Source: Mobula birostris (taxonomy: Eukaryota). Taken from it: a stretch of DNA of 64,000 nt. Below the pieces are notes generated by a model. The model made no database searches. It was not told where the DNA came from and saw nothing but the letters and a program-made list of their open reading frames with translations. This document shows positions 1 to 64,000 of the stretch, piece after piece. Numbering within the stretch: the stretch's first letter is position 1; the number at the start of each line of letters is the position of its first letter. Where the stretch lies: contig NC_092376.1 of NCBI RefSeq assembly GCF_030028105.1, positions 116,620,230-116,684,229 on the forward strand, written 5' to 3'. The position numbers were made by a program, and so were the translations under genes.

Positions 1-625
1 ACAACTCTGGTTAACATAGTTTCGTACTTGAAGGTACCTAAAAAAGTCATTATGTTCTAGGCCATGTTTGTCCTGCAGGATTTGGATTTGGTTGCGGATA
101 TTTCAACCCGACTGGAACAGGCTCAACGCAAAATTTTCGATTTAGAGGCAAAGTCTCGTAGGAATAACATTTGTATTCTGGGTCTTCCGGAACACTCTGA
201 ATCTGGGAATCTATTGGATTATTTTGCCAATCTGTTTCAATCTCTGTTCCCAGATATTCTATCTCAGCCTCCCGAGATTGAAAGAGCTCACAGAATTTTT
301 ACTTCGTCAAGCTCGACCAATTTTAGTCAACTTTCTTCGCTTTAAGGTTTAAGATCAAATCATAAAATGTGCAAGAAAACAGAAAGTTTTTAAATTTAAC
401 GGTTCCGAGATCCGTCTTTATGAAGATTATCCACGGGAAGTTATGGAACAACGGATCAAATTCACACCGGTCATGAAAATCGCTTACAAAAAAACTCTTT
501 TTCCATCCCTGAGATATCCAGCGAAACTGAAGTTATTTCCTAAAGACTCTACCCCTCGTGTCTTCTTGGATCCCCAAGTGGCATTGGATTTTGTCAATTC
601 TATTGTGGAATCGGCTGAAGTATGA
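1..625 (+). mobile_element. L1-clade LINE ORF1 remnant (5' end outside window)
   Basis: ORFs 64-345 and 443-625 encode RRNNICILGLPE...IERAHR and LRYPAKLK motifs typical of vertebrate L1 ORF1p RRM/CTD; broken by frameshifts. Confidence 0.85.
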
Positions 626-1020
626 AGGATATTAGAGTCTCCGAATAATTTTCTAAAAGAAAACAGGTTTTGAAGATTTCGGTATGCTGAAGATATCTTT
701 TGATTGATGGATTACTTAAAGAAGAGGTGGTCTTCTTGGTTTGATTAAAGAATGACTTTCTTTTGAAGACTGTTTAGTATACGGAGTGAATTAATACAGT
801 GGATAGATTGTAAACTGGTTTGATTATCTGTTTCTATTTTTCTTTTTCTTTATTAATTAAGTGATAGTTTGCTTGCAGTTTATATAGATTTTTTTCTTAC
901 ATTATGGAGTGTTTAGTAATAGATAATTAGCTTTAATTTTTTGTTAAATAAGGTAGTAAGTTAAAGAATAATGGTGTTGATTTTCTCTCTTTAGAGATTA
1001 AACTGTTTGGGTTAATAGTA

Positions 1021-1820
1021 AACAACAGGAATTCTGCAGATGCTGGAAATTCAAGCAACACACATCAAAGTTGCTGGTGAACGCAGCAGGCCAGGCAGCA
1101 TCTGTAGGAAGAGGTGCAGTCGACGTTTCAGGCCGAGACCCTTCGTCAGGACTAACTGAAGGAAGAGTGAGTAAGGGATTTGAAAGTTGGAGGGGGAGGG
1201 GGAGATCCAAAATGATAGGAGAAGACAGGAGGGGGAGGGATGGAGCCAAGAGCTGGACAGGTGATAGGCAAAAGGGGATACAAGAGGATCATGGGACAGA
1301 AGGTCCAGGAAGAAAGACAAGAGGGGGGGCACCCAGAGGATGGGCAAGAGGTATATTCAGAGGGACAGAGGGAGAAAAAGGAGAGCGAGAGAAAGAATGT
1401 GTGCATAAAAATGAGTAACAGATGGGATACAAGGGGGAGGTGGGGCCTTAGTGGAAGTTAGAGAAGTCGATGTTCATGCCATCAGGTTGGAGGCTACCCA
1501 GACGGAATATAAGTTGTTGTTCCTCCAACCTGAGTGTGGCTTCATCTTTACAGTAGAGGAGGCCGTGGATAGACATGTCAGAATGGGAATGGGATGTGGA
1601 ATTAAAATGTGTGGCCACTGGGAGATCCTGCTTTCTCTGGCGGACAGAGTGTAGGTGTTCAGCAAAGCGGTCTCCCAGTCTGCGTCGGGTCTCGCCAATA
1701 TATAAAAGGCCACATCGGGAGCACCGGACACAGTATAGTACCCCAGCCGACTCACAGGTGAAGTGTTGCCTCACCTGGAAGGACTGTTTGGGGCCCTGAA
1801 TGGTGGTAAGGGAGGAAGTG
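1021..1820 (-). mobile_element. Penelope-like element 3' fragment (GIY-YIG endonuclease plus pLTR) nested in the L1 inter-ORF spacer
   Basis: ORF 1448-1774 VLYCVRCSRCGLLYIGETRRRLGDRFAEH (GIY-YIG); flanked by direct repeat tgggttaatagta at 1008-1020 and 1819-1831. Confidence 0.9.
1118..1153 (-). ncRNA. Minimal type I hammerhead ribozyme motif in Penelope pLTR
   Basis: Minus strand reads AGUC-CUGACGA-AGG(gucucgg)CCU-GAAAC-GUC/GACU: intact catalytic core, stem I AGUC/GACU, stem II AGG/CCU, palindromic ACGU stem III. Confidence 0.8.
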
Positions 1821-2275
1821 GGTTAATAGTATCGTTTCGGTGTCTTTGGAGACTGTCTCCGCATTCCTTTAGCCTGTTTTCAATGATTAAGTACAAACAA
1901 TTTTTCTTCGCTGGACTTTCTTATTTTAAGGTTACGTATTTTCGTTGTAAGGGGGAGGGGGGAATTGGGAGAAAAAACTTTTAATCATTATTTAAATTGA
2001 GCAGCACGCAGAATTCCGTTCTTATGTCTTTCCTTGGGGATGCGTTCCGGCCTTTCTTTCTTTTGCTGGATTTCCTTCTTTGGGGATGATGGGAGGTTTG
2101 GGGGTATTTTTGTACTTTAGGGTTTATTGTGAGATTTTTTTTCACACATTTTGTATTTTTCTCCATTATGGAGTTCCGGAGCATGCGCATTTTCTATTTG
2201 GTTATATTCATCACCGCCATCTTTGATTAGCCCGCGATGGTATGCGTGTATTGTCGTGTTTAAGAATAATATCCA

Positions 2276-5200
2276 ATGGTACTTAAACAGATAAACGTTA
2301 TTAGTTGGAATGTACGTGGCTGGAATCACCCTATTAAGCGAAAGAAGACATTTAAAATTTTTAATCGGTTCCAGCCCGATATAATTTTTGCTCAAGAATC
2401 GCATATCAGAACGGGCGAACAAAATAGATTTTTTAAAACATGGAAGGGCCTTCAATATCATGTTACTTGTCAAAATAAGACGAAGGGAGTATCTATTTTT
2501 ATTAAATCTAATATTTATTCAAGAAGACATTGTTTCAGATAATAATGGTAGATTTTTAATTATAAAAGGAATAATTTGTAATAGAAAAATTGTCCTGGTT
2601 AATCTATACGGACTTAATGTAGATGATCCTTCTTTTTTTAAAAATGTACTTGGTTTATTACCAGACTTAAATGAATACATGCTGCTGATGGGAGGTGACT
2701 TCAACTGTTCTTTAAACCCTTTGATTGACAAAAGTTCAACTAATCAGCAGCTTCCGAGTCATTCGGCAACACTTATTAATTCCTTTTTAACTGATTATGG
2801 TTTGATAGAAATCTGGAGAAATTTACATCCTAATGACAGAGATTATTCTTTTTATTCACATGTTCATAATAAATATTCGAGAATTGATTATTTTATAGCT
2901 GGTTTCCGATTTTTGTCCCAAGTCCAGAAATGTGAATATGATGCTATTGCAGTCTCGGACCATGCGCCTTTAGGCTTAACTTTTGAGTTAAATGATGTTA
3001 GTAATGTAAACTTGCCTTGGCGCTTTCCAGAAAATTTATTACAAAGTTCGGACTTTGTTAAATTTATAGAGATTCAGATAAAAGATTTCTTTTTAATAAT
3101 ACGGGAGATGTTTCGAAATTGATTGTATGGGATACCATCAAAGCATATTTGCGAGGTCAGATAATATCTTATTTGGCTAAACTTAAGAAACAGACAAAAA
3201 TAGAGTTAGATACAATTTCCAGATCTGGATAACACTTATGCAGTTTCTCCTAATGTTGATTTATTTAAACAAAGGGTTGAACTTCAATCAGAATATAATT
3301 TACTACTAACTTATCCTATTGAAAGAAATTTGCTTAAGTTAAAAAGTCAATTTTATATGTTTGGAGATAAAAGTAACAAGCTATTAGCATCTCAACTTAA
3401 AGCAGTTAGAGCTAAAAGACAAATTTTAAAAATTTCGTAAGGGAGATGTTAGTTTAGCTAGTAATTATGAAGATACTATTTTTTTTCAAGACTATTACAG
3501 TGAACTCTATAAATCTGTTTCCAGCTGACCCTTCTAATATGTATGCCTTTTTACAAAAGATTGATTTTCCTAGAATATCTATTGAAGATCAGCAAATTCT
3601 TGATGCTCCTTTCACTGAAAGAGAAATTCAGAAAGCTATTCTTTCAATGCAATCTGGTAAAGCTCCTGGATTGGATGGTTTTACTGCAGGATTTTATAAA
3701 AAAATTTGAACATTTGCTTACTCCTTATATGTTGGAAATGCTTAAAGATCCTTTTCTGTTAGGAGAGTTACCTTCCACATTTTATAAAGCTTCTATTTCT
3801 TTAATTCTTAAGAAGATAAATATCCTGCTGATTGTGCTTCATATAGACCTATTTCATTATTAAATGTGGATGCCAAAATTCTTTCAAAAATAATGGCTAA
3901 TCGGATGGAGAATATACTAGCAAAAATTATTTCTCAGAATCAAACTGGTTTTATAAAAGGCCGTTATTCTTTTTCTAATACTCGGAGATTGTTAACTATT
4001 ATATACTCATCCCTCTCTAAGACCCCCCAATGTGTTGTTTCTCTAGATGCTGAAAAGGCATTTGATAGAGTTGAATGGAAATATCTATTCAAAGTTTTAG
4101 AGAAATTTAGCTTTGGTACTAATTTTAATAAATGGATTAGATTGATATATAAAAGCCCTATTGCCACTGTTATCTCTAATAACTGTAGATCCCCCTTTTT
4201 CCAGCTTTCCCGGGGTACAAGACAAGGATATTGCACTTCGTGAAGCTAAAAATATTCAAGGAATTTCTATAAATGGGACTATTCATAAGATCTCCCTTTA
4301 TGCAGATTATTTTTTGGTTTATATTTCGAATCCTGAAGAATCTATTCCTAGCTTATTGAAATTATTAAATGAATTTGGATTGTTTTCAGGATATAAATTA
4401 AACCTGCATAAAAGTGAATTATTTCCTTTAAATTATTCCGCATCTATATATGGTAATATTCCTCTAAAAGTTACGGATTCTTTTAAATATTTAGGTATTA
4501 TCATCACTAAAAATTACGGAGACCTTTGTAGAGCTAATTTAGTTCCCTGAGTGGATTTTATGAAGCAAATTTTTTCTAGATGGAATCCATTTACACTTTC
4601 GTTAGTAGGTCGAATTCATGCAGTTAAAATGATGATTTTACCAAAATTTTTATATGTATTTCAAAACAATCCTATTTTTCTAACTAAGAAGTTTTTTGAT
4701 TAGGTTGATTTTATTATTTGATCTTTTGTTTGGAATAATAAAAGACCAAGAATTGGAAAATGTCATTTACAAAAATTAAAAAAGGATGGAGGTCTTACTT
4801 TGCCTAATTTAAGAATGTACTATTGGGCGGTTAATATACGTTATGCGTGTTCTTGGTTATATTGGACCGATAAAAAGGAACGACCATCTTGGGTTGATTT
4901 GGAATTGAAAATGGTGAAACAATTTCATTTAACTTCGTTATTAGGAGCTCCTTTACCTGTACAATTAACCAAAATTTCTATTTAAATATAATTCCTATGA
5001 TTAATCAATCATTACGAATTTGGTACCAGTTTTGTAAGTTTTTTAATCTTAAAAAATCTAACCTTTTTAGTTTAATTTATCAAAACTATTTATTTAAACC
5101 TTCACTTAGTGATCCTACCTTTTCTCTTTGGAGGAATAAAGGAATTTTTTCCTTTATCGACTTGTTTCAAGAAGGTCGATTGATGTCCTTTGAGAAATTA

Positions 5201-5917
5201 GTAACTAAATACACCCTCTCATACTCACATTTTTTGCAATATCTTCAGGTCAGACATTTCTTACAAGAATATTTAAGTAATTTTCCATATATACAAGGCT
5301 CTGACCTGTTAGACATTATTTTAAAAATGAACCCTTTACTGAAAGGTTTTATTGGGAAAATTTATAATTTACTATTACAACAGGATAACTATCCTTTACT
5401 TAACATTAAGCAAGATTGGGAAAGAGAGCTTAATATGACCCTGATAACAGAGGATTGGTTGCGAATTTTGAAGCTGGTTAACTCTTCTTCGATTTGTGCC
5501 AGTCATTCTTTAATTCAATTTAAAATTGTACATCATTATTATTTGACAAAGGAGAGATTGTCTAAAATATTTCCTAATGTAAATAGTCAGTGTGATAGAT
5601 GCAAAACTGAGATAGCTACATTGACACGTATGCTTTGGTCGTGTTCTGTATTGAAACAATTTTGGAAATCTATTTTTTCTACAATCTCTAAAGCTTTAAA
5701 AATCAATTTACAACCTAATAAATTGACAGTTTTGTTTGGTATAGTTCCTCAACATATTCACGGTATTTCTATATCAAACCAATACGTAATTGCATTTGTC
5801 ACATTATTGGCCAGAAGGGCTATTTTATTAAAATGGAAAGATGCCTCTGCTTCCACTTTGATACAATGGTTCTCTCAGGTGATGCTATGTCTTAGTTTGG
5901 AAAAAATTAGAAGTTGA
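2276..5917 (+). mobile_element. L1-clade LINE ORF2 (APE endonuclease, RT, C-terminal Cys motif), inactivated
   Basis: MVLKQINVISWNVRG, QESH, GGDFN, SRIDY, SDH (EN); GKAPGLDGF, SLDAEKAFDRVEW, YADY, FKYLGI (RT); CDRC...LWSC knuckle with His lost; frameshifts and a deletion just after RGTRQG. Confidence 0.95.
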
Positions 5918-6360
5918 ACTTTTGATCCTAAATTTGACTTCAAGAAAAGGTGAGGTTCTTTTGCCCGTTATTACCATTTGACTTGAGTTAATTCAGATAG
6001 TCCTTCTCTGATGCTTGGTTTATGGGTTTGGCTGGTGGTTTGATGTCTTTTTCTATAGAAGCTTGTTTGGCTCATAGCTCCGGGTTTGTGCTCCAAATGG
6101 TTTTCTTTTCTTTTTTTTTTAGTTATTCGGGGTTTTCTCTGTTTTAGTTAGTAAGGGTTCTTTTTTTTCTTTCTTTCCTTTTTTCGATATAAAAAAAGCT
6201 TTAATACTTTGTTTATTGATTATTATTGATATATTGTTCAGCCTGGTTGATAGTTTTAACTTTTACTTTACATATGGATATGTTATCTTGATTATTTTGA
6301 TGTATTTTTTTCTGTTGTTGATTTTCAATAATAATTAATAAAAAGATTTAAAAAGAAAAG
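5918..6360 (+). mobile_element. L1 3' UTR and A-rich tail
   Basis: T-rich UTR ending aataataattaataaaaaagatttaaaaagaaaag immediately after ORF2. Confidence 0.75.
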
Positions 6361-8460
6361 ACTTTTGAAAGATCATCGCTAATGCCTCTGCAATCTCCAC
6401 AGCTACTTCCTTCAGAACATGAGGGTGCATTCCATCTGGTCCGGGAGATTTATCTACCTTTAGACTATTCAGCTTCCTGAGTACTTTCTCTGTCATAATT
6501 GTGACTGCGCACACTTCTCTTCCCTCCACCCTTGAGTGTCCGGTATACTGCTGATGTCTTCCTCAGTGAAGACTGATGCAAAATACTCATTCAGTTCCTC
6601 CGCCATCTCCTTATCACCCATTACAATTTCTCCAGCATCATTTTCTATCGGTCCTATATCTACTCTCACCTGTCTTTTACTCTTTATATTCTTGAAAAAG
6701 CTTTTAGTATCCTCTTTGATATTATTTGCTAGCTTCCTTTCATAGTTAATCTTTTCCCTCTTAATAACCTTCTTAGTTTCCTTTTGTAAGGTTTTAAAAA
6801 CTTCCCAATCCTCTGTCTTCCCACTAATTTTTGCTTCCTTGTATGCCCTCTCCTTTGCTTTAACTTTGGCTTTGACTTCTCTTGTCAACCATGGTTGCAT
6901 CCTTTTTCCATTTGAAAATTTCTTCATTTTTGGAATATACCTGTCTTGCACATTCCTCATTTCTCGCATAAACTCCAGCCACTGCTGCTCTGCCGTCTTT
7001 CCCACCAGTGTCCCTTTCCAGTCAACTTTGGCCAGTTCCTCTCTCATGCCACTGTAATTTTCTTTACTCCACTGAAATACCGACACACCAGATTTCGGCT
7101 TCTCTTTTTCAAATTTCACAGTGAACTCAATCATGTTATGATCACTGTCTCCTAATGGTTCCTTCACCTCAATCTCTCTAATGACCTCCGGTTCATTACA
7201 CAATACCCAATCCAGTACAGCCGATCCCCTAGTGGGCTCAACAACAAGCTGTTCTAAAAAGCCATCTCGCAAACATTCTACAAATTCTCTCTCTTGAGAT
7301 CCAGTGCGGACCTGATTTTCCCAATCCACTCGCATGTTAAAATCCCCTGCAATTATCATAACACTACCCTTCTGACAAGCCTTTTCTATTTCCTGTTGTA
7401 ATTTGTAGTCCACATCCCTGCAGCTGTTTGGAGGCCTATAAATAACTGCCATCAGGATCCTTTTACCCCTGCGATTCCTTAGCTCAACCCATAAAGATTC
7501 TGCACCTTCCGATCCTATATCACCTCTTTCTAATGATTTAATATCATTTCTTACCAATAAAGCCACTCCTCCCCCTCTGCCTGCCTTCCTATCCTTCTGA
7601 TACACCGTGTATCCTTGGATGTTCAGCTCCCAGAGACATGCATCCTTTACCAACATCTCAGTGATGGCCACAACATCATACCTGCCAATCTGTAGCTGTA
7701 CGACAAGATCATCCACCTTATTCCTTATGCTGCGTGCATTTAAGTATAACACCTTAACACCAGTATTTGGTACTTTTCGCTTTGATTTCACTGCAACTTT
7801 ATTGCACTGCAACTCATCTCAGTGGCTACACATTTGCGCCATCACCTGCCTGTCTTTCCTGACATCTTTACTGCTCACTATCTTAGATTTATTTCTGTTT
7901 TTCCCTTCCTCCGCTCTGTCATTCCGGTTCCCATCCCCCTGCCAAATTAGCTTAAACCCTCCCTAACAGCTCTATTAAACTTTCCTGCCAGGATATTGGT
8001 CCCCTTCCGGTTCAGGTGTAATGTGTCATTTTTGAACAGGCCATACTTACCCCAGAAGAGATCCCAATTATCCAAGAATCTGAAGCCCTGCCCCCTGCAC
8101 CAGTCTCTCAGCCATGCATTCATCTACCTGATCCTACTATTCTTGCCCTCACTAGCACGTGGCACAGGTAGCAACACCGAGATTACTACCCTGGAGGTCT
8201 TGCTTCTCAGCTTCCTTCCTAACTCCCAGAGATCTCTCTTCAGGACCTCCTCCTTTGTCCTATCTATGTCACTGGTACCAACATGTACCAAGACAACAGG
8301 CTGCTCACCCTCCCCCTTCAGAATATTCTGGTTCCAATCCGAGACATCCCGTACCCTGGCACCTGGAAGGCAACACACCATGTGGGTATCTCTATCAGGC
8401 TCACAGAATCTCCTGTCCATTCCCCTGACTATGGAATCCCTTATGACTACCGCATTCCTC
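6360..8460 (-). mobile_element. CR1-clade LINE: ORF1 SGNH-esterase remnant, ORF2 endonuclease and start of RT, cut off at the L1 tail
   Basis: ORF 8124-8420 CCLPGARVRDV...VHVGT; ORF 6493-7812 LYLNARSIRNK, GDFN, SDH; ORF 6335-6529 KSPGPDG ending IFQKS at the L1 junction. Confidence 0.92.
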
Positions 8461-10600
8461 GTGCATGGATTTCCTTCAATGTCGTTTACTTCGCGGTTTT
8501 GGGGATAAAACAGTTCTTCAGATCACAGACATGACGCTACATCCACAGAAGTTCGTGCCTGAAATGTCCATCAGTAACACTATTGGGCAAGTGGGCAAGT
8601 GTCCGTCTGGCTGTTTGAACTGCTGGGTCTCCGGTCTGGTTGTGTCCTGTCACTTTGTGTCACGTTTCAATGTTTTGTGCGTGAAGGGAACGGAGGGTGA
8701 AGTAGAGAGTGAGCGAAAGATCAAGAGACCCAAAGAAGGTGATTCCACTATTTTTTGTTTTAAATCCAGCCTGGTCTGCACTGGCAGTCGAAATTTGGTC
8801 TGTCAACCCAGTTCAATACTGGAGTCATGGACATTTGTTGGTGAAGGGACTTTCAATCTCTGTCCAACTGTGAAGAGACTTAATGGTGGCACAAGAGTCT
8901 CTGAACTGCAAATTGTAGCCGCAGTTTTACTTTATTCAATCATGTTGTAATAAGCATGGACACGGGGAGTGATACTGGTGCTGTGGTCAGACCTGGTCCT
9001 AGGGATGCCTACATCAGATGTCTGGTGAACTTCCCAGGCAGCTCACAGGTAAAGGTGAGATGAAGATCAGACCCCAGTAATTGGGAGGTGACTGGCTGAT
9101 AGATGTGCAGAAGAAATATCAAGGAGGTGGGGAGGCAGTGGGAGATGTGGAAGTGATCGGAAGCATGGAGTGTGAGAAAGGATGAGCAGGGAAAATGAAC
9201 CATGATAATGGCCAGAAAGAGATGGACAGAAACAACAGAACAAGGCTGACTTGCCCTAGCCAAGGTATTCAGTTATTTTTCATGCAGAACAACTGTAATT
9301 AAATGTAATGCAGGGACTGATAATGATTTATATTGCATCATTAAAGCTAAAAAAAACTGACAGACAGATTTAAACATAACACCAAAGAATGGAAGTATTA
9401 GGATAATAATTTACAGAGGGATCAAAGTGATTTCAAGAAAAAGATGCCCACTGCCCCAGATCCAGGTTTTAGATATATATCCATTCTGTCTCAGATTACT
9501 GTGTCTCCAATTTATGAGAAGCAATGATGAGTGAGCAGTTTGCAGACAATGAGAGCAACTGTCTGAACACCTGGTGATGCAAAAGGCAGTTCAGATATAT
9601 TCTGACCAAATGGACCACCGATGTGTTCAAACAATGACTTTATCTTGAACTCTCCAAATATATTGAGCACTCACTACATTGAAGAGTGAGGGAGGGTCAT
9701 CTGTGACTCCAATCATTCATTGTTCTCTCTCTGTGGCAAGTATGTCTCTTCTTTGTTAAGAAACCGGAACTCTCCTCTACCTGCCCAGTGCAGTCTTGCC
9801 AAGACTCTGTACAACGACAGTATGACTCTGTGACTTCAATGTTCAAAGCTTCTAATTATAAATGGTAACTTATTATTTCCACCTGGAGAGTCTCTTGAAG
9901 AGATGTGAGTATCATCACACCTTGTTTCTAATGTTCAGCACCATCCAATCACTCAGAATTTAAGAAAAACTACTTTTACATGATTGGCACTAAATTGGAT
10001 GATCTCCCTTATGTCTTCATTGTTTTCCATCTGCCAATTTCTTGTCATCTCACTGAGTTTCTTCATAAAACATTTTGGACAAGTTTCCACAAGGTGATGA
10101 AATCAGGATTACTTCTATTTGTGTCACTGATTTGTTTACCTTCTTTGCTCATTCTGTGAACAGATGAAGTACCATTAATTTGGTCACATTAAGGTCTTTC
10201 AGTATTGCCATGACTTCGATTATTTTTCCTAACAAGAAATTAACTCAATTCCTAACCAAATGGTAATAGAGTTAATAAATCTGCAATAGTGATCTACATC
10301 TGATCATTACCACATCCCTGTCTGTGGAAGCAGTTTCCTCAATGGCTGCTCAGAGTGAAAGGCACTTTATTAAATGCAAGTTTTACTATCACTTTAACTG
10401 CAAACATTCCCAGCCTACTTTATGCAAATATCTTCACCAAATCTTAAAGTTCTAAACATAAATATTTCAATTAAAATCAATTTCAAGGCATACTTATTAA
10501 CTTTTATCACCAACAGTGCAGTCTATCCAAACAAAAAGACACTGATATCAGAGATTTAAATAAGAAACATCATTTCCATGGTGTGTAATAAAGCACTTAC

Positions 10601-10627
10601 TTATGGCTAACAGAACTGTGTGCTTGT
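10601..10627 (-). CDS. Candidate 27-nt micro-exon of TIM copy 1
   Basis: ttcttctgtacacAG acceptor, GTAAGT donor; phase-1 reading DKHTVLLAI; signals conserved in paralogs. Confidence 0.4.
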
Positions 10628-10879
10628 CTGTGTACAGAAGAAAGATTAAATTTATTTTCTTACATTTTTCAATGCTTGTAATGCAATTTTATTCACTTAC
10701 TTCAAGCTTATATAACTTGTAGAAAAGATTTGGGACAACAGGTGGATATTAAGTATTGAGACCATTGGAGGATCTTTAAAGTGCCACTGTTAGCTGTGAT
10801 TAGGACATTTTGTTTTGGGGTCAATTCTCTAATCTGCATTGGTTAACGGAGAAAACAGATGGAATAAGCTTGGGTTGTG

Positions 10880-11450
10880 AATCTGCAGGTGGATGGGCTT
10901 CATAGTCACAGGGTTGGACCCTCTTCTCTGCGTAACATATATCAAAGACTTAGCTCAAGGGCAACATTTCCAAGATTTAACACCATGAGATTTACAGAGA
11001 ATGTAAGGAGAAATCAGTGGAAAAGGGAGGTCTGGCTAAATAGATAAGGACATAATGAATGGGATATAATGTGGTGAAATGTGACATGATCCACTTCAGG
11101 AGGAATATTAGAAAAACAGATTTTTGTTATATGGTGAGTGATTGGATATCCAAAGGATCTGGGTGTCTGTGTTCATGGTCACTGAAGGCTAAGTAAGCCA
11201 ATAGGCAGATAAGCAAAAAACTTGTTTAGAAGAAATAAATATTCATACATTGATTCCAGGGAAACAGATGTTGAGCGCACAGCAGAGCTTAGAAGAATAG
11301 CAGGAGAGCTGATTGAAATGGATACAATTCTGAGAGGGCTACAAAAGGAAGGTGTAAGAAATGCTTTGCCTGTAGGGATCATCATCTCAAAATCTCAAAA
11401 TAAGGCATCATCATTCAGGATTGAGATGCAATGAAATATATGAGAGAAAA
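10880..11450 (+). mobile_element. Ancient decayed CR1 RT fragment shared by all duplicated blocks (continues ~13570-14000)
   Basis: ggaccctcttctc...atatatcaaagactt (GPLLF..YI.DL-like) and ggatctgggtgtc (DLGV-like) remnants; paralogs at ~22640 and ~62580. Confidence 0.6.
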
Positions 11451-11515
11451 AGTTATGTATTTTATATAAACAAGCTCCATGGGAGGGCAAGAAAATGTCA
11501 AAAGGAATATAATAT

Positions 11516-13566
11516 AATTGTAATAAAGGGAAATATGAGGCTACCAGGCAGGAACTTGGAAGCATAAATTGGTAACAGGTGTTCTCAGGGAAATGTACGA
11601 AAAAAATGTGGTAAATGTTCAGGGGATATTTTCATGGAATTCTGCATAGGTACATTCCAATGAGACAGGGAAAGGATGGTAGAGTACAGGAACCATGGTG
11701 TACAAAGGCTGTTGTAAATCTAGTCAAGAAGGGAAAGAAAAGCTTACGAAAGTTTCAAAATACTGGTAATGATAGAGTCCAGAAGATTATAAGGCTAGCA
11801 GGAAGGATAAGAAGTGAGAGAATAGGACCAATCAAGTGTGGCAGTGGAAAAGTGTGTATGGAACCAGAGGAGATAGCAGAGGTACTTACTAAATACTTTG
11901 CTTCAGTATTCACTATGGAAAAGGATCTTGGTGATTGTAGAGATGACTTAAAATGGACTGAAAAGCTTGAGCATGTAGATATTAAGGATGTGCTGGAGCT
12001 TTTGAAAAGCATCGAGTTGGATAATTCACCAGGACCAGATGAGATGTACGCCAGGCTACTGTGGGAGTCCAGGGAGGAGAGTGCTGAGCCTCTGGGGATG
12101 ATCTTTGCATCATCAATGGGGACGGGAGAGGTTCCAGAGGATTGGAGGGTTGCAAATGTTGTTCCTTTATTCAAGAAACAGAGTAGGGATAGCCCAGGAA
12201 ATTATAGACCAGTGGTTGATAAGTTGATGGAGAAGATCCTGAGAGGCAGGATTTATGAACATTTGGAGAGGCATAATATGATTAGGAATAGTCAGCATGG
12301 ATTTGTGAGAGGCAGGTCGTGCCTTACAAGCCCAACTGAATTTTTTGAGGATATGACTAAACACATTGATGATGGTAGAGCAGTAGATGTAGCGTATATG
12401 GATTTCAGCAAGGCATTTGATAAGGTACCCCATGCCAGGCTTATTGAGAAAGTAAGGAGGTATGATCCAAGGGGACATTGCTTTGTGGATCCGGAACTGG
12501 CTTTCCCACAGAAGGCAAAGAGTGGCTGTAGACGGGTGCTATTCTGCATGGAGGTCAGTGACCAGTGGTGTCCCTCAGGGGTCTGTTCTGGGACACCTAC
12601 TCTTTGTGATTTTTATAATGAACCGGATGAGGAAGCGGAGGGATGGGTTAGTAAATTTGCTGATGACACAAAGGTCAGGGTGTTGTAGATATTGTGGAGG
12701 GCTGCCAGAGTTTACAGTGGGACACTGATAGGAAGCAAAACTGGGCTGAGAAGTGTCAAATGGAGTTCAACCCAGATAAGTGAGAAGTGGTTCATTTTAG
12801 TTGGTCGAATATGATGGCAGATTGCAGTATTAATGGTAAGACTCTTGGCAGTGTGGAGGATCAGCGGGATCTTGGGTGCGAGTCCATAGGACACTCAAAT
12901 CTGCAGTGCAGATTGCCTCTGTGGTTAAGAAGGCATACGGTACATTGGCCTTCATCAATCGTGGAATTGAGTTTAGGAGCCGAGAGGTAATGTTGCAGCT
13001 ATATGGGACCCTGTTCAGACCCCACTTGGAGTACTGTGCTCAGTTCTGGTCGCTTCACTACAGGAAGGATGTGGAAAGCATAGAAAAGGTGCAGAGGAGA
13101 TTTATAAGGATGTTGTCTGGATTGGGGAGCATGCCTTATGAGAATAGATTGATGGAACTTGTCCTTTGCTTCTTGAAGCAAGGAAGGATGAGAGGTGACC
13201 TGATAGGCGTGTATAAGATGATGAGAGGCATTGATTGTGTGGATAGTCAGAGGCTTTCTCCCAGGGCTGAATTGGCTAGCATGAGAGGGCATAGTTTTGA
13301 GGTGCTTGGAAGTAGGTACAGAGGAGATGTCAGGGGTAAGTTTTTTATGTAGAGAGTGGTGAGTGCGTGGAATGTGCTGCCGGCGACAATGGTGGAGGCA
13401 GATCTGATAGGGTCTTTCAAGAGACCTGGATAGGTACATGGAATTTAGAAAAATAGAAGGCTATGGGTAACCCTAGGTAATATCTAAGGTAAGGACCTGT
13501 TCAGCACAGCTTTGTAGGCCGAAGGGTCTGTATTGTGCTGTAGGTTTTCTTACATTTCCATGTTCC
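11516..13566 (+). mobile_element. CR1-clade LINE (5'-truncated RT and 3' tail), unit-1-specific
   Basis: ORF 11615-12688 SPGPD, YMDFSKAFDKVPH, FADDTK; downstream RPHLEYC; empty site in unit 2 at ~23450. Confidence 0.92.
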
Positions 13567-14019
13567 TACAATGTGAAAAAATTTAAAGCTTATCCATTCT
13601 AGTGCAATTAATAGGAAAGTAACTAGTTATTAAATGGAGAGTGATTACGTAATGTTAAAGTTTATAGAGACCAAGGTCTGATGTAGGTGCAAATAGTCGA
13701 TTGCAATTTACAAGAGAATCTGAATACAGCAATGAGCAAGTCTTGCTGTACTTGTAAAATGACTTGGCAAAAGCACCCAAGAGTATATTGGACAGTTTTG
13801 ACCTCTTACCTAAGAAAGGATGTACTTGCTACAGGCAGAGTGCAATAATGATTCAGGATTGGTAGGTTTTCAAAATGAGAAGATATTGAGTAGACTGGGA
13901 TTTTACTTTCTTCAGCTTCAACAAAGAGAAAAAATCCTTCAAGAACCTGGCAGAAAAAAATGTAAGGAGGCTGTTTTCCCTGCCTGAGGAACCTAGAACT
14001 TGAGACAGGCCAGCAAAGC

Positions 14020-14160
14020 TTACATGAGAAATGAGAAAATCTGCTGATGCTGGAAATCGAAGGAGTGCACATAAAATGCTGGAGGTACTCCGCAGGCCAG
14101 GCAGCATCTATAGAAATCAGTACAGTTGATGGCTTGGGCCAATACCTTTCATCAGAACTG
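14020..14160 (-). mobile_element. Penelope pLTR fragment with decayed hammerhead (paralog ~23905-24055)
   Basis: aaaatgctggaggtactccgcaggccaggcagcatct; minus-strand CTGATGA core lacks GAAA. Confidence 0.7.
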
Positions 14161-14164
14161 TACA

Positions 14165-14755
14165 TGCCATAAGACTATAAGACATAGGAGCAGAATGAGG
14201 CCATTCAGCCCATTGAGTCTGCTTCACCATTCTATCATGGCTGATCCCAGATACTGCTCAACCCCATACACCTGCCTGCTCACCGTATCCTTTGGTGCCC
14301 TGATCAATCTGGAAACAATCAACTTCCACCTTAAATATACACACAGACATGGCCTCCACTGCAGTCTGTGGCAGAGTATTCCACAGATTTACTGCTCTCT
14401 GGCTAAAAAAATTCCTGCTTACCTCTGTTCTAAAGGGTCACTCCTCATTCATGAGGCTGTGCCCTACAGTTCTGGATACTCCCACCATAAGAAACATCGG
14501 CTCCACATCCACCTTACCTCATCCTTTCAACATTCTGTAGGTTTCAATTATATCTTCCCACATCTTTCTAAATTCCAGTGAGTACAGGCCCAAAGCTGCC
14601 AAATGCTCCTCACATGTCAACTCCTTGAATCCCGTAATCATCCCCATGAACCTCCTCTGGAATCTCTCCGATGACAACACATCCTTTCTGAGATAAGGGG
14701 CCCAAAACTGAGCCAATACTCTCAGTACAACCTGATTAGTATCTTGTAAAGCTCA
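14165..14755 (-). mobile_element. CR1 3' end shared by both units (paralog ~24060-24630)
   Basis: ORF 14519-14716 QFWAPYLRKDVLSSERFQRRF; tail ccataagactataagacatagg. Confidence 0.8.
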
Positions 14756-15189
14756 GCATAAGAAGATCTTTCTGTGGTCATGATCCTTTAGTCTGTAAAT
14801 GCACATTCTTCATATTTGTTCAAAACACAAATTGATAGATGTCTGGACATGGAGTCAAGGGATACAGGACAGTGGTGGAAAATAGCGCTGAGGTAGAAAC
14901 AAGATCAACCACATTCTGAATGAATGTTGGAACAGCCAGGAATGTCCAATGGACAACTGCTGCTTCTATTTGTTATGCTCCTATGACAGCAGCATTAACA
15001 CAGTTATTGACACCTGAAGCCCATTGTTCTGTGATGTATATCTGATGCAACACACAAAAGAATCTGACAATGCACTCTTAGTCCACATCACGTTGTACTG
15101 TCCTGCCGTTGTCATCCTGCACATTATCCATTCTATTGGATATACAACAGAGTGAATAATATCAGTATTCATTGTGGTATTTCTTATGT

Positions 15190-15495
15190 TCTCAGGGGCA
15201 GAAGAGGGCAGTTCAGCCCATCGAGATCATATCATCTGCCCCAGATTCCCATCGGATACATCCCTCATATCTCCCTAGAAACTTGGCTCCCGCCATTGTC
15301 CTGCCGTTAATTTACACTAGCGGCTGATTACGTTGACCGATTAATCTACCAACCTGTTCTTGCGATCTCAGAGCACCGGAGGAAGCAAGGAAGGACATAT
15401 GATTTCCGCACACTAAGCAGAGGAGCTCCCGATGGAACCAGAATCACAGGAGATCTGTGGAAAATGTACTAGCAGCTACACCACTATGCCGCCAT
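15190..15495 (-). mobile_element. tRNA-derived SINE in the intron after IgV, copy 1
   Basis: ggcggcatagtggtgtagc head; orthologous to copy 2 SINE, which keeps a B box. Confidence 0.55.
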
Positions 15496-15532
15496 TTCTG
15501 ACACAGAATCATGTAATAATTGAAATCCTTAC

Positions 15533-15813
15533 CGTCCAAAACCCAGAGATTCAAATTCGTTTTCAGATCATTAAACGGTCCCGGAATCTGCACACGGCAG
15601 CAATACCAGCCGCTATCTTCTCTCTGTAGATCATTTATAGTGAGCGACACATCTCCTGCCGCAATTCTACCACCAAATTTATATCTCTGGGATGTTACAG
15701 AAGTTACTCTGTCTCCATTTGTTCTAATCAACCCGTGGCCACAGGCGCTAAAAGGACACTGTCCCCAAACCCCAGCACATCTCACTTTTTACATATGTTC
15801 CGACAGAATAGCG
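15533..15813 (-). pseudogene. TIM IgV unit B (5'-truncated) of copy 1
   Basis: Starts at RYSV with no acceptor; +1 frameshift at WG; 3' part open: QCPFSACGHGLIRTNG...QREDSGWYCCRVQIPGPFNDLK...VLD with GTAAGG donor. Confidence 0.9.
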
Positions 15814-15870
15814 GCTACACCACTATGCCGCCATTTCTGACACAGAATCATGTAATATTGAGCTGCTTAC

Positions 15871-16218
15871 CATCCAAAACCCGGAGATTCAAATTCGTTT
15901 TCAGATTATTAAACGGTCCCGGAATCTCCACACGGCAGCAATACCAGCCGCTACCTTATCTCTCTAGATCATTTATAGTGAGCGACACATCTCCTGCCGC
16001 AATTCTACCACCAAGACTATATTTCTGGGATGTTACGGAAGTTACTCTGTCTCCACTTGTTCTGATCAGTTCATCTCCACAGTTCATAACATCACACTGT
16101 CCCCTACCCCAGCACATCGCACTTTTGACATATTTTCGGACAGAATAGCGGCACGGCAGTGTGATCGACTCTCCCGTGACTCCTCGCACGTTTGTCCCAG
16201 AGACGAAGGCGACTCGAC
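15871..16218 (-). pseudogene. TIM/HAVCR-family (HAVCR1/TIMD4-like) IgV exon A, copy 1, with premature stop
   Basis: tttcAG acceptor, GTAAG donor, 348 nt phase 1-1; ITLPCRYSV..MCWGRGQCDVMNC..GDVSLTINDLER*GSGWYCCRVEIPGPFNNLK; six-Cys TIM signature; TAA at 15956-15958. Confidence 0.92.
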
Positions 16219-16931
16219 CTGAAACAAACCAGGGAAAGAAAGTTACAGATGGCGCTGAATGAGATGATCAGACGGGTGAGCCCACAGTTTAGAAACCTGC
16301 CCGAGCAACGGCAATGTGATCCATTTTACCTGCCGGGCGGCATCTGAAGAATATTACGAAAATTCAAAGGGATGTGGATACTATTAGGTATTCCCGACAT
16401 TCTGAAACACCAATCCCTCAGCTGACCCGGAGTAGGATGTGGTGATCGACCAGCATTTCTGTAGTTTTGACAAAACCGATGGTCCTGCGGTATCATTTCA
16501 GAGAGCTGTTCTGTCACTAACACAGAAATAAGCAGGGAGGGACGAAGATCCGATTGTGATTTCGCGGATTGAAATCATTCTCCCCTCTTGCCATTTTGGA
16601 TCTGTGATTCATTTTCCCACTCACATACCCACTGTGCTCCCAAGCCTTCACCGCAATGATCGGGGATATTCCGAGCTTTGGTCTTGTTTCATGGTCCATT
16701 CAGATCAGCACTGATCAGTCCTGCAAGTTTACTCACCCCGTCAGTTCACCCCGCGCCCCCCCCCGGCCATTGATCAACAAAAACCGGCAGCGCCGGGCAT
16801 CACTCAGGGTCTCGGCTGTATCCCTCCCGGGTCCCTCACTCAAACACAGTCTCCGTCTCAACTACTGCGTCCAAGAAGTTAAAACAACAAGATTGAACAA
16901 AATAATTCAATTCCTGCTTTCAGAAACGTAC

Positions 16932-16983
16932 CGAACAGAAGTAACATTATTAACAAATGAGCCACAACGCCAGTAACAGCCAT
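16932..16983 (-). CDS. Signal-peptide exon 1 of TIM copy 1
   Basis: ATG at 16983, MAVTGVVAHLLIMLLLF+G, GTACGT donor, phase 1 joins the IgV exon in frame. Confidence 0.85.
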
Positions 16984-17184
16984 CGCTCCGGACACTGTGG
17001 CGGCCGCTCTCCGTGTCGCTGCAGCAGATGCTGCGGCTGCGAGTTAAACTGTTGCTTCCGGCTTATCGTGGACAAGTGTTCCTTCCACAGAAGCGGAGAA
17101 ATGAGGCAAATGTTACCAAACACTCGGCTCCTCCCCGGTGTTTCCATCAAAGTCTAAACGTGCACGGATTTCCTTCAATGTTGC

Positions 17185-17194
17185 TTTCAGTTCC
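17185..17194 (-). promoter_or_regulatory. Possible ETS-IRF composite element (GGAAnnGAAA) upstream of TIM copy 1
   Basis: GGAACTGAAA on minus strand ~200 nt upstream of ATG in a CpG-rich stretch; short motif, could be chance. Confidence 0.25.
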
Positions 17195-17534
17195 CGGTTT
17201 TGAGATAAATTAGTTCTTCCGATCACAGATGTGACGCGACATCGACAGAAATTCGTGTCTGAAATGTCCATCAGTAACACGAATGGGCAAATTGCCAAGT
17301 ATCCAACTGGCTGTTCGAACTGCTGGGTCGCTGGTCTGGTTGAGTCCTGTCATTTCGTGTCACGTTTCAATGCTTCGTACCTGAACGGAACGGAGGGTGA
17401 AGTAGAGAGTGAGTGAGAGATCAAGAGACCCAGATTCTGTTGAAACCATTTTCTGTTGAAACACAAGCCTGTTCTGCACTGGTAGTCTAAATTTGGTCTG
17501 TCAACCCAGTTCAAGACTGGAGTCAAGGTCATTT

Positions 17535-17797
17535 CATTCCACTGAGATGCAATACAGAGCGTCATAGGAAGTCATTCCTGCCTGTGGCCATCAAACTTTA
17601 CAACTCCTCCCTTGGAGGGTCAGACACCCTGAGCCAATAGGCTGGTCCTGGACTTATTTCCTGGCATAATTTACATATTACTATTTAATTATTTATGGTT
17701 TTATATTGCTATATTTATACTCTATTCTTGGTTGGGGCAACTGTAACAAAAATCAATTTCCCTCGGGATCAATGAAGTATGACTATGACTATGACTA
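17535..17797 (+). mobile_element. Short LINE 3' tail (Rex1/L2-like) with (gactat)n end, unit-2-specific
   Basis: Absent from paralogous site at ~8830; ends atgaagtatgactatgactatgactat. Confidence 0.6.
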
Positions 17798-18818
17798 TTT
17801 GTTGGTGAGGAGTGAAGGTACTTTCACTCTCTGTCCGACTGTGAAGAGGCTTAATGGTGACTCAAGAGTCTCTGAACTGCAAACTGCAAATTATTCAATC
17901 ATGCTGTAATAAGCACTGACACTGGGAGTGATACTGGTGCTGTGGTCAGACCTGGTACTAGGGATGACTACTTCAGATGTCTGGTGCACTTCCCAAGCAG
18001 CTCATAGGTAAAGCTGAGATGAAGATCAGACCCCAGTAATTGGGAGGGACTGATATGAAGAAGAAATATCAAGGAGTTGGGGAGGCAGTGGGAGATGAGG
18101 AAGTGATCGGAAGCAAGGAGTGTGAGAAAGGGTAGGCAGGGAAAATGAACCATGATAATGGCCAGAAAGAGATGAACAGAAACAACAGAACGAGACTGAT
18201 TTGCCCTTTCCAGGCTATTCAGTTATTTTTCATGCAGAACAACTGTAATTAAATGTAATGTAGGGACTGATAATTATTTATATTCAATCATTAAAGGTAA
18301 AAAAAAATCTGGCAGAAAGAATTGAACATAACACTAAAGGATGGAGGTATTGGGATGATGATTTACAGAAGGGTCAAAGTGATACCAAGAAAAAGAAGCT
18401 CAATGCCCCAGATCCAGGCTGCAGATATATATTCATTCTGTCTCAGATTACTGTGCCTCCAATTTATGAGAAACAATGATAAGTGAGCAATTTCCAGATG
18501 AGAGTAAATGTCTGAACACTGGGTGATGCAAAGGGCTGTTCAGATATATTCTGACCAAATGGACCACCAATGTGTTCAAACAATGACTTTATCTTGAACT
18601 CTCCAAATATATTGAGCATTCACTACATTGAAGGCTGGGGGAAGAGTGACGTGAATAGCTGTCTGTGACTCCAGTTATTAATTGTTCTCTCTTTTTGGCA
18701 GGTATGTCCTTTCATTGTTAAGAAACCAGAACTCTCCACTACCTGCCCAGTGCAGTCTTGCCAAGACTCTGTACAACTACAGTATGACTCTGTGACTCCT
18801 ATGTTTAAAGCTTCTAAT

Positions 18819-19365
18819 GTTTAAAACTCTGGTTAGGCCACACTTGGAGTACTGTGTCCAGTTCTGGTCACCTCACTGTAGGAAGGATGTGGAAGCATTG
18901 GAAAGGGTACAGAGGAGATTTACCAGGAATGCTGCCTGGTTTAGAAAGTATGCATTATGATCAGAGATTAAGAGAGCTAGGGCTTTACTCTTTGGAGAGA
19001 AGGAGGATGAGAGGAGACATGATAGACGTGTACAAGATAATAAGAGGAATAGATAGAGTGGATAGCCAGCACCCCTTCCCCAGGGCACCACTGCTCAATA
19101 CAAGAGGACATGGCTTTAAGGTAAGGGGTGGGAAGTTCAAGGGGGATATTAGAGGAAGGTTTTTTACTCAGAGAGTGGTTGGTGCATGGAATGCACTGCC
19201 TGAGTCAGTGGTGGAGGCAGATACACTAGTGAAGTTTAAGAGACTACTGGACAGGTATATGGAGGAATTTAAGGTGGGTGCTTATATGGGAGGCAGGGTT
19301 TGAGGGTCGGCACAACATTGTGGGCCAAAAGGCCTGTACTGTGCTGTATTATTCTATGTTCTATA
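18819..19365 (+). mobile_element. CR1 3' end, unit-2-specific
   Basis: ORF 18854-19303 LYSLERRRMRGD...FTQRVVGAWNALP; tail ctgtattattctatgttcta; empty site at ~9855. Confidence 0.9.
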
Positions 19366-19548
19366 ATAATAAATGGTAACTTATTATTTGCACCTGGAGA
19401 GTCTCTTGAAGAGATGTGAGTATCATCACACCTTGTTTCTAATGTTCAGCACCATCCAATCACTTAGCATTTAAGTAAAATTACTTTTACATTATCAGCA
19501 CTAAAATGATGATCTCCCATATGTCTTCATTGGGTTCCATCTGCCAAG

Positions 19549-21748
19549 TGTCGTAGACTAGTCTGTGAAGTCTGCATTCCGGTTCACGGCCCGGTCCATC
19601 GATCCTTGTTCTGGGTTTTCCTGTTTTCTCTCTTGTTCTGTTGGGTGCTTTAATTGAGGCATCTGATTCTCATTTCGGTCTGACACATAAATACCTCTGC
19701 AAACCAGGGATTGTTTGCTGGACTGTTCCCTTCCCTTCCCCTTCCTTCTGAAGCCTTTGCCTACAACCTTCACCTGATGCCTCACCTGCAACCTCGCCTG
19801 CATCCTTGCCTGTTATGCTGTCAGGTTCAACCGCCAGAGCAAGACCAGGGCCTTGCTGTGTCAAAATAAGGAACAGTCTGTCATTGTTTGGAATTGTCTC
19901 TTTGGGTCCTCGCCTTCGCTAGGTAGGTCCGGCCGTTTGCCACTACCTTGTGTTGGGAATTGTCTCTTTGTGTCCTGACCTCCGCTGGGTAGGCCCGGCC
20001 ACTTGCTGCTACCCTGAGTGAAGAACTGTCTCTTTGTGTTCAGTGTTTTGTGCATAGAAAGCGCCCCGGCCCTTGGTCCTATTCCCAAGGAGGGGGCCCT
20101 GGCTCTGTGTACTGTGTACGAGTCCCGGCCCTACATCCTGCTCCCAAGGAGGGGTCTTGGCTCTGTGCTCCATGATCCAAGTCCAAGGCTCCGAGGTTCC
20201 TGAGTTCCAAGCCCAAAGCTCCTGGGTTCCTGAGTTTCAAGCCCAAGGCTCCGAGGTTCCTGAGTTCCACGCCCAAGGCTCTGAGGTTCCTGAGTTCCAA
20301 GCCCAAGGCTCTTAGGTTCCTGAGTTTCAAGCCCAAGGCTCCGAGGTTCCTGAGTTTTAAGCCCAAGGCTCCGAGGTTCCTGAGTTCCAACTCCAAGATC
20401 CAGGGTTCCTAGTCCCAACCAAGGCCCAGGTTCTGGGTCCTTGTCCAGGCTCTAGTTCCGGAGTCCTGGGTTCCTAGTCCAGGTTCATTTTTCCTAATTC
20501 CTTGTCCGGGTTCCATGTTTCTTGTCCACGTCCTAGCCCAGGCCCTGCATCCTAGTCTCATCCAGGGCCTGCGTCAATGTCCAGTGTCCTTTCTTCCCCA
20601 CTTCCCTTGTTTTCTTGACACACCAAGTCCTGCTCCTAGTACTTCAGTGTCTGTGTCTTGCATTTGGGTCCGCCACCAACGCCCCCTGGATGACAGAACA
20701 GTCCTGTCAAGCATGGACCAAGTGACACGGACACTGTTGTTTTACTCTCGCCATTCTGGCTTCCCTCCTGTTGTCCGCCCTCCCCCAACCACCCGTGTAG
20801 TCCATCGTCTGGTGAAGCCTTTTGGGTCACCAGGAGGCTCCCATGGAGGGGTGGATACTGTCATGGTCCGGTCCATGAAGTTTACATTCCAGTTCGCGGC
20901 CCGGTCCATAGATCCTTTTCCAGGTTTTCCTGTTTTCTCCCTTGTTCTGTTGGGTGCTTTAATTCAGGCATCTGATTTTCATTTCAGTCTGGCACATAAA
21001 TCCCTCCGCAAATCAGAGACTGTTTGCTGGATTGTTCCCTTCCCTTCCCCTTTCACCTGAACCCTCGCCTGTAATGCCGTCAGGTTCAACCGCCAGAGCA
21101 AGACCGGGGCCTTGCTGTGTCAAGATAAGGAACAGTCTGTCATTGTTTGGAATAGCCTCTTTGTGTCCTCGCCTTCGCTAGGTAGGTCCGTCCATTTGCC
21201 GCTTCCTTAAGGTGAGAACTGTCTCTGTTTCCGCGCCTTCGCTACGTAGGTCCGGCCATTTGCCACTACCCTGAGTGGAGAACTGTCTCTGTGCTCAGTG
21301 TATTGTGTACAGAAAGAGCCCTGACCCTTGCTCCTTTTCCCAAGGAGGGGATCCTGGCTCTGTGTGTTGTGTACGAGCCCCGGCCCTTGGTCCTTTTCCC
21401 AAGGAGGGATCCCGGTTCTGTGTTCCATATTCCTGAGTTCCAAGCCCAAGGCTCTGAGGTTCCTAGTCCCAACCAAGACCCAGGTTCTGAGTCCTTGTCC
21501 AGGCTCTAGTTCTGGAGTCCCGTGTCCCCAGTCCAGGATTCTAGATCCTAGTTCCTTGTCCGGGTTCCGTGTTTCTTGTCCATGTCCTAGCCCAGGCCCT
21601 GCATCCTAGTCTCATCCAGGGCCTGTGTCAATGTCCAGCGCCCTTTCTTCCCACTTCCCTTGCTTTCTTGACACACCGAGTCCTGTTCCTAGTACTTCAG
21701 TATCTGTGTCTTGCATTTGGGTCCACCACCAATGCCCCCCAGATGACA
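19549..21748 (+). mobile_element. TRIM-like internally deleted Gypsy-type LTR element
   Basis: LTR1 19549-20695 and LTR2 20859-21748, both TGTC...GACA; 163-bp internal part; PPT-like ggaggggtggatac; 5-bp TSD CCAAG (19544-19548, 21749-21753). Confidence 0.88.
20183..20392. repeat. 30-bp minisatellite (7 copies) inside LTR1
   Basis: Unit ccaaggctccgaggttcctgagttccaagc; gives the 10-aa periodic ORFs in the track. Confidence 0.9.
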
Positions 21749-22347
21749 CCAAGTTCTTGAAGTATCACTGAGCTTCTTCATTAAACATTGTGGACATGTT
21801 TCCACAAGGTAATGAAATCAGGATTACTTCTATCTATGTCACTGATTTGTTTACCTTGTTGCAAATTCTATGAACAGACACAATATCATTATTATTGTCA
21901 TATTATGTCTTTCTGTATTTTCTTGACTTTGATTATCTTTAAGAACAAGAAATTAACTCAATTCCTAAACAACTGGTAATCAACTGAATAAATCTACAAT
22001 CAGGATCTACATCTGATCATCACCACGTCACTGTCTGTGACAGGTACCCCAATGGCTGCTCAGTGCTAAAAGCACTCTATTAAATGCAAGTCTTATTTTC
22101 ACTTTAACGGCAAACATTCCCAGCCTGCCTTATGCAAATATCTTCACCAAATCTTAAGGCTCTAAACATAAACATTTCAATTAAAATCAATTTCAAGGCA
22201 TACCTGTTAACTTTTATAATCAGCAGTGCAGTTTATCCAAACAAAACACATTGATATCAGAGATCTGAGTATCAGAGTATCTAAGTATCAACACATTGAT
22301 ATCAGAGTAAGCAACATCATTTCCATTGTGTGTAATGAAACACTTAC

Positions 22348-22374
22348 TTGTGCTTAACAGAGCTGTGTGCTTGT
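22348..22374 (-). CDS. Candidate 27-nt micro-exon of TIM copy 2
   Basis: acacAG ... GTAAGT; phase-1 reading DKHTALLST. Confidence 0.4.
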
Positions 22375-23303
22375 CTGTGTCGCAGAATAAACATTAAATT
22401 TATTTTTATGTTTTTCAATGCTTGTCATGCAATTTCATTCACTTCAAGCTTATACAACTTGTAGAAAAGATTAGGGAGAACTGGTGGATAGTAAGCATTT
22501 AGACCATTGGAAGATCTTTAAACTGCCACAGTTAGACTTGATTAGAACACATTGGATTGGGGTTAATTCAGATATTTGCATTGTTTAACAGAGTAAACAG
22601 AGACGGAATAAGCTTGGGTTGTGAAACTGCAAGTGGTAGAATTCCATAGTCATAGGGTTGGACCCTCTTCTCTTCATAACATATATCAAAGACTTAGCTC
22701 AAGGGTAACATTTCCAAGATTTAATAATAGCTAATTAACTGTGTGAGATTTACAGAGAATGCAAGGAGAAATCAGCGGAAAAGAGAAGACTGGCTAAATA
22801 GACAAGGAGATGACAAATAGAATATCATGTGGAGAAATGTGACATGATCCACTTCAGTAGGAACATCAGAAAAACAGATTTTTGTTATATGTTGAGTGCT
22901 TGGATATTCAAGGAATCTGGGTGTCTGTGTACATGTCACTGAAAGCTTAGTAAGCCAATAGGCAGATAAAAAAGACTTGATCAGAAGAAATAAATGTTCA
23001 TTCATTGATTCCAGGTAAACAGATATTGGTCTTTACACAGATGTTCAGCACACAACATAGCTTAGATGAATAGGGGGAGAGCTGATTGAAATGTATAAAA
23101 TTCTGAGAGGGCTTCAAAGGGCAGGTGTAAGAGATACTTTGCCTGTAGGAATCATCATCTCAAAGTAAGGCATCATCATTCAGGACTGAGATGCAATGAA
23201 ATATATGAGGGAACAAGTTATATATTTTGAATTTTCCAATACTGTAAGAACAAGAGGGATTGGGTGCACAAAGCAGGATGTGAAGAGGTTGCAAGGTTAT
23301 ATA

Positions 23304-23401
23304 AGCAACACACACAAAAAATGCTGCCTGGCCTGCTGCGTTCACCAACATCTTTTGTGTGTGTTGCTTGAATTTCCAGCATCTGCAGATTTCCTCATGT
23401 T
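23304..23401. mobile_element. Fold-back Penelope pLTR mini-insertion, unit-2-specific
   Basis: 17-bp inverted repeat 23303-23319 / 23353-23369; direct repeat aaggttatataa at 23293-23304 and 23402-23413. Confidence 0.75.
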
Positions 23402-25089
23402 AAGGTTATATAAACAAGCTCAGTGACAGGGCAAGAAAATGACAAATGGAATACAATGTAAAAAAAATTAAAGCTTATCCATTCTAGTACAATGAATAGA
23501 AAAGTGAATTAGTTATTAAATGGAGAGTGATAAGGCAATGTTAACGTTTATAGAGACCAAGGTTTGATGTAGGTGCAAATGGTAGATTAGCATTTACAAG
23601 GGAATCTGAATACAGCAATGAACAAGTCGTGTTGTACTTGTAGAATGTCTTGGCAAAAGCACCCAAGAATATAGTGGACCATTTTGACATCTTACCTAAG
23701 CAAGTATATAATTGCCATAGACAGAGTGCAATAACGATTTAGGACTGGTAGGGTTTCTAAATGAGAAGATATTGAGTAGATTGGGATTGTACTCTCTCCA
23801 ACTTCAACAAAACATACAGAAACCTTCAAGAACTTGGCAGAAGAAATGCAAGGAAGGTGTTTTTCCTGGCCGAGAAAACTAGAACTTGAGACAGGCCAGC
23901 TAGAACTTACATGAGATACAAGAGAAAATCTGCTGATGATGGAAATCCAAGCAACACACACAAATTGCTGGAAGAACTCAGCAGGCCAGGCAGTTTCCAT
24001 AGATAAGAGTACTGTTTTTTTTCTGGGCCAAGACCTTTCATCAGAACAGTTCATACCATAAAACCATCAGACATGGGAGCAGAATGAGGCCATTCAGCCC
24101 ATTGAGTCTGCTTCACCATTCTATCACGGCTGATCAAGGATCCCACTTAACCCCATACACCTGTCTACTCGCCGTATCCTGTGATGCCCTGACTGATCAG
24201 GAAGTGATCAACTTCCACCTTAAATATAGGCGCGGACTTGGCCTCCACTGAAGTCTGTGGCACAGCATTACACAGATCTTCTACTGTCTGGCTAAAAAAA
24301 ATTCCTCCATAACTCTGTTGTAAAGGGTCACCCTGAATCTTGAGGCTGTGCTCCCATCAGAGGAGACATCCGCTCCACATCCACCTTATCTAGTCCTTTC
24401 AACATTCTGTAGCTTTCAATGATTTCTTCCCACATTTTTCTAAATTCCAGTGAGTACAGGCCCAAAGCTGCCAAATTCTCCTCACATGTTAAACCCTTGA
24501 ATCTCATAATCATCGCTGTGAACCTGCTCTGGAATCTCTCCAATGACAACACATCCTTTCTGAGATAAGGGGCCCAAAACTGTAGCCAATAATCTCAGTA
24601 CAGCCTGATTAGTATCTTGTAAAGCTCAGCATAAGAAGATCTTTCTGTGATCATGATCCATTAGGCTGTAGATGCACATTCTTTGTATTTGTTCAAAACA
24701 CAGATTGATAGATGTCTGGACATGGAGTCAAGGGATACAGGACAGTGGCGGAAAATAGCGCTGAGGTAGAAAGAAGATCAACCACATTCTGAATGAATGG
24801 TGGAGCAGCCAGGATTGCTCGATGGACAACTGCTGCTTCGGTTTGTTATGCTCCTATGACAGCAGCATTTACACTGTTATTGACACCCTAAGCCCATTGT
24901 TTTGTGTTGTATATCTGAGCAACACACAAAACATTTCTCTCCACAGAATCTCAGACAATGCACTCTTTGTCCATATCACATTGTACTGTCCTGCCGTTGT
25001 CATCCTGCACATTATCCATTCTAGTGGATATACAACAGTGAACAATAAATCAGTATTCATTGTGGTATTTCTTATGTTCTCAGGGGCAA

Positions 25090-25372
25090 AAGAGGGCCGT
25101 TCAGCCCATCGAGACCATATCAACTGCCCAAGATTCCCATCGGATACATCCCCCATATCTCCCCAGAAACTTGGCTCCCGCCATTGTCCTGCCGTTAATT
25201 TACACTAGCGACAGTTTATGCTGACCTATTAATCTACTAACCTGTTCTTGCGATCTCAGAGCACCCGGAGGAAGCAAGGAAGGACATATGGTTTCCGCAC
25301 AGGAGCGCGGGATCGAACCTGCATCTCAGGAGATGTGGGGCAATTACCTAGCCGCTACACCGCTGAGCCGCC
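25090..25372 (-). mobile_element. tRNA-derived SINE in the intron after IgV, copy 2
   Basis: Head ggcggctcagcggtgtagcgg; B box GGTTCGATCCC at 25309-25319. Confidence 0.7.
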
Positions 25373-25410
25373 ATTTCTGACACAGAATCATGTAATATTG
25401 AGCTGCTTAT

Positions 25411-25691
25411 CGTCCAAAACCAGGAGATTCAAATTAGTTTTCAAATCATTATGTCGTCCCGGAATCCGCACACGGCAGCAATACCAGCCGCTATCTTCTC
25501 TCTGTAGATCATTTATAGTGAGCGACACATCTCCTGCCGCAATTCTACCACCAAGTTTATATCTCTGGGATGTTACAGAAGTTACTCTGTCTCCATTTGT
25601 TCTAATCAACCCGTGGCCACAGGCGCTAAAAGGACACTGTCCCCAAACCCCAGCACATCTCACTTTTTACATATGTTCCGACAGAATAGCG
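25411..25691 (-). pseudogene. TIM IgV unit B' (5'-truncated, donor GT>AT) of copy 2
   Basis: Same frameshift as unit B; 3' part QREDSGWYCCRVRIPGRHNDLK; ends GAC G|ATAAG. Confidence 0.9.
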
Positions 25692-25748
25692 GCTACACCA
25701 CTATGCCGCCATTTCTGACACAGAATCATGTAATATTGAGCTGCTTAC

Positions 25749-26029
25749 CGTCCAAAACCCGGAGATTCAAATTCGTTTTCAGATTATTAAACGGTCCCGG
25801 AATCTCCACACGGCAGCAATACCAGCCGCTACCTTATCTCTGTAGATCATTTATAGTGAGCGACACATCTCCTGCCGCAATTCTACCACCAAGTTTATAT
25901 CTCTGGGATGTTACAGAAGTTACTCTGTCTCCATTTGTTCTAATCAACCCGTGGCCACAGGCGCTAAAAGGACACTGTCCCCAAACCCCAGCACATCTCA
26001 CTTTTTACATATGTTCCGACAGAATAGCG
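25749..26029 (-). pseudogene. Chimeric TIM IgV unit (B 5' half plus A 3' half) of copy 2
   Basis: CPFSAC-type 5' half with frameshift joined to TAA (25834-25836) and EIPGPFNNLK 3' half. Confidence 0.88.
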
Positions 26030-26086
26030 GCTACACCACTATGCCGCCATTTCTGACACAGAATCATGTAATATTGAGCTGCTTAC

Positions 26087-26434
26087 CGTCCAAAACCCGG
26101 AGATTCAAATTCGTTTTCAGATTATTAAACGGTCCCGGAATCTCCACACGGCAGCAATACCAGCCGCTACCTTATCTCTGTAGATCATTTATAGTGAGCG
26201 ACACATCTCCTGCCGCAATTCTACCACCAAGTTTATATCTCTGGGATGTTACAGAAGTTACTCTGTCTCCATTTGTTCTAATCAGTTCATCTCCACAGTT
26301 CATAACACCACACTGTCCCCGGCCCCAGCACATCTCACTTTTTACATATTTTCGGACAGAATAGCGGCACGGCAGTGTGATCGACTGTCCCGTGACTCCT
26401 CGCACGTTTGTCCCAGAGACGAAGGCGACTCGAC
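26087..26434 (-). pseudogene. TIM/HAVCR-family IgV exon A', copy 2, with premature stop
   Basis: 348 nt, AG/GT intact, MCWGRGQCGVMNC...DLQR*GSGWYCCRVEIPGPFNNLK; TAA at 26172-26174. Confidence 0.92.
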
Positions 26435-27126
26435 CTGAAACAATCCAGGAAAGAAAGTTACAGATGGCGCTGAATGAGATGATCAGACGGGTGTGTCCAC
26501 AGTTTAGAAACTTGCCCGAGCAACGGGAATGTGATCCATTTTACCTGCCGGGCGGCATCTGAGGAATATTACGGAAAATTTCTATGTATTCAAGGGGATG
26601 TGGATATTATTAGGTATTCCTGACATCCTGAAACACCCACCCCTCAGCTGACCCGGAATACGATGTGGTGATCGCATTGCATTTCTGTAGTTTTGACACA
26701 ACTGATAGTCATGCGGTAACATTTCAGAGAGCTGTTCAGTCACTGACACAGAAACATGCAGGAAAGGTACGAAGATCCGATTGTGATCTCGAGTATTGAA
26801 ATCATTGTCCTCTCTTGCCATTTTGGATCTGGGATTCATTTTCCCACTCACATACCTACTGTGCTCCCAAACCTTCACCGCAATGATCAGGGGATATTCC
26901 GAGCTTTGGTCTTGTTTCATGGTCCATTCAGATCAGCAATGATCAGTCCTCCAAGTTCACTCACCCCGTCAGTTCACCTCCACCACCACCTCCGCCCCAT
27001 TAATATCTCGGCTGTACCCTCCTGGGTCCCTCACTCACACACAGACTCCATCTCAATTATTGCATCCAGGAGGTTAAAGCAACAAGACTGAACAAGCTAA
27101 TTCGATTCCTGCTTTCAGAAACGTAC

Positions 27127-27178
27127 CTAACAGAAGTAACATCATTAACAAATGAGCCACAACGTCAGTAACAGCCAT
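27127..27178 (-). CDS. Signal-peptide exon 1 of TIM copy 2
   Basis: MAVTDVVAHLLMMLLLL+G, GTACGT donor, phase 1. Confidence 0.85.
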
Positions 27179-27624
27179 CGCGCCGGACACTATTGATGGG
27201 CCTGGTCTAGGTGGGCTGGGTCAGCGTCAATGTCTCACTGAACTGAATGATGGCATGATCTTCCAGATGCTCATCTGCAATCTGTACACGATCACAACTT
27301 TAAGCATTCAAAGATCGCAACTGTGTGCAACAGCAAAAAAAAACACAAATAAATCAACTTTTCTGAAGTAATCCTACAAGAGCTTTACGAAAGCACTTCC
27401 ATATAGCTGACAATTTCAGTGACATTTCTCCCCATATTAACCACATGTTCAGCACTTCAGTCATGGGCATGCAAAACCTCTGTAGAAAGTGCAAATCGTT
27501 ATTTTGTGAGTCACACAAGGAAGGACAGTGATGCATAATTTACTCATATCAGATCAACACAATAAAGGTTGTGGACAAAATTCATGCTGCTTTCACACCA
27601 ACCAGCCCTGATCACAAAGTTCAT

Positions 27625-28330
27625 CTGTTCTTCAGCCTTCTGCCTAATTCCCGAAACTCACACTTCAGGACCTCATCCCTCTTCCTGCTTATGTCGTTGG
27701 TCCCAAAATGTATCATGACTTCTGGTTGCTTTCCCTTTCGTATCAGGATGTCGTGCACCCGGTCAGAGACATCCCGGACCCTGGCACCCGGGAGGCAACA
27801 AACCATGCGGGTGTCCTTCTCATGTCCACAAAATCTCCTGTCTGCTCCCCTGACTGTAGAGTTTCCAATGACGACAGCTCTCCTCTTCTCCGTCCCACCC
27901 TTCTGTACCACAGGGTCAGACTCAGTGCCGGAGGCCCTGCCACCATGGCTCACACCTGGTCGGTCGTCCCTGCCAACAGTATCCAGGACGGTAAACTTAT
28001 TATTCAGGGGAATGGCTACAGGGGTGCTCTGCACTACCTGGCTGCTCACCTTCGCTTTCCCCCCTCTGACTGTCACCCATCGACCTGCTTCCGACAGCCT
28101 AGGTGTGTCTACCTCTCTGTAGCTCTCATCTATGACTGCCTCATTCTCCCTTATGAGTCGAAGGTCATCCAGCTGCTGCTCCAGATTCCTTATGCGGTCT
28201 TCCAGATCGCCCAGCCGTATGCACTTCTGGCAAATGTGACTCTGCGGGAGAGGGGAGTTCCCCCAAGACTGCTACATCTCATCACCGTCTCAGGAAACAT
28301 TGTAAAGCTAACTGCAAGCTAGCTTGTCCT
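27625..28330 (-). mobile_element. CR1 ORF1 (SGNH esterase) fragment
   Basis: ORF 27621-28076 RRAVVIGNSTVRG..CCLPGARVRDV..HFGTNDI. Confidence 0.85.
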
Positions 28331-28389
28331 CTGCCTCTTCTCGTCGAAGCCTCTTGAGTCAAAGCCTCAAAGCTCCACTCCTTCACTGG

Positions 28390-29290
28390 CCCACTCACAC
28401 ACTGGCCGTTTTCCAAACAATAGGATCTCCAAGAAAGGAATGCCAAGTGATTCTCACCAAAATGATTGTCCAATGGATTGCAGATACTGTCGATGTGTGC
28501 TTGCAGAAAGAGAAAATTACCTTCAAGAGGAAAAGAGGCTGTACTGACCAGAACTTGATGCTGTGTAACATCACAGAACAGTTTACAGAGTGGCAGTGAC
28601 AACTGTATGTGAATTTTGTGGACTTTGAAAAGCCTTTTGATAGCATTCACAGGGAGAGCCTCTGGCGAACTCTCAGATCATATGGAATCCCTTCCAAAAT
28701 TGTTTGTTCAGCTTATCCAGAGTTTGTATGCTAATTTCACCTGCACAGTTTGGACTGCAATTTGAGCTTTGAAGTCAAGACGGGAGTCAGGCAAGGCTCT
28801 GTGATGTTGGCGATATTATTTACCCTGGTGATTGACTGGGTTATGAGGCAAGCAACGAAAAATAAGCAGAGAAGCATTAGGTGAACAACTATTCTCAACT
28901 TTAGAAGATCTTGACTGTGCAGATGACCTTATATTACTATCACATTCATACCAGCACATGGCAGGAGGAAACTCACCACTTGTGTTCCTTTGGTGGACAG
29001 GCTGGACTCAGAGTCAGCCAGAGAAAGAGTGAGACTATGACCCTCAATGTAAAGTCTCCTCCTCCTGTCAAGGCATGTGATATGGCTTTGACTTATCCAG
29101 CACCGGCAGATTCACCTACCTGAACAGCATCATTTGGCAGGATAGTGGGACCAAGAACGACATCCAGCACTGGCAGACCCAGCAAAGCAAGAAATGCCTT
29201 CAGATCAACGAGAAACATATGGAGATCAACCAAGTACAGCATCTACACCAAGGTGAAGCTGTACCAGAACTGTGATCTGTCCACACTCTT
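28390..29290 (+). mobile_element. Decayed RTE-clade LINE RT fragment
   Basis: RGCTDQ, YVNFVDFEKPFDSIHRESLWR, GVRQG, and gcagatgac (ADD) remnants. Confidence 0.75.
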
Positions 29291-29416
29291 CCAGGCAACC
29301 CTACCCTGAAGAAGTTTAAATCTTCTCCTCAATGGGAGTTCAGTGAGACCCTCTCTCATTGCCCCCCCCTCTGTGATCTCTGTTGCCCTCAGACTCTTCG
29401 AGAATTTACTTCATGG

Positions 29417-29649
29417 TGTTGTGTATCTGATATGTCATTAATATTTGAGTAATGTCGTACCTATATTGTTTGATTAAGCATTCTTGTTCACTTAAATAAT
29501 TCATTATGGATTATATGTGAAAGTATGTTAATTGCATACGTCACCACGGTACCACATGATACATTTTTGCCTCGCATGAAGTAAATAAACAGGTATTTCA
29601 GACTCCCTGTGTCTTCCTTTGAATTAGTTTCTTGTTACAGAACATAACA
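29417..29649. mobile_element. Possible short solo LTR
   Basis: TGTTGTG...CATAACA termini, AATAAA inside; flanks catgg/gacgg only partly match. Confidence 0.3.
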
Positions 29650-29739
29650 GACGGGAGTTCAGTGAAACCCCCTCATGTTGCTTCCCCTCTGTAATCTCCA
29701 CTGCTGTCAGGCTCTCTGACCACGTATTCACCCAGACTC

Positions 29740-29935
29740 ACTACCACAGCGTCTCCCTCCCCACCCAGCTACATACATTCCCCCTCAGCTGGCTTGTACT
29801 CCTTCCTCTCCCACACCTCCTTCCCCCTTCCTTTCAAGTCCTGATGAAGACTCTTAGCTCAAAATATCAACTCTTTATTTCTTTCCATTGATGCTGTCTG
29901 ACCTGCTGAGTTCCTCCAGCATTTTGTGTATTACT
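29740..29935 (+). mobile_element. Penelope pLTR fragment with decayed hammerhead
   Basis: agtcCTGATGAaga...AAAA (GAAA lost), followed by gatgctgtctgacctgctgagttcctccagc. Confidence 0.65.
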
Positions 29936-30950
29936 AACTAAATAAATAAATAACACAAATCCCTGGAAAGTGACTTCATAGGTTGTGAAATGCACTCAGG
30001 GTTGAGGTGAGTCAGGTAATGCATGCTGGTTCAAGAGTCTGATGGATGAAGGATAATAACTGTCCCTGAACCTGGTGGTCAGTGACTGGGCAGTGTTGGA
30101 GTTTAGCAAAATGGTACACAAGCCGATTCAGACCAACGTGTAGGTACAAATGACTGGTTATCCTTGATTAATGAGAGTTTCACTGCAGGAGTAAGGAAGC
30201 AAAACTTCAGTTATATGGGGCCTGGACTTGTTCTCTGTTGTAGTTTTGGTTTATTGTCAAAAGAAAGGATTTACTTACCATAGGGAGAGCACAGGGAAGA
30301 TACTGTTCTAGTGGGTTCTTCTAAGAGGAGAAACTGAGTCGAGTGTGACTGTAATTTCAAACTTAGGAGAACAGGAGAACAGAACAAAAACATTGGAGAA
30401 AATGGTAGGGTAGGTGTCGGGAAAGATTATGGAACTTGGGATAGGCCAGCTGAGATATAGATGAGAGGAGCTTTCTGGGGTGGTGCAGAAGCTCAGTTAT
30501 TGTGTTTGTTCTAATCACAGATTGATAGACATTTGGACATGGAGTCCAGAGATAGGGGGTAGTGCTGGAAAATCGCAGTGAAGAGAACCATCCAGCACAT
30601 CGAGATTATATCATCTGTCCATATGTTCCTGTTAGATGCACTCCACACTATCTTCATGGAACCTTTCTCCCACAGCTCCCTGTTATTCCCCTGCCATTCA
30701 TCTACACTAGAGGCAGTTTACAATGTTTTTACAATGCAATAACAATATTTCGGTCAGGATAGAAGTCACTCTTCACCAATGGTGTTGTGTGTCTTGCTGT
30801 GAAATATTCACTTCATGTTTCTTCTCGGCTTTCAAATCAAATGTGAATGTTGGACAGAAAGTTAACAGCAATTCAAGTGTATTTGTTGAACCATCACAAC
30901 CGCTGCTTCACATTTAATTCCAACCATGTTGCCATACACCTAGACTCACC

Positions 30951-31817
30951 TGTTACGTACCCCGTAACTGGGTTGCCAAACCAGCAGAAATGGATCACTC
31001 AGTTGGAGTCTGGATTACTAGAACTAAGAAGGTTTTATTAAAGAAACAAGCAACACAGTACTCTAATCAAAAGGGTAATGAATGCAACAGTTCAGCAATG
31101 ATAAACATACATGTACACAGAATTAAGATAACAGGATCAATCAAGCTGTATCGTTGTCTAGGGGTAAATGACCAGTTTCAAAGCGACGCAAAGTTCAGTT
31201 CAATTTAGTTCAGTTCAGTTCTCAGTAATCGCTGCTGTGGCGATGGACAGTGGGGGGAAGGAGAGAGAGAGCAAAACGAATGAATATTCAAAACGACTTC
31301 CACACAGACCTTCGCAGTCAGCTTTCGGGCGAGTCCTTTGTGATGTCATCTGAGGTCACCGACCGTGACCCCTCCGTTTCCAGATACGATCGTTTCTCTG
31401 TGGTGAACTCAGCACCCAGGCAAGGGTGGACACACACCAGGTTCCCGCCGACTGTGCCTTTCCACCCTGTGCGTCTATGGCCCGGTACTTCCCACTGACT
31501 TGTGAGAGACACACCGCTTCCAGGGTCTTGTTACCTCGAGTGTCGTGTGTCCTGCCTTAGCGAACCTGTCCCTTTTTATCCCCCTGCTGGGGTATCGCCT
31601 GTCCATCACTTCAAACAGTTCAGGGTTCAAAGGGTGAGCCGCTCTTGACAGCTCTCCTTCTGTTAAACTCTCCCGTCCCTTCATTAACATCTCCAAGTGC
31701 TGCTCCATTGTTTTCCTTATCTCTCTCTCTCCTGAAGACAGGTGGCAGACCAACTGCTGATTCCACTGGTGCCAGCACAGGACAGCTACATCTTAATCTA
31801 TGTGTATTCTTGTCACA
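30951..31817 (-). mobile_element. Solo LTR with 4-bp TSD
   Basis: TGTTAC...GTCACA termini; CACC on both sides (30947-30950, 31818-31821); TTTATT near left end suggests minus orientation. Confidence 0.85.
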
Positions 31818-32590
31818 CACCCAGCAGACAGTGAGCACCTTGATTCTGTGTGGGTTAGGTTGATTAGGTTGTCAGAATAGCCTCCACATATTGACATGAT
31901 GACTGTTCCTAAGAAGCATGTCTCTCGCCTTTGTGACAAACTCAGGTGATTAAAACATGCATCCAAGATTCAATCTTCCTCTCTGTACACTACAGCACAG
32001 TCACACAATGCGGTTCTTCAGGTCATCTTTAAAGTTACTGTAACCCAGGTTAGTTAGACCCAAAGATGCAATGTTAGAAAGCTTCACTTGTGGAGGGGTG
32101 TAAATGAGGTTTACTGAATTCAAAAAAGAAAGAACTTGAAAAAATAGCTATATGAGTACAAGATGTGGCTGACGCAGGCGTAGACAAACGATAGAAACGT
32201 GGCAAACTAGAAACTAACTAAAGGTATAAACTGCTAAAAGTTGAATTACTAGTTAATATCTCTACCCTACTTATTGGAACTCCTCAGGGTGAAACTCCGG
32301 GAGGAGAGACGATATTGATAAAACATTTATTGAAGTTTTGGCTATAATGAGCACCGGCTCTAGTGAGACAATGTCAGCAGAGAGTAGAGTCCAAGATCTC
32401 TACCGTGTGACAGGAAATTAGTTCTGAAAATCATTGACTTGTGGGGGTTTGCCTTATTCTGACTGTCGAAATTTGCTTCCGTTGTGATTAGTTAGTTTAG
32501 AAAGAGCAGGATCTTTTCCCATTGGATAACTGCCTGGTGTCCAATTTCAAATATCCTGGGTATATACAATTGCACATGGAAGAGGCTTTC

Positions 32591-34060
32591 AAGTCAAGTT
32601 AAGTCACTTTTTATTGTCATTTCGATTGTAACTACTGGTACAGTACACAGTAAAAACGAGACAACGTTTTTCAGGACCATGGTGCTACATGAAACAATAC
32701 AAAAACTACACTGAAGTACATAAGACAACACAAACACTACACTAGTCTACAGACCTACCCCGGACTGCATAAAGTGCACAAAACAGTGCAGACATTACAA
32801 TAAATATTAACAAGACAATAGGCACAGTAGAGGGCAGTAGGTTGGTGTCAGTCCAGGCTCTGGGTATTGAGGAGTCTGATGGCTTGGAGGAAGAAATTGT
32901 TACATAGTCTGGTCATCAGAGCCAGAATGCTTCAGTGCCTTTTGCCAGATGGCAGGAGGGAGAAGAGTTTGTATGAGGGGTGCGTGGGGCCCTTCATAAT
33001 GCTGTTTGCTTTGCGGATGCAGTGTGTAGTATAAATGTCTGTAATGGCGGGAAGAGAGACCCCAATGCTCTTCCCAGCTGACCTCACTATCCGCTGCAGG
33101 GTCTTGCGATTCAAGATGGTGCAATTTCCAAACCAGACAGTGATGTAGCTGCTCAGGATGCTCTCAATACAACCTCTGTAGGATGTGGTGAGGATGGTGG
33201 GGTGGGAGATGGACTTTTCTCAGCCTTCACAGAAAGTAGAGATGCTGCTGGGCGTTCTTTGCTATGGAGCTGGTATTGAGGGACCAGGTGAGATTCTCCA
33301 CCAGGTGAACACCAAGGAATTTGGTGCTCTTAACGATCTCTACGGAAGAGTTGTCAATGCTCAGTGGAGAGTGGTTGCTCCATGTCCTCCTGAAGTCAAC
33401 AACCATCTCTTTTGTTTTGTTCACATTCGGAGACAGGTTGTTGGCTGTGCACCAGTCCGTTAGCTATTGCACCTCCTCTCTGTATGCTGAATCATCGTTC
33501 TTGCTGATGAGACCCACCACGGCCATGTCATTGGCGAACTTGATGATGTGATTCGAGCTGTGTGTTGCAGCACTATCGTGGGTCAGCAGAGTGAACAGCA
33601 GTGGACTGAGCACACAGCCTTGGGGGGCCCCCGTGCTCAGTGTGATGGTGTTGGAGATGCTGCTTCTGACCCGGACTGACTGAGGTCTCCCAGTCAGGAA
33701 GTCTAGGATCCAGTTGCAGAGGGAGGAGTTCAGACCCAGTAGGCTCAGCTTTCCAATCAGTTTCTGAGGCATGATTGTGTTGAATGCTGAAATGAAGTCT
33801 ATCAACAGCATTCGAACGTACGTGTCTTTTTTGTCCAGGTGGAGGGTGATGGCAATGGCGTTGTCTGTTGAACGATTGGGATGGTACAGGAACTGCAGTG
33901 GGCCCAATGAGGCGGGCAGCAGGGTCTTGATGTGCCTCATGACGAGCCTCTCGAAATACTTCATGATGATGGATGTGAGTGCAATGGGACGGTAATCGTT
34001 GAGGCAGGACACTGAAGACTTCTTCGGCACGGGGTTGATGGTGGTGGAGTTGAAGCAAGT
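32591..34060 (-). mobile_element. Rex1/Babar LINE inserted in the ERV 5' LTR
   Basis: ORF 33464-34030 [37 protein letters not shown]; (ttgac)-like tail at left; empty site in 3' LTR at ~39677. Confidence 0.92.
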
Positions 34061-34301
34061 TCTCTCTTCATCCTTTGTTTAAGGCAAGGATGCACATGAC
34101 GATTAGGAAGGTATGTTCTGCACGTAATTTTAACTAAGTATGTTTGTTGAGTAGTCAGCTTTATAATATCTGTAACTCGGGGAACATGAATGTTTGGTCA
34201 AATTTTTATTATTTGTAAATAACTAATTAATATATCCATTCAAAGTCAGTGTATTTTCTGTCTTACTTTCTGGACTCATATACCTGATATAATATTAAAC
34301 T

Positions 34302-34319
34302 TGGCACTGCAAGCAGAGT
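34302..34319 (+). promoter_or_regulatory. Putative primer-binding site (tRNA-Ser-like)
   Basis: TGGCACTGCAAGCAGAGT directly after the 5' LTR; resembles the complement of tRNA-Ser 3' ends as recalled, not verified. Confidence 0.5.
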
Positions 34320-35102
34320 ATGGCTTTTTGAGCAGAAATACATTTCTTTAAGAGGTTATTTAAAAGAGATGACTCTCCATTTGAGAGATGCAGAGACCAG
34401 GGTGGACAAATAATAGTGCAGGGTTTGGAAGTCTTGCTAACCTGCTGATGGGTTATGGATGCCAGTAAATCGGTCAGACCAGTTAGATTTCACTGGGGTT
34501 GAAATAGGACATCATATTTTTTCTATACTTAAATCATTGGGTTTTCCCAGGAGGAAAGAGAGCCGGCGGGATGCTTTCTGTCTTTTTGCAGCAATAGTAA
34601 GGCATCAGCATAAAATAATAGCGAGTCTAAAGAATGAATTGGAAGGTCTCAGTCAGTGTTGTATTATTCTGAGTGAGTCACTATTGGTGGCTCACAGTGG
34701 GCTGTGAAGTTAGAAGATATGAATACACAGATAGCCTGCTGGCTAATAAAAGAATTTCAAGAGGGCCTGAAGGGCCAACTGGGAACCTGTACTTTTAAGG
34801 CTTGAGCCATGTTGAGATAGGGCGATGATCCTACTGTGGGTCTGGGAGATGGCGATGTCTGGATGGATGATGAAAATGAGGGGGAGAGAGAGTAGAGTGG
34901 ACCCCTCCGTTTAATCCTCGAAATGATCGCCCTCTCCCTTTTGTGTCCAAAACAGTACAGGCCAGGCCAGTAATTACGAGTTCCAACACCCGCCGTGGGG
35001 GTGGGGGCATCAATCTGCAGCTTCTTCCTCTCAAGAAGGGGAGGGGAAGCAGGCTCAGGAATGTGTGGGGGCAGTGTAAAGGACACCTTTGAGACAACAG
35101 AG

Positions 35103-35720
35103 CTCAGACAATACTCTGCTAAGGAATTGGCGAGTTTAAGGACAGGTACAAATTGTTGAGGTAATGGGGTGGGGGGTGAGTACCGGAGTGTTTCTATCTA
35201 ATACACAGATGGGTGCCTCAGGGAGACAATTGTCCCAACACGCCATCAATAATGTCCTGAGATCACTGCTTGCTTCCCTTGAGCTTAATGCATCACTATG
35301 GATTTGGGTTCTGGCAGGAGTTAAACTGAGGTATCTACTCTTACCAAATGGAATTCAAAGCCCCAAGCAGAATGGAGCATGGTAGAGAATGGTGCTAAAG
35401 TTCTATGTCAGTAGCCTCTTATCACAGAAATATGATAGTTGGAACCCACCAGAGGACAGTGGAGTAACTTCTGGAATGGTGAGGCACATGGTAATGGAGG
35501 CAGTTTTTCCAGTTCAAGGAGTAGCTGTTGGTCATCCTGTAAGTACAGTGATTCAATCATTACAAGGACTAGAGAATGTAGAACAGGGTGCACGTATCCA
35601 GGTTAGATAAGCAGATGGGGAGTGGGAGATCTTGCATATTCCATAAAGAAATGTTTTTAGCATTGTTTAAAGCTGAGTTCCAGAGGAGCAGGTAAATGGC
35701 GAGTGCAAAGTGGAGGAAGT
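35103..35720 (+). pseudogene. Class III (ERV-L/ERV-S-like) gag remnant
   Basis: LRQYSAKELASLR; NASLWIWVLAGVKLRYL; QAEWSMVENGAKVL; WNPPEDSGVT; HKEMFLALFKAE, in the order of ERV-L gag motifs; stops and frameshifts. Confidence 0.65.
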
Positions 35721-35933
35721 TCTGTATGGAAAAGCGAAAAAGGGAGAATGTTGAGGGGGAAGGGTCTTTCTTCAAGTTCTCTGCAGATAAGGGTTCTTTT
35801 TGTCATCTGCCAGTTTCCTCGCCTTGCATTCAGGGTTCCCTGCTAATGATCACCAGCAGCAGCAGTCCAGGGATGGTTAATATATTCACATCCCATTGTT
35901 GTAGGGAGGGGGTGGTTGGTGGATTCACAACCC

Positions 35934-35935
<2 letters not shown>

Positions 35936-35970
<35 letters not shown>

Positions 35971-35971
35971 A

Positions 35972-36020
<49 letters not shown>
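35936..36020. repeat. (TG)n microsatellite, interrupted
   Basis: About 42 dinucleotide units with one gcatgc interruption. Confidence 0.98.
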
Positions 36021-36021
<1 letters not shown>

Positions 36022-36969
36022 GACTTTGACTTTAAGAGACTCTGGTCCCACCCAGTTGCTTTTTCCTAATCAGTTGTTCTCCAATAAGTGCTACTTCTCT
36101 GAATTAACTGTCTGGTTTAAGTTTTTGCAGTTCTATAGGAAGTGTTAAAGAAGATGAGTACAATCCAGATTTTGTGATTTATGTTTTGTGTTTAATCCAT
36201 TTGTTTCTTGTTTTCTAAACCTGTTACATGTTTATTGTGTTTTAATATGGTAATTAATTTAGGGATGTCTCATTACACACTGGCCATATGAAATGTGAGT
36301 TGAAACTTGGTGGGAGTTTGGGTAACTTTATTCCGGATATGAGATGCCCACATTTCCAAGGGAATTGAGCATTTGTAGTTTTATTGTTTTTGGGTTTGTT
36401 AAATATCCAGTGACTAATCAGGAGCGAGTGTATTTCTATCTCCCTGCTTTACAGAATGGCAAAGTGGTGATCGTTGATTTGTGGTGGGAGATCCCGTTAT
36501 ACATTCCTGTGATTAGCGTTTGAATTTGAACACTGGACCAATGGGTCAGATTGTTAAATTTGTATGAAAAATCCTTTCAACATTGCAGAAGGATGCCACT
36601 GATATCGCTCCCTTCGATGACAAAGAAAAGCCTGTTGGGAGAAATTATCTAGCTTCTCGGGTTTTGGCATTCTGTTTTGGGGGAGCAGAGAGGGAGTAGT
36701 CTATCCCAACCACCCTCAACCCACAGAATGGTAACAGGCTTAAGGGACCTGAGCTTTGATAGTCCTGGTGGTGTGTGCGCTTTAAGGGCTGAAATTTCCC
36801 TACATACCATTTGTTTAATTGGAATGCCCTGACACTTAATGTGATCTTCCCAGCTGACAGAGTGTGAGTGTGGGTGTTGAGTACAGGTACAACGTGCAAG
36901 GTGGATGGCAAGTGTGAGCAGGAACAGTATCCTGGGATGACTGTGTCCATGCCAGATGGTGTTTTGAGG

Positions 36970-37490
36970 CTGGGCACTTGTTGGAAGCTGAATGGCACTT
37001 ACTGGATACGCAGTTCCTAGGCCTACCCGTTGTTTCCACAGGGTGGTGCGGTTGATATGTGGTGGGGGATGTATGCCACCCTAGTGCCCGGGATGAACAC
37101 TTGCCTACGCCGGTTGGTAAGAGGACTATTTCAAAAGAAGGAAGATTTTGAGTAATAGCCTTTCTCTGCATGGTACAGCCAGACTGTCACAGGGACTGAT
37201 TTTGATGGCCTTGGATTACCTGCTCACAAAGGAAAGTGTCACTTGTACGGTTATTGGTTAAGGATGCTGGATCTACATTTCTGGTGGGTCAGGTAAAATC
37301 TCTCACCTGGTTGATCAAATTAAATGGGAGACTAGCTCATTGGCTATTACACTCTAGGGTAGGGCTGGTGGCCTCTTGGAGTAGAGGGAGGCTAGTGGAC
37401 ACTATAGTATACCGGGAGGTGACTGTTGGGTTTACAGTACTGGGTATTGTACTCTCGTGTTTTATGTATAACTTAGTTGGGAGTTCATGA
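36970..37490 (+). pseudogene. Gamma-type env remnant (SU C-terminus, ISD, CX6CC, TM anchor)
   Basis: CWKLNGTYWI..AYPLFP; from 37205 MALDYLLTKESVTCTVIG*GCWIYISGGSGKISHLVDQIK; then VTVGFTVLGIVLSCFMY in another frame. Confidence 0.85.
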
Positions 37491-37591
37491 GAGTCATACT
37501 AGTCTGAGAGTTGGATCATCACTTTCGCTTCTTCCGTGTCCTGTGCAGTGTGCCTTATTCTAATTGTTGAAAGTTACTTCCATTATGATTA

Positions 37592-39561
37592 AGCAACACA
37601 CACAAAATGCTGGTGGAATGCAGCAGGCCAGGCAGCATCTATTGGAAGAAGTACAATTGACGTTTCGGATTGAGACCCTTCGTCAGGACTAACGGAAAAA
37701 ATATACAGTAAGAGATTTGAAAGTGGGAGGGGAGGGGGAGACCCGAAATGATAGGAGAAGACAGGAGGGGGAGGGATGAAGCCAAGAGCTGGGAAGTTGA
37801 TTGGCAAAAGGAATACAAGTCTGGAGAAGGGGGAATATCATTGGATGGAAGGCCTTGGAAGAAAGAAAGGGGGATGGGAGCACCAGAGGAAGATGGAGAA
37901 CAGGCAAGGAGTTATTGTGAGAGGGAAAGAGAGAAAAAAGAAAGATAGATAGATAAATAAATAAACAAATAAATAAATAAAGGATGGGGTAAGAAGGGCA
38001 GGTGGGGCATTAACGGAAGTTAGAGAAATCAATGTTCATGCCATCAGGTTGGAGGCTACCTAGATGGAATAGAAAGTGTTGTTCCTCCAACCTGAGTGTG
38101 GTTTCATCTCGATAGTAGAGGAGGCCATAGATTAACATATCAGAATAGGAATGGGACATGGGATTAAAACGTGTGGCCACTGAGAGATCCTGTTTTCTCT
38201 GGCGGATAGAGCGTATCTGTTCTTCGAAGCGGTCTCCCAATCTGCGTCGGTCTTGCCAATATATAGAAGTCCACACCAGGTGCACCGGACACAGTATATC
38301 ACACCAGCAGACTCACAGGTGAACTGTCGCATCACCTGGACTGTCTGGGGCCCTGAATGGTGGTGAGGGAGGAAGTGTAAGGGCAGGTGTAGCACTTGTT
38401 CCGCTTAGGTGGATAAGTACCAGGAGGGAGATCATTGGGAAGGGATGCGGGGGACGAATGGACAAGGGAGTTGCGTGGGGAGCAATCCCTGCAGAAAGCA
38501 GAAAGTGGGGTGGGGGGAGGGAAAGATGTGCTTGGTGGTGGGATCCCATTGGAGATGACGGAAGTTGTGGAGAATTATATGTTGGATCCGGAGGCTGGTG
38601 GGGTGGTAGGTGAGGACAAGAAGAATCCTATCCCTAGTGGGGTGGCGGGAGGATGGGATGAGAGCAGATGTGCGTGAAATGGGAGAGATGCGTTCGAGGG
38701 CAGAGTTGATGGTGGAGGAAGGGAAGCCCCTTTCTTTAAAAAAGGAGGACATCTCCTTCATCCTTGAATGAAAAGCCTCATTCTGAGAGCAGATGTGGCG
38801 GAGACGGAGAAATTGAGAGAAGGGGATGGCATTTTTACAAGTGACAGAGTGGGAAGAGGAATAGTCCAGGTAGCTGTGAGAGTCCATGGGCTTATCATAG
38901 ACATCAGTAGATAAGCTGTCTCCAGAGACAGAGACAGAGAGATCAAGGAAGGGGAAGAAGATATCGGAAATGGACCAGGTAAATTTGAGGGCAGGGTGGA
39001 AGTTGGAGGCAAAGTTGATGAAGTCAACGAACTCAGCATGCTTGCAGGAAGCAGCACCAATGCAGTCATCGATGTAGCGAAGGAAAAGTGGGGGACGGAT
39101 ACCAGTATAGGCTTAGAACATGGACTGTTCCACAAAGCCAACAAAAAGGCAGGCATAGCTGGGACCCATATGGCTGCCAATGGCTAGACCTTTAGTTTGA
39201 AGGAAGTGGGAGGAGCCAAAGGAGAAATTATTAAGAGTAAGGACCAATTCCGCTAGATGGAGGAGAGTGGTGGTAGAGGAGAACTAGTTGGGTCTGGAAT
39301 CCACAGGTAAATGGAGAGCTTTGAGACCTTCCTGGTGGGGGATGGAGGTATATAGGGATTGGACATCCATGGTGAAAGTAAGACGATGGGGGTCAGGGAA
39401 CTTGAAATCATTGAAAATGTCCAGAGCATGAGAAATGTCACGAACATTGGTGGGAAGGGATTGAACAAGGGTGGATAAAACAGTGTCGAGGTATGCAGAA
39501 ATAAGTTCGGTGGAGTAGGAGCAAACTGAAACAATGGGTCTACCTGGACAGACAGGGATGC
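37592..39561 (-). mobile_element. Penelope-like element (partial RT, GIY-YIG, pLTR) inserted in the ERV 3' LTR
   Basis: GRPIVS..TMDVQSLYTSIPH (RT); SYLDYSSSH; GIY-YIG at 38010-38395; diverged 14-bp TSD 37578-37591 / 39562-39575. Confidence 0.92.
37655..37690 (-). ncRNA. Hammerhead motif, probably impaired
   Basis: AGUC-CUGACGA...GAAAC-GUC core intact but stem I partner is AAUU and stem II is mismatched. Confidence 0.45.
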
Positions 39562-41579
39562 CTCCATTGCGATTAGTTAGTTTAGGAGCTGCAGCATCTT
39601 TTCCCATTGGATAACTGCCTGGTGGTCCAGTTTCAAATATCCTGGGTATATAAAATTGCACATGGAAGAGGCTTTCCCTCTTCTTCCTTTGTTTAAGGCA
39701 AGGATGCACATGATGATTGGGAAGGTATGCTCTGCACATACTTTTAACTAAGTCTGTTTGTCAAATATCCATGTGTTTGTTGGGATTTGTAGTGTCTGTG
39801 ACTGGGGAACATGAATATTTGGTCGTATTTTTACTGTTTGTAAATAAATGATTAAAATACCTATTCAAGGTCAGTGCAACGCCTGTCTCACTTGCCGGAC
39901 CTGCGAATCTGATTCAACATTGCAAGCAAACCAAGGGACTTGGTCGAGTTATTTTTTGTGTAATGTATTGTGAATGGACTTTCAGTGGATGACCCACCAT
40001 TTCATCCAATGAGCCAAGAAACAGGATGGCGAGCCACCCAAGATCGAGGAACCAGCGCGGGTCTGAATGCTTCAAGATGTGGAGGATTTAATATGGTTGG
40101 ATGTATAAGCTTATTTTTCATTCGGAGGATCTGATTTGATTTTATGGAAGAACTAATTATTTTTGCAAGAACTTTGATCAGTGACTGAATGAGATTTACT
40201 TAGTTTAAAAGTTGTGATGTTGGAGAATTTGTTGTGAAAAGAGTTAAGCTGTATCGATATATATTTGGGGTTGAATTTGAATTTGTAGATATACTGACCT
40301 GAACTGAAACTGAGGTTAACCATAATACTTGAAAATAGGAATTCAATTAGCTTCCTAACTAACTAGGGATAAATAAAAAGGCAAGTGTTAGTCTGTAAAC
40401 CTTTGAATAGAGAATAACATTAAATCTAATTAGAGAAATGGAGTAACAAAGGATATTCTAATGAATCTCACTGATTCTTACTAAAAAGAAATTTGGTTTC
40501 CATTTGATATCTGAGATTTGGAAGCTAAAATGCAATGTTGAAATTTTGAATTATTCTTTCTCATGTAAATATTTTATATATATTGCTATTTTCTATAAAT
40601 AAAATTTACCCCCAGAAGCGTGTGTTTTCTATTCACTGCCTCCTTTCGATACCTAGAGCTTCTGATGGCCCACTAGCACCTGGTGTAGGTCTATGCAATT
40701 TGATTTTTCTCAGTCACACAAGATAAAACAAGTGCTACACAGGTGTTACATTATTGTCAGTGTCCTATTGTACAACCGCACTATCATAACCATTTACATT
40801 CGTCCAATGCAATTCCCCTCAGTTCCTCAGGATCACAGTCATGCCTCAGTTTTCTTCCTACAAAGAGTCATATTTTTCTGTGGTCTCATCCCTCCTGATA
40901 AGGCACATCAAATTCAACAAGTCAGGTATGATTACTCAAATAGAAGACAAAAATATAACGCAGAATAAGGGATGCATCTCAAGATCCACTCCAGAATCTA
41001 ACCAGGATGAATTATCTCAGTACTCCCAACATCATCACATCATTTTGTGGTTTATTAACCCAAATTAAGCCAATGATTCTGAAATCATTCAGTTCCTTCA
41101 GTAACGCCATTAAGTCTTTTAAGACATATATCATTCATTGATAAATAAGTACATCAAAAATAATACATGCACATAATCCAAAAACTCTGTCGAAAATACT
41201 AAAATAGAAAATACCATTTTCAAAAAGGCAATCCAGGCTGAAGCATTGTGAATTTCAATAAACAGTTCTGATATGACATTCTGCTATTTTTCCATCACAA
41301 TTCATATAAGTGAGGGGCAATTTTCAGTTACTTTCCTGGCATATATCAATTCTCCTTCAACGCCAATTTATAGATGGAGCAATATGCTCAGACATTGTAA
41401 TCTGTGGTGTTGCCATCTCTCCAGAGAAGGTCAGTTTTATTTGTAGTTCCAAAAAATGCTTTCATGCCGTGAAGTTGGAGCGCATCAGCCATGTACAAGT
41501 AGTTTAATGGTGTTTGTACATTTCTTCGGCTTACATTTGTAAATGCCTGTTGAAGTCTGTATTGATCAGATGAAAACCA

Positions 41580-41705
41580 TCATAACTTTTCAGTTATGTA
41601 ATGATTTGTTACTTTGATGACATTGTCACATAGCTGGAGTCCAGAAGAAAGGATATTGTTCCCATAAACAAAAATTTCATGCTTTCTTTCCAGTTCATAA
41701 CTTTT
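41580..41705 (-). CDS. Candidate terminal cytoplasmic exon of TIM copy 3
   Basis: ctttacAG acceptor, phase 0, KSYELERKHEIFVYGNN...HYITEKL*; AATAAA downstream at 41436-41441 and 41051-41056. Confidence 0.3.
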   Translation of the reverse strand, partial: KSYELERKHEIFVYGNNILSSGLQLCDNVIKVTNHYITEKL

Positions 41706-42228
41706 CTGTAAAGTTTGGTACTAACTCTGGATCCTGCACTCTCACTTGGGATGGGTATTTCAGTCAACATATGTGGTCAATCTTTGGTTCACTATGGGAA
41801 GGCCTTCCCATGGACATCAAAGTGATTGCTGCAAGGGTATGGAGTCTCTCACGGGCTTGGTGCTGCTCCTGTTCAGACAGATGGAGGATGTGCCTGAGTG
41901 ACACAAAAATGCAGAACACTGATGAGTGAACCTTAGATGTTGTACTTGAACTACACAGACTGCAGTTCATGGTGATATAACGAGCAAATACTTCACTTGT
42001 GCATAATAAGGGAAACATCTTTATCAAAATTGTTCTTTCTTTGCATATTTACCAGTGAATCTGAAGAAAGAATATAATGTTGTGCAATCCACTCACTGAC
42101 TGATGTTCATTTATAATCAAATTGAAGTAAACCTCAATAAGTAGAAAAATGAATTTTCTCCACTCAAATTACATACCAAAGCAGTCTCAGTGACTGTCAG
42201 AATGCCATGTTGGTTCTATAAAAAAAGA

Positions 42229-44260
42229 CCATTAGACCATAAGACATGGAAGCAGAACTTGGCTATTTGGTCCATCGAGTCAGCTTCGCCATTCAATCAT
42301 GGCTGATCTATTTTCCCTTCCTCAGCCACACTCCCCACCCTTCTCCCTGTAATCTTTGATGCTGTGGCCAATCAAGAACCTATCAAGCTTTGTTTTAAAT
42401 ACACCCAACAACCTGGTCTCCAAAGCTGCCTGTAGTAATAAATTCCACAAATTCTCCACCCTCTGGCTAAAGAAATTTCTCCACATCTCTGCTTTAAATG
42501 GACGCCCCTCTATCATGAGGCTGTGCCCTCTTGTCCTAAACTCCCCCGCCATTGGAAACATCGTTTCCACATCTAATCTGTCTAGGCCTTTCAACATTCG
42601 AAAGGTTTCAATGAGATCCCCCCGTCATCCTTCTAAATTCCAGCAAGTACAGACCCAGAGCTATCAAACATTCCTCATATGATAATCCTTTCATTCCCCG
42701 AGTCATCCCTGTGAAACTCCTCTGAACCCTCTCCAATGCCAGCATATCTTTTCTTAGATGAGGAGCTCAAAACTGTTCACAATACTCAAGGTGAGCTCTC
42801 ATCAGTGCCTCATAAAGCCTCAGCATCACATCCCTGCTCTTGTATTCTAGACCACTTGAAAAGAATGTTATCATTGCATTTGCCTTCCTCACCACCAACT
42901 CAACCTGCAAGTTAACCTTTAGGGTATTCTGCCCAAGGACTCCCAAGTCACTTTGCAGCTCAGATTTTGGGATTTTCTCCCCATTTAGGAAAGAGTCTGC
43001 ATATTTACTTCTAACACAGTGCATGACCACGCATTTTCCAACATTGTATTTCATTCGCCACTTCCTTGCCCATTCTCCTAATCTGTCTAAGTCCTTCTAC
43101 AGCCTTCCTGCTTCCTCAACACTACCTGCCCCTCCACCAATCTTCATATCATCTGCAAACCTGGCAACAAAGCTATGTATTCCATCATCTAAATCATCGA
43201 TATGCAGCATAAAAAGAAGCAGTCCCAACACCAAACCCTGCAGAAAACCAGTAGCCACTGGCAGCCAACCAGAAAAGGATCCTTTTATTCCCACTCACTG
43301 CCTCCTACCAATCAGCCAATGCTCTAACCATGCCAGTAACTTTCCTGTAATGCCATGGTTTCTTAATATGGTAAGCAGTCTCATGTGTGGCACCTTGTCA
43401 AAAGCCTTCTGAGAGTCCAAATATACAACATCCACTGCATCCCCCTTATCTATCCTATGAGTAATCTCTTCAAAGAATTCCAACATATCCATCAGGCAAG
43501 ATTTTCCCTTAAGGAAACCATGCTCACTTTGTCCTATCTTGTCCTGTGTCACCAAGTACCCTACAACCTCATCTTTACCAATTGACTCCAACATCTTCGC
43601 AACCACTGAGGTCAGGATAACTGGTCTATGATTTCCCGTCTGCTGCTTTTTCCTTTCTTAAAGAGTGGTGTGACATTTGCAATTTTCCAGTCCTCTGGCA
43701 CCATGCCAGAGTCCAATGATTTTTGAAAGATCATCAATATTTCCTCCACAATCTCTATTGCTACCTCTTTCAGAACCCTAGGTTCCAGTTCATCTGGTCT
43801 GGGTGACTTATGTACCCTTAAGTCTTTCAGCTTTTTGAGCACCTTCTCCTTTGTAATAATAACTGCACTCACTTCTCTTCCCTCTCACCTTTCAACACCC
43901 AGCACACTGCTAGTGTAATCCACAGTGAAGACTGATGGAAAACACTCATTCAGTTCATCTGCTACCTCCTTGTTCCATGTTAGTATTTTTCCAGCCTCAT
44001 TTTCTAGCGGTCCTATATCCACTCTCTTCTGTCTTTTATTTTTAACATACTTGAAAAAGCTTTTACTATCCACTTTGATATTGTTTGCCATTTTGCTTTC
44101 ATATTTCATCTTTTCCATCCTGCTGATTCTTTTAGTTGCTCTCTGAAGGGTTTTAAAAGCTTCCCAATCCTCTATCTTCTCACTATTTTTTTCTTTGTTG
44201 CCTGCTCTTTTGCTTACATTAGATTTGACTTCCCTTGTAAGCCATGGTTGTATGAAATAA
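42229..44260 (-). mobile_element. CR1-clade LINE (RT plus 3' end), decayed
   Basis: ORFs 42322-44118: YLDSQKAFDKVPH, FADD, RAHLEYC, FSQRVENLWN. Confidence 0.92.
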
Positions 44261-44783
44261 CACTGTAGTCAATTATCATTGAAGAATGAATGTTGGAGAT
44301 GTGAGATGGGTCTCAGTGTCTGGGGGAAAGGAGGTGGCTTCAGATTCTCTAAGATTGTCTGAAAGTGTACCAGTCCAGTCAGAAGATGGTGGATGGTTAG
44401 ATACATGGGGAGATGCATTGGTTCAGCTCCTCTCTCTTCAAAGGGTTGTAAATAGAATGTCATTCTTTCATTTTTCAGATCTCTTTTGCCTGCAATGATT
44501 GTTCAATGCTTCTACTTTCTTGTCTGTTCTGTTGTGTTTGCCATGCATATTAATGAATTGGAAGGAAATGTGGATGGGATGATTGGTAAACCATGCCGTG
44601 TCTCTGGGAACTGTGACTGAAGAGTGAATCTTGAGTGTGCAAGTTCATAGTTCCCTAAAAGTGTGAACACAGGTGGACAGAGAGGAGACAAATGTGTGTA
44701 GTATGACAACTATACATTATGACCAGAGAACAAAGGAAATGGGAATAAGCTGTTTACAAGTTTCACACAGATACCGGGAGTAC

Positions 44784-44809
44784 CTCATTGAGTAGAGACA
44801 TGGTCTTAT
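44784..44809 (-). CDS. Candidate 26-nt juxtamembrane exon of TIM copy 3
   Basis: ctcatgtttccttcagtgtAG acceptor; phase 1 to 0, (H)KTMSLLNE; GAG|GTAC donor; the proximal AG would give L-stop. Confidence 0.35.
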
Positions 44810-44973
44810 CTACACTGAAGGAAACATGAGAGTCACATATCTAACCTTTGTAATTACTTTGCTCAAATAAAGTATTTTACTTCAAATAAATATCATCATC
44901 ACATGTGAAGAGCAACTTTACATAAATATCTTAACAAAATGTTTTGAATATTAAATATTAATTTGTCACTTAC

Positions 44974-45079
44974 GTTTCCACTTGCAAAGCAGCACGGTGA
45001 TGGAAAGAAAAGAGACGAAAACTGAGACACGAGCGGTCCAGCAAAGCAGAAAAATCAGGTTGGCAAGCTCACCAGGAAC
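44974..45079 (-). CDS. Transmembrane exon of TIM copy 3
   Basis: ttgttctctgtttcAG acceptor, GTAAGT donor; VPGELANLIFLLCWTARVSVFVSFLSITVLLCKWK, hydrophobic stretch with basic stop-transfer end. Confidence 0.75.
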
Positions 45080-45372
45080 CTGAAACAGAGAACAAGACCT
45101 ATTTTCTCAGCTTTAAATTTAAAATGAGCGAACTGCAAGCACTGTATAATGCCGACATGGCTTCCTTAAAGTCTGCATGCACAGTGTGGAGTGTTGTAAA
45201 GACGTATTAAAGATATCCATTAAGATGTACGTTTAGCTGAATCCCTCAGCACCCGGCAACTTTGTATGGATTTATCCTGGCTAGGATCCTCCTCAGCTTG
45301 GCTGTGGTCACACAGGGTTGTAAAAAGAGATGGAAATGAGCCATTAGGAGAAGGCAATAGTGAACTGTTCAC

Positions 45373-45405
45373 CATGGTAGGGCTGGGAGAACTGATCTTC
45401 ATTTT
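45373..45405 (-). CDS. Optional candidate mucin-like exon of TIM copy 3
   Basis: Phase 0-0 KMKISSPSPTM using a distal TAG acceptor and weak GTGAAC donor. Confidence 0.2.
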
Positions 45406-45872
45406 CTATTTCTGCTGTGAAATGTTGACAAATAAGAGCACGTGAGACAGCTGGAGCAGTAATAAGTTCTGAAATGTAATGGAACCCATCAGAAGCCTTT
45501 TAGAGATGATCGACATAAATTATCCACAGAAGAGCAGATCTGCTGGACGAATGTTCAGGAAATAGTGGGAAGTGTCAGTTGTGCAGGTCAATATCATGGA
45601 GAATGTTCCAAGGATGTAAAAACTGTGAGAAAGATGAATTATTTCCCAAGTTAAATCTTATACTGGTATATCCATCCATGTGGCTATCAGCATTATTGAT
45701 TGTACAATAAACCCTGTCACACAAATGAAGCATCTCCATTGCTCAGTCCTCAACACTTCAATTCAATAGATTCACCTCACCTTCATGCACTGAGCCCTGG
45801 TGCAAACTCATTGATTACGCATACAAGTGCATGGGCATAAAGGGCTCTTTTCTAGTTGGCTGCCTGTGACTA

Positions 45873-46770
45873 CTGGCATTCCAAAGGTTCATTTTATTGT
45901 CAGAGTATTCATGTAATACAACTCCGATATTGGTCTTTTCCAGATAGCCATGCAATGTAGAAACCAGTAACAATAACATCACACCGCCAAACCCCTCCCC
46001 TGCAAAAACAAACAGCAACAACAGCACCAAACTCCTAACCCCCTCAAACACACAAAAAAGGAGATCGCCAACACAGAAAAAACATCAAGAACATCAGATC
46101 CCAAATCCCTAACCCCTCCCTCATACAAAAACCAACACATTGTCCACCCAGAACCCTAACCAGCCAATTAGCAAGAAGCAAGAAAACATAAAAACCTGAA
46201 GGACTGCAAAATAAATTACTGACTAATAATCTCATACATCTCAGAATTTCGAGCATATCCTCCCACCAGAACCGTGAGAGTGACTGCTTGAACTCAGTCC
46301 CTCCATGTAGAGTGACCACCGCGCCACTGACCTGTGGCCTTCTGACCACTGCACTGCTGATCTGAGGCCTTCCGAACGCTGCTGAGCTGGCTACCAACCA
46401 CCGTCAATCCATGGTCTCCATGGAGAGCAACCACTGACCTCCTCCACGTTCACCATGATACTTCAATCTCCCTCAATGCTTCAAAATGGAGTTGATTATG
46501 GCCCCTCTCTGGTCTCCTGCATGAGGTAACCTGTACTATTTGAGGATTGCAACATGCCAGATAACCTGATCGAGCTCCAAACAACCCATCACAGGCTCTA
46601 ACAGTCTCCAAAACCATCAAGACAGAAACAAAGGGTTGAGAGGGTTTGATGTCTTTTCTTTTAACAACACCCATGGTTTTTCTGTATTTTGTGGCTATCT
46701 GGAGAAGACGAATATCAGAGTTGTATTGTACATGTCTACTTTGACAATAAAATAACCTTTGGAATGCCAG
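45873..46770. mobile_element. Element bounded by ~95-bp inverted repeats (MITE-like or fold-back)
   Basis: ctggcattccaaaggtt...ccagatagcca at left and its reverse complement ending cctttggaatgccag at right; third arm at ~47961-48020. Confidence 0.6.
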
Positions 46771-46949
46771 AACTTTGAAAGTTCTACATCTTTGTAGAAA
46801 AAGTTAAATAATTGGAGAGATTGGCTACCTGGAAGATGTTGCCTGAGGAGCCGTTGTTTGCTGGCACCATCTTGACTGGAAGTGTCGGGTGCAAAGAGAC
46901 ATGAGAGTCCTAATGTAGGATTCCATAGATTTTAGCTTTCAGTTTGAGT

Positions 46950-47460
46950 TAGTGATGAGGAAAGAAATATAATGTTAGCAATTATTTGGAGTGAACTGGA
47001 ATATGAAGCAAGGATGTAATGCTGAGGCTTGATAAGGTGCTTGTCAACATATTTGGAATCTTTTGGGCACTTTTGGGCCTCATATCTAAGGAAATATGTG
47101 TTGACATTAGAAAGAGTCCTGAGGAGGTTTATGAGAATGACCCGGGAATGCAAGGCTTGATGTATGAGGAATGTTTGATGGTTCTGGGTCTGTAATTGCT
47201 GCAAGTTTAGAAGAATAAGTTGAGATCTCATTAAAACCCACTGAATATCGAAAGGCCGGAATGGACTGGAAATGGAGAGGATGTTTCCAATAGTGAGAGA
47301 GTTTTGGACAAGAAGGGGACAACATCAGAATAAAAAGGACATCCCTTTAGAATAGAGATTAGTGGGAATATTTTTAGCTGTAGGGTGGTGAATCTGTGGA
47401 ATTCATTGTCAGAGATGGTATATATATTAAATATATACATTTAAAGTGGAGGTTAATATA
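46950..47460 (+). mobile_element. Decayed CR1 3' fragment
   Basis: gggcctcatatctaaggaa...tttagctgtagggtggtgaatctgtggaattc typical CR1 terminal region. Confidence 0.7.
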
Positions 47461-47636
47461 TTCTTGATTAGTAAGGGTGCAAGAGACTGCAGACTTGAGG
47501 GGCCAAATTCTAATTCTGCTCCTGTCCTCCTCCTCTTGTTATGGTCTTATGGTCTCCCCTCCCTTCACCAGGAACCAAACAGAGTTCTGCTTTCACTTCA
47601 GAACAATCTCTTCAATTATTTAACTTTTTCTATGAA

Positions 47637-47945
47637 AGGTGTTGGTTCATGGCCAAGTAGTTAAGGTGTGGGTCTAGTGATCTGAAGGTCACTAGTTTGA
47701 GCCTCAGATGAAGCAGCGTGTTGTGTCCTTGAGCAAGGCACTTAACCACACATTGCTCTGTGATGACACCAGTGCCAAGCTGTATTGGCCCTAGTACCCT
47801 TCCCTTAGACAACATCGGTGACGTGGAGAGGGGAGACTTGCAGCATGGGCAACTGCCGGTCTTCCATACAACCTTGCTTAGGCCTGCGCCCTGGAAACCT
47901 TCCAAGGCACAAATCCATGGTCTCATGAGACTAACGGATGTCTAT
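47637..47945 (+). mobile_element. tRNA-derived SINE (V-SINE-like)
   Basis: A-box-like tggccaagtagttaa, B-box-like gtttgagcc, central tgtgtccttgagcaaggcacttaacc. Confidence 0.65.
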
Positions 47946-48106
47946 GTGTATGTTAAAGATCTGGCATTCCAAAGATTATTTCATTGTCAAAGTATGCATG
48001 TACAATACAACTCTGGAACAAGCAATGCAGAAAAAGATAATCTTGTCCTCTCAGTGAAATTTTATGAATAATAACACATCTTCTGGATAAAAAGTTATTT
48101 ACTCAC

Positions 48107-48165
48107 AGGTAAATGTGGAGTTGAACTGGAATCTCTGGGAGATGTAGACAGAGAGGTTGTAAGAT
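48107..48165 (-). CDS. Mucin (Ser/Thr/Pro-rich) exon of TIM copy 3
   Basis: cattacAG acceptor, GTGAGT donor; phase 1 to 0, DLTTSLSTSPRDSSSTPHLP; phases fit IgV upstream and TM downstream. Confidence 0.7.
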
Positions 48166-48619
48166 CTGTAATGACAGTTGTAAGAATGAAATGTGCAGAA
48201 ATCAGAACAAGATGGTATTGAGTGTAAAAACAGTCTTACCCAGATATTGAGATAATTTGCCAAAACTTCCAGACCCATGTTTCAGAACATAGAACAGTAC
48301 AGCACATAAACAGGCTCTTCAACTCATAATGTAGTCCCAAACCAAATAAATTAGTAATAAAATAGCCAACTAAACTAAACCCTCATGCCTACTACTGCCT
48401 GAAGAAACTACTGTCTACAAATTAGTGGACTTGGATGAATCAAAGGCAGGGGAAGTAGACAAACCAATTGTCATTATTTCCCCCCCACCCAATTTGTGAA
48501 CTCTGAACTGAGTCTTGCTCTGTGGTAATTTAATCAGATCAATTGAATGTGGACACAAGTAGCTTCAGCTAATGACCTGCTAAACCTGAGGCCATTCTCA
48601 GATGGGTAGCTATTTATTA

Positions 48620-49143
48620 TGTAAAGTGGTAGATTTACCAGAGAAGTGATGTTTGGGTTACTTAGTTTAACTGGTTTGGACCAGTCAGAGTTGAAAGACA
48701 CAAATACATAAGGCTGGGGTGGACAAAAACATGAAACAATGTTGGTTATAACCCTGGACTAGAACCAGTAAGAAGATGACCCAGGTGGGCCACGTGACCT
48801 TGAGCCAATGGATGGAGATCCACCAGTTCAACTGATGAGGTACACCATAAAAGTCAGGCGATTCAAATACGTTACAGCGATAACTCTCCAGCAACCAGAG
48901 ATCAACAATTGCAGATGAGGAGGATCCCACGGACATGTGGAGATCAGGACCATGAGGAGCGCCTGGCCAGCATAGACTCCTTTTGCTGGTAGTACCTTTT
49001 CCGTTCACTGACTGTTCATGGAGGCTCTGGGAATTCTGGTGGATGTGTAGACAAGTAGTTAGTTCGTGAACCCACATACTTTTTAGTTTAGACAATAAAG
49101 GTTATTTGTAGGCAAATAGAGATTCTTTCTGATCATTGTTACA
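48620..49143 (+). mobile_element. Probable solo LTR
   Basis: TGTAA...TTACA termini, CCAAT, cataaaag and AATAAA in order; TSD not clean. Confidence 0.5.
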
Positions 49144-50204
49144 ATGGGTGATTCTTATAACAAGGTCCCTCAACCCACAATGTAGTGGCAAAACAAATAA
49201 ATTAAGCACATATTCCTATCCTTCTCTCAACGAAGTCTCTGCAATGGTCAGAACATCATAATTCCATGTACTGATCCATGCTCCAGTTCATCATCTTTAT
49301 CCATAATACTCCTAGCATTAAATTACACACACTTCAAACTATCTGTTGCATCTGCCTATTACTTTTCTCCTGCCTGTTTTTACTGGCCCTGACATCTACC
49401 TTCCTCTGCATCCCTCCACTTTCTGACCTGGTGTTCTGGTTCCAATCCCCGGCCAAACTAATTTAAGCCATCCTGAGTAGCACTGGCAAACCTCCTGGCC
49501 AAGAAATTGGTTCTCCTCCACTTTAGGTGCCTCATGTCCTTTATGTTCAGGTCACCCCTGGTCCAGAAGAGGTTCCAATGATCCAAGAACCTGAAACCCT
49601 GCCCCTGCACTAGTTCCATAGCCATTCATTCATCTGTACTATCATCCTATTCTTGCTCTAACTAGCAGGTGAAACAGGGATTAAACCAGAAATTATTGCC
49701 TTGGAGGTCCTGCTCTTCAGCCTTTTTCCTATCTCCCTATACATAATTCCTGGGGAATCAATTTTCCTTGGGCTTCTGCATTCCACTAATTTGGTCAGAT
49801 ATTACCAGTAAGTCAAGGAGTCTGTTACATCCTCTACCTCTGAGTTCAGTGCTTTTCCCCAGGAAGAGATTGAAATAAGTAATGAGAATGTTCCAAGGTG
49901 AGAATTAGAGTCAAGTGAAAAAGGCATTCTGTCATTAACGAGCCGTTGACATTATCGTGGTAACTCATGGGTACTACAGAGATCACTATTACATTGTACA
50001 TTTTATATTGTAGCATCCTGCCACTTTCACCCAGCGCATTATCCATACTACATGTACATCAATTAACAACAAAGACAGAATCAATATTTCTTGTGTTACT
50101 TCATATGTTTTCAGCAGGCGGAAGAGCACTATTCATTCAATCAAAGCAATATAATCTCTCCAAACAAATGTTCCCCATGTAAATGAAGGAAACTCAAGCA
50201 CCTG

Positions 50205-50312
50205 GGGAACCGAGGTGACCTTCTTATATGGAGCATCGGAGCTCAGGGTTGAACCTGGGTCACAGGATCTGTGGGACAGTTACAGAAACTGCTACACTGC
50301 TGCACCACCATT
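50205..50312 (-). mobile_element. tRNA-derived SINE head after IgV of copy 3
   Basis: ggtggtgcagcagtgtagc head; B box GGTTCAACCC at 50246-50255; same intronic position as in copies 1 and 2. Confidence 0.6.
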
Positions 50313-50347
50313 GATGAGACAGATACATGGAATATTGAACTGCTTGC

Positions 50348-50606
50348 TGTCCAAAACCAGAAGATTCAAGTTCATTTTCCGATCATTAAACAGTCCAAGA
50401 ATTTCCACACGGCAGCAATACCAGCCACTAACTCCTCCCTGTCGATCACTTGTAGTGTGTGATACATCTCCATCCCCGATTCTACCACCAAGATGATAGC
50501 CTTGGGATGTCACAGAAGTTACTCTGTCTCCATTCATTCTAACCAGTAACAAGCCAATGTCACAAATAGTACTGTCTGGTACGAGAAGAGGGAGCACAAC
50601 CGCAGT
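50348..50606 (-). pseudogene. TIM IgV exon of copy 3, internally deleted and frameshifted
   Basis: tttcAG acceptor; 259 nt versus 348 (B-strand Cys and C-strand Trp lost); ...GDGDVS..SGWYCCRVEILGLFNDRK..VLD; donor changed to GC. Confidence 0.85.
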
Positions 50607-50839
50607 CTGAAATCTTGTCCCTACACTGAGAAACAGATCGAATTACCAGCAGGGCAGGATCTGAGGAATGCTATAGAAAATTTCTACCTATTCACTGGGA
50701 TGTTAGCTGCTTACACCTCCCTCACTTCTCAAATTTGTCCTCAGACAGGTGGTGGCAATCAGCTTTCTTCAGTCCCGGCCTTTCCATAGCAGACTTGATA
50801 CAGTTGACTGTCTTGTGGTGCCATTTCAGTTGCTAATCT

Positions 50840-52260
50840 GTCACCAAAAGCGGACCTTCTCCAGGCATTTGAAATATTAACTGCTGCCATCAACAAGCAA
50901 GAAATTGTCCACCTGAATCGTCGTTCGGAATTTCAATCAGGCTTATTTGAAGAAATCTCTGCCCAGTTATCGTCAGCATTTAACCTGCAGCACCAGGGGT
51001 CCCAACCACTGCTACACCTCAATTAGGAAAGCCTGCTGTTCCATGCCTAGACTACATTTTGAGAAATCTGATCACTTGGTTGTCCTTCTCCTACCTGCAT
51101 ACAGGCAGATTCTAAAGATCAAAGCTCCAGTGATGAGCACAACAAAGAGGTGGTTGCAGGAGGCAAAGTTGTGGCTATGGGATTGCTTCAAGTCAGTGGA
51201 TGGGCCATGTTCAAGGACTCATCAAAAGATCTGAATGAATACACCACTGTGGTGACGGAGTTTATTAAAACAATTGTAGATGGGCATGTCCCCATAAAAT
51301 CATTTAGAGTTTTCCCCAACCAGAAGTGCTGGATGAACTTTGAGCTCCCCAATCTGCTGAGGGCTACTGTAGATCAGTGTCACTCAGGTATGGTAGCCAA
51401 ATAAGATACAAGGTGCACAGTTACAATCTCTGGAAAGCCATCTCACATGTGAAGTGGCAATCTGGAACAAGCATGAGTCACTGGGGATGCTCGACAGCTA
51501 CAGCAGGGCTTGAATGCTATTATATCTTACAAACTGAAACCAAGCGACATAGGTGACAAAGCAACACGCACAAAATGCTGGAGGAATGCAGCAGGTCAGG
51601 CAGCATCTATGGAAATACACAAAGAGTTGACATTTTGGCCAAGGCCCTTCTTCAGGGCTCGGAGATGACAACAAGGTTTCACTCCCAGATGAGCTCAATG
51701 CCTTCTGTACTTGCTTTGGCTCTCAAAGCATTGAGGAAACTTCACAAACTCCCACAGCCCACGATGACCCTGTGATTTCAGTCTCTGAAGCAAACGTGAG
51801 TGCGTCCTGAAGGAGGGTGAACCCACAAAAAGCATCTGACCCAGAGGGGGTACCTGGTGCTAATCAACGGACTGGATATCTTTAAACTCTTGCTTGAACA
51901 GTCTGAGGTACGCAACTGCTTCAAGCAGGCTTCAATTATATTGTTGCCTCAGAAGATTGTGGTAACCTGCCTGAATAGCTAACAACCAGCAGCACTTACA
52001 TCCACTGTGATGAAGTACTTTGAGAGGTTGGTGATGAAACGTATCATCTCCTGCCTGAGAGGCTACTTGATTTGCTCCAATTAGCTTTCCATGTCATTCT
52101 CCACAATAAATACTGACAGAAAGCACTGTATATATTTCTTCAGGGTCTGAAATGTGACCCCGCATTACCTAATGATTTGATCTGTATGAACAGTATGCAA
52201 AATAAGCATTTCACTGTAAAAACACATGTGACAACAAATAAACCGATACCAATTCTAATG
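50840..52260 (+). mobile_element. Decayed Rex1-like LINE with nested Penelope pLTR fragment (~51558-51660)
   Basis: SDHLVVLLLPAYRQ, FPNQKCW, KASDPEG-like and tgtgatgaagtactttgagagg remnants. Confidence 0.75.
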
Positions 52261-53809
52261 AAGACCTCGCCCATTTACCATGACTCAGAATTTAGATTAC
52301 CACAGTGATCCATGGAAGGATAATTCTTCCTCCAGTTGCTTTTTCATTCTTAGTATACTTGTGGAATCTTTGATAATCTCCATTATTTTATCAGCCAGAG
52401 ATATCTTGTAGCCCCCTTCTAATTTCATTCCCCAGTGTTCTCCTACATCCAATATTATAATTGCTTGAAGTAAGCTGCCTATACCTATCACTTGCCTCCT
52501 TTTTTTGCACCAGATCCTCCATATCCTTTATCACTGGGTTCTCTAATTTTACCAGCCTTGCACATCACCATAACAGGAACATGCTGCTGCTGAAGTCTTC
52601 CTGTCGCACAGTTAAGTTCCTCCCACTTGCCAGATGTCCCCTTACGTGCAAGCAGCCTCTACCAATCAACTTTTAAGAATTCCTGTCTGATGCTATCAGA
52701 ATAAGCCTGACCCCAGTTTACGACATTATATTGAATCATATCAAAAGCTAATATAATTATGGTCACTGATCACAAAGTGCTCCCCCACCACTGAGCAAAT
52801 CAACCACTTGCCCACCTCATTTCCTAGGGAGAGGTCAAGTCTAGCCCCTTCTCTAGACAGGGAAGGAAATGTTTTACCTATATGTGGTTTTTGAGGAGAT
52901 GTTAGGTTAATTAATGAGAGTGGATGCTGTTGACTTCAATTTCAGTAAAGCGAATGACAAGGTGCTTCAGAGTAGGCTGATCTAGAAGATTAAGGACCAT
53001 GGGATCGACAGAGACCTGGCCAGAGAATACTTTATCTAAGTTAAAGCCACCATAATTGTTAATGTTCTACACATGAACATTTAAATTGAAAGCAATTTCG
53101 AGGCCTCCTTGCCCACTTTGAAGATCGATAGTTAAATTGTGCAGTTTACACAAATAAAGAAGCATTAATGTCATTGTTTAGAAGATAAATTGTACCGCCT
53201 GGAAGATGCAGACTGACCCTGGTAAGCAGATGGAGCAATGTCATTTCCATGGTCTGCAGACAAGGACTTAATTGTGGGTGAAGCAGATGTTGTGCTGGTT
53301 CCTGCAACAGAAGAAAAGTTAATTTACTTTCATGTCAGTGAACTCATTCATTTTTCTCAATCAATAACTCACATAGAACTAAATGAGGGCTGGGTTAGCT
53401 CTGGAGAACCAGTAAGTGTGATGGATATGCAGGTTCAAAGTGCCTTTCTCATTCCCACAATTAGGCAAAAAAAACTTTGAATTTGCGCTGATGCACAGGA
53501 ATGCTCTTGTTACAGAAATAAAACAGTGAAGTAAACAGAATGTCTTTGAATTGGGAGTCAGTAAGTGCTGGGTCAAATGTAATTCTACGGAGGACCCAGT
53601 TACTTACACTCTTTTGGCGAGGATGAGTGAAAAATGGCAACGTGCTACGGGTGGCTTACAAAACTTCAAAATATACTTCTTCTGAATGACCCTCACTGCT
53701 GTCCGTAGACTGTAATTTCCCTTTAACATCATGTTAAACCATTTAGAAGAATTAGTCATTTCACAATCTTCTGAAGAACTCAGCGGACTTAACTCTCAAG
53801 CAAGCAGGT

Positions 53810-54230
53810 ATGGCATCCTTAAGCAGACAAAGGTAGATCGCCATGGTTGGATGAGAGGGAGGAGGGGAAGACTCTAAGCTAGAGTGAAACATCAGGGCAT
53901 GAAATTTACTCTACACAGTATATTGTTAGCAAATGTACAGTCGATGGAGAACAAGATTGAGGACCTAAGGGCAAGATTACTGTATCAGAGGGAAATGAGG
54001 AATTGTCACATTCTCTGTTTCATGGAGACGAGGCTTACTTCAGACATACTGGATAAATCTGTGAGACCCAATGACTTCTCAATACACAGGATGGACTGGA
54101 CTGCTGATTCAGAGAAGGCAATAGATGGGGGCCTGTGTTTCATAATAAACTCTTTGTGGTGCTTGGACACAATGGTCTTGTCGGACTCTTATTCCCCCGA
54201 CCTGGAACATCTAAGATCCCTTAAATGTTG
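53810..54230 (+). mobile_element. Rex1-like endonuclease fragment
   Basis: ORF 53884-54231 ILLANVQSMENK..LCFMET..GGLCFIIN. Confidence 0.8.
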
Positions 54231-55050
54231 AAATTGAGCTTGCATACACCACTTATACTGTCATCTCATTCCACACTCTCACGGCCCTCTGGGTGAAGAT
54301 GTTTCCCCTCATGTTCTTAGAATTTTCACCTTTCACACTTAACCCATGTCCCAACCAACCTCAGGTGAAAAAGCCTGCTTGAATTAACCTTATCTATACC
54401 TCTCAGAATGCTGTATACCTCTATCCAATCTCCTCTTGATCTTCTACATTCTAGGGAATAAAGTCCTAACCTGTTCAATTTTTCCTTATAATTCAGGTCC
54501 TCCAGGTATAGCAACATCCTTGTAAATTTTCTCTGCACTCTTTCAATCTTGTTTACATATTTCCTATAGGCAAGTGACCAAAACTGCACACAATACTCAA
54601 AATTAGGCCTCACCAACATCTTATGCAATTTCAACATAACATTGATTTTTGGAGGCCAATGTGCAAAAGCTTTCTTTATGGCCCTATCTACCCATGACAG
54701 CACTTTCAACGAATTACGGACCTGTATTTGCAGATCCCTTTTGTTCTACCACAATCCTCATTGCTCCACCAGTCACTGTGTAAGATTGGTCCTGCCAAAG
54801 TGCAAAACTTCACACTTGTCTGCATTAAATTCCATCTTCAGTGGAAAGTCTCTTGTTGCTTGTTACAAATTTCCATACTATTCTCACTTTCATATGAACC
54901 ACCTGGTTTATATCTGCTTTTCCTCACAAAATATAACACGTCACACTTCTGAGCATCTATCACCCATTCCTCCATCCAGTTCCTGATGTCCACTATTGTC
55001 TACTTCATGATTCACAATGCAGCCAAGTTTTACACCATCTGTATATTTTG
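54230..55050 (-). mobile_element. CR1 3' RT fragment
   Basis: ORF 54326-54709 [27 protein letters not shown]. Confidence 0.85.
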
Positions 55051-56337
55051 AAAATATGATCTATTCTTTCCCTCACCGTTGGCGCTACTTATTTAATTAA
55101 ATGTTTTATATATACTTACTATAATTTACAGTTTTTATTTCTTATTTACTATCTTTTATATTATATTAACCTTGCTGAAAAATCTATAATTGAGTATAGA
55201 GTAATAAAGCATGGAAATAGGCCCATGTCATTCATGCCAACCAAGGTGTGCACCTAAGCTACTCGTACTTGCAAATCTAACACATTATGAAATGCTCAGT
55301 GATAATTCGACCTCTTGAAAAACTGTGTCACATTAATTAGACACCATTAGTTTTTAACAAAGACACACTGGATGTTTCTAAACAATCCACACTTGTCGCA
55401 GTGATTACTGATTCTGTACCTTTTCCAACACTTTCTCCATTTCAAAGCTAAGATACTTTTCATTTTCTTTAAGATGACTGATTTATTGTCTCCAGGTTTT
55501 GCACAGCTGTAGAAAAAGCTACTTTGGGTGATTTTTGATTAAAATGTTACAATGTCTGGAGTTGGTCACACAATCTGATAAAGACCAAATGGTCTCAATA
55601 ACCTAAAAAATGGATTTTAGCCTAAAAAATAGATTTTAGCCTAAAACTTGTGATTGAGACAATATTTTCTGTTTCTTTTACACTAATGCTGAATATCCTT
55701 GCATAGTCAGTTAGGGAATGCACATCCTATGTGGAACATGCATCTATTCCAACTTTTGCTAAACTTGTGAGATTAATAAACCATTTTCTCCCTACAGACT
55801 CACTTTCTGCTACAATTCTCTTGAACAATTTACAACAGGTTGTTGATCTTCTGCACTGGATTTCTCTTTCCCATTGCCAGTGTATTGTTTCTCACTTCTA
55901 TAAACAACAAATGGGACAATGAGGAGTATTATTTGAAAAGCCACAGGCAATCACAAAGAACATTCTTGCTGGTTTGTTACATGACGTGGAACTCTGTCAC
56001 TCTGAGTAAGTTTAAAATCAGGATCAATAACAAAAGTATTTGCACCACTCAAGTCATTGGAAACATTACTGGAATCAACATGTCATTGCGAATGAAATAC
56101 CTGATAATTAAAATGTGAGAGAAAATTTAACAAACTTTGCAGGCAAATGTCAACAATTTAGTTTGTGTTTAAAATCTCTCAACTACAGTCATATAGTGCT
56201 TGTTTCAGAATCTCTAGTATACCTGCCTATGTGCAGTCCACAATAAATGCAAGGCAACCTTTAAAATTCCCAATATGGAAACAGTTATTATTGGATCTGT
56301 TAAAGCAATTTGTACTGGGAGTAAACTTGTGCTGAGA

Positions 56338-56380
56338 GATATATAGAAAGAGATATATACAGATATATATATATATACAT

Positions 56381-56413
<33 letters not shown>

Positions 56414-56512
56414 TAGAGAGAGGGAGAGATAGAGAAAGAGAGAGAGAGATAGCGAAAGGGATAGAGACAGATAGAGATAGAGAAAGATAGAGATTGAGGA
56501 AGAAAGAAAGAA
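56338..56512. repeat. Compound (TA)n/(GA)n microsatellite
   Basis: Direct reading of the dinucleotide tract. Confidence 0.95.
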
Positions 56513-57886
56513 GCCAAGCAGAATAGGCTCCATTTAATCCCACTCTTATTCTCCTGCCAATAAAAGAGCTAATCCTCTTTCCATGCTAGTAACAGTGTCA
56601 GTGGCTGTATTTCAGTTTCAAATTCAATTGTCATTCAACTATGCACACATATACAGCCAAATAAAGAAGCATTCCTCCAGAGCCACGTGGCAAAACACAG
56701 TTCCAATAGTCACACACATCACACAGCACGTATAAGACATATACCGTAGTTATGATTTCAGAAAAGCATACAGTCACAAAAAGATAATATAGCCCAAGTC
56801 AGTGTCATGGCCTATAGATTGATGGTGCATGTGATATTATCATGGAGCCACGTTTCCACAAGAACAAGCACGCAGCAGTTCCTCATCATGAACTAGTGCA
56901 GCCACAAACCAAAGCAATCCAGCTTGACTTCCGCTGAGTGAACACTAGCGAGTAGCACCAACAGGAGAACCGACCTACAGGGGTCAGCTTCAACCCAGCA
57001 TAGATATTAGTGTGCCCGCCGAGTCTCTGCTCTCTCCTACACTGCCTCCTGCGTCATCTCCCCTGGCCAGCTGCAACAGGAGTCATCACAGTACGAGACC
57101 TGGTTCACACAACAACCAAGGCCACGCATCTGCCCTCCTGTTGCTCTCGCTAATGAACCCCAATGCAGTATTTCACATTATCAATTTCCAGCAGGGACTT
57201 GCGATTATAAGAAAAGTGCCAGACAATCATTTGCACAGTTTATTGGACCATGCACTGCCTCTGATGCCTTCTTCCCTGTGTGGCTGTAGCAGCTGATGTC
57301 ACAGTATGCAAAAAGTCCAGCTCCCCCACTATCCAGCAATTCACTAGTGGGGTAGTCATGCAGTACTCAGTGTTCATAGTGTCCAGTAGTGTCTTATGAT
57401 CATAAAAAAGACAGAAAGGACAAACAATTACATGTTTGGTTAAATCCGAGAGCCGCTGTAACCAAGCGCACTGCCATCTCAATGGAGTTTGAAGAGATTT
57501 TCTGTGTCACCAAAGACACTGGCAAATTATGACAGATGTACCACGGACAGCATTCTAACTGGTTACTTCACTATCAGGTATCAATGAACCATAGCATGGA
57601 TCAGAAAAATCTGCAGAAGGCTGCAAACTCAGCCAGCTTCATTACTGGTTCCATCCTCCCCAGCATCAAGGACATCTTCAAAAACTGATTCCTCATAAAG
57701 GCAACATCCATCATTAAGTGGCCCCACCACCCAGGGGATGGCCTCATCTCATTGCTACCATCAACGAGGAAGTACAGGAGCTTTAAGACACATACTCAGT
57801 GGAGGGGAACAGCTTCTTCCCCTCCTCCATCCATGAACACTGCTTCTCTAATTCTGCACTACTTGTTTTATATTATATATATATAA

Positions 57887-59680
57887 TATCATCATCATCA
57901 TCAAGTGCCATGCCCAGTTTGAGCTTTGACTGCCATGACCCACATGCTCCTGTTTCGGGTCAAGTGGATCAATTCATTGGTATTCATTTCCAGTTCTCTG
58001 GCTGCTGTCCTCATCATCATTTGTCTTTGTCTTCCTCTTGCTTTCTTTCCTTCAATCTTTCCCATAATTACCATGCATTTTAACTCCTCTTTCTTAATCA
58101 CATGTCCAATGAAGTTACGTTGTCTTTTCATGATCTCATACATTACTTCTCTTTTTGTGTATGTTCTGTTCATGACATCCTCGTTAGATATTCGTTTCAT
58201 CCATGATATTCTTTGCATCCTCCTCAAAAACCACACCTCTGCTGCTACAATTCATTTCTTCATGTTACTAGACATTGTCCAATATTCTGAGCCATATAAC
58301 ATAGCTGGATAAATGTAACATTTCAGTACTCTGAGGCGGATTGTCATGCCTAGTTTAGTATTGGTAAGTATACACTTCATTCTCGTTAAGGTGTCTTTTT
58401 CCATCCCTATTCTTCTTTTGATGTCCAAGTCGCACCTGCCATCTGATGTCACCCAGCTTCCTAAGTAGCAAAAGTTCTGTACTTGTTTTACGTCTTCCCC
58501 GTTTATTCTCAGCCTGCAGATAGGATTCTCCTTCTTTTTGGATATCACCATACATTCTGTCTTTTTGCAATTGATAGATAGACCCATTTTTGCACTTTCT
58601 TCAGCAATTGTATCAATTAAGTTTTGTAGTTCTTCCTCCGTACTTGCAATTAACACAGCGTCATCTGTATATCTGAAATTATTGATGTTTTCACCACCAA
58701 CTTTGATTCCCAAGATGTCTCTTATTTTTTGTAATATTGCTTCACTGTACACATTAAATAAATCAGGGGAGAAAACACACCCTTGTCTAACGCCCCTCTT
58801 GATTTTCATAAACTGACTCACTTCTCCATCTATTCTTACAGCTGCAGTTTGTTCCCAGTACAGATTTCTGATTAGGCGGAGATCTTTCGAATCTAATCTA
58901 GAGTTTTCTGTAATATTTCAAATAACTCACTGTGCTTCACTTTATCAAATGCTTTTGTGTAGTCAATAAAACAAAGAAACAAATCTTTCTGCACTTGAAT
59001 TGCTAGTTCTGATAGTATCCTTAACATCAATATTACGTTTCTTGTACCTTTGTCTTTCACAAAACCACATTGTTCTTTACCTATTTCAGCTTGTATCTTA
59101 TTTTTAGCTCTTGTCATCAAAATTCTTAGAAGTATCTTGGTGATATGACTCATTAAACTTATGGTCCTATGTAATTCACATTCTATTGCTCCACCTTTCT
59201 TAGGAAGAGTGATAAATACTGATTTTTTAATCTCTGCTGGTATTATTATTATACATATAAGTTGCAAATATTCTTACTGCTTATTTCTCGCCAACTGTCA
59301 GTAACTGTAACAGTTCTGCTCCCCTCACTTGTGCTCTCATTCCTCCCCTCATATCAGCGGCAAGGACAGTGACCTCACCTTCCACGCCCCCACCCCACCA
59401 GCTTCTACATCCATCCTGGGTCATTTTCCCCATCATCAATATGTTGCCAATAGGACCTAACACTTTTCTCATCTCTCCAGGTGTACATCCTCTCTATAGT
59501 TACCAGGCTCAATATACTGCCTCCATCTCTACACAGTCCACCTCTTACAACTACCAATGCAGCTTCTGCGATGCAACGTCTGCCCAAGTACTGCTTCCCA
59601 TCACCATTTGTACTTCTTCCACATTGGTATATTAAATTTAGTTCTCACAATATGTTCTTCTCCATATTGGAAAGAACTCT
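57887..59680 (-). mobile_element. RTE-BovB-like LINE with (TGA)n tail
   Basis: ORFs 57901-59267: RTISLMSH, FIDYTKAFDKVKH, GVRQGCVFSPDLFN, RYTDD; atcatcatc tail at 57887. Confidence 0.9.
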
Positions 59681-61623
59681 AACTACGGATTTCTGAGTGT
59701 TTGCAAGAGAAAGAGGAAAGTACCAGATAATATAAATAGATATATAGTAGATGGCAATAGTAGATTTTTAATTTGATTAATTATTGGTCAGGAATGGAGA
59801 CAATTTCTTGTTATTGAAAATAACACCTTGGGATATTTTTATTCCAGTTCTGAGAGCTACGTAGTCATGAGGTGACTTCTAATCTAAAATACAAATTGGA
59901 TTATTAGTCAATGTCCAAGCCTGATTTGACATCAGCTTGACCAACATGGACCTCAGTATACATCACCATATTTTCAACATGTCAATCAACTATTTTTTAT
60001 GAATCTCTCCATGTTATTTAAACACCTTGAGAATGCCACGTGACAATCTCAGATGTACTGCACCAGAAAAGATTCACCCACACCGGAATGTTCAGCTGCT
60101 GTGTGAACACACAGGGTGCATTCTGATGCTCAGTGCCCCAGATCCAGGCTGTAGATATACAGTATATTCACTCTGTCTCAGATTGCTGTGCCTTCGATTT
60201 ATGAGAAACAAAGATAAGTAAGCAGTTTCTCGACAAGGACAGTAACTGTCTGAACACTGGGAGGTCAAAGGGCAGTTCAGATATTGTTATGATAGCACCC
60301 GACCACACCAGCTTCTGGGGTTTGGACACGCTGACTCTCCAGAATATTGATTGCTGATACAGTCTTTAAAGACTCAGACCTGATCTGCTAATTGGTGGCT
60401 ATGTCTTGATTCTAGTCTCTGATACTCCAGTACTTGGATGCTAACCATCCTTGTCAAAGTCTCTCATCACAGATATATTCTGAACAAATGGGCCACTGAC
60501 GTGTTCAAGCAATGAATCTATCATGAAGCCTCCAAATACATTGAGTATTCATTCCATTGAAGAGTGAGGGAAGGGTGGTGTGAATTGCTGTCTGTGACTC
60601 CAGTTATTCATTGTTCTCTCTCTATGGCGAGTATGTCCTTTCATTGTTTAGAAATCAAAACTCTCCACTACCTTCTCAGAGCACTCTTGCCAATGCTCTG
60701 TTAGTTAGCTAAAACCATCACCTCTACTGTGGCACAGGCCACCAAGAGTAACTCGCCAGAATCCTGTGTCCTGAGCCAGTATTTCAAACCATCCACAGGT
60801 GTAGCCATCATGGTGTATCCGTCCTCTCCCACGGATGAGGACTTAGGAGCTTCTGCTGGTGGTTACATAGCTCAGTGTTTTTACAAAATGGATTTGCTGG
60901 ACCAATGCCAAGATTCTGCACAACTACAACTTTGTTACTCTGAAAGTTCAACACTACCCAATCACAGAGTTTTTATTAAACTCTGCTTTTCCATTATTGG
61001 TACTAAAATGGATGATCTCCTATTTTTCTTCATTGTGTTCCATCCGCCAAGTCCTTGTCATTTCACTCAGCTTGTTTGTAAAGTCCTGTGGACATGCTTC
61101 CACATGGTGATTAAATCAGGATTACTTCTATTTGTATGATGGATTTGTTTACTGTGTTGCAAGTGTATGAACAGACACAGCACCATTAATATTGTCACAT
61201 TAAGATCTTTCCTTATTGGCACAATTTTGATTATTTTCAAGAACAAGAAATTATCACCATTCCTGCCCAAGAATTAATCAAATTAAAAGATCTACAATCA
61301 TGATCTATATCTGATCATCACCACATCCCTGTCTGTGGAAGAATCTTCCCATTTGTTGCTCAGTGAGAAAGGCACTTTGTAAAATGCACATCTTACTTTT
61401 GACTTCAATCGCAAACATTCCCAGTCTGTCCTTATACAAATCTAATCTTCACCTAATCACTTAATCTTAAGGTTCTAAACAGAAACAATTATATTAAAAG
61501 CAACTTCAAGGCACACTTGTTAACCTTTATTATTGACAGTGCAGTTTATCTAAATAAAAAGACATTAATATCAGGGATGTAAATAAGCAACATCATATCC
61601 ATGGTGTGTAATACAGCAATTAC

Positions 61624-61651
61624 TTCTGGTTAACAGAACTGTTGTGCTGGT
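61624..61651 (-). CDS. Candidate 28-nt paralogous micro-exon of an unseen TIM copy
   Basis: gttacacAG ... GTAATT; one base longer; phase-0 reading TSTTVLLTR. Confidence 0.3.
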
Positions 61652-61914
61652 CTGTGTAACACAAGGAATATTAAACCTATTTTTCTGTTGGTCAATGCTT
61701 AGTCAGAAACTGTTACTCACTCACATCAAGCTCAGACAATTTACAGCAAAGGTCAGTGGCAACAGGTCAAAATTGTGTATTTTGACTAGTAGAGGGTCTT
61801 TAAGCTGCCACTGTTAAGCACAATAAGAACATATTGGATTGGGATTAATATACTACTGTGCATTGGTTAACATAGAAAACGGAGATAGAATAAACAAATT
61901 ACCCTTGTCACAAA

Positions 61915-62531
61915 CGAGAGAAAATCTGCAGATGCTGGAATCCAAGCAACACACACAAAATGCTGGAGGAACTCAACAGGCCAGGCAGCATCTATGGAAA
62001 GGGTTTGGGGTTGAAATCCATCACCAGGGTCTATTAGTTTTGTATTCTTTTCCATAGATGATGCCTGGCCTTATCACCAACAGTTTGGACATGGCCCAAG
62101 TGCGGAGTGAGAGACACTGAAGCGGGTCGATAATTCAGACAGTAATGCGAACAGTGTTAAAGGGAAAAGAAAACAATAAGTGCCAGGCCAAACAGGGCTG
62201 TTAACTAAAACTCTCAAATGGAAAACGAAACCTATACTGCGGCTGAAAAGAACAACTAAATATTAAATGAAAACCGCTAGTCTTCAGAGTCAGTTGTCTC
62301 AACAGTCCAATTTCTCAGGCAAGGCCAAATGCAAACAGACAGCGAAGCGTTGCTGTGCTGTGTCCAAGTCTTGACTGCACTATGATGACAAGTGTGGAGT
62401 TAAATACAATCACAATGAAATAATTAGCTGACATGTGCATATTCACTTGCACAATTGCCGTATCTACTGCGCTGCCGAATCTGTGGTTGTGACAGGCCTG
62501 CTGAGTTCCTCCAGCATTTTGTGTGTGTTGA
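61915..62531. mobile_element. Inverted pair of Penelope pLTR fragments interrupted by a solo LTR
   Basis: Left arm caacacacacaaaatgctggaggaactc..ggccaggcagcatctatggaaa; right arm tttccatagatgatgcctggcct|gctgagttcctccagcattttgtgtgtgttg split at 62072. Confidence 0.75.
62072..62494. mobile_element. Solo LTR with 5-bp TSD
   Basis: TATCAC (decayed TGTCAC)...GTGACA; GGCCT at 62067-62071 and 62495-62499. Confidence 0.8.
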
Positions 62532-63498
62532 AGTTATCCTTGCATTGGGAAGCTGCAATTCATTGGTCTCCATTGTAATGGGGCTAGAACCTCTTCTGTT
62601 CATAACATAACAATGTCTTAGCTCAAGGACATTTCCAAGATTTAATGATGGATCCTCACCTGTCTGTGTGAGATTTACTGAGAATACAAGGAGAAATCAG
62701 CAGAAAAGAGAGGTCTAGCTAAACAGACAAGCACATGATGAATGGAATATAATGTGTTGAAATGTGACATGATCCACTTCAGTAGGAACATTAGAAAAAC
62801 AGATTTTTGTTATATGGTGAGTGAATCAACATTGAAACCATCTAGGTGTCTGTGTACATGGTCACTGAAAAATAAGTAAGGCAATAAGAAGATACACAAT
62901 AAAAAAAACTTGAATAAAAGAAATAAATGTTCATATATTGATTCTAGGTTTAACAGCCTGTTTAAGATTTTTACTGCTATGCCGTAGGTGTTTCAATTTA
63001 GCAGTTCTGTTTTCAGCTTGTTTGGGTTTGATCTGAGATAAAGAGCTTTGTTGTTCAGCTTAGGATGTCAGCCAATCAGGATGGTGGAATTGGGAGGGGG
63101 TTCTGGAGAACACTGGGTGGAGAGGTCTTTGCTGGGAGAAGACAGGAGAAAAGATGGCTGAGGATGCCATTCCTATTCCACAAGGTGTTTTGTGCAGATG
63201 AGTGGCTTCAAGAAGGAAGACCAATACTTGTGAGGGAGAGCCCGCTTGTTTGAGATGGATTTTGAGTGACGTTAGGAAGGTGCAGTGTGTACATCAAAAA
63301 CCAAAAGCGTTTGGAAGATTTGAGCTCCACCGTGCATATGTGACTGTTTAACTATAATAGGCCTTTTTTTGTTTTTTTTTCTTTCCTTTAACAACTGGCT
63401 GCTTAAGTTGACATTTTTAAATATACTTCTTTATAAATGTATGCGGTGTATGATCTGTTATTTCTTGCCAATGGCGATTGCCGGGGGCAGCAAATCAC

Positions 63499-64000
63499 AA
63501 AGGATTCACACAAACCTTGAAGAGCAAGAGGATAAGATATGAGAGAATAGGGCCAATCAAATGTGACAATGGAAAAGTGTATATGGAACCGGAGAAAATA
63601 GCAGAGGTATTTAATGAATACTTTGCTTCAGTATTCACTATGGAAAAGGATCTTGGTGATTGTAGGGATGACTTGCAGTGCACTGAAAAGCTTGAGAATG
63701 TAGATATTAGGAAAGAGGATATGCTGGAGCTTTTGGAAAGCATCAAGTTGGATAAGTCACTGGGACCGAACAAAACGTACCCCAGTCTACTGTGGGAAGC
63801 CAGGGAGGAGATTGCTGAGCCTCTGGCAATGATCTTTGCATCATCAACGAGGACGGAGGAGGTTCTGAAGGATTGGAGAGTTAGGATGTTGTTCCCTTAT
63901 TCAAGAAAGGGAGCAGAGATATCCCAAGAAATTATAGGCCAGTGAGTCTTACTTCAGTGGTTGGTAAGCTGATGGAGAAGATCCTGAGAGGCAGGATTTA
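63499..64000 (+). mobile_element. CR1 LINE (same family as 11516-13566), runs off window
   Basis: IGPIKCDNGKVYMEPEKIAEVFNEYFASVF..KSLGP. Confidence 0.9.

What the first reader, a model, noticed from the sequence alone, without database searches (positions are those of the whole stretch)
15533..16218. 338-bp IgV cassette with complementary lesions: a recombination-reversible pseudogene
Unit A has the acceptor and an intact 5' half but TAA at 15956. Unit B, 338 bp downstream, lacks the acceptor and is frameshifted at WG but has an intact 3' half (EDSGWYCC..PGPFND) and a GT donor. One unequal crossover between the frameshift and the stop deletes 338 bp and gives a complete open 348-nt exon. The reciprocal product (A, B/A, B) is exactly what copy 2 contains, so such exchange evidently happens. 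The locus could segregate on/off alleles or generate IgV variants by recombination. The A-B junction uses gc(c/g)gcta microhomology between the intronic SINE head and the RYS codons.
Basis: partly seen in the sequence, partly recalled or inferred. Interest (0 to 1): 0.75.

Follow-up and report, generated by a model that had tools for sequence, protein, structure and literature searches.

The report
Broken, duplicated TIM receptor exon in manta
In the manta ray, a spare copy of the first part of a TIM immune-receptor gene carries an internal 338-base repeat with a stop and a frameshift; the repeat has clearly been shuffled by recombination, but everything points to an ordinary decaying gene copy, not a genetic on/off switch.

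Summary
On the minus strand there is a TIM-family (HAVCR1/TIMD4-like) IgV exon. Unit A (16218-15871, 348 nt) has an acceptor, its own donor and a TAA at 15958-15956. Unit B (15808-15533) has no acceptor and a +1 T frameshift, but keeps its donor. An A5'/B3' product would be 348 nt and open. The middle unit of copy 2 is a perfect B5'/A3' chimera.

The switch reading is not supported.
- The 338-nt block carrying both lesions differs at 2/338 sites between the two paralogous cassettes. The outer halves differ at 30/338, like the flanking introns (132/1620). So the block is a recent transfer, and the rest drifts at the intron rate.
- No mucin, transmembrane or tail exon lies downstream of either cassette in the window.
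- Copy 2's last unit has lost its donor.
- In copy 1 the productive crossover interval has only a 50-nt perfect tract.
- The stop-free RNA contigs carry an AAA codon and a leader variant. These match an intact paralogue (Mobula birostris XP protein P0155), not a recombinant.
- One low-depth RNA-like contig keeps the TAA.

Verdict: pseudogenised leader+IgV cassettes in a ray TIM cluster, reshaped by unequal crossover and gene conversion. The scan had also noted copy 2 separately (s1-146168).

The parts
16932..16983 (-). Leader (signal peptide) exon of cassette copy 1. It reads MAVTGVVAHLLIMLLLFG and ends in phase 1 with a GT donor.
   Evidence: tblastn with ray TIM leaders. The homologous exon-exon joint was seen in RNA contig X15 record 14, which skips 16219-16931 with GT..AG on the minus strand.
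16219..16931 (-). Intron 1 of cassette copy 1.
   Evidence: Joint. It is 8.6% diverged from the copy 2 intron.
15871..16218 (-). Unit A: a complete 348-nt TIM-type IgV exon (phase 1-1) with acceptor and own donor. It is disabled by TAA at 15958-15956. It also has Asp to Gly in the DxGxYxC motif and FND to FNN.
   Evidence: Pfam V-set 3.4e-09. PDB TIM-4/TIM-1 at 1e-18.
15809..15870 (-). 62-nt intron stub after unit A's donor (GT 15870-15869). It ends in the GCCGCTA microhomology (15815-15809) at the A-B junction.
   Evidence: The same 49 nt recur after unit B (family D3).
15533..15808 (-). Unit B: a 5'-truncated IgV exon copy starting at the RYS codons, with no acceptor. It has a +1 T frameshift in the run 15773-15763 and a CC'-loop patch of the other ray TIM type. 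The 3' half is open (EDSGWYCC, PGPFND). GT donor at 15532-15531.
   Evidence: Pfam V-set 2e-10. PDB TIM-1/TIM-4 at 4e-22.
15620..15958 (-). Central 338-nt block (A 3' half + intron stub + B 5' half). It carries both lesions and is nearly identical between copy 1 and copy 2 (2/338 differences).
   Evidence: P = 1.6e-10 against the flank rate.
15300..15518 (-). Only its first ~50 nt are repeated after unit A.
   Evidence: The SINE identity is not verified.
25349..26434 (-). Paralogous cassette copy 2 with three units. c2A is the exon 26434-26087 and carries the TAA. c2M (25687-26024) is a perfect B5'/A3' chimera with both lesions. c2B (25349-25686) has the frameshift and a donor changed from GT to AT.
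27125..27178 (-). Leader exon of cassette copy 2 (MAVTDVVAHLLMMLLLLG).
8460..16996 (-). Segmental copy 1 (leader + IgV + about 7 kb downstream). It is the tandem paralogue of 17159-27191 at 84-94% identity.

Best explanation
These are two non-functional leader+IgV cassettes of the manta ray TIM (HAVCR/TIMD4-like) gene cluster. They are partial tandem duplicates, about 8.5-10 kb each, of the 5' end of a TIM gene.

Inside the IgV exon, a microhomology-mediated join (GCCGCTA) placed a 5'-truncated second IgV copy 62 nt after the donor of the first. The resulting 338-nt block consists of the A 3' half with its TAA, the intron stub, and the B 5' half with its frameshift. This block was recently copied between and within the two cassettes by gene conversion or unequal crossover. 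It now occurs once in copy 1 and twice in copy 2.

Shown:
- the structure and the lesions;
- the perfect chimera;
- the young shared block set against old outer halves diverged at the intron rate;
- an intact, expressed paralogue.

Inferred:
- that the cassettes make no protein, and at most give a low-level stop-containing transcript;
- that the recombination is ordinary repeat instability in a multigene immune family, not a regulatory device.
For: Family assignment:
- Pfam V-set.
- The best solved relatives are the TIM-4, TIM-1 and TIM-3 IgV domains, E 1e-18 to 4e-22.
- The closest proteins are Mobula, Hypanus and Hemitrygon HAVCR1/2/TIMD4-like models.

Lesions.

Segmental duplication: 8460-16996 against 17159-27191.

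Divergence between the two cassettes:
- central block 2/338;
- outer halves 30/338;
- introns 132/1620;
- binomial P 1.6e-10.
Nei-Gojobori counts for exon A are 6 synonymous and 8 non-synonymous changes, too few to show constraint.

Further decay: c2B has lost its donor, and unit A has FNN and Gly in place of conserved Asp residues.

Missing exons: no mucin, TM or tail exon lies downstream of either cassette in the window. Such exons are readily found at 53.3, 48.1, 45.0 and 41.9 kb, where they belong to another gene.

RNA:
- The spliced leader-IgV contig and the B3'-like contig of X15 carry Ala8Val and an AAA Lys codon.
- They also read RVE and RYSLGG, as in domain 2 of P0155.
- The X10 contig keeps the TAA at depth 4.

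DNA depth: the junction contig sits at about three times single-copy depth, matching the three junctions in the assembly.
Against: - Exon A as a whole is less diverged between the copies (14/348) than the introns. This is fully explained by the converted 3' half, but some past constraint cannot be excluded.
- In copy 1 the leader exon, both splice sites of intron 1, the acceptor and both donors are intact. A5'+B3' has no stop.
- Annotated TIM models in this cluster span 27, 48 and 92 kb. Partner exons beyond the window start therefore cannot be excluded.
- A related species (run X4) has an A3'-like contig with GAA GAT instead of TAA GGT. The stop may therefore be young.
- Only contigs, not reads, were available, so 1-unit alleles could have been missed.
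Confidence: 0.75

Rival explanations
1. The locus is a recombination-reversible gene: unequal crossover between units A and B regenerates an open 348-nt IgV exon. In that case 1-, 2- and 3-unit alleles segregate as on/off states, or the units serve to generate IgV variants.
For: - The arithmetic works: 348 nt, 0 stops.
- c2M is the reciprocal-type product of exactly such an exchange.
- Leader, acceptor and donor are intact in copy 1.
- Both lesions lie in one young 338-nt block, so removing it leaves old but unbroken halves.
- The contigs for A5' and B3' in run X1 have about twice the depth of the flanking introns (unexplained).
Against: - The outer halves diverge at the intron rate.
- No downstream exons were found in the window.
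- The productive interval in copy 1 has a longest perfect tract of 50 nt and 8 mismatches in 110 nt.
- The corresponding copy 2 product would lack a donor.
- The stop-free RNA is accounted for by P0155.
- No 338-nt-skipping joint was seen in four runs, and junction depth fits three copies.
Confidence: 0.07
2. Recent knock-out by conversion. One cassette (copy 1) had an intact single-unit exon until recently. It was then disabled when gene conversion from the other cassette inserted the 338-nt lesion-bearing block. On this view the repeat marks a fresh gene death, and intact alleles may still exist.
For: - The pattern is exactly old / young / old along the array.
- A5'+B3' of copy 1 is open.
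- Organism B shows an A3'-like sequence without the stop.
Against: - The same pattern arises if both cassettes already had two units and only the centre was homogenised.
- Intron-rate divergence of the outer halves argues that the cassette was already unconstrained.
- c1B3' has Arg to Trp in the otherwise conserved NLNLRV strand.
Confidence: 0.13
3. Assembly artefact. The tandem units result from mis-assembly of paralogous IgV exons.
For: The cluster is repetitive, and many near-identical IgV exons exist.
Against: - An independent contig spans the A-B junction with 0 mismatches at three times single-copy depth.
- The TAA-bearing contig sits at 2.6 times single-copy depth.
- A third TAA-bearing variant occurs in another sample.
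Confidence: 0.02

Closest known systems
TIM family IgV domains (HAVCR1/TIM-1, TIMD4/TIM-4, HAVCR2/TIM-3) and the annotated ray homologues (Mobula birostris XP_072120702.1 = P0016; the M. birostris 'HAVCR2 homolog' P0155; Hypanus sabinus XP_059846116.1 = P0002)
   Same: - V-set fold.
- Six-cysteine pattern (LPC, MCW, GxC, xC, YCC).
- RY..GD.SLTI and DSG.YCC motifs.
- FG-loop F-N-D.
- 1e-18 to 4e-22 to solved TIM IgV structures.
- 94% identity of c2A to domain 2 of P0155.
   Different: - A stop codon, a frameshift and a truncated second unit.
- FNN and Gly at conserved Asp positions in unit A.
- No mucin, TM or tail exons nearby.
Mouse pink-eyed unstable (p^un): an intragenic tandem duplication that reverts by deletion of one repeat (PMC8345144)
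   Same: A direct tandem duplication inside a gene destroys the product, and loss of exactly one unit would restore an open frame.
   Different: - p^un repeats are about 70 kb, and reversion restores a complete working gene and is observed as pigmented spots.
- Here the units are 338 nt and about 88% alike, with a 50-nt perfect tract in the useful interval.
- The rest of the gene is not evident, and no revertant was seen.
Human haptoglobin HP2/HP1: a 1.7-kb two-exon intragenic duplication with recurrent deletion back to the one-unit form (PMC7210291, which cites Boettger et al. 2016, Nat Genet 48:359)
   Same: A copy-number polymorphism of an intragenic tandem unit, produced and removed by non-allelic exchange.
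   Different: - Both HP forms encode working proteins.
- Here all the observed forms are broken.
Pseudogene members of tandem immune-receptor and V-gene arrays shaped by unequal crossover and gene conversion (general knowledge, not tested here)
   Same: - Paralogous cassettes.
- Patchy identity.
- Chimeric units.
- Lesions spread by conversion.
   Different: No evidence here that the pseudo-units donate sequence to a functional gene, as chicken pseudo-V segments do.

Membership tests
TIM-family IgV domain | Immunoglobulin V-set fold | tested here: met
   Pfam PF07686: 3.4e-09 for the A 5' piece and 2e-10 for the B 3' piece.
TIM-family IgV domain | Closest solved relatives are TIM-1, TIM-4 and TIM-3 IgV domains | tested here: met
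   5dzn, 2or8, 5f7f, 3bi9 and others at 1e-18 to 4e-22. pIgR and other V domains score far weaker.
TIM-family IgV domain | Six cysteines (the canonical pair plus four that pin the CC' loop) | tested here: met
   Unit A translation has C in LPC, MCW, GQC, NC and YCC. In unit B the series is interrupted by the frameshift.
TIM-family IgV domain | FG-loop Asn-Asp of the metal-dependent ligand site (WFND in mammals; the residues' role is recalled from the TIM-4 literature) | tested here: inconclusive
   Unit B has PFND, as the intact Mobula paralogues do. Unit A and c2M have PFNN.
Complete TIM receptor gene | Mucin stalk, transmembrane and cytoplasmic exons downstream of the IgV exon | tested here: not met
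   tblastn with five ray TIM C-terminal parts finds such exons only at 53.3, 48.1, 45.0 and 41.9 kb. It finds none in 1-15500 or 17159-25300. Exons beyond the window start cannot be excluded, because models in this cluster span 27-92 kb.
Revertible intragenic tandem-duplication allele (p^un / HP2 type) | Direct tandem duplication inside the coding exon that breaks the frame | tested here: met
Revertible intragenic tandem-duplication allele (p^un / HP2 type) | The one-unit form is an intact, functional gene | tested here: inconclusive
   The exon would be open. However, the outer halves evolve at the intron rate and no partner exons were found.
Revertible intragenic tandem-duplication allele (p^un / HP2 type) | One-unit (revertant) alleles or transcripts are observed | tested here: not met
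   No 338-nt-skipping joint in X1, X4, X10 or X15. The stop-free RNA contigs carry paralogue-specific letters. Power is low, since only contigs were available and a 50-nt shared tract lies between the two lesions.
tRNA-derived SINE (for the intron stub) | Dispersed copies and tRNA-like head | tested here: not met
   No copies in the window outside the paralogous positions. ARAGORN and Rfam find nothing, even at E <= 1. One 64-kb window is a small sample.

The most novel reading that the evidence does not exclude
The 338-nt block is a young, spreading 'disabling insert'. If so, intact one-unit alleles of this cassette would still segregate in manta populations (or recur by unequal exchange) and would splice to distant TIM constant exons. 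The species would then have a presence/absence polymorphism of one IgV specificity, driven by repeat gain and loss.
Probability: 0.08. Interest if true: 0.6.

Novelty: new member of a known kind. Interest (0 to 1): 0.27.

Why it matters
As it stands, this is a tidy worked example of how exon-sized repeats and gene conversion move lesions around in a tandem immune-receptor cluster of a cartilaginous fish. It is useful for annotation: these cassettes should be flagged as pseudogenes, and stop-free RNA that maps here belongs to a paralogue. It would matter more only if a one-unit open allele were found segregating and spliced to constant exons.

The wider context may deserve its own study. This context consists of arrays of leader+IgV cassettes, two-IgV TIM genes, and two old CC'-loop types shared by mantas and stingrays. 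I found no paper on elasmobranch TIM clusters in the library.

Tried and rejected
- Attributing the exon-only 'A5' plus B3'' RNA coverage in X15 to a recombinant allele. Rejected: the contigs carry AAA (Lys) at the stop/Glu codon, GAG (Glu) in RVE, the SL codons and a leader Ala8Val. These match P0155/P0158-type paralogues.\n- Arguing that the lesions predate the segmental duplication because both copies share them. Withdrawn: the lesion-bearing block is 99.4% identical between the copies while the flanks are about 92%.

Full report
**What is there**

The window is vertebrate DNA (GC 42%, CpG observed/expected 0.33). It comes from the manta ray Mobula birostris, assembly GCA_030028105.1. This follows from a 109-residue exon of the annotated protein XP_072120702.1 (P0016), which is encoded at 20408-20082 with 100% identity.

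The finding lies on the minus strand. A leader exon at 16983-16932 reads MAVTGVVAHLLIMLLLFG. It is followed by a 713-nt intron and then by an IgV exon that starts at a good acceptor at 16218.

Unit A runs 16218-15871. It is 348 nt in phase 1-1 and has its own GT donor at 15870-15869. Its single stop, TAA, lies at 15958-15956. Sixty-two nucleotides after that donor, the sequence re-enters an IgV exon at the RYS codons (15808), inside the heptamer GCCGCTA. This heptamer is shared by the Cys-Arg-Tyr codons and the intron stub.

Unit B runs 15808-15533 and has no acceptor. It has one extra T after the CWG codons, an open 3' half and a GT donor at 15532-15531. TRF and the repeat finder report the 338-nt period at 2.0 copies here and 3.0 copies at 25349-26368.

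**Family**

Both open pieces hit Pfam V-set. Their best solved relatives are the IgV domains of TIM-4, TIM-1, TIM-2 and TIM-3, at 1e-18 to 4e-22. The closest proteins in the large libraries are HAVCR1, HAVCR2 and TIMD4-like models of Mobula, Hypanus, Hemitrygon, Pristis and sharks.

The six-cysteine TIM pattern is present. The FG loop reads PFND in unit B, as in the intact paralogues. In unit A it reads PFNN, and unit A has also replaced the Asp of the DxGxYxC motif by Gly.

**Context**

The unit sits in a tandem segmental duplication: 8460-16996 against 17159-27191, at 84-94% identity. Each segment carries a leader exon, the IgV array and about 7 kb of downstream sequence.

tblastn with the C-terminal parts of five ray TIM proteins finds mucin exons at 53299-53219 and 48166-48107. 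It also finds a transmembrane exon at 45067-44972 and a tail exon at 41891-41823. It finds nothing of the kind downstream of either cassette. The two mucin exons are identical to P0016. The P0016 gene model spans 47.6 kb, starts beyond the window end and ends in a tandem-repeat exon at 20.4 kb.

Other annotated TIM models on this chromosome span 27 and 92 kb. An earlier first-reader note (s1-145536) describes an array of leader+IgV cassettes just beyond the window end. The absence of partner exons inside the window is therefore suggestive, not conclusive.

**Recombination is real**

In an alignment of the five units, the middle unit of copy 2 has 0 differences from c2B over columns 1-189 and 0 differences from c2A over columns 80-338. 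It is thus a perfect B5'/A3' chimera whose crossover lies in a 110-nt tract where c2A and c2B are identical.

A further pattern emerged. The contiguous 338-nt block made of the A 3' half, the intron stub and the B 5' half carries both the stop and the frameshift. It differs between copy 1 and copy 2 at only 2 of 338 sites. The outer halves (A5', B3') differ at 30 of 338 sites, which is indistinguishable from the flanking introns at 132 of 1620. The binomial P for the block is 1.6e-10.

So the lesion-bearing block is young. It has been moved between and within the cassettes by conversion or unequal exchange, and it now occurs once in copy 1 and twice in copy 2. Everything around it has diverged at the same rate as the flanking introns since the segments duplicated.

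I cannot say whether a cassette was single-unit before it received the block. Homogenisation of the centre of an already two-unit array gives the same picture.

**B is not simply a decayed A**

The CC'-loop patch of A (QC-G/D-VMNCGDELIRT) and that of B (QCPFSACGHGLIRT) correspond to two types. Both occur in intact proteins of Mobula and of the stingray Hypanus, for instance as domains 2 and 1 of the two-IgV protein P0155.

Divergence between A and B is 24% in columns 1-79 and about 8% elsewhere. Either the join brought together exons of two lineages, or the patch was converted later.

**Test of the switch idea**

The arithmetic is right: A5' joined to B3' within the shared tract gives 348 nt with no stop. 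Against the idea stand five points.

1. The halves that would form the open exon show no excess conservation over the introns.
2. No partner exons were found in the window.
3. In copy 2 the last unit has lost its donor (GT to AT) and carries a cluster of further changes.
4. In copy 1 the interval between the frameshift and the stop offers only a 50-nt perfect tract, with 8 mismatches in 110 nt. By general knowledge of homologous recombination, this is a poor substrate.
5. Unit A is a complete exon with its own donor, so unit B is most simply intronic debris.

**Reads**

Only Logan contigs were available. I laid two DNA runs and two RNA-like runs on 15200-17100.

X15 behaves as RNA. It covers only exonic parts, and one contig joins the leader to the IgV exon across 16219-16931, with GT..AG on the minus strand.

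The letters say otherwise. The B3'-like contig has AAA (Lys) where A has TAA and B has GAA. It also has GAG for RVE and the Ser-Leu codons. The leader part has 6 of 82 mismatches, including Ala8Val. These are the features of P0155 ('hepatitis A virus cellular receptor 2 homolog', M. birostris). P0155 is an intact two-IgV TIM whose second domain is 94% identical to c2A and reads ...RYSLGG...LQRKDSGWYCCRVEIPGPFND.

X10 comes from the same study as X15 and is probably RNA too. It holds a 281-nt contig at depth 4 that keeps the TAA. That contig is a mosaic of c1A-like and c2A-like letters, so a stop-containing A unit is probably transcribed at a low level.

In DNA run X1, the contig across the A-B junction matches perfectly and has about three times the depth of unique flanks. 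This is as expected for the three junctions in the assembly. No 338-nt-skipping joint was reported in any run.

Run X4, from a related species, has an A3'-like contig reading GAA GAT and FND, and no TAA contig. This fits a young stop, but it could equally be a paralogue.

Contigs built from 31-mers cannot phase across the 50-nt tract shared by all units. The absence of a one-unit form is therefore weak evidence.

**Comparison with known systems**

Mechanistically the idea resembles the mouse pink-eyed unstable allele, a roughly 70-kb intragenic duplication that reverts by loss of one repeat (PMC8345144). It also resembles the human haptoglobin HP2/HP1 exon duplication with recurrent deletion (PMC7210291, citing Boettger et al. 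2016). In both of those, the one-unit form is a demonstrably working gene and revertants are observed. Here neither condition is met.

The better filing is a pseudogenised partial duplicate in a tandem immune-receptor family, reshaped by unequal crossover and gene conversion. I found no paper on elasmobranch TIM clusters in the library.

**Verdict**

This is a new member of a known kind, of modest interest. I give the residual novel reading, a still-segregating one-unit open allele, about 8%.

No step had to be referred. The ERV-like stretch at 32-40 kb was not touched.

Noticed in passing
window 20082-20408 (minus strand), within the 30-bp tandem repeat 20176-20433: The last coding exon of the annotated M. 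birostris protein XP_072120702.1 (P0016) is 100% identical here and is a translated 30-bp tandem repeat (LRNLGALGL...). The model joins a leader+IgV beyond the window end and the mucin exons at 53.3 and 48.1 kb to this exon over about 28 kb, skipping the TM exon (45.0 kb) and the tail exon (41.9 kb). It looks like an aberrant or alternative 3' end.
   Followed up: partly
window 41823-53299 (minus strand): Constant-type TIM exons: mucin 53299-53219 and 48166-48107, TM 45067-44972, tail 41891-41823. Between the two mucin exons, at about 50546-50328, lies the remnant of an IgV exon. It has only a recognisable 3' half and its donor is lost. This agrees with note s1-145883.
   Followed up: partly
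window 60100-64000 compared with 9400-12255 and 21749-23228: A third copy of the cassette's downstream segment runs off the window end. Its leader+IgV exons (probably those of P0016) should lie 3-4 kb beyond the window. Together with note s1-145536, this suggests arrays of leader+IgV cassettes upstream of shared constant exons, a layout like variable first exons. Not tested.
   Followed up: no
proteins P0155 (M. birostris) and P0002 (Hypanus sabinus): Rays have intact TIM receptors with two tandem IgV domains. The two CC'-loop types (GVMNC type and P-x-x-G-C-G-H type) are shared between manta and stingray, so they are old lineages. The P0155 gene model spans 92 kb.
   Followed up: partly
window 15993-16227 and 15539-15650, run X1: Contigs for the c1A 5' half and the c1B 3' half have about twice the depth (28.6 and 34) of the perfectly matching intron-1 contigs (about 14). 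There is also an unplaced joint from 15861 to 15366 with 23 extra letters. Possible further copies or heterozygosity; unexplained.
   Followed up: no
window 19547-21749: A 2.2-kb repeat-rich insertion in copy 2 relative to copy 1. It holds satellites of 24, 30, 59, 64 and 66 bp and an internal duplication (19794-20216 against 21053-21472).
   Followed up: no

Follow-up and report, generated by a model that had tools for sequence, protein, structure and literature searches.

The window, a stretch of 64,000 nucleotides of the Mobula birostris genome (contig NC_092376.1), carries on its + strand an LTR element at positions 32435-39924, each of whose two LTRs is interrupted by one LINE. The earlier note had proposed a provirus with two LTRs, obscured by nested insertions and extending over 32440..39919; the element and its insertions are real, and the true ends lie a few bases outside the range then given. 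The 5' LTR starts with TG and is made of a first part (32435-32590, defined by self-comparison and the LTR alignment) and a second part (34060-34299), which are separated by a non-LTR retroelement on the - strand (32591-34059; PF00078, E 2.6e-21) that we take to be of the Rex1 type. In contigs from other sequencing runs, position 32588 is joined to ~34062 without this insert. The 3' LTR is similarly divided into a first part of 54 bases (37537-37590, from copy comparison and the LTR alignment) and a second part with a CA end (39555-39924, from self-comparison and genome LTR matches), and the element on the - strand between them (37591-39554), delimited by window ORFs, dispersed copies and its junctions in the LTR alignment, is presumably Penelope-type, as judged from its RT and GIY-YIG-like motifs. 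Self-comparison pairs 32474-32590 with 39559-39676 at 91% identity and 34060-34275 with 39674-39900 at 78%, and in the full alignment the 5' and 3' LTRs share 83.8% identity over 389 sites (K2P 0.186). Flanking the element is a 5-bp target-site duplication (32430-32434 on the left, 39925-39929 on the right), of which three of the five bases agree in the window and four of five in a local duplicate of the locus, L001.

The internal region of 3.2 kb (34302-37536) opens with a primer-binding site at 34302-34319, matching 15 of 18 bases of the 3' end plus CCA of the host tRNA-Ser(CGA/TGA), whose genes were located and typed within the host genome itself; the serine primer claimed earlier is thereby upheld. 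It is followed on the + strand by a decayed class III-type gag of about 500 codons with approximate ends (34338-35900), a non-coding spacer at the position where pro-pol is expected (35901-36455), a dead gamma-type env (36456-37490) and the position of the polypurine tract (37520-37536), which is decayed in the window copy only and clear in other copies. A reading of the element on the minus strand was dropped, since the primer-binding site and the motifs are found on the + strand. Paired TG...CA LTRs, a primer-binding site, a polypurine tract and a target-site duplication thus identify a provirus, and the window copy is an inert fossil. Two segmental duplicates of the locus, L001 and L040, lie within 200 kb at 93-95% identity with shared flanks, and L001 also carries both LINE insertions of the window copy. 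Despite these duplicates, the view that the repeats are a mere host segmental duplication is refuted by the dispersal of the LTR, for which a genome-wide first look returned 1268 candidates.

The same first look, made for the related copies that had been anticipated, gave 415 candidates for the gag stretch and 632 for the env stretch, 40 of each kind being scored; these candidates are not copy numbers, and they suggest several hundred internal copies. The genome measures 4.0 Gb. The 86 family loci fetched are the best matches to pol-less queries and constitute neither a random nor a complete sample, and L001 and L040 were excluded from alignments and selection counts. Uninterrupted copies are ~4.1 kb long and have the order LTR, gag, spacer, env, LTR; short forms without env, such as L110 and L124, occur as well. 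LTR-pair identity is 82-89% (K2P 0.12-0.21) in 10 of the 18 two-LTR loci, the other eight being interrupted, and the 5-bp duplications agree at 42 of 60 bases across the 12 of these 18 loci with both ends placeable, two of them exactly. A primer match of at least 14/18 is retained in 36 of the 63 copies that have kept the start of gag. A tree built from 36 gag stretches has a star-like shape and a mean tip length of 0.126.

The assignment of gag to class III, as claimed earlier, stands on homology and on the lack of a zinc knuckle. Using a profile built from 15 natural Gag pieces, 43 protein matches were obtained at E <= 0.001, the best being Narcine bancroftii XP_069772250 (E 3e-13), which bears the database's automatic name 'Friend virus susceptibility protein 1-like', and further ones being Gag and Gag-Pol proteins of frogs and birds. 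Fv1 is derived from an ERV-L gag, according to the available portions of PMC8922424. In tblastn, natural Gag homologues align to 34397-35607 of the window, and no CCHC zinc knuckle was present in any of 243 stretches, so that the Gag is homologous to the ERV-L/Fv1 type and without CCHC, as defines class III. Less sensitive searches returned little: a word search with single Gag sequences found nothing among 3262 candidates, where the profile search later succeeded, the Gag profile had no match among PDB sequences, and Pfam recovered no gag or env family in the window ORFs and frames read through with X, its sole match in family copies being TLV_coat at E 0.03. In the ESM Atlas, retrotransposon-gag-like clusters appeared at 0.91-0.93, as a lead only. 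A model of the capsid region, made from one copy with X at two stops (pLDDT 84.8), gave weak fold matches to the MOAP1 CA-like CTD (Z 5.6, rmsd 3.5, 91 aligned), the Arc C-lobe (Z 5.4, rmsd 4.1, 77 aligned), HERV-K Gag (Z 4.7, rmsd 5.0, 162 aligned) and a toad ERV Gag (TM 0.50, E 0.24). Retroelement capsids are over-represented among the matches, yet all of these are weak and occur side by side with unrelated helical bundles, none reaching a Foldseek E <0.001 and the best a Z of 5.6. Coding capacity is traceable as overlapping frames without a majority-stop column from 34364 to ~35900, and single natural copies read across the gag zones in one frame; a test of the gag frame by length modulo three gave no signal either way, the copies being full of indels.

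Absence of pol is a property of the whole family, in accordance with the claim of a pol-deleted, non-autonomous form. Six pol probes gave no match in the window, and with probes derived from pol-bearing relatives and a stingray Gag-Pol, class III pol in sense orientation was found in none of the 86 family loci, as against all 10 of the pol-bearing controls scored; weak probe matches at three of the 86 loci (22-33% identity) were antisense or outside the element. The distance between gag and env is within 400 bp of that in the window in 48 of the 52 loci having a gag end and an env start, and the four deviating loci have no pol match. Five loci with a long distance from gag to TM were considered as possible carriers of pol and held insertions instead. 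The spacer, which shows no codon selection, contains a TG run at 35936-36019 and, as read from the sequence, a splice-acceptor-like site at its end directly 5' of env. An F-x-D-D string in the spacer was rejected as an RT trace, having neither RT context nor pol-probe support.

Concerning env, the earlier note had described a gamma-type gene with an ISD, and the type holds, whereas the ISD retains no more than its 3' half and the gene was already non-working in the source element. The TM piece of one copy, which aligns to window positions 37136-37399, matches filovirus GP2, syncytin-1, HERV-S71 Env and MLV p15E in the PDB (E 1e-5 to 0.02), and these matches, together with full ISD and CX6CC motifs in the relatives L072 and L077, make env gamma-type by descent. 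What remains is an SU with the CXXC position that is also seen in relatives, a furin-like site, a truncated TM with a remnant of CX6CC, and a membrane anchor. The CXXC motif is hit by a stop family-wide, and two SU stop columns are common to most copies (45/57 for the one in the CXXC column, 37/55 for the other). In TM, the spacing between two anchors flanking the lesion is at most 9 nt in all 52 copies with both anchors, versus 132 nt in the relative L084; anchors were scorable in 31 of 47 copies of one set and 21 of 40 of another, the remainder being without an anchor. Hence ~123 nt of TM, or 41 codons, are missing; they encode the first heptad repeat together with the ISD's 5' half and are present in the relatives L076, L077, L079, L084 and L086. 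In class I fusion proteins, the fusion bundle would not form without the first heptad-repeat helix. The combination that marks a functional gamma-type Env (an open frame, an SU CXXC, and a full heptad repeat 1 and ISD) is not found in the family. With the TM deletion in all scorable copies and the SU stops in most, env was dead in the source element before the family spread.

Selection was examined by counting variants per codon column with CpG columns excluded; the counts are small and do not derive from a tree-based codon model. In the main count (85 copies, with variants taken as shared at a 15% cut-off), shared gag variants comprise 18 nonsynonymous and 28 synonymous changes (omega 0.28, p=3e-5), with omega of 0.22, 0.33 and 0.35 in the three thirds of gag and 2.35 and 1.74 in the shifted frames. 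Shared env variants, of which there are 26 only (N=18, S=8), have an omega of 0.96, the spacer has 1.61, and the difference between gag and env is significant (Fisher p=0.026). Rare variants are at 1.07 in gag and ~1 in all regions. An earlier count of 44 copies with another frequency cut-off gave an omega of 0.62 for gag (p=0.043), divided into 0.38 for the N-terminal part and 1.13 for the capsid part, and 1.15 for env. Thus, there are signs of purifying selection on gag among the source elements, with none seen on env, and the copies have likely decayed neutrally after insertion. Since shared gag variants are constrained, env variants are neutral and rare variants are at ~1, the source elements likely needed Gag and not Env, as far as can be judged from the pattern of variants.

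These observations bear on whether the family is, as is probably the case, a class III-type non-autonomous family, pol-less and with a broken env, that used its own Gag and borrowed Pol from related viruses in the germ line. Were it instead a pure RNA parasite, for which ETn offers a comparison, a helper would supply all its proteins including Gag, and the constraint seen in gag would be noise or a legacy of autonomous ancestors. Internal branches are indeed short, leaving few shared variants, the first selection test was marginal, and trans-complemented ERVs by definition need no functional gag, in the wording of the accessible part of PMC8922424. Such parasitism is nevertheless unlikely, as all three thirds of gag are constrained in the 85-copy count, and the gag frames have no majority-stop column where env has common stops. 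Moreover, all copies have one spacer and one TM deletion, from which it follows that the shared variants are likely younger than those losses.

Potential sources of Pol are present in the same genome, in which RT, Gag and integrase searches revealed three lineages that carry pol. The first, an old one, has LTR pairs at 66-75% and ~60% DNA identity to the family; its pol ranges from near-complete to absent and its primer match reaches 18/18. The second, represented by L072 and L077, is younger and has gag-pro-pol-env, with one datable LTR pair at 92%, and its primer type, polypurine tract and LTR start are all as in the family. The third is distant (L047/L056) and has a different primer site, which we assume to be of the Ser type. 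Gag-core identity between the family and its relatives is 41-50%. In a quick Gag-core tree (midpoint root, SH-aLRT only, 20 loci passing length and stop filters), support is 91 for the family, 87 for the family with the old lineage and 96 for both with the younger lineage, and Gag proteins of batoids from databases join the distant lineage. The RT of the relatives is closest to proteins of ray, amphibian, teleost, bird, lizard and bat, which carry no class labels; against the PDB, MLV and foamy-type RT scores are tied, and no relative of the RT was found in IMG/VR. Neither these searches nor the Gag profile search brought up a sequence named as HERV-S, ERV-L or SnRV. As to the pol-containing partner envisaged earlier, pol-bearing relatives that share the family's primer site and polypurine tract were found, but none of the lineages found is age-matched (66-75% and 92% versus 82-89% in family LTR pairs).

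This mismatch in age leaves some room for a master element of the family's own, autonomous, equipped with pol and bearing the family LTR, now low-copy, unsampled or lost, of which the pol-less form would be an internal-deletion derivative that outgrew it, as in the comparison with HERV-H; this would change the identity of the helper and not the kind of mechanism. The number of candidates scored per search (40-150) would have allowed a rare master to be passed over. We regard this as improbable, given that the five family loci with a long gag-to-TM distance held insertions and not pol, and that none but more distant lineages came out of the searches with RT, integrase and pol DNA. Spread through reinfection with an own Env, host duplication or LINE-driven retroposition, for which the retention of env in most copies and the two local duplicates might be cited, is highly improbable, with env lesions that are family-wide, env variants that are neutral, and copies that sit on many different contigs, each with a pair of full LTRs and a 5-bp duplication of its own.

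Under the preferred reading, in which the family contributed its own Gag and borrowed Pol, the ancestor would have been a class III virus with the full gag-pro-pol-env set, from which pol and the function of env were lost. Complementation in trans is required because the retroviral ends and the duplications show the use of an integrase and the element encodes none; the concept itself is set out in the available parts of PMC8922424 and PMC3769647. Protease, RT and integrase would be supplied by related pol-bearing retroviruses, and family Gag may have co-assembled with helper Gag-Pol so as to favour packaging of its own RNA, as the selection pattern suggests. Against this stands the fact that the candidate partners in such co-assembly are only ~60% identical in DNA and 41-50% in the Gag core. 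Reverse transcription would be primed by tRNA-Ser and integration would leave the 5-bp duplications. The window copy would have been hit later by the two LINE insertions and duplicated together with a TIM gene cluster.

Among known systems, the closest in lifestyle is MaLR, which is described in the consulted portions of PMC11359688 and PMC3769647 as a pol-less type of element whose single ORF is homologous to ERV-L gag and for which intracellular spread is inferred. Like ERVL-MaLR, the family is pol-less, non-autonomous and of class III origin, retains a gag-derived ORF, and has a high copy number with LTRs far outnumbering internal copies. However, MaLRs are mammalian or eutherian, env-less and, in those portions, described without a primer-binding site, whereas the ray family keeps a tRNA-Ser site and a dead env of 1 kb. 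Its origin is independent of MaLR, since the elements most closely related to it bear pol and reside in the genome that it inhabits. Thus, the family works like MaLR and is not one.

A second point of comparison is HERV-S, whose Gag lacks a zinc knuckle and whose env is gamma-type. In primer, Gag and env type the family resembles ERV-S (clade Huo), having on sequence grounds a serine primer, a Gag without zinc knuckle and a gamma-type env; it is unlike HERV-S in being without pol and in having a dead env, its Ser primer is of the CGA/TGA type, and it is the pol-bearing relatives, not the family, that display the full ERV-S-like pattern. HERV-S is class III according to the part of PMC3265301 available, and a common primer-binding site does not imply kinship, as noted in the part of PMC8922424 at hand. 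Batoid Gag or Gag-Pol proteins (Narcine bancroftii XP_069772250 and XP_069792282; Hemitrygon akajei P0062 and P0098) are homologous to family Gag along most of its length; they are sister lineages, with ~31-34% identity over the capsid region and a separate branch, of which P0062 and P0098 carry pol, and the RT of L072 is 67% identical to that of P0062.

The earlier note had further held that such a lineage in a cartilaginous fish would inform deep retrovirus evolution, which overstates the case: because class III ERVs with gamma-type Env are already published from anamniotes, presence of the lineage alone says little new on that subject. In the accessible text of PMC11089739, most chondrichthyan ERV RTs fall in clade III, and the consulted sections of bioRxiv 10.1101/2021.11.23.469661 report the anamniote ERV-SA.a-Ppe, with class III Pol and gamma-type Env, as well as ERVs with gamma-type Env in six cartilaginous fish, the anamniote class III group being termed SnRV-related there. 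A family without pol that combines a dead env with a gag under selection is not described in those sections. As far as their available parts extend, PMC6114882, PMC3482500 and two preprints on batoid genomes contain nothing on the subject beyond repeat totals or methods, and the literature searched, from which most subscription journals as well as Repbase/Dfam are absent, yielded no account of a cartilaginous-fish family that has gag and env and is devoid of pol. The new part is hence pol loss, the dead env and the selected gag, and selection on gag after the loss of pol is a stronger result than the occurrence of an ERV-S-like element in a ray.

Whether the MaLR way of life arose here a second time, independently, and is seen in mid-transition is evenly balanced; a class III virus of rays would have shed pol, kept a dead env, maintained its Gag under selection and parasitised the Pol of viruses ~45% identical in capsid, with the graded series of full, partly pol-deleted and pol-less relatives recording the transition. 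Families of hundreds of copies such as this are missed by RT-based ERV surveys of cartilaginous fish. MaLR-type 'Gag-only' origins are hard to study in mammals, where env and the primer-binding site are gone and the link to retroviruses is faint, whereas in the ray family the ancestry is legible in one genome through the env vestige, the primer site, the pol-bearing sisters and gene-by-gene selection. The family suggests that production of Gag by a defective element is to its advantage, and that class III viruses can give rise to Gag-only parasites more than once.

The closest pol-bearing relatives of the pol-less family belong to two class III lineages of different age. The younger one, with a gag-pro-pol-env organization, comprises the genomic loci L072, L077, L073, L074, L083, L063 and L075, several of which have lost part of pol, and the LTR pair of L077 is 92% identical. 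A complete ISD and CX6CC motif are found in L072 and L077, and the Gag-Pol protein P0062 of Hemitrygon akajei is a relative of this lineage. The older sister lineage (L076-L086 and L127-L146) has LTR pairs of 66-75% identity and ranges from copies with a near-complete pol to copies with none. Within it, L078 also carries the short TM of the pol-less family, while in L085 the TM is partly deleted, by a deletion unlike that of the family. At greater distance are the class III ERVs L047, L054, L056 and L048-L051, together with clusters on C17, C24 and C6 (35.5-36.3 Mb). They have a different primer site and have in some cases multiplied as segmental or tandem arrays. L053 and L064-L066 form their own RT clade on a long branch, with 39-45% identity to the probe.

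The place of pro-pol is taken in the window copy by some 450 bp of T-rich spacer sequence (35901-36350), which is common to the family and L078, found no match in the pol-bearing relatives and may serve as an export or packaging element. In the family and its pol-bearing relatives alike, gag begins only about 20 nt past the primer site (window 34302-34340), so that a packaging signal would have hardly any 5' leader to occupy.

The surroundings of the provirus contain tandemly duplicated, partly fragmented TIM/HAVCR IgV exons on the minus strand (15447-16267, 25391-26540 and 50295-50642), with a Pfam V-set domain and matches to TIM-4 and TIM-1 in PDB (E about 5e-22); a repeat of 338 bp occurs there, as does a duplicated stretch of 9.9 kb. 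Duplication of this region carried the provirus along at least twice (L001 and L040). The pol-less family is present in organisms B, D and E, and a single contig of organism D spans the flank-LTR junction (window 32246-32478, a partly repetitive flank) with 25 differences in 234 nt. Judged from this sequence match, the window insertion, or a duplicate of it, is likely to predate the split from organism D.
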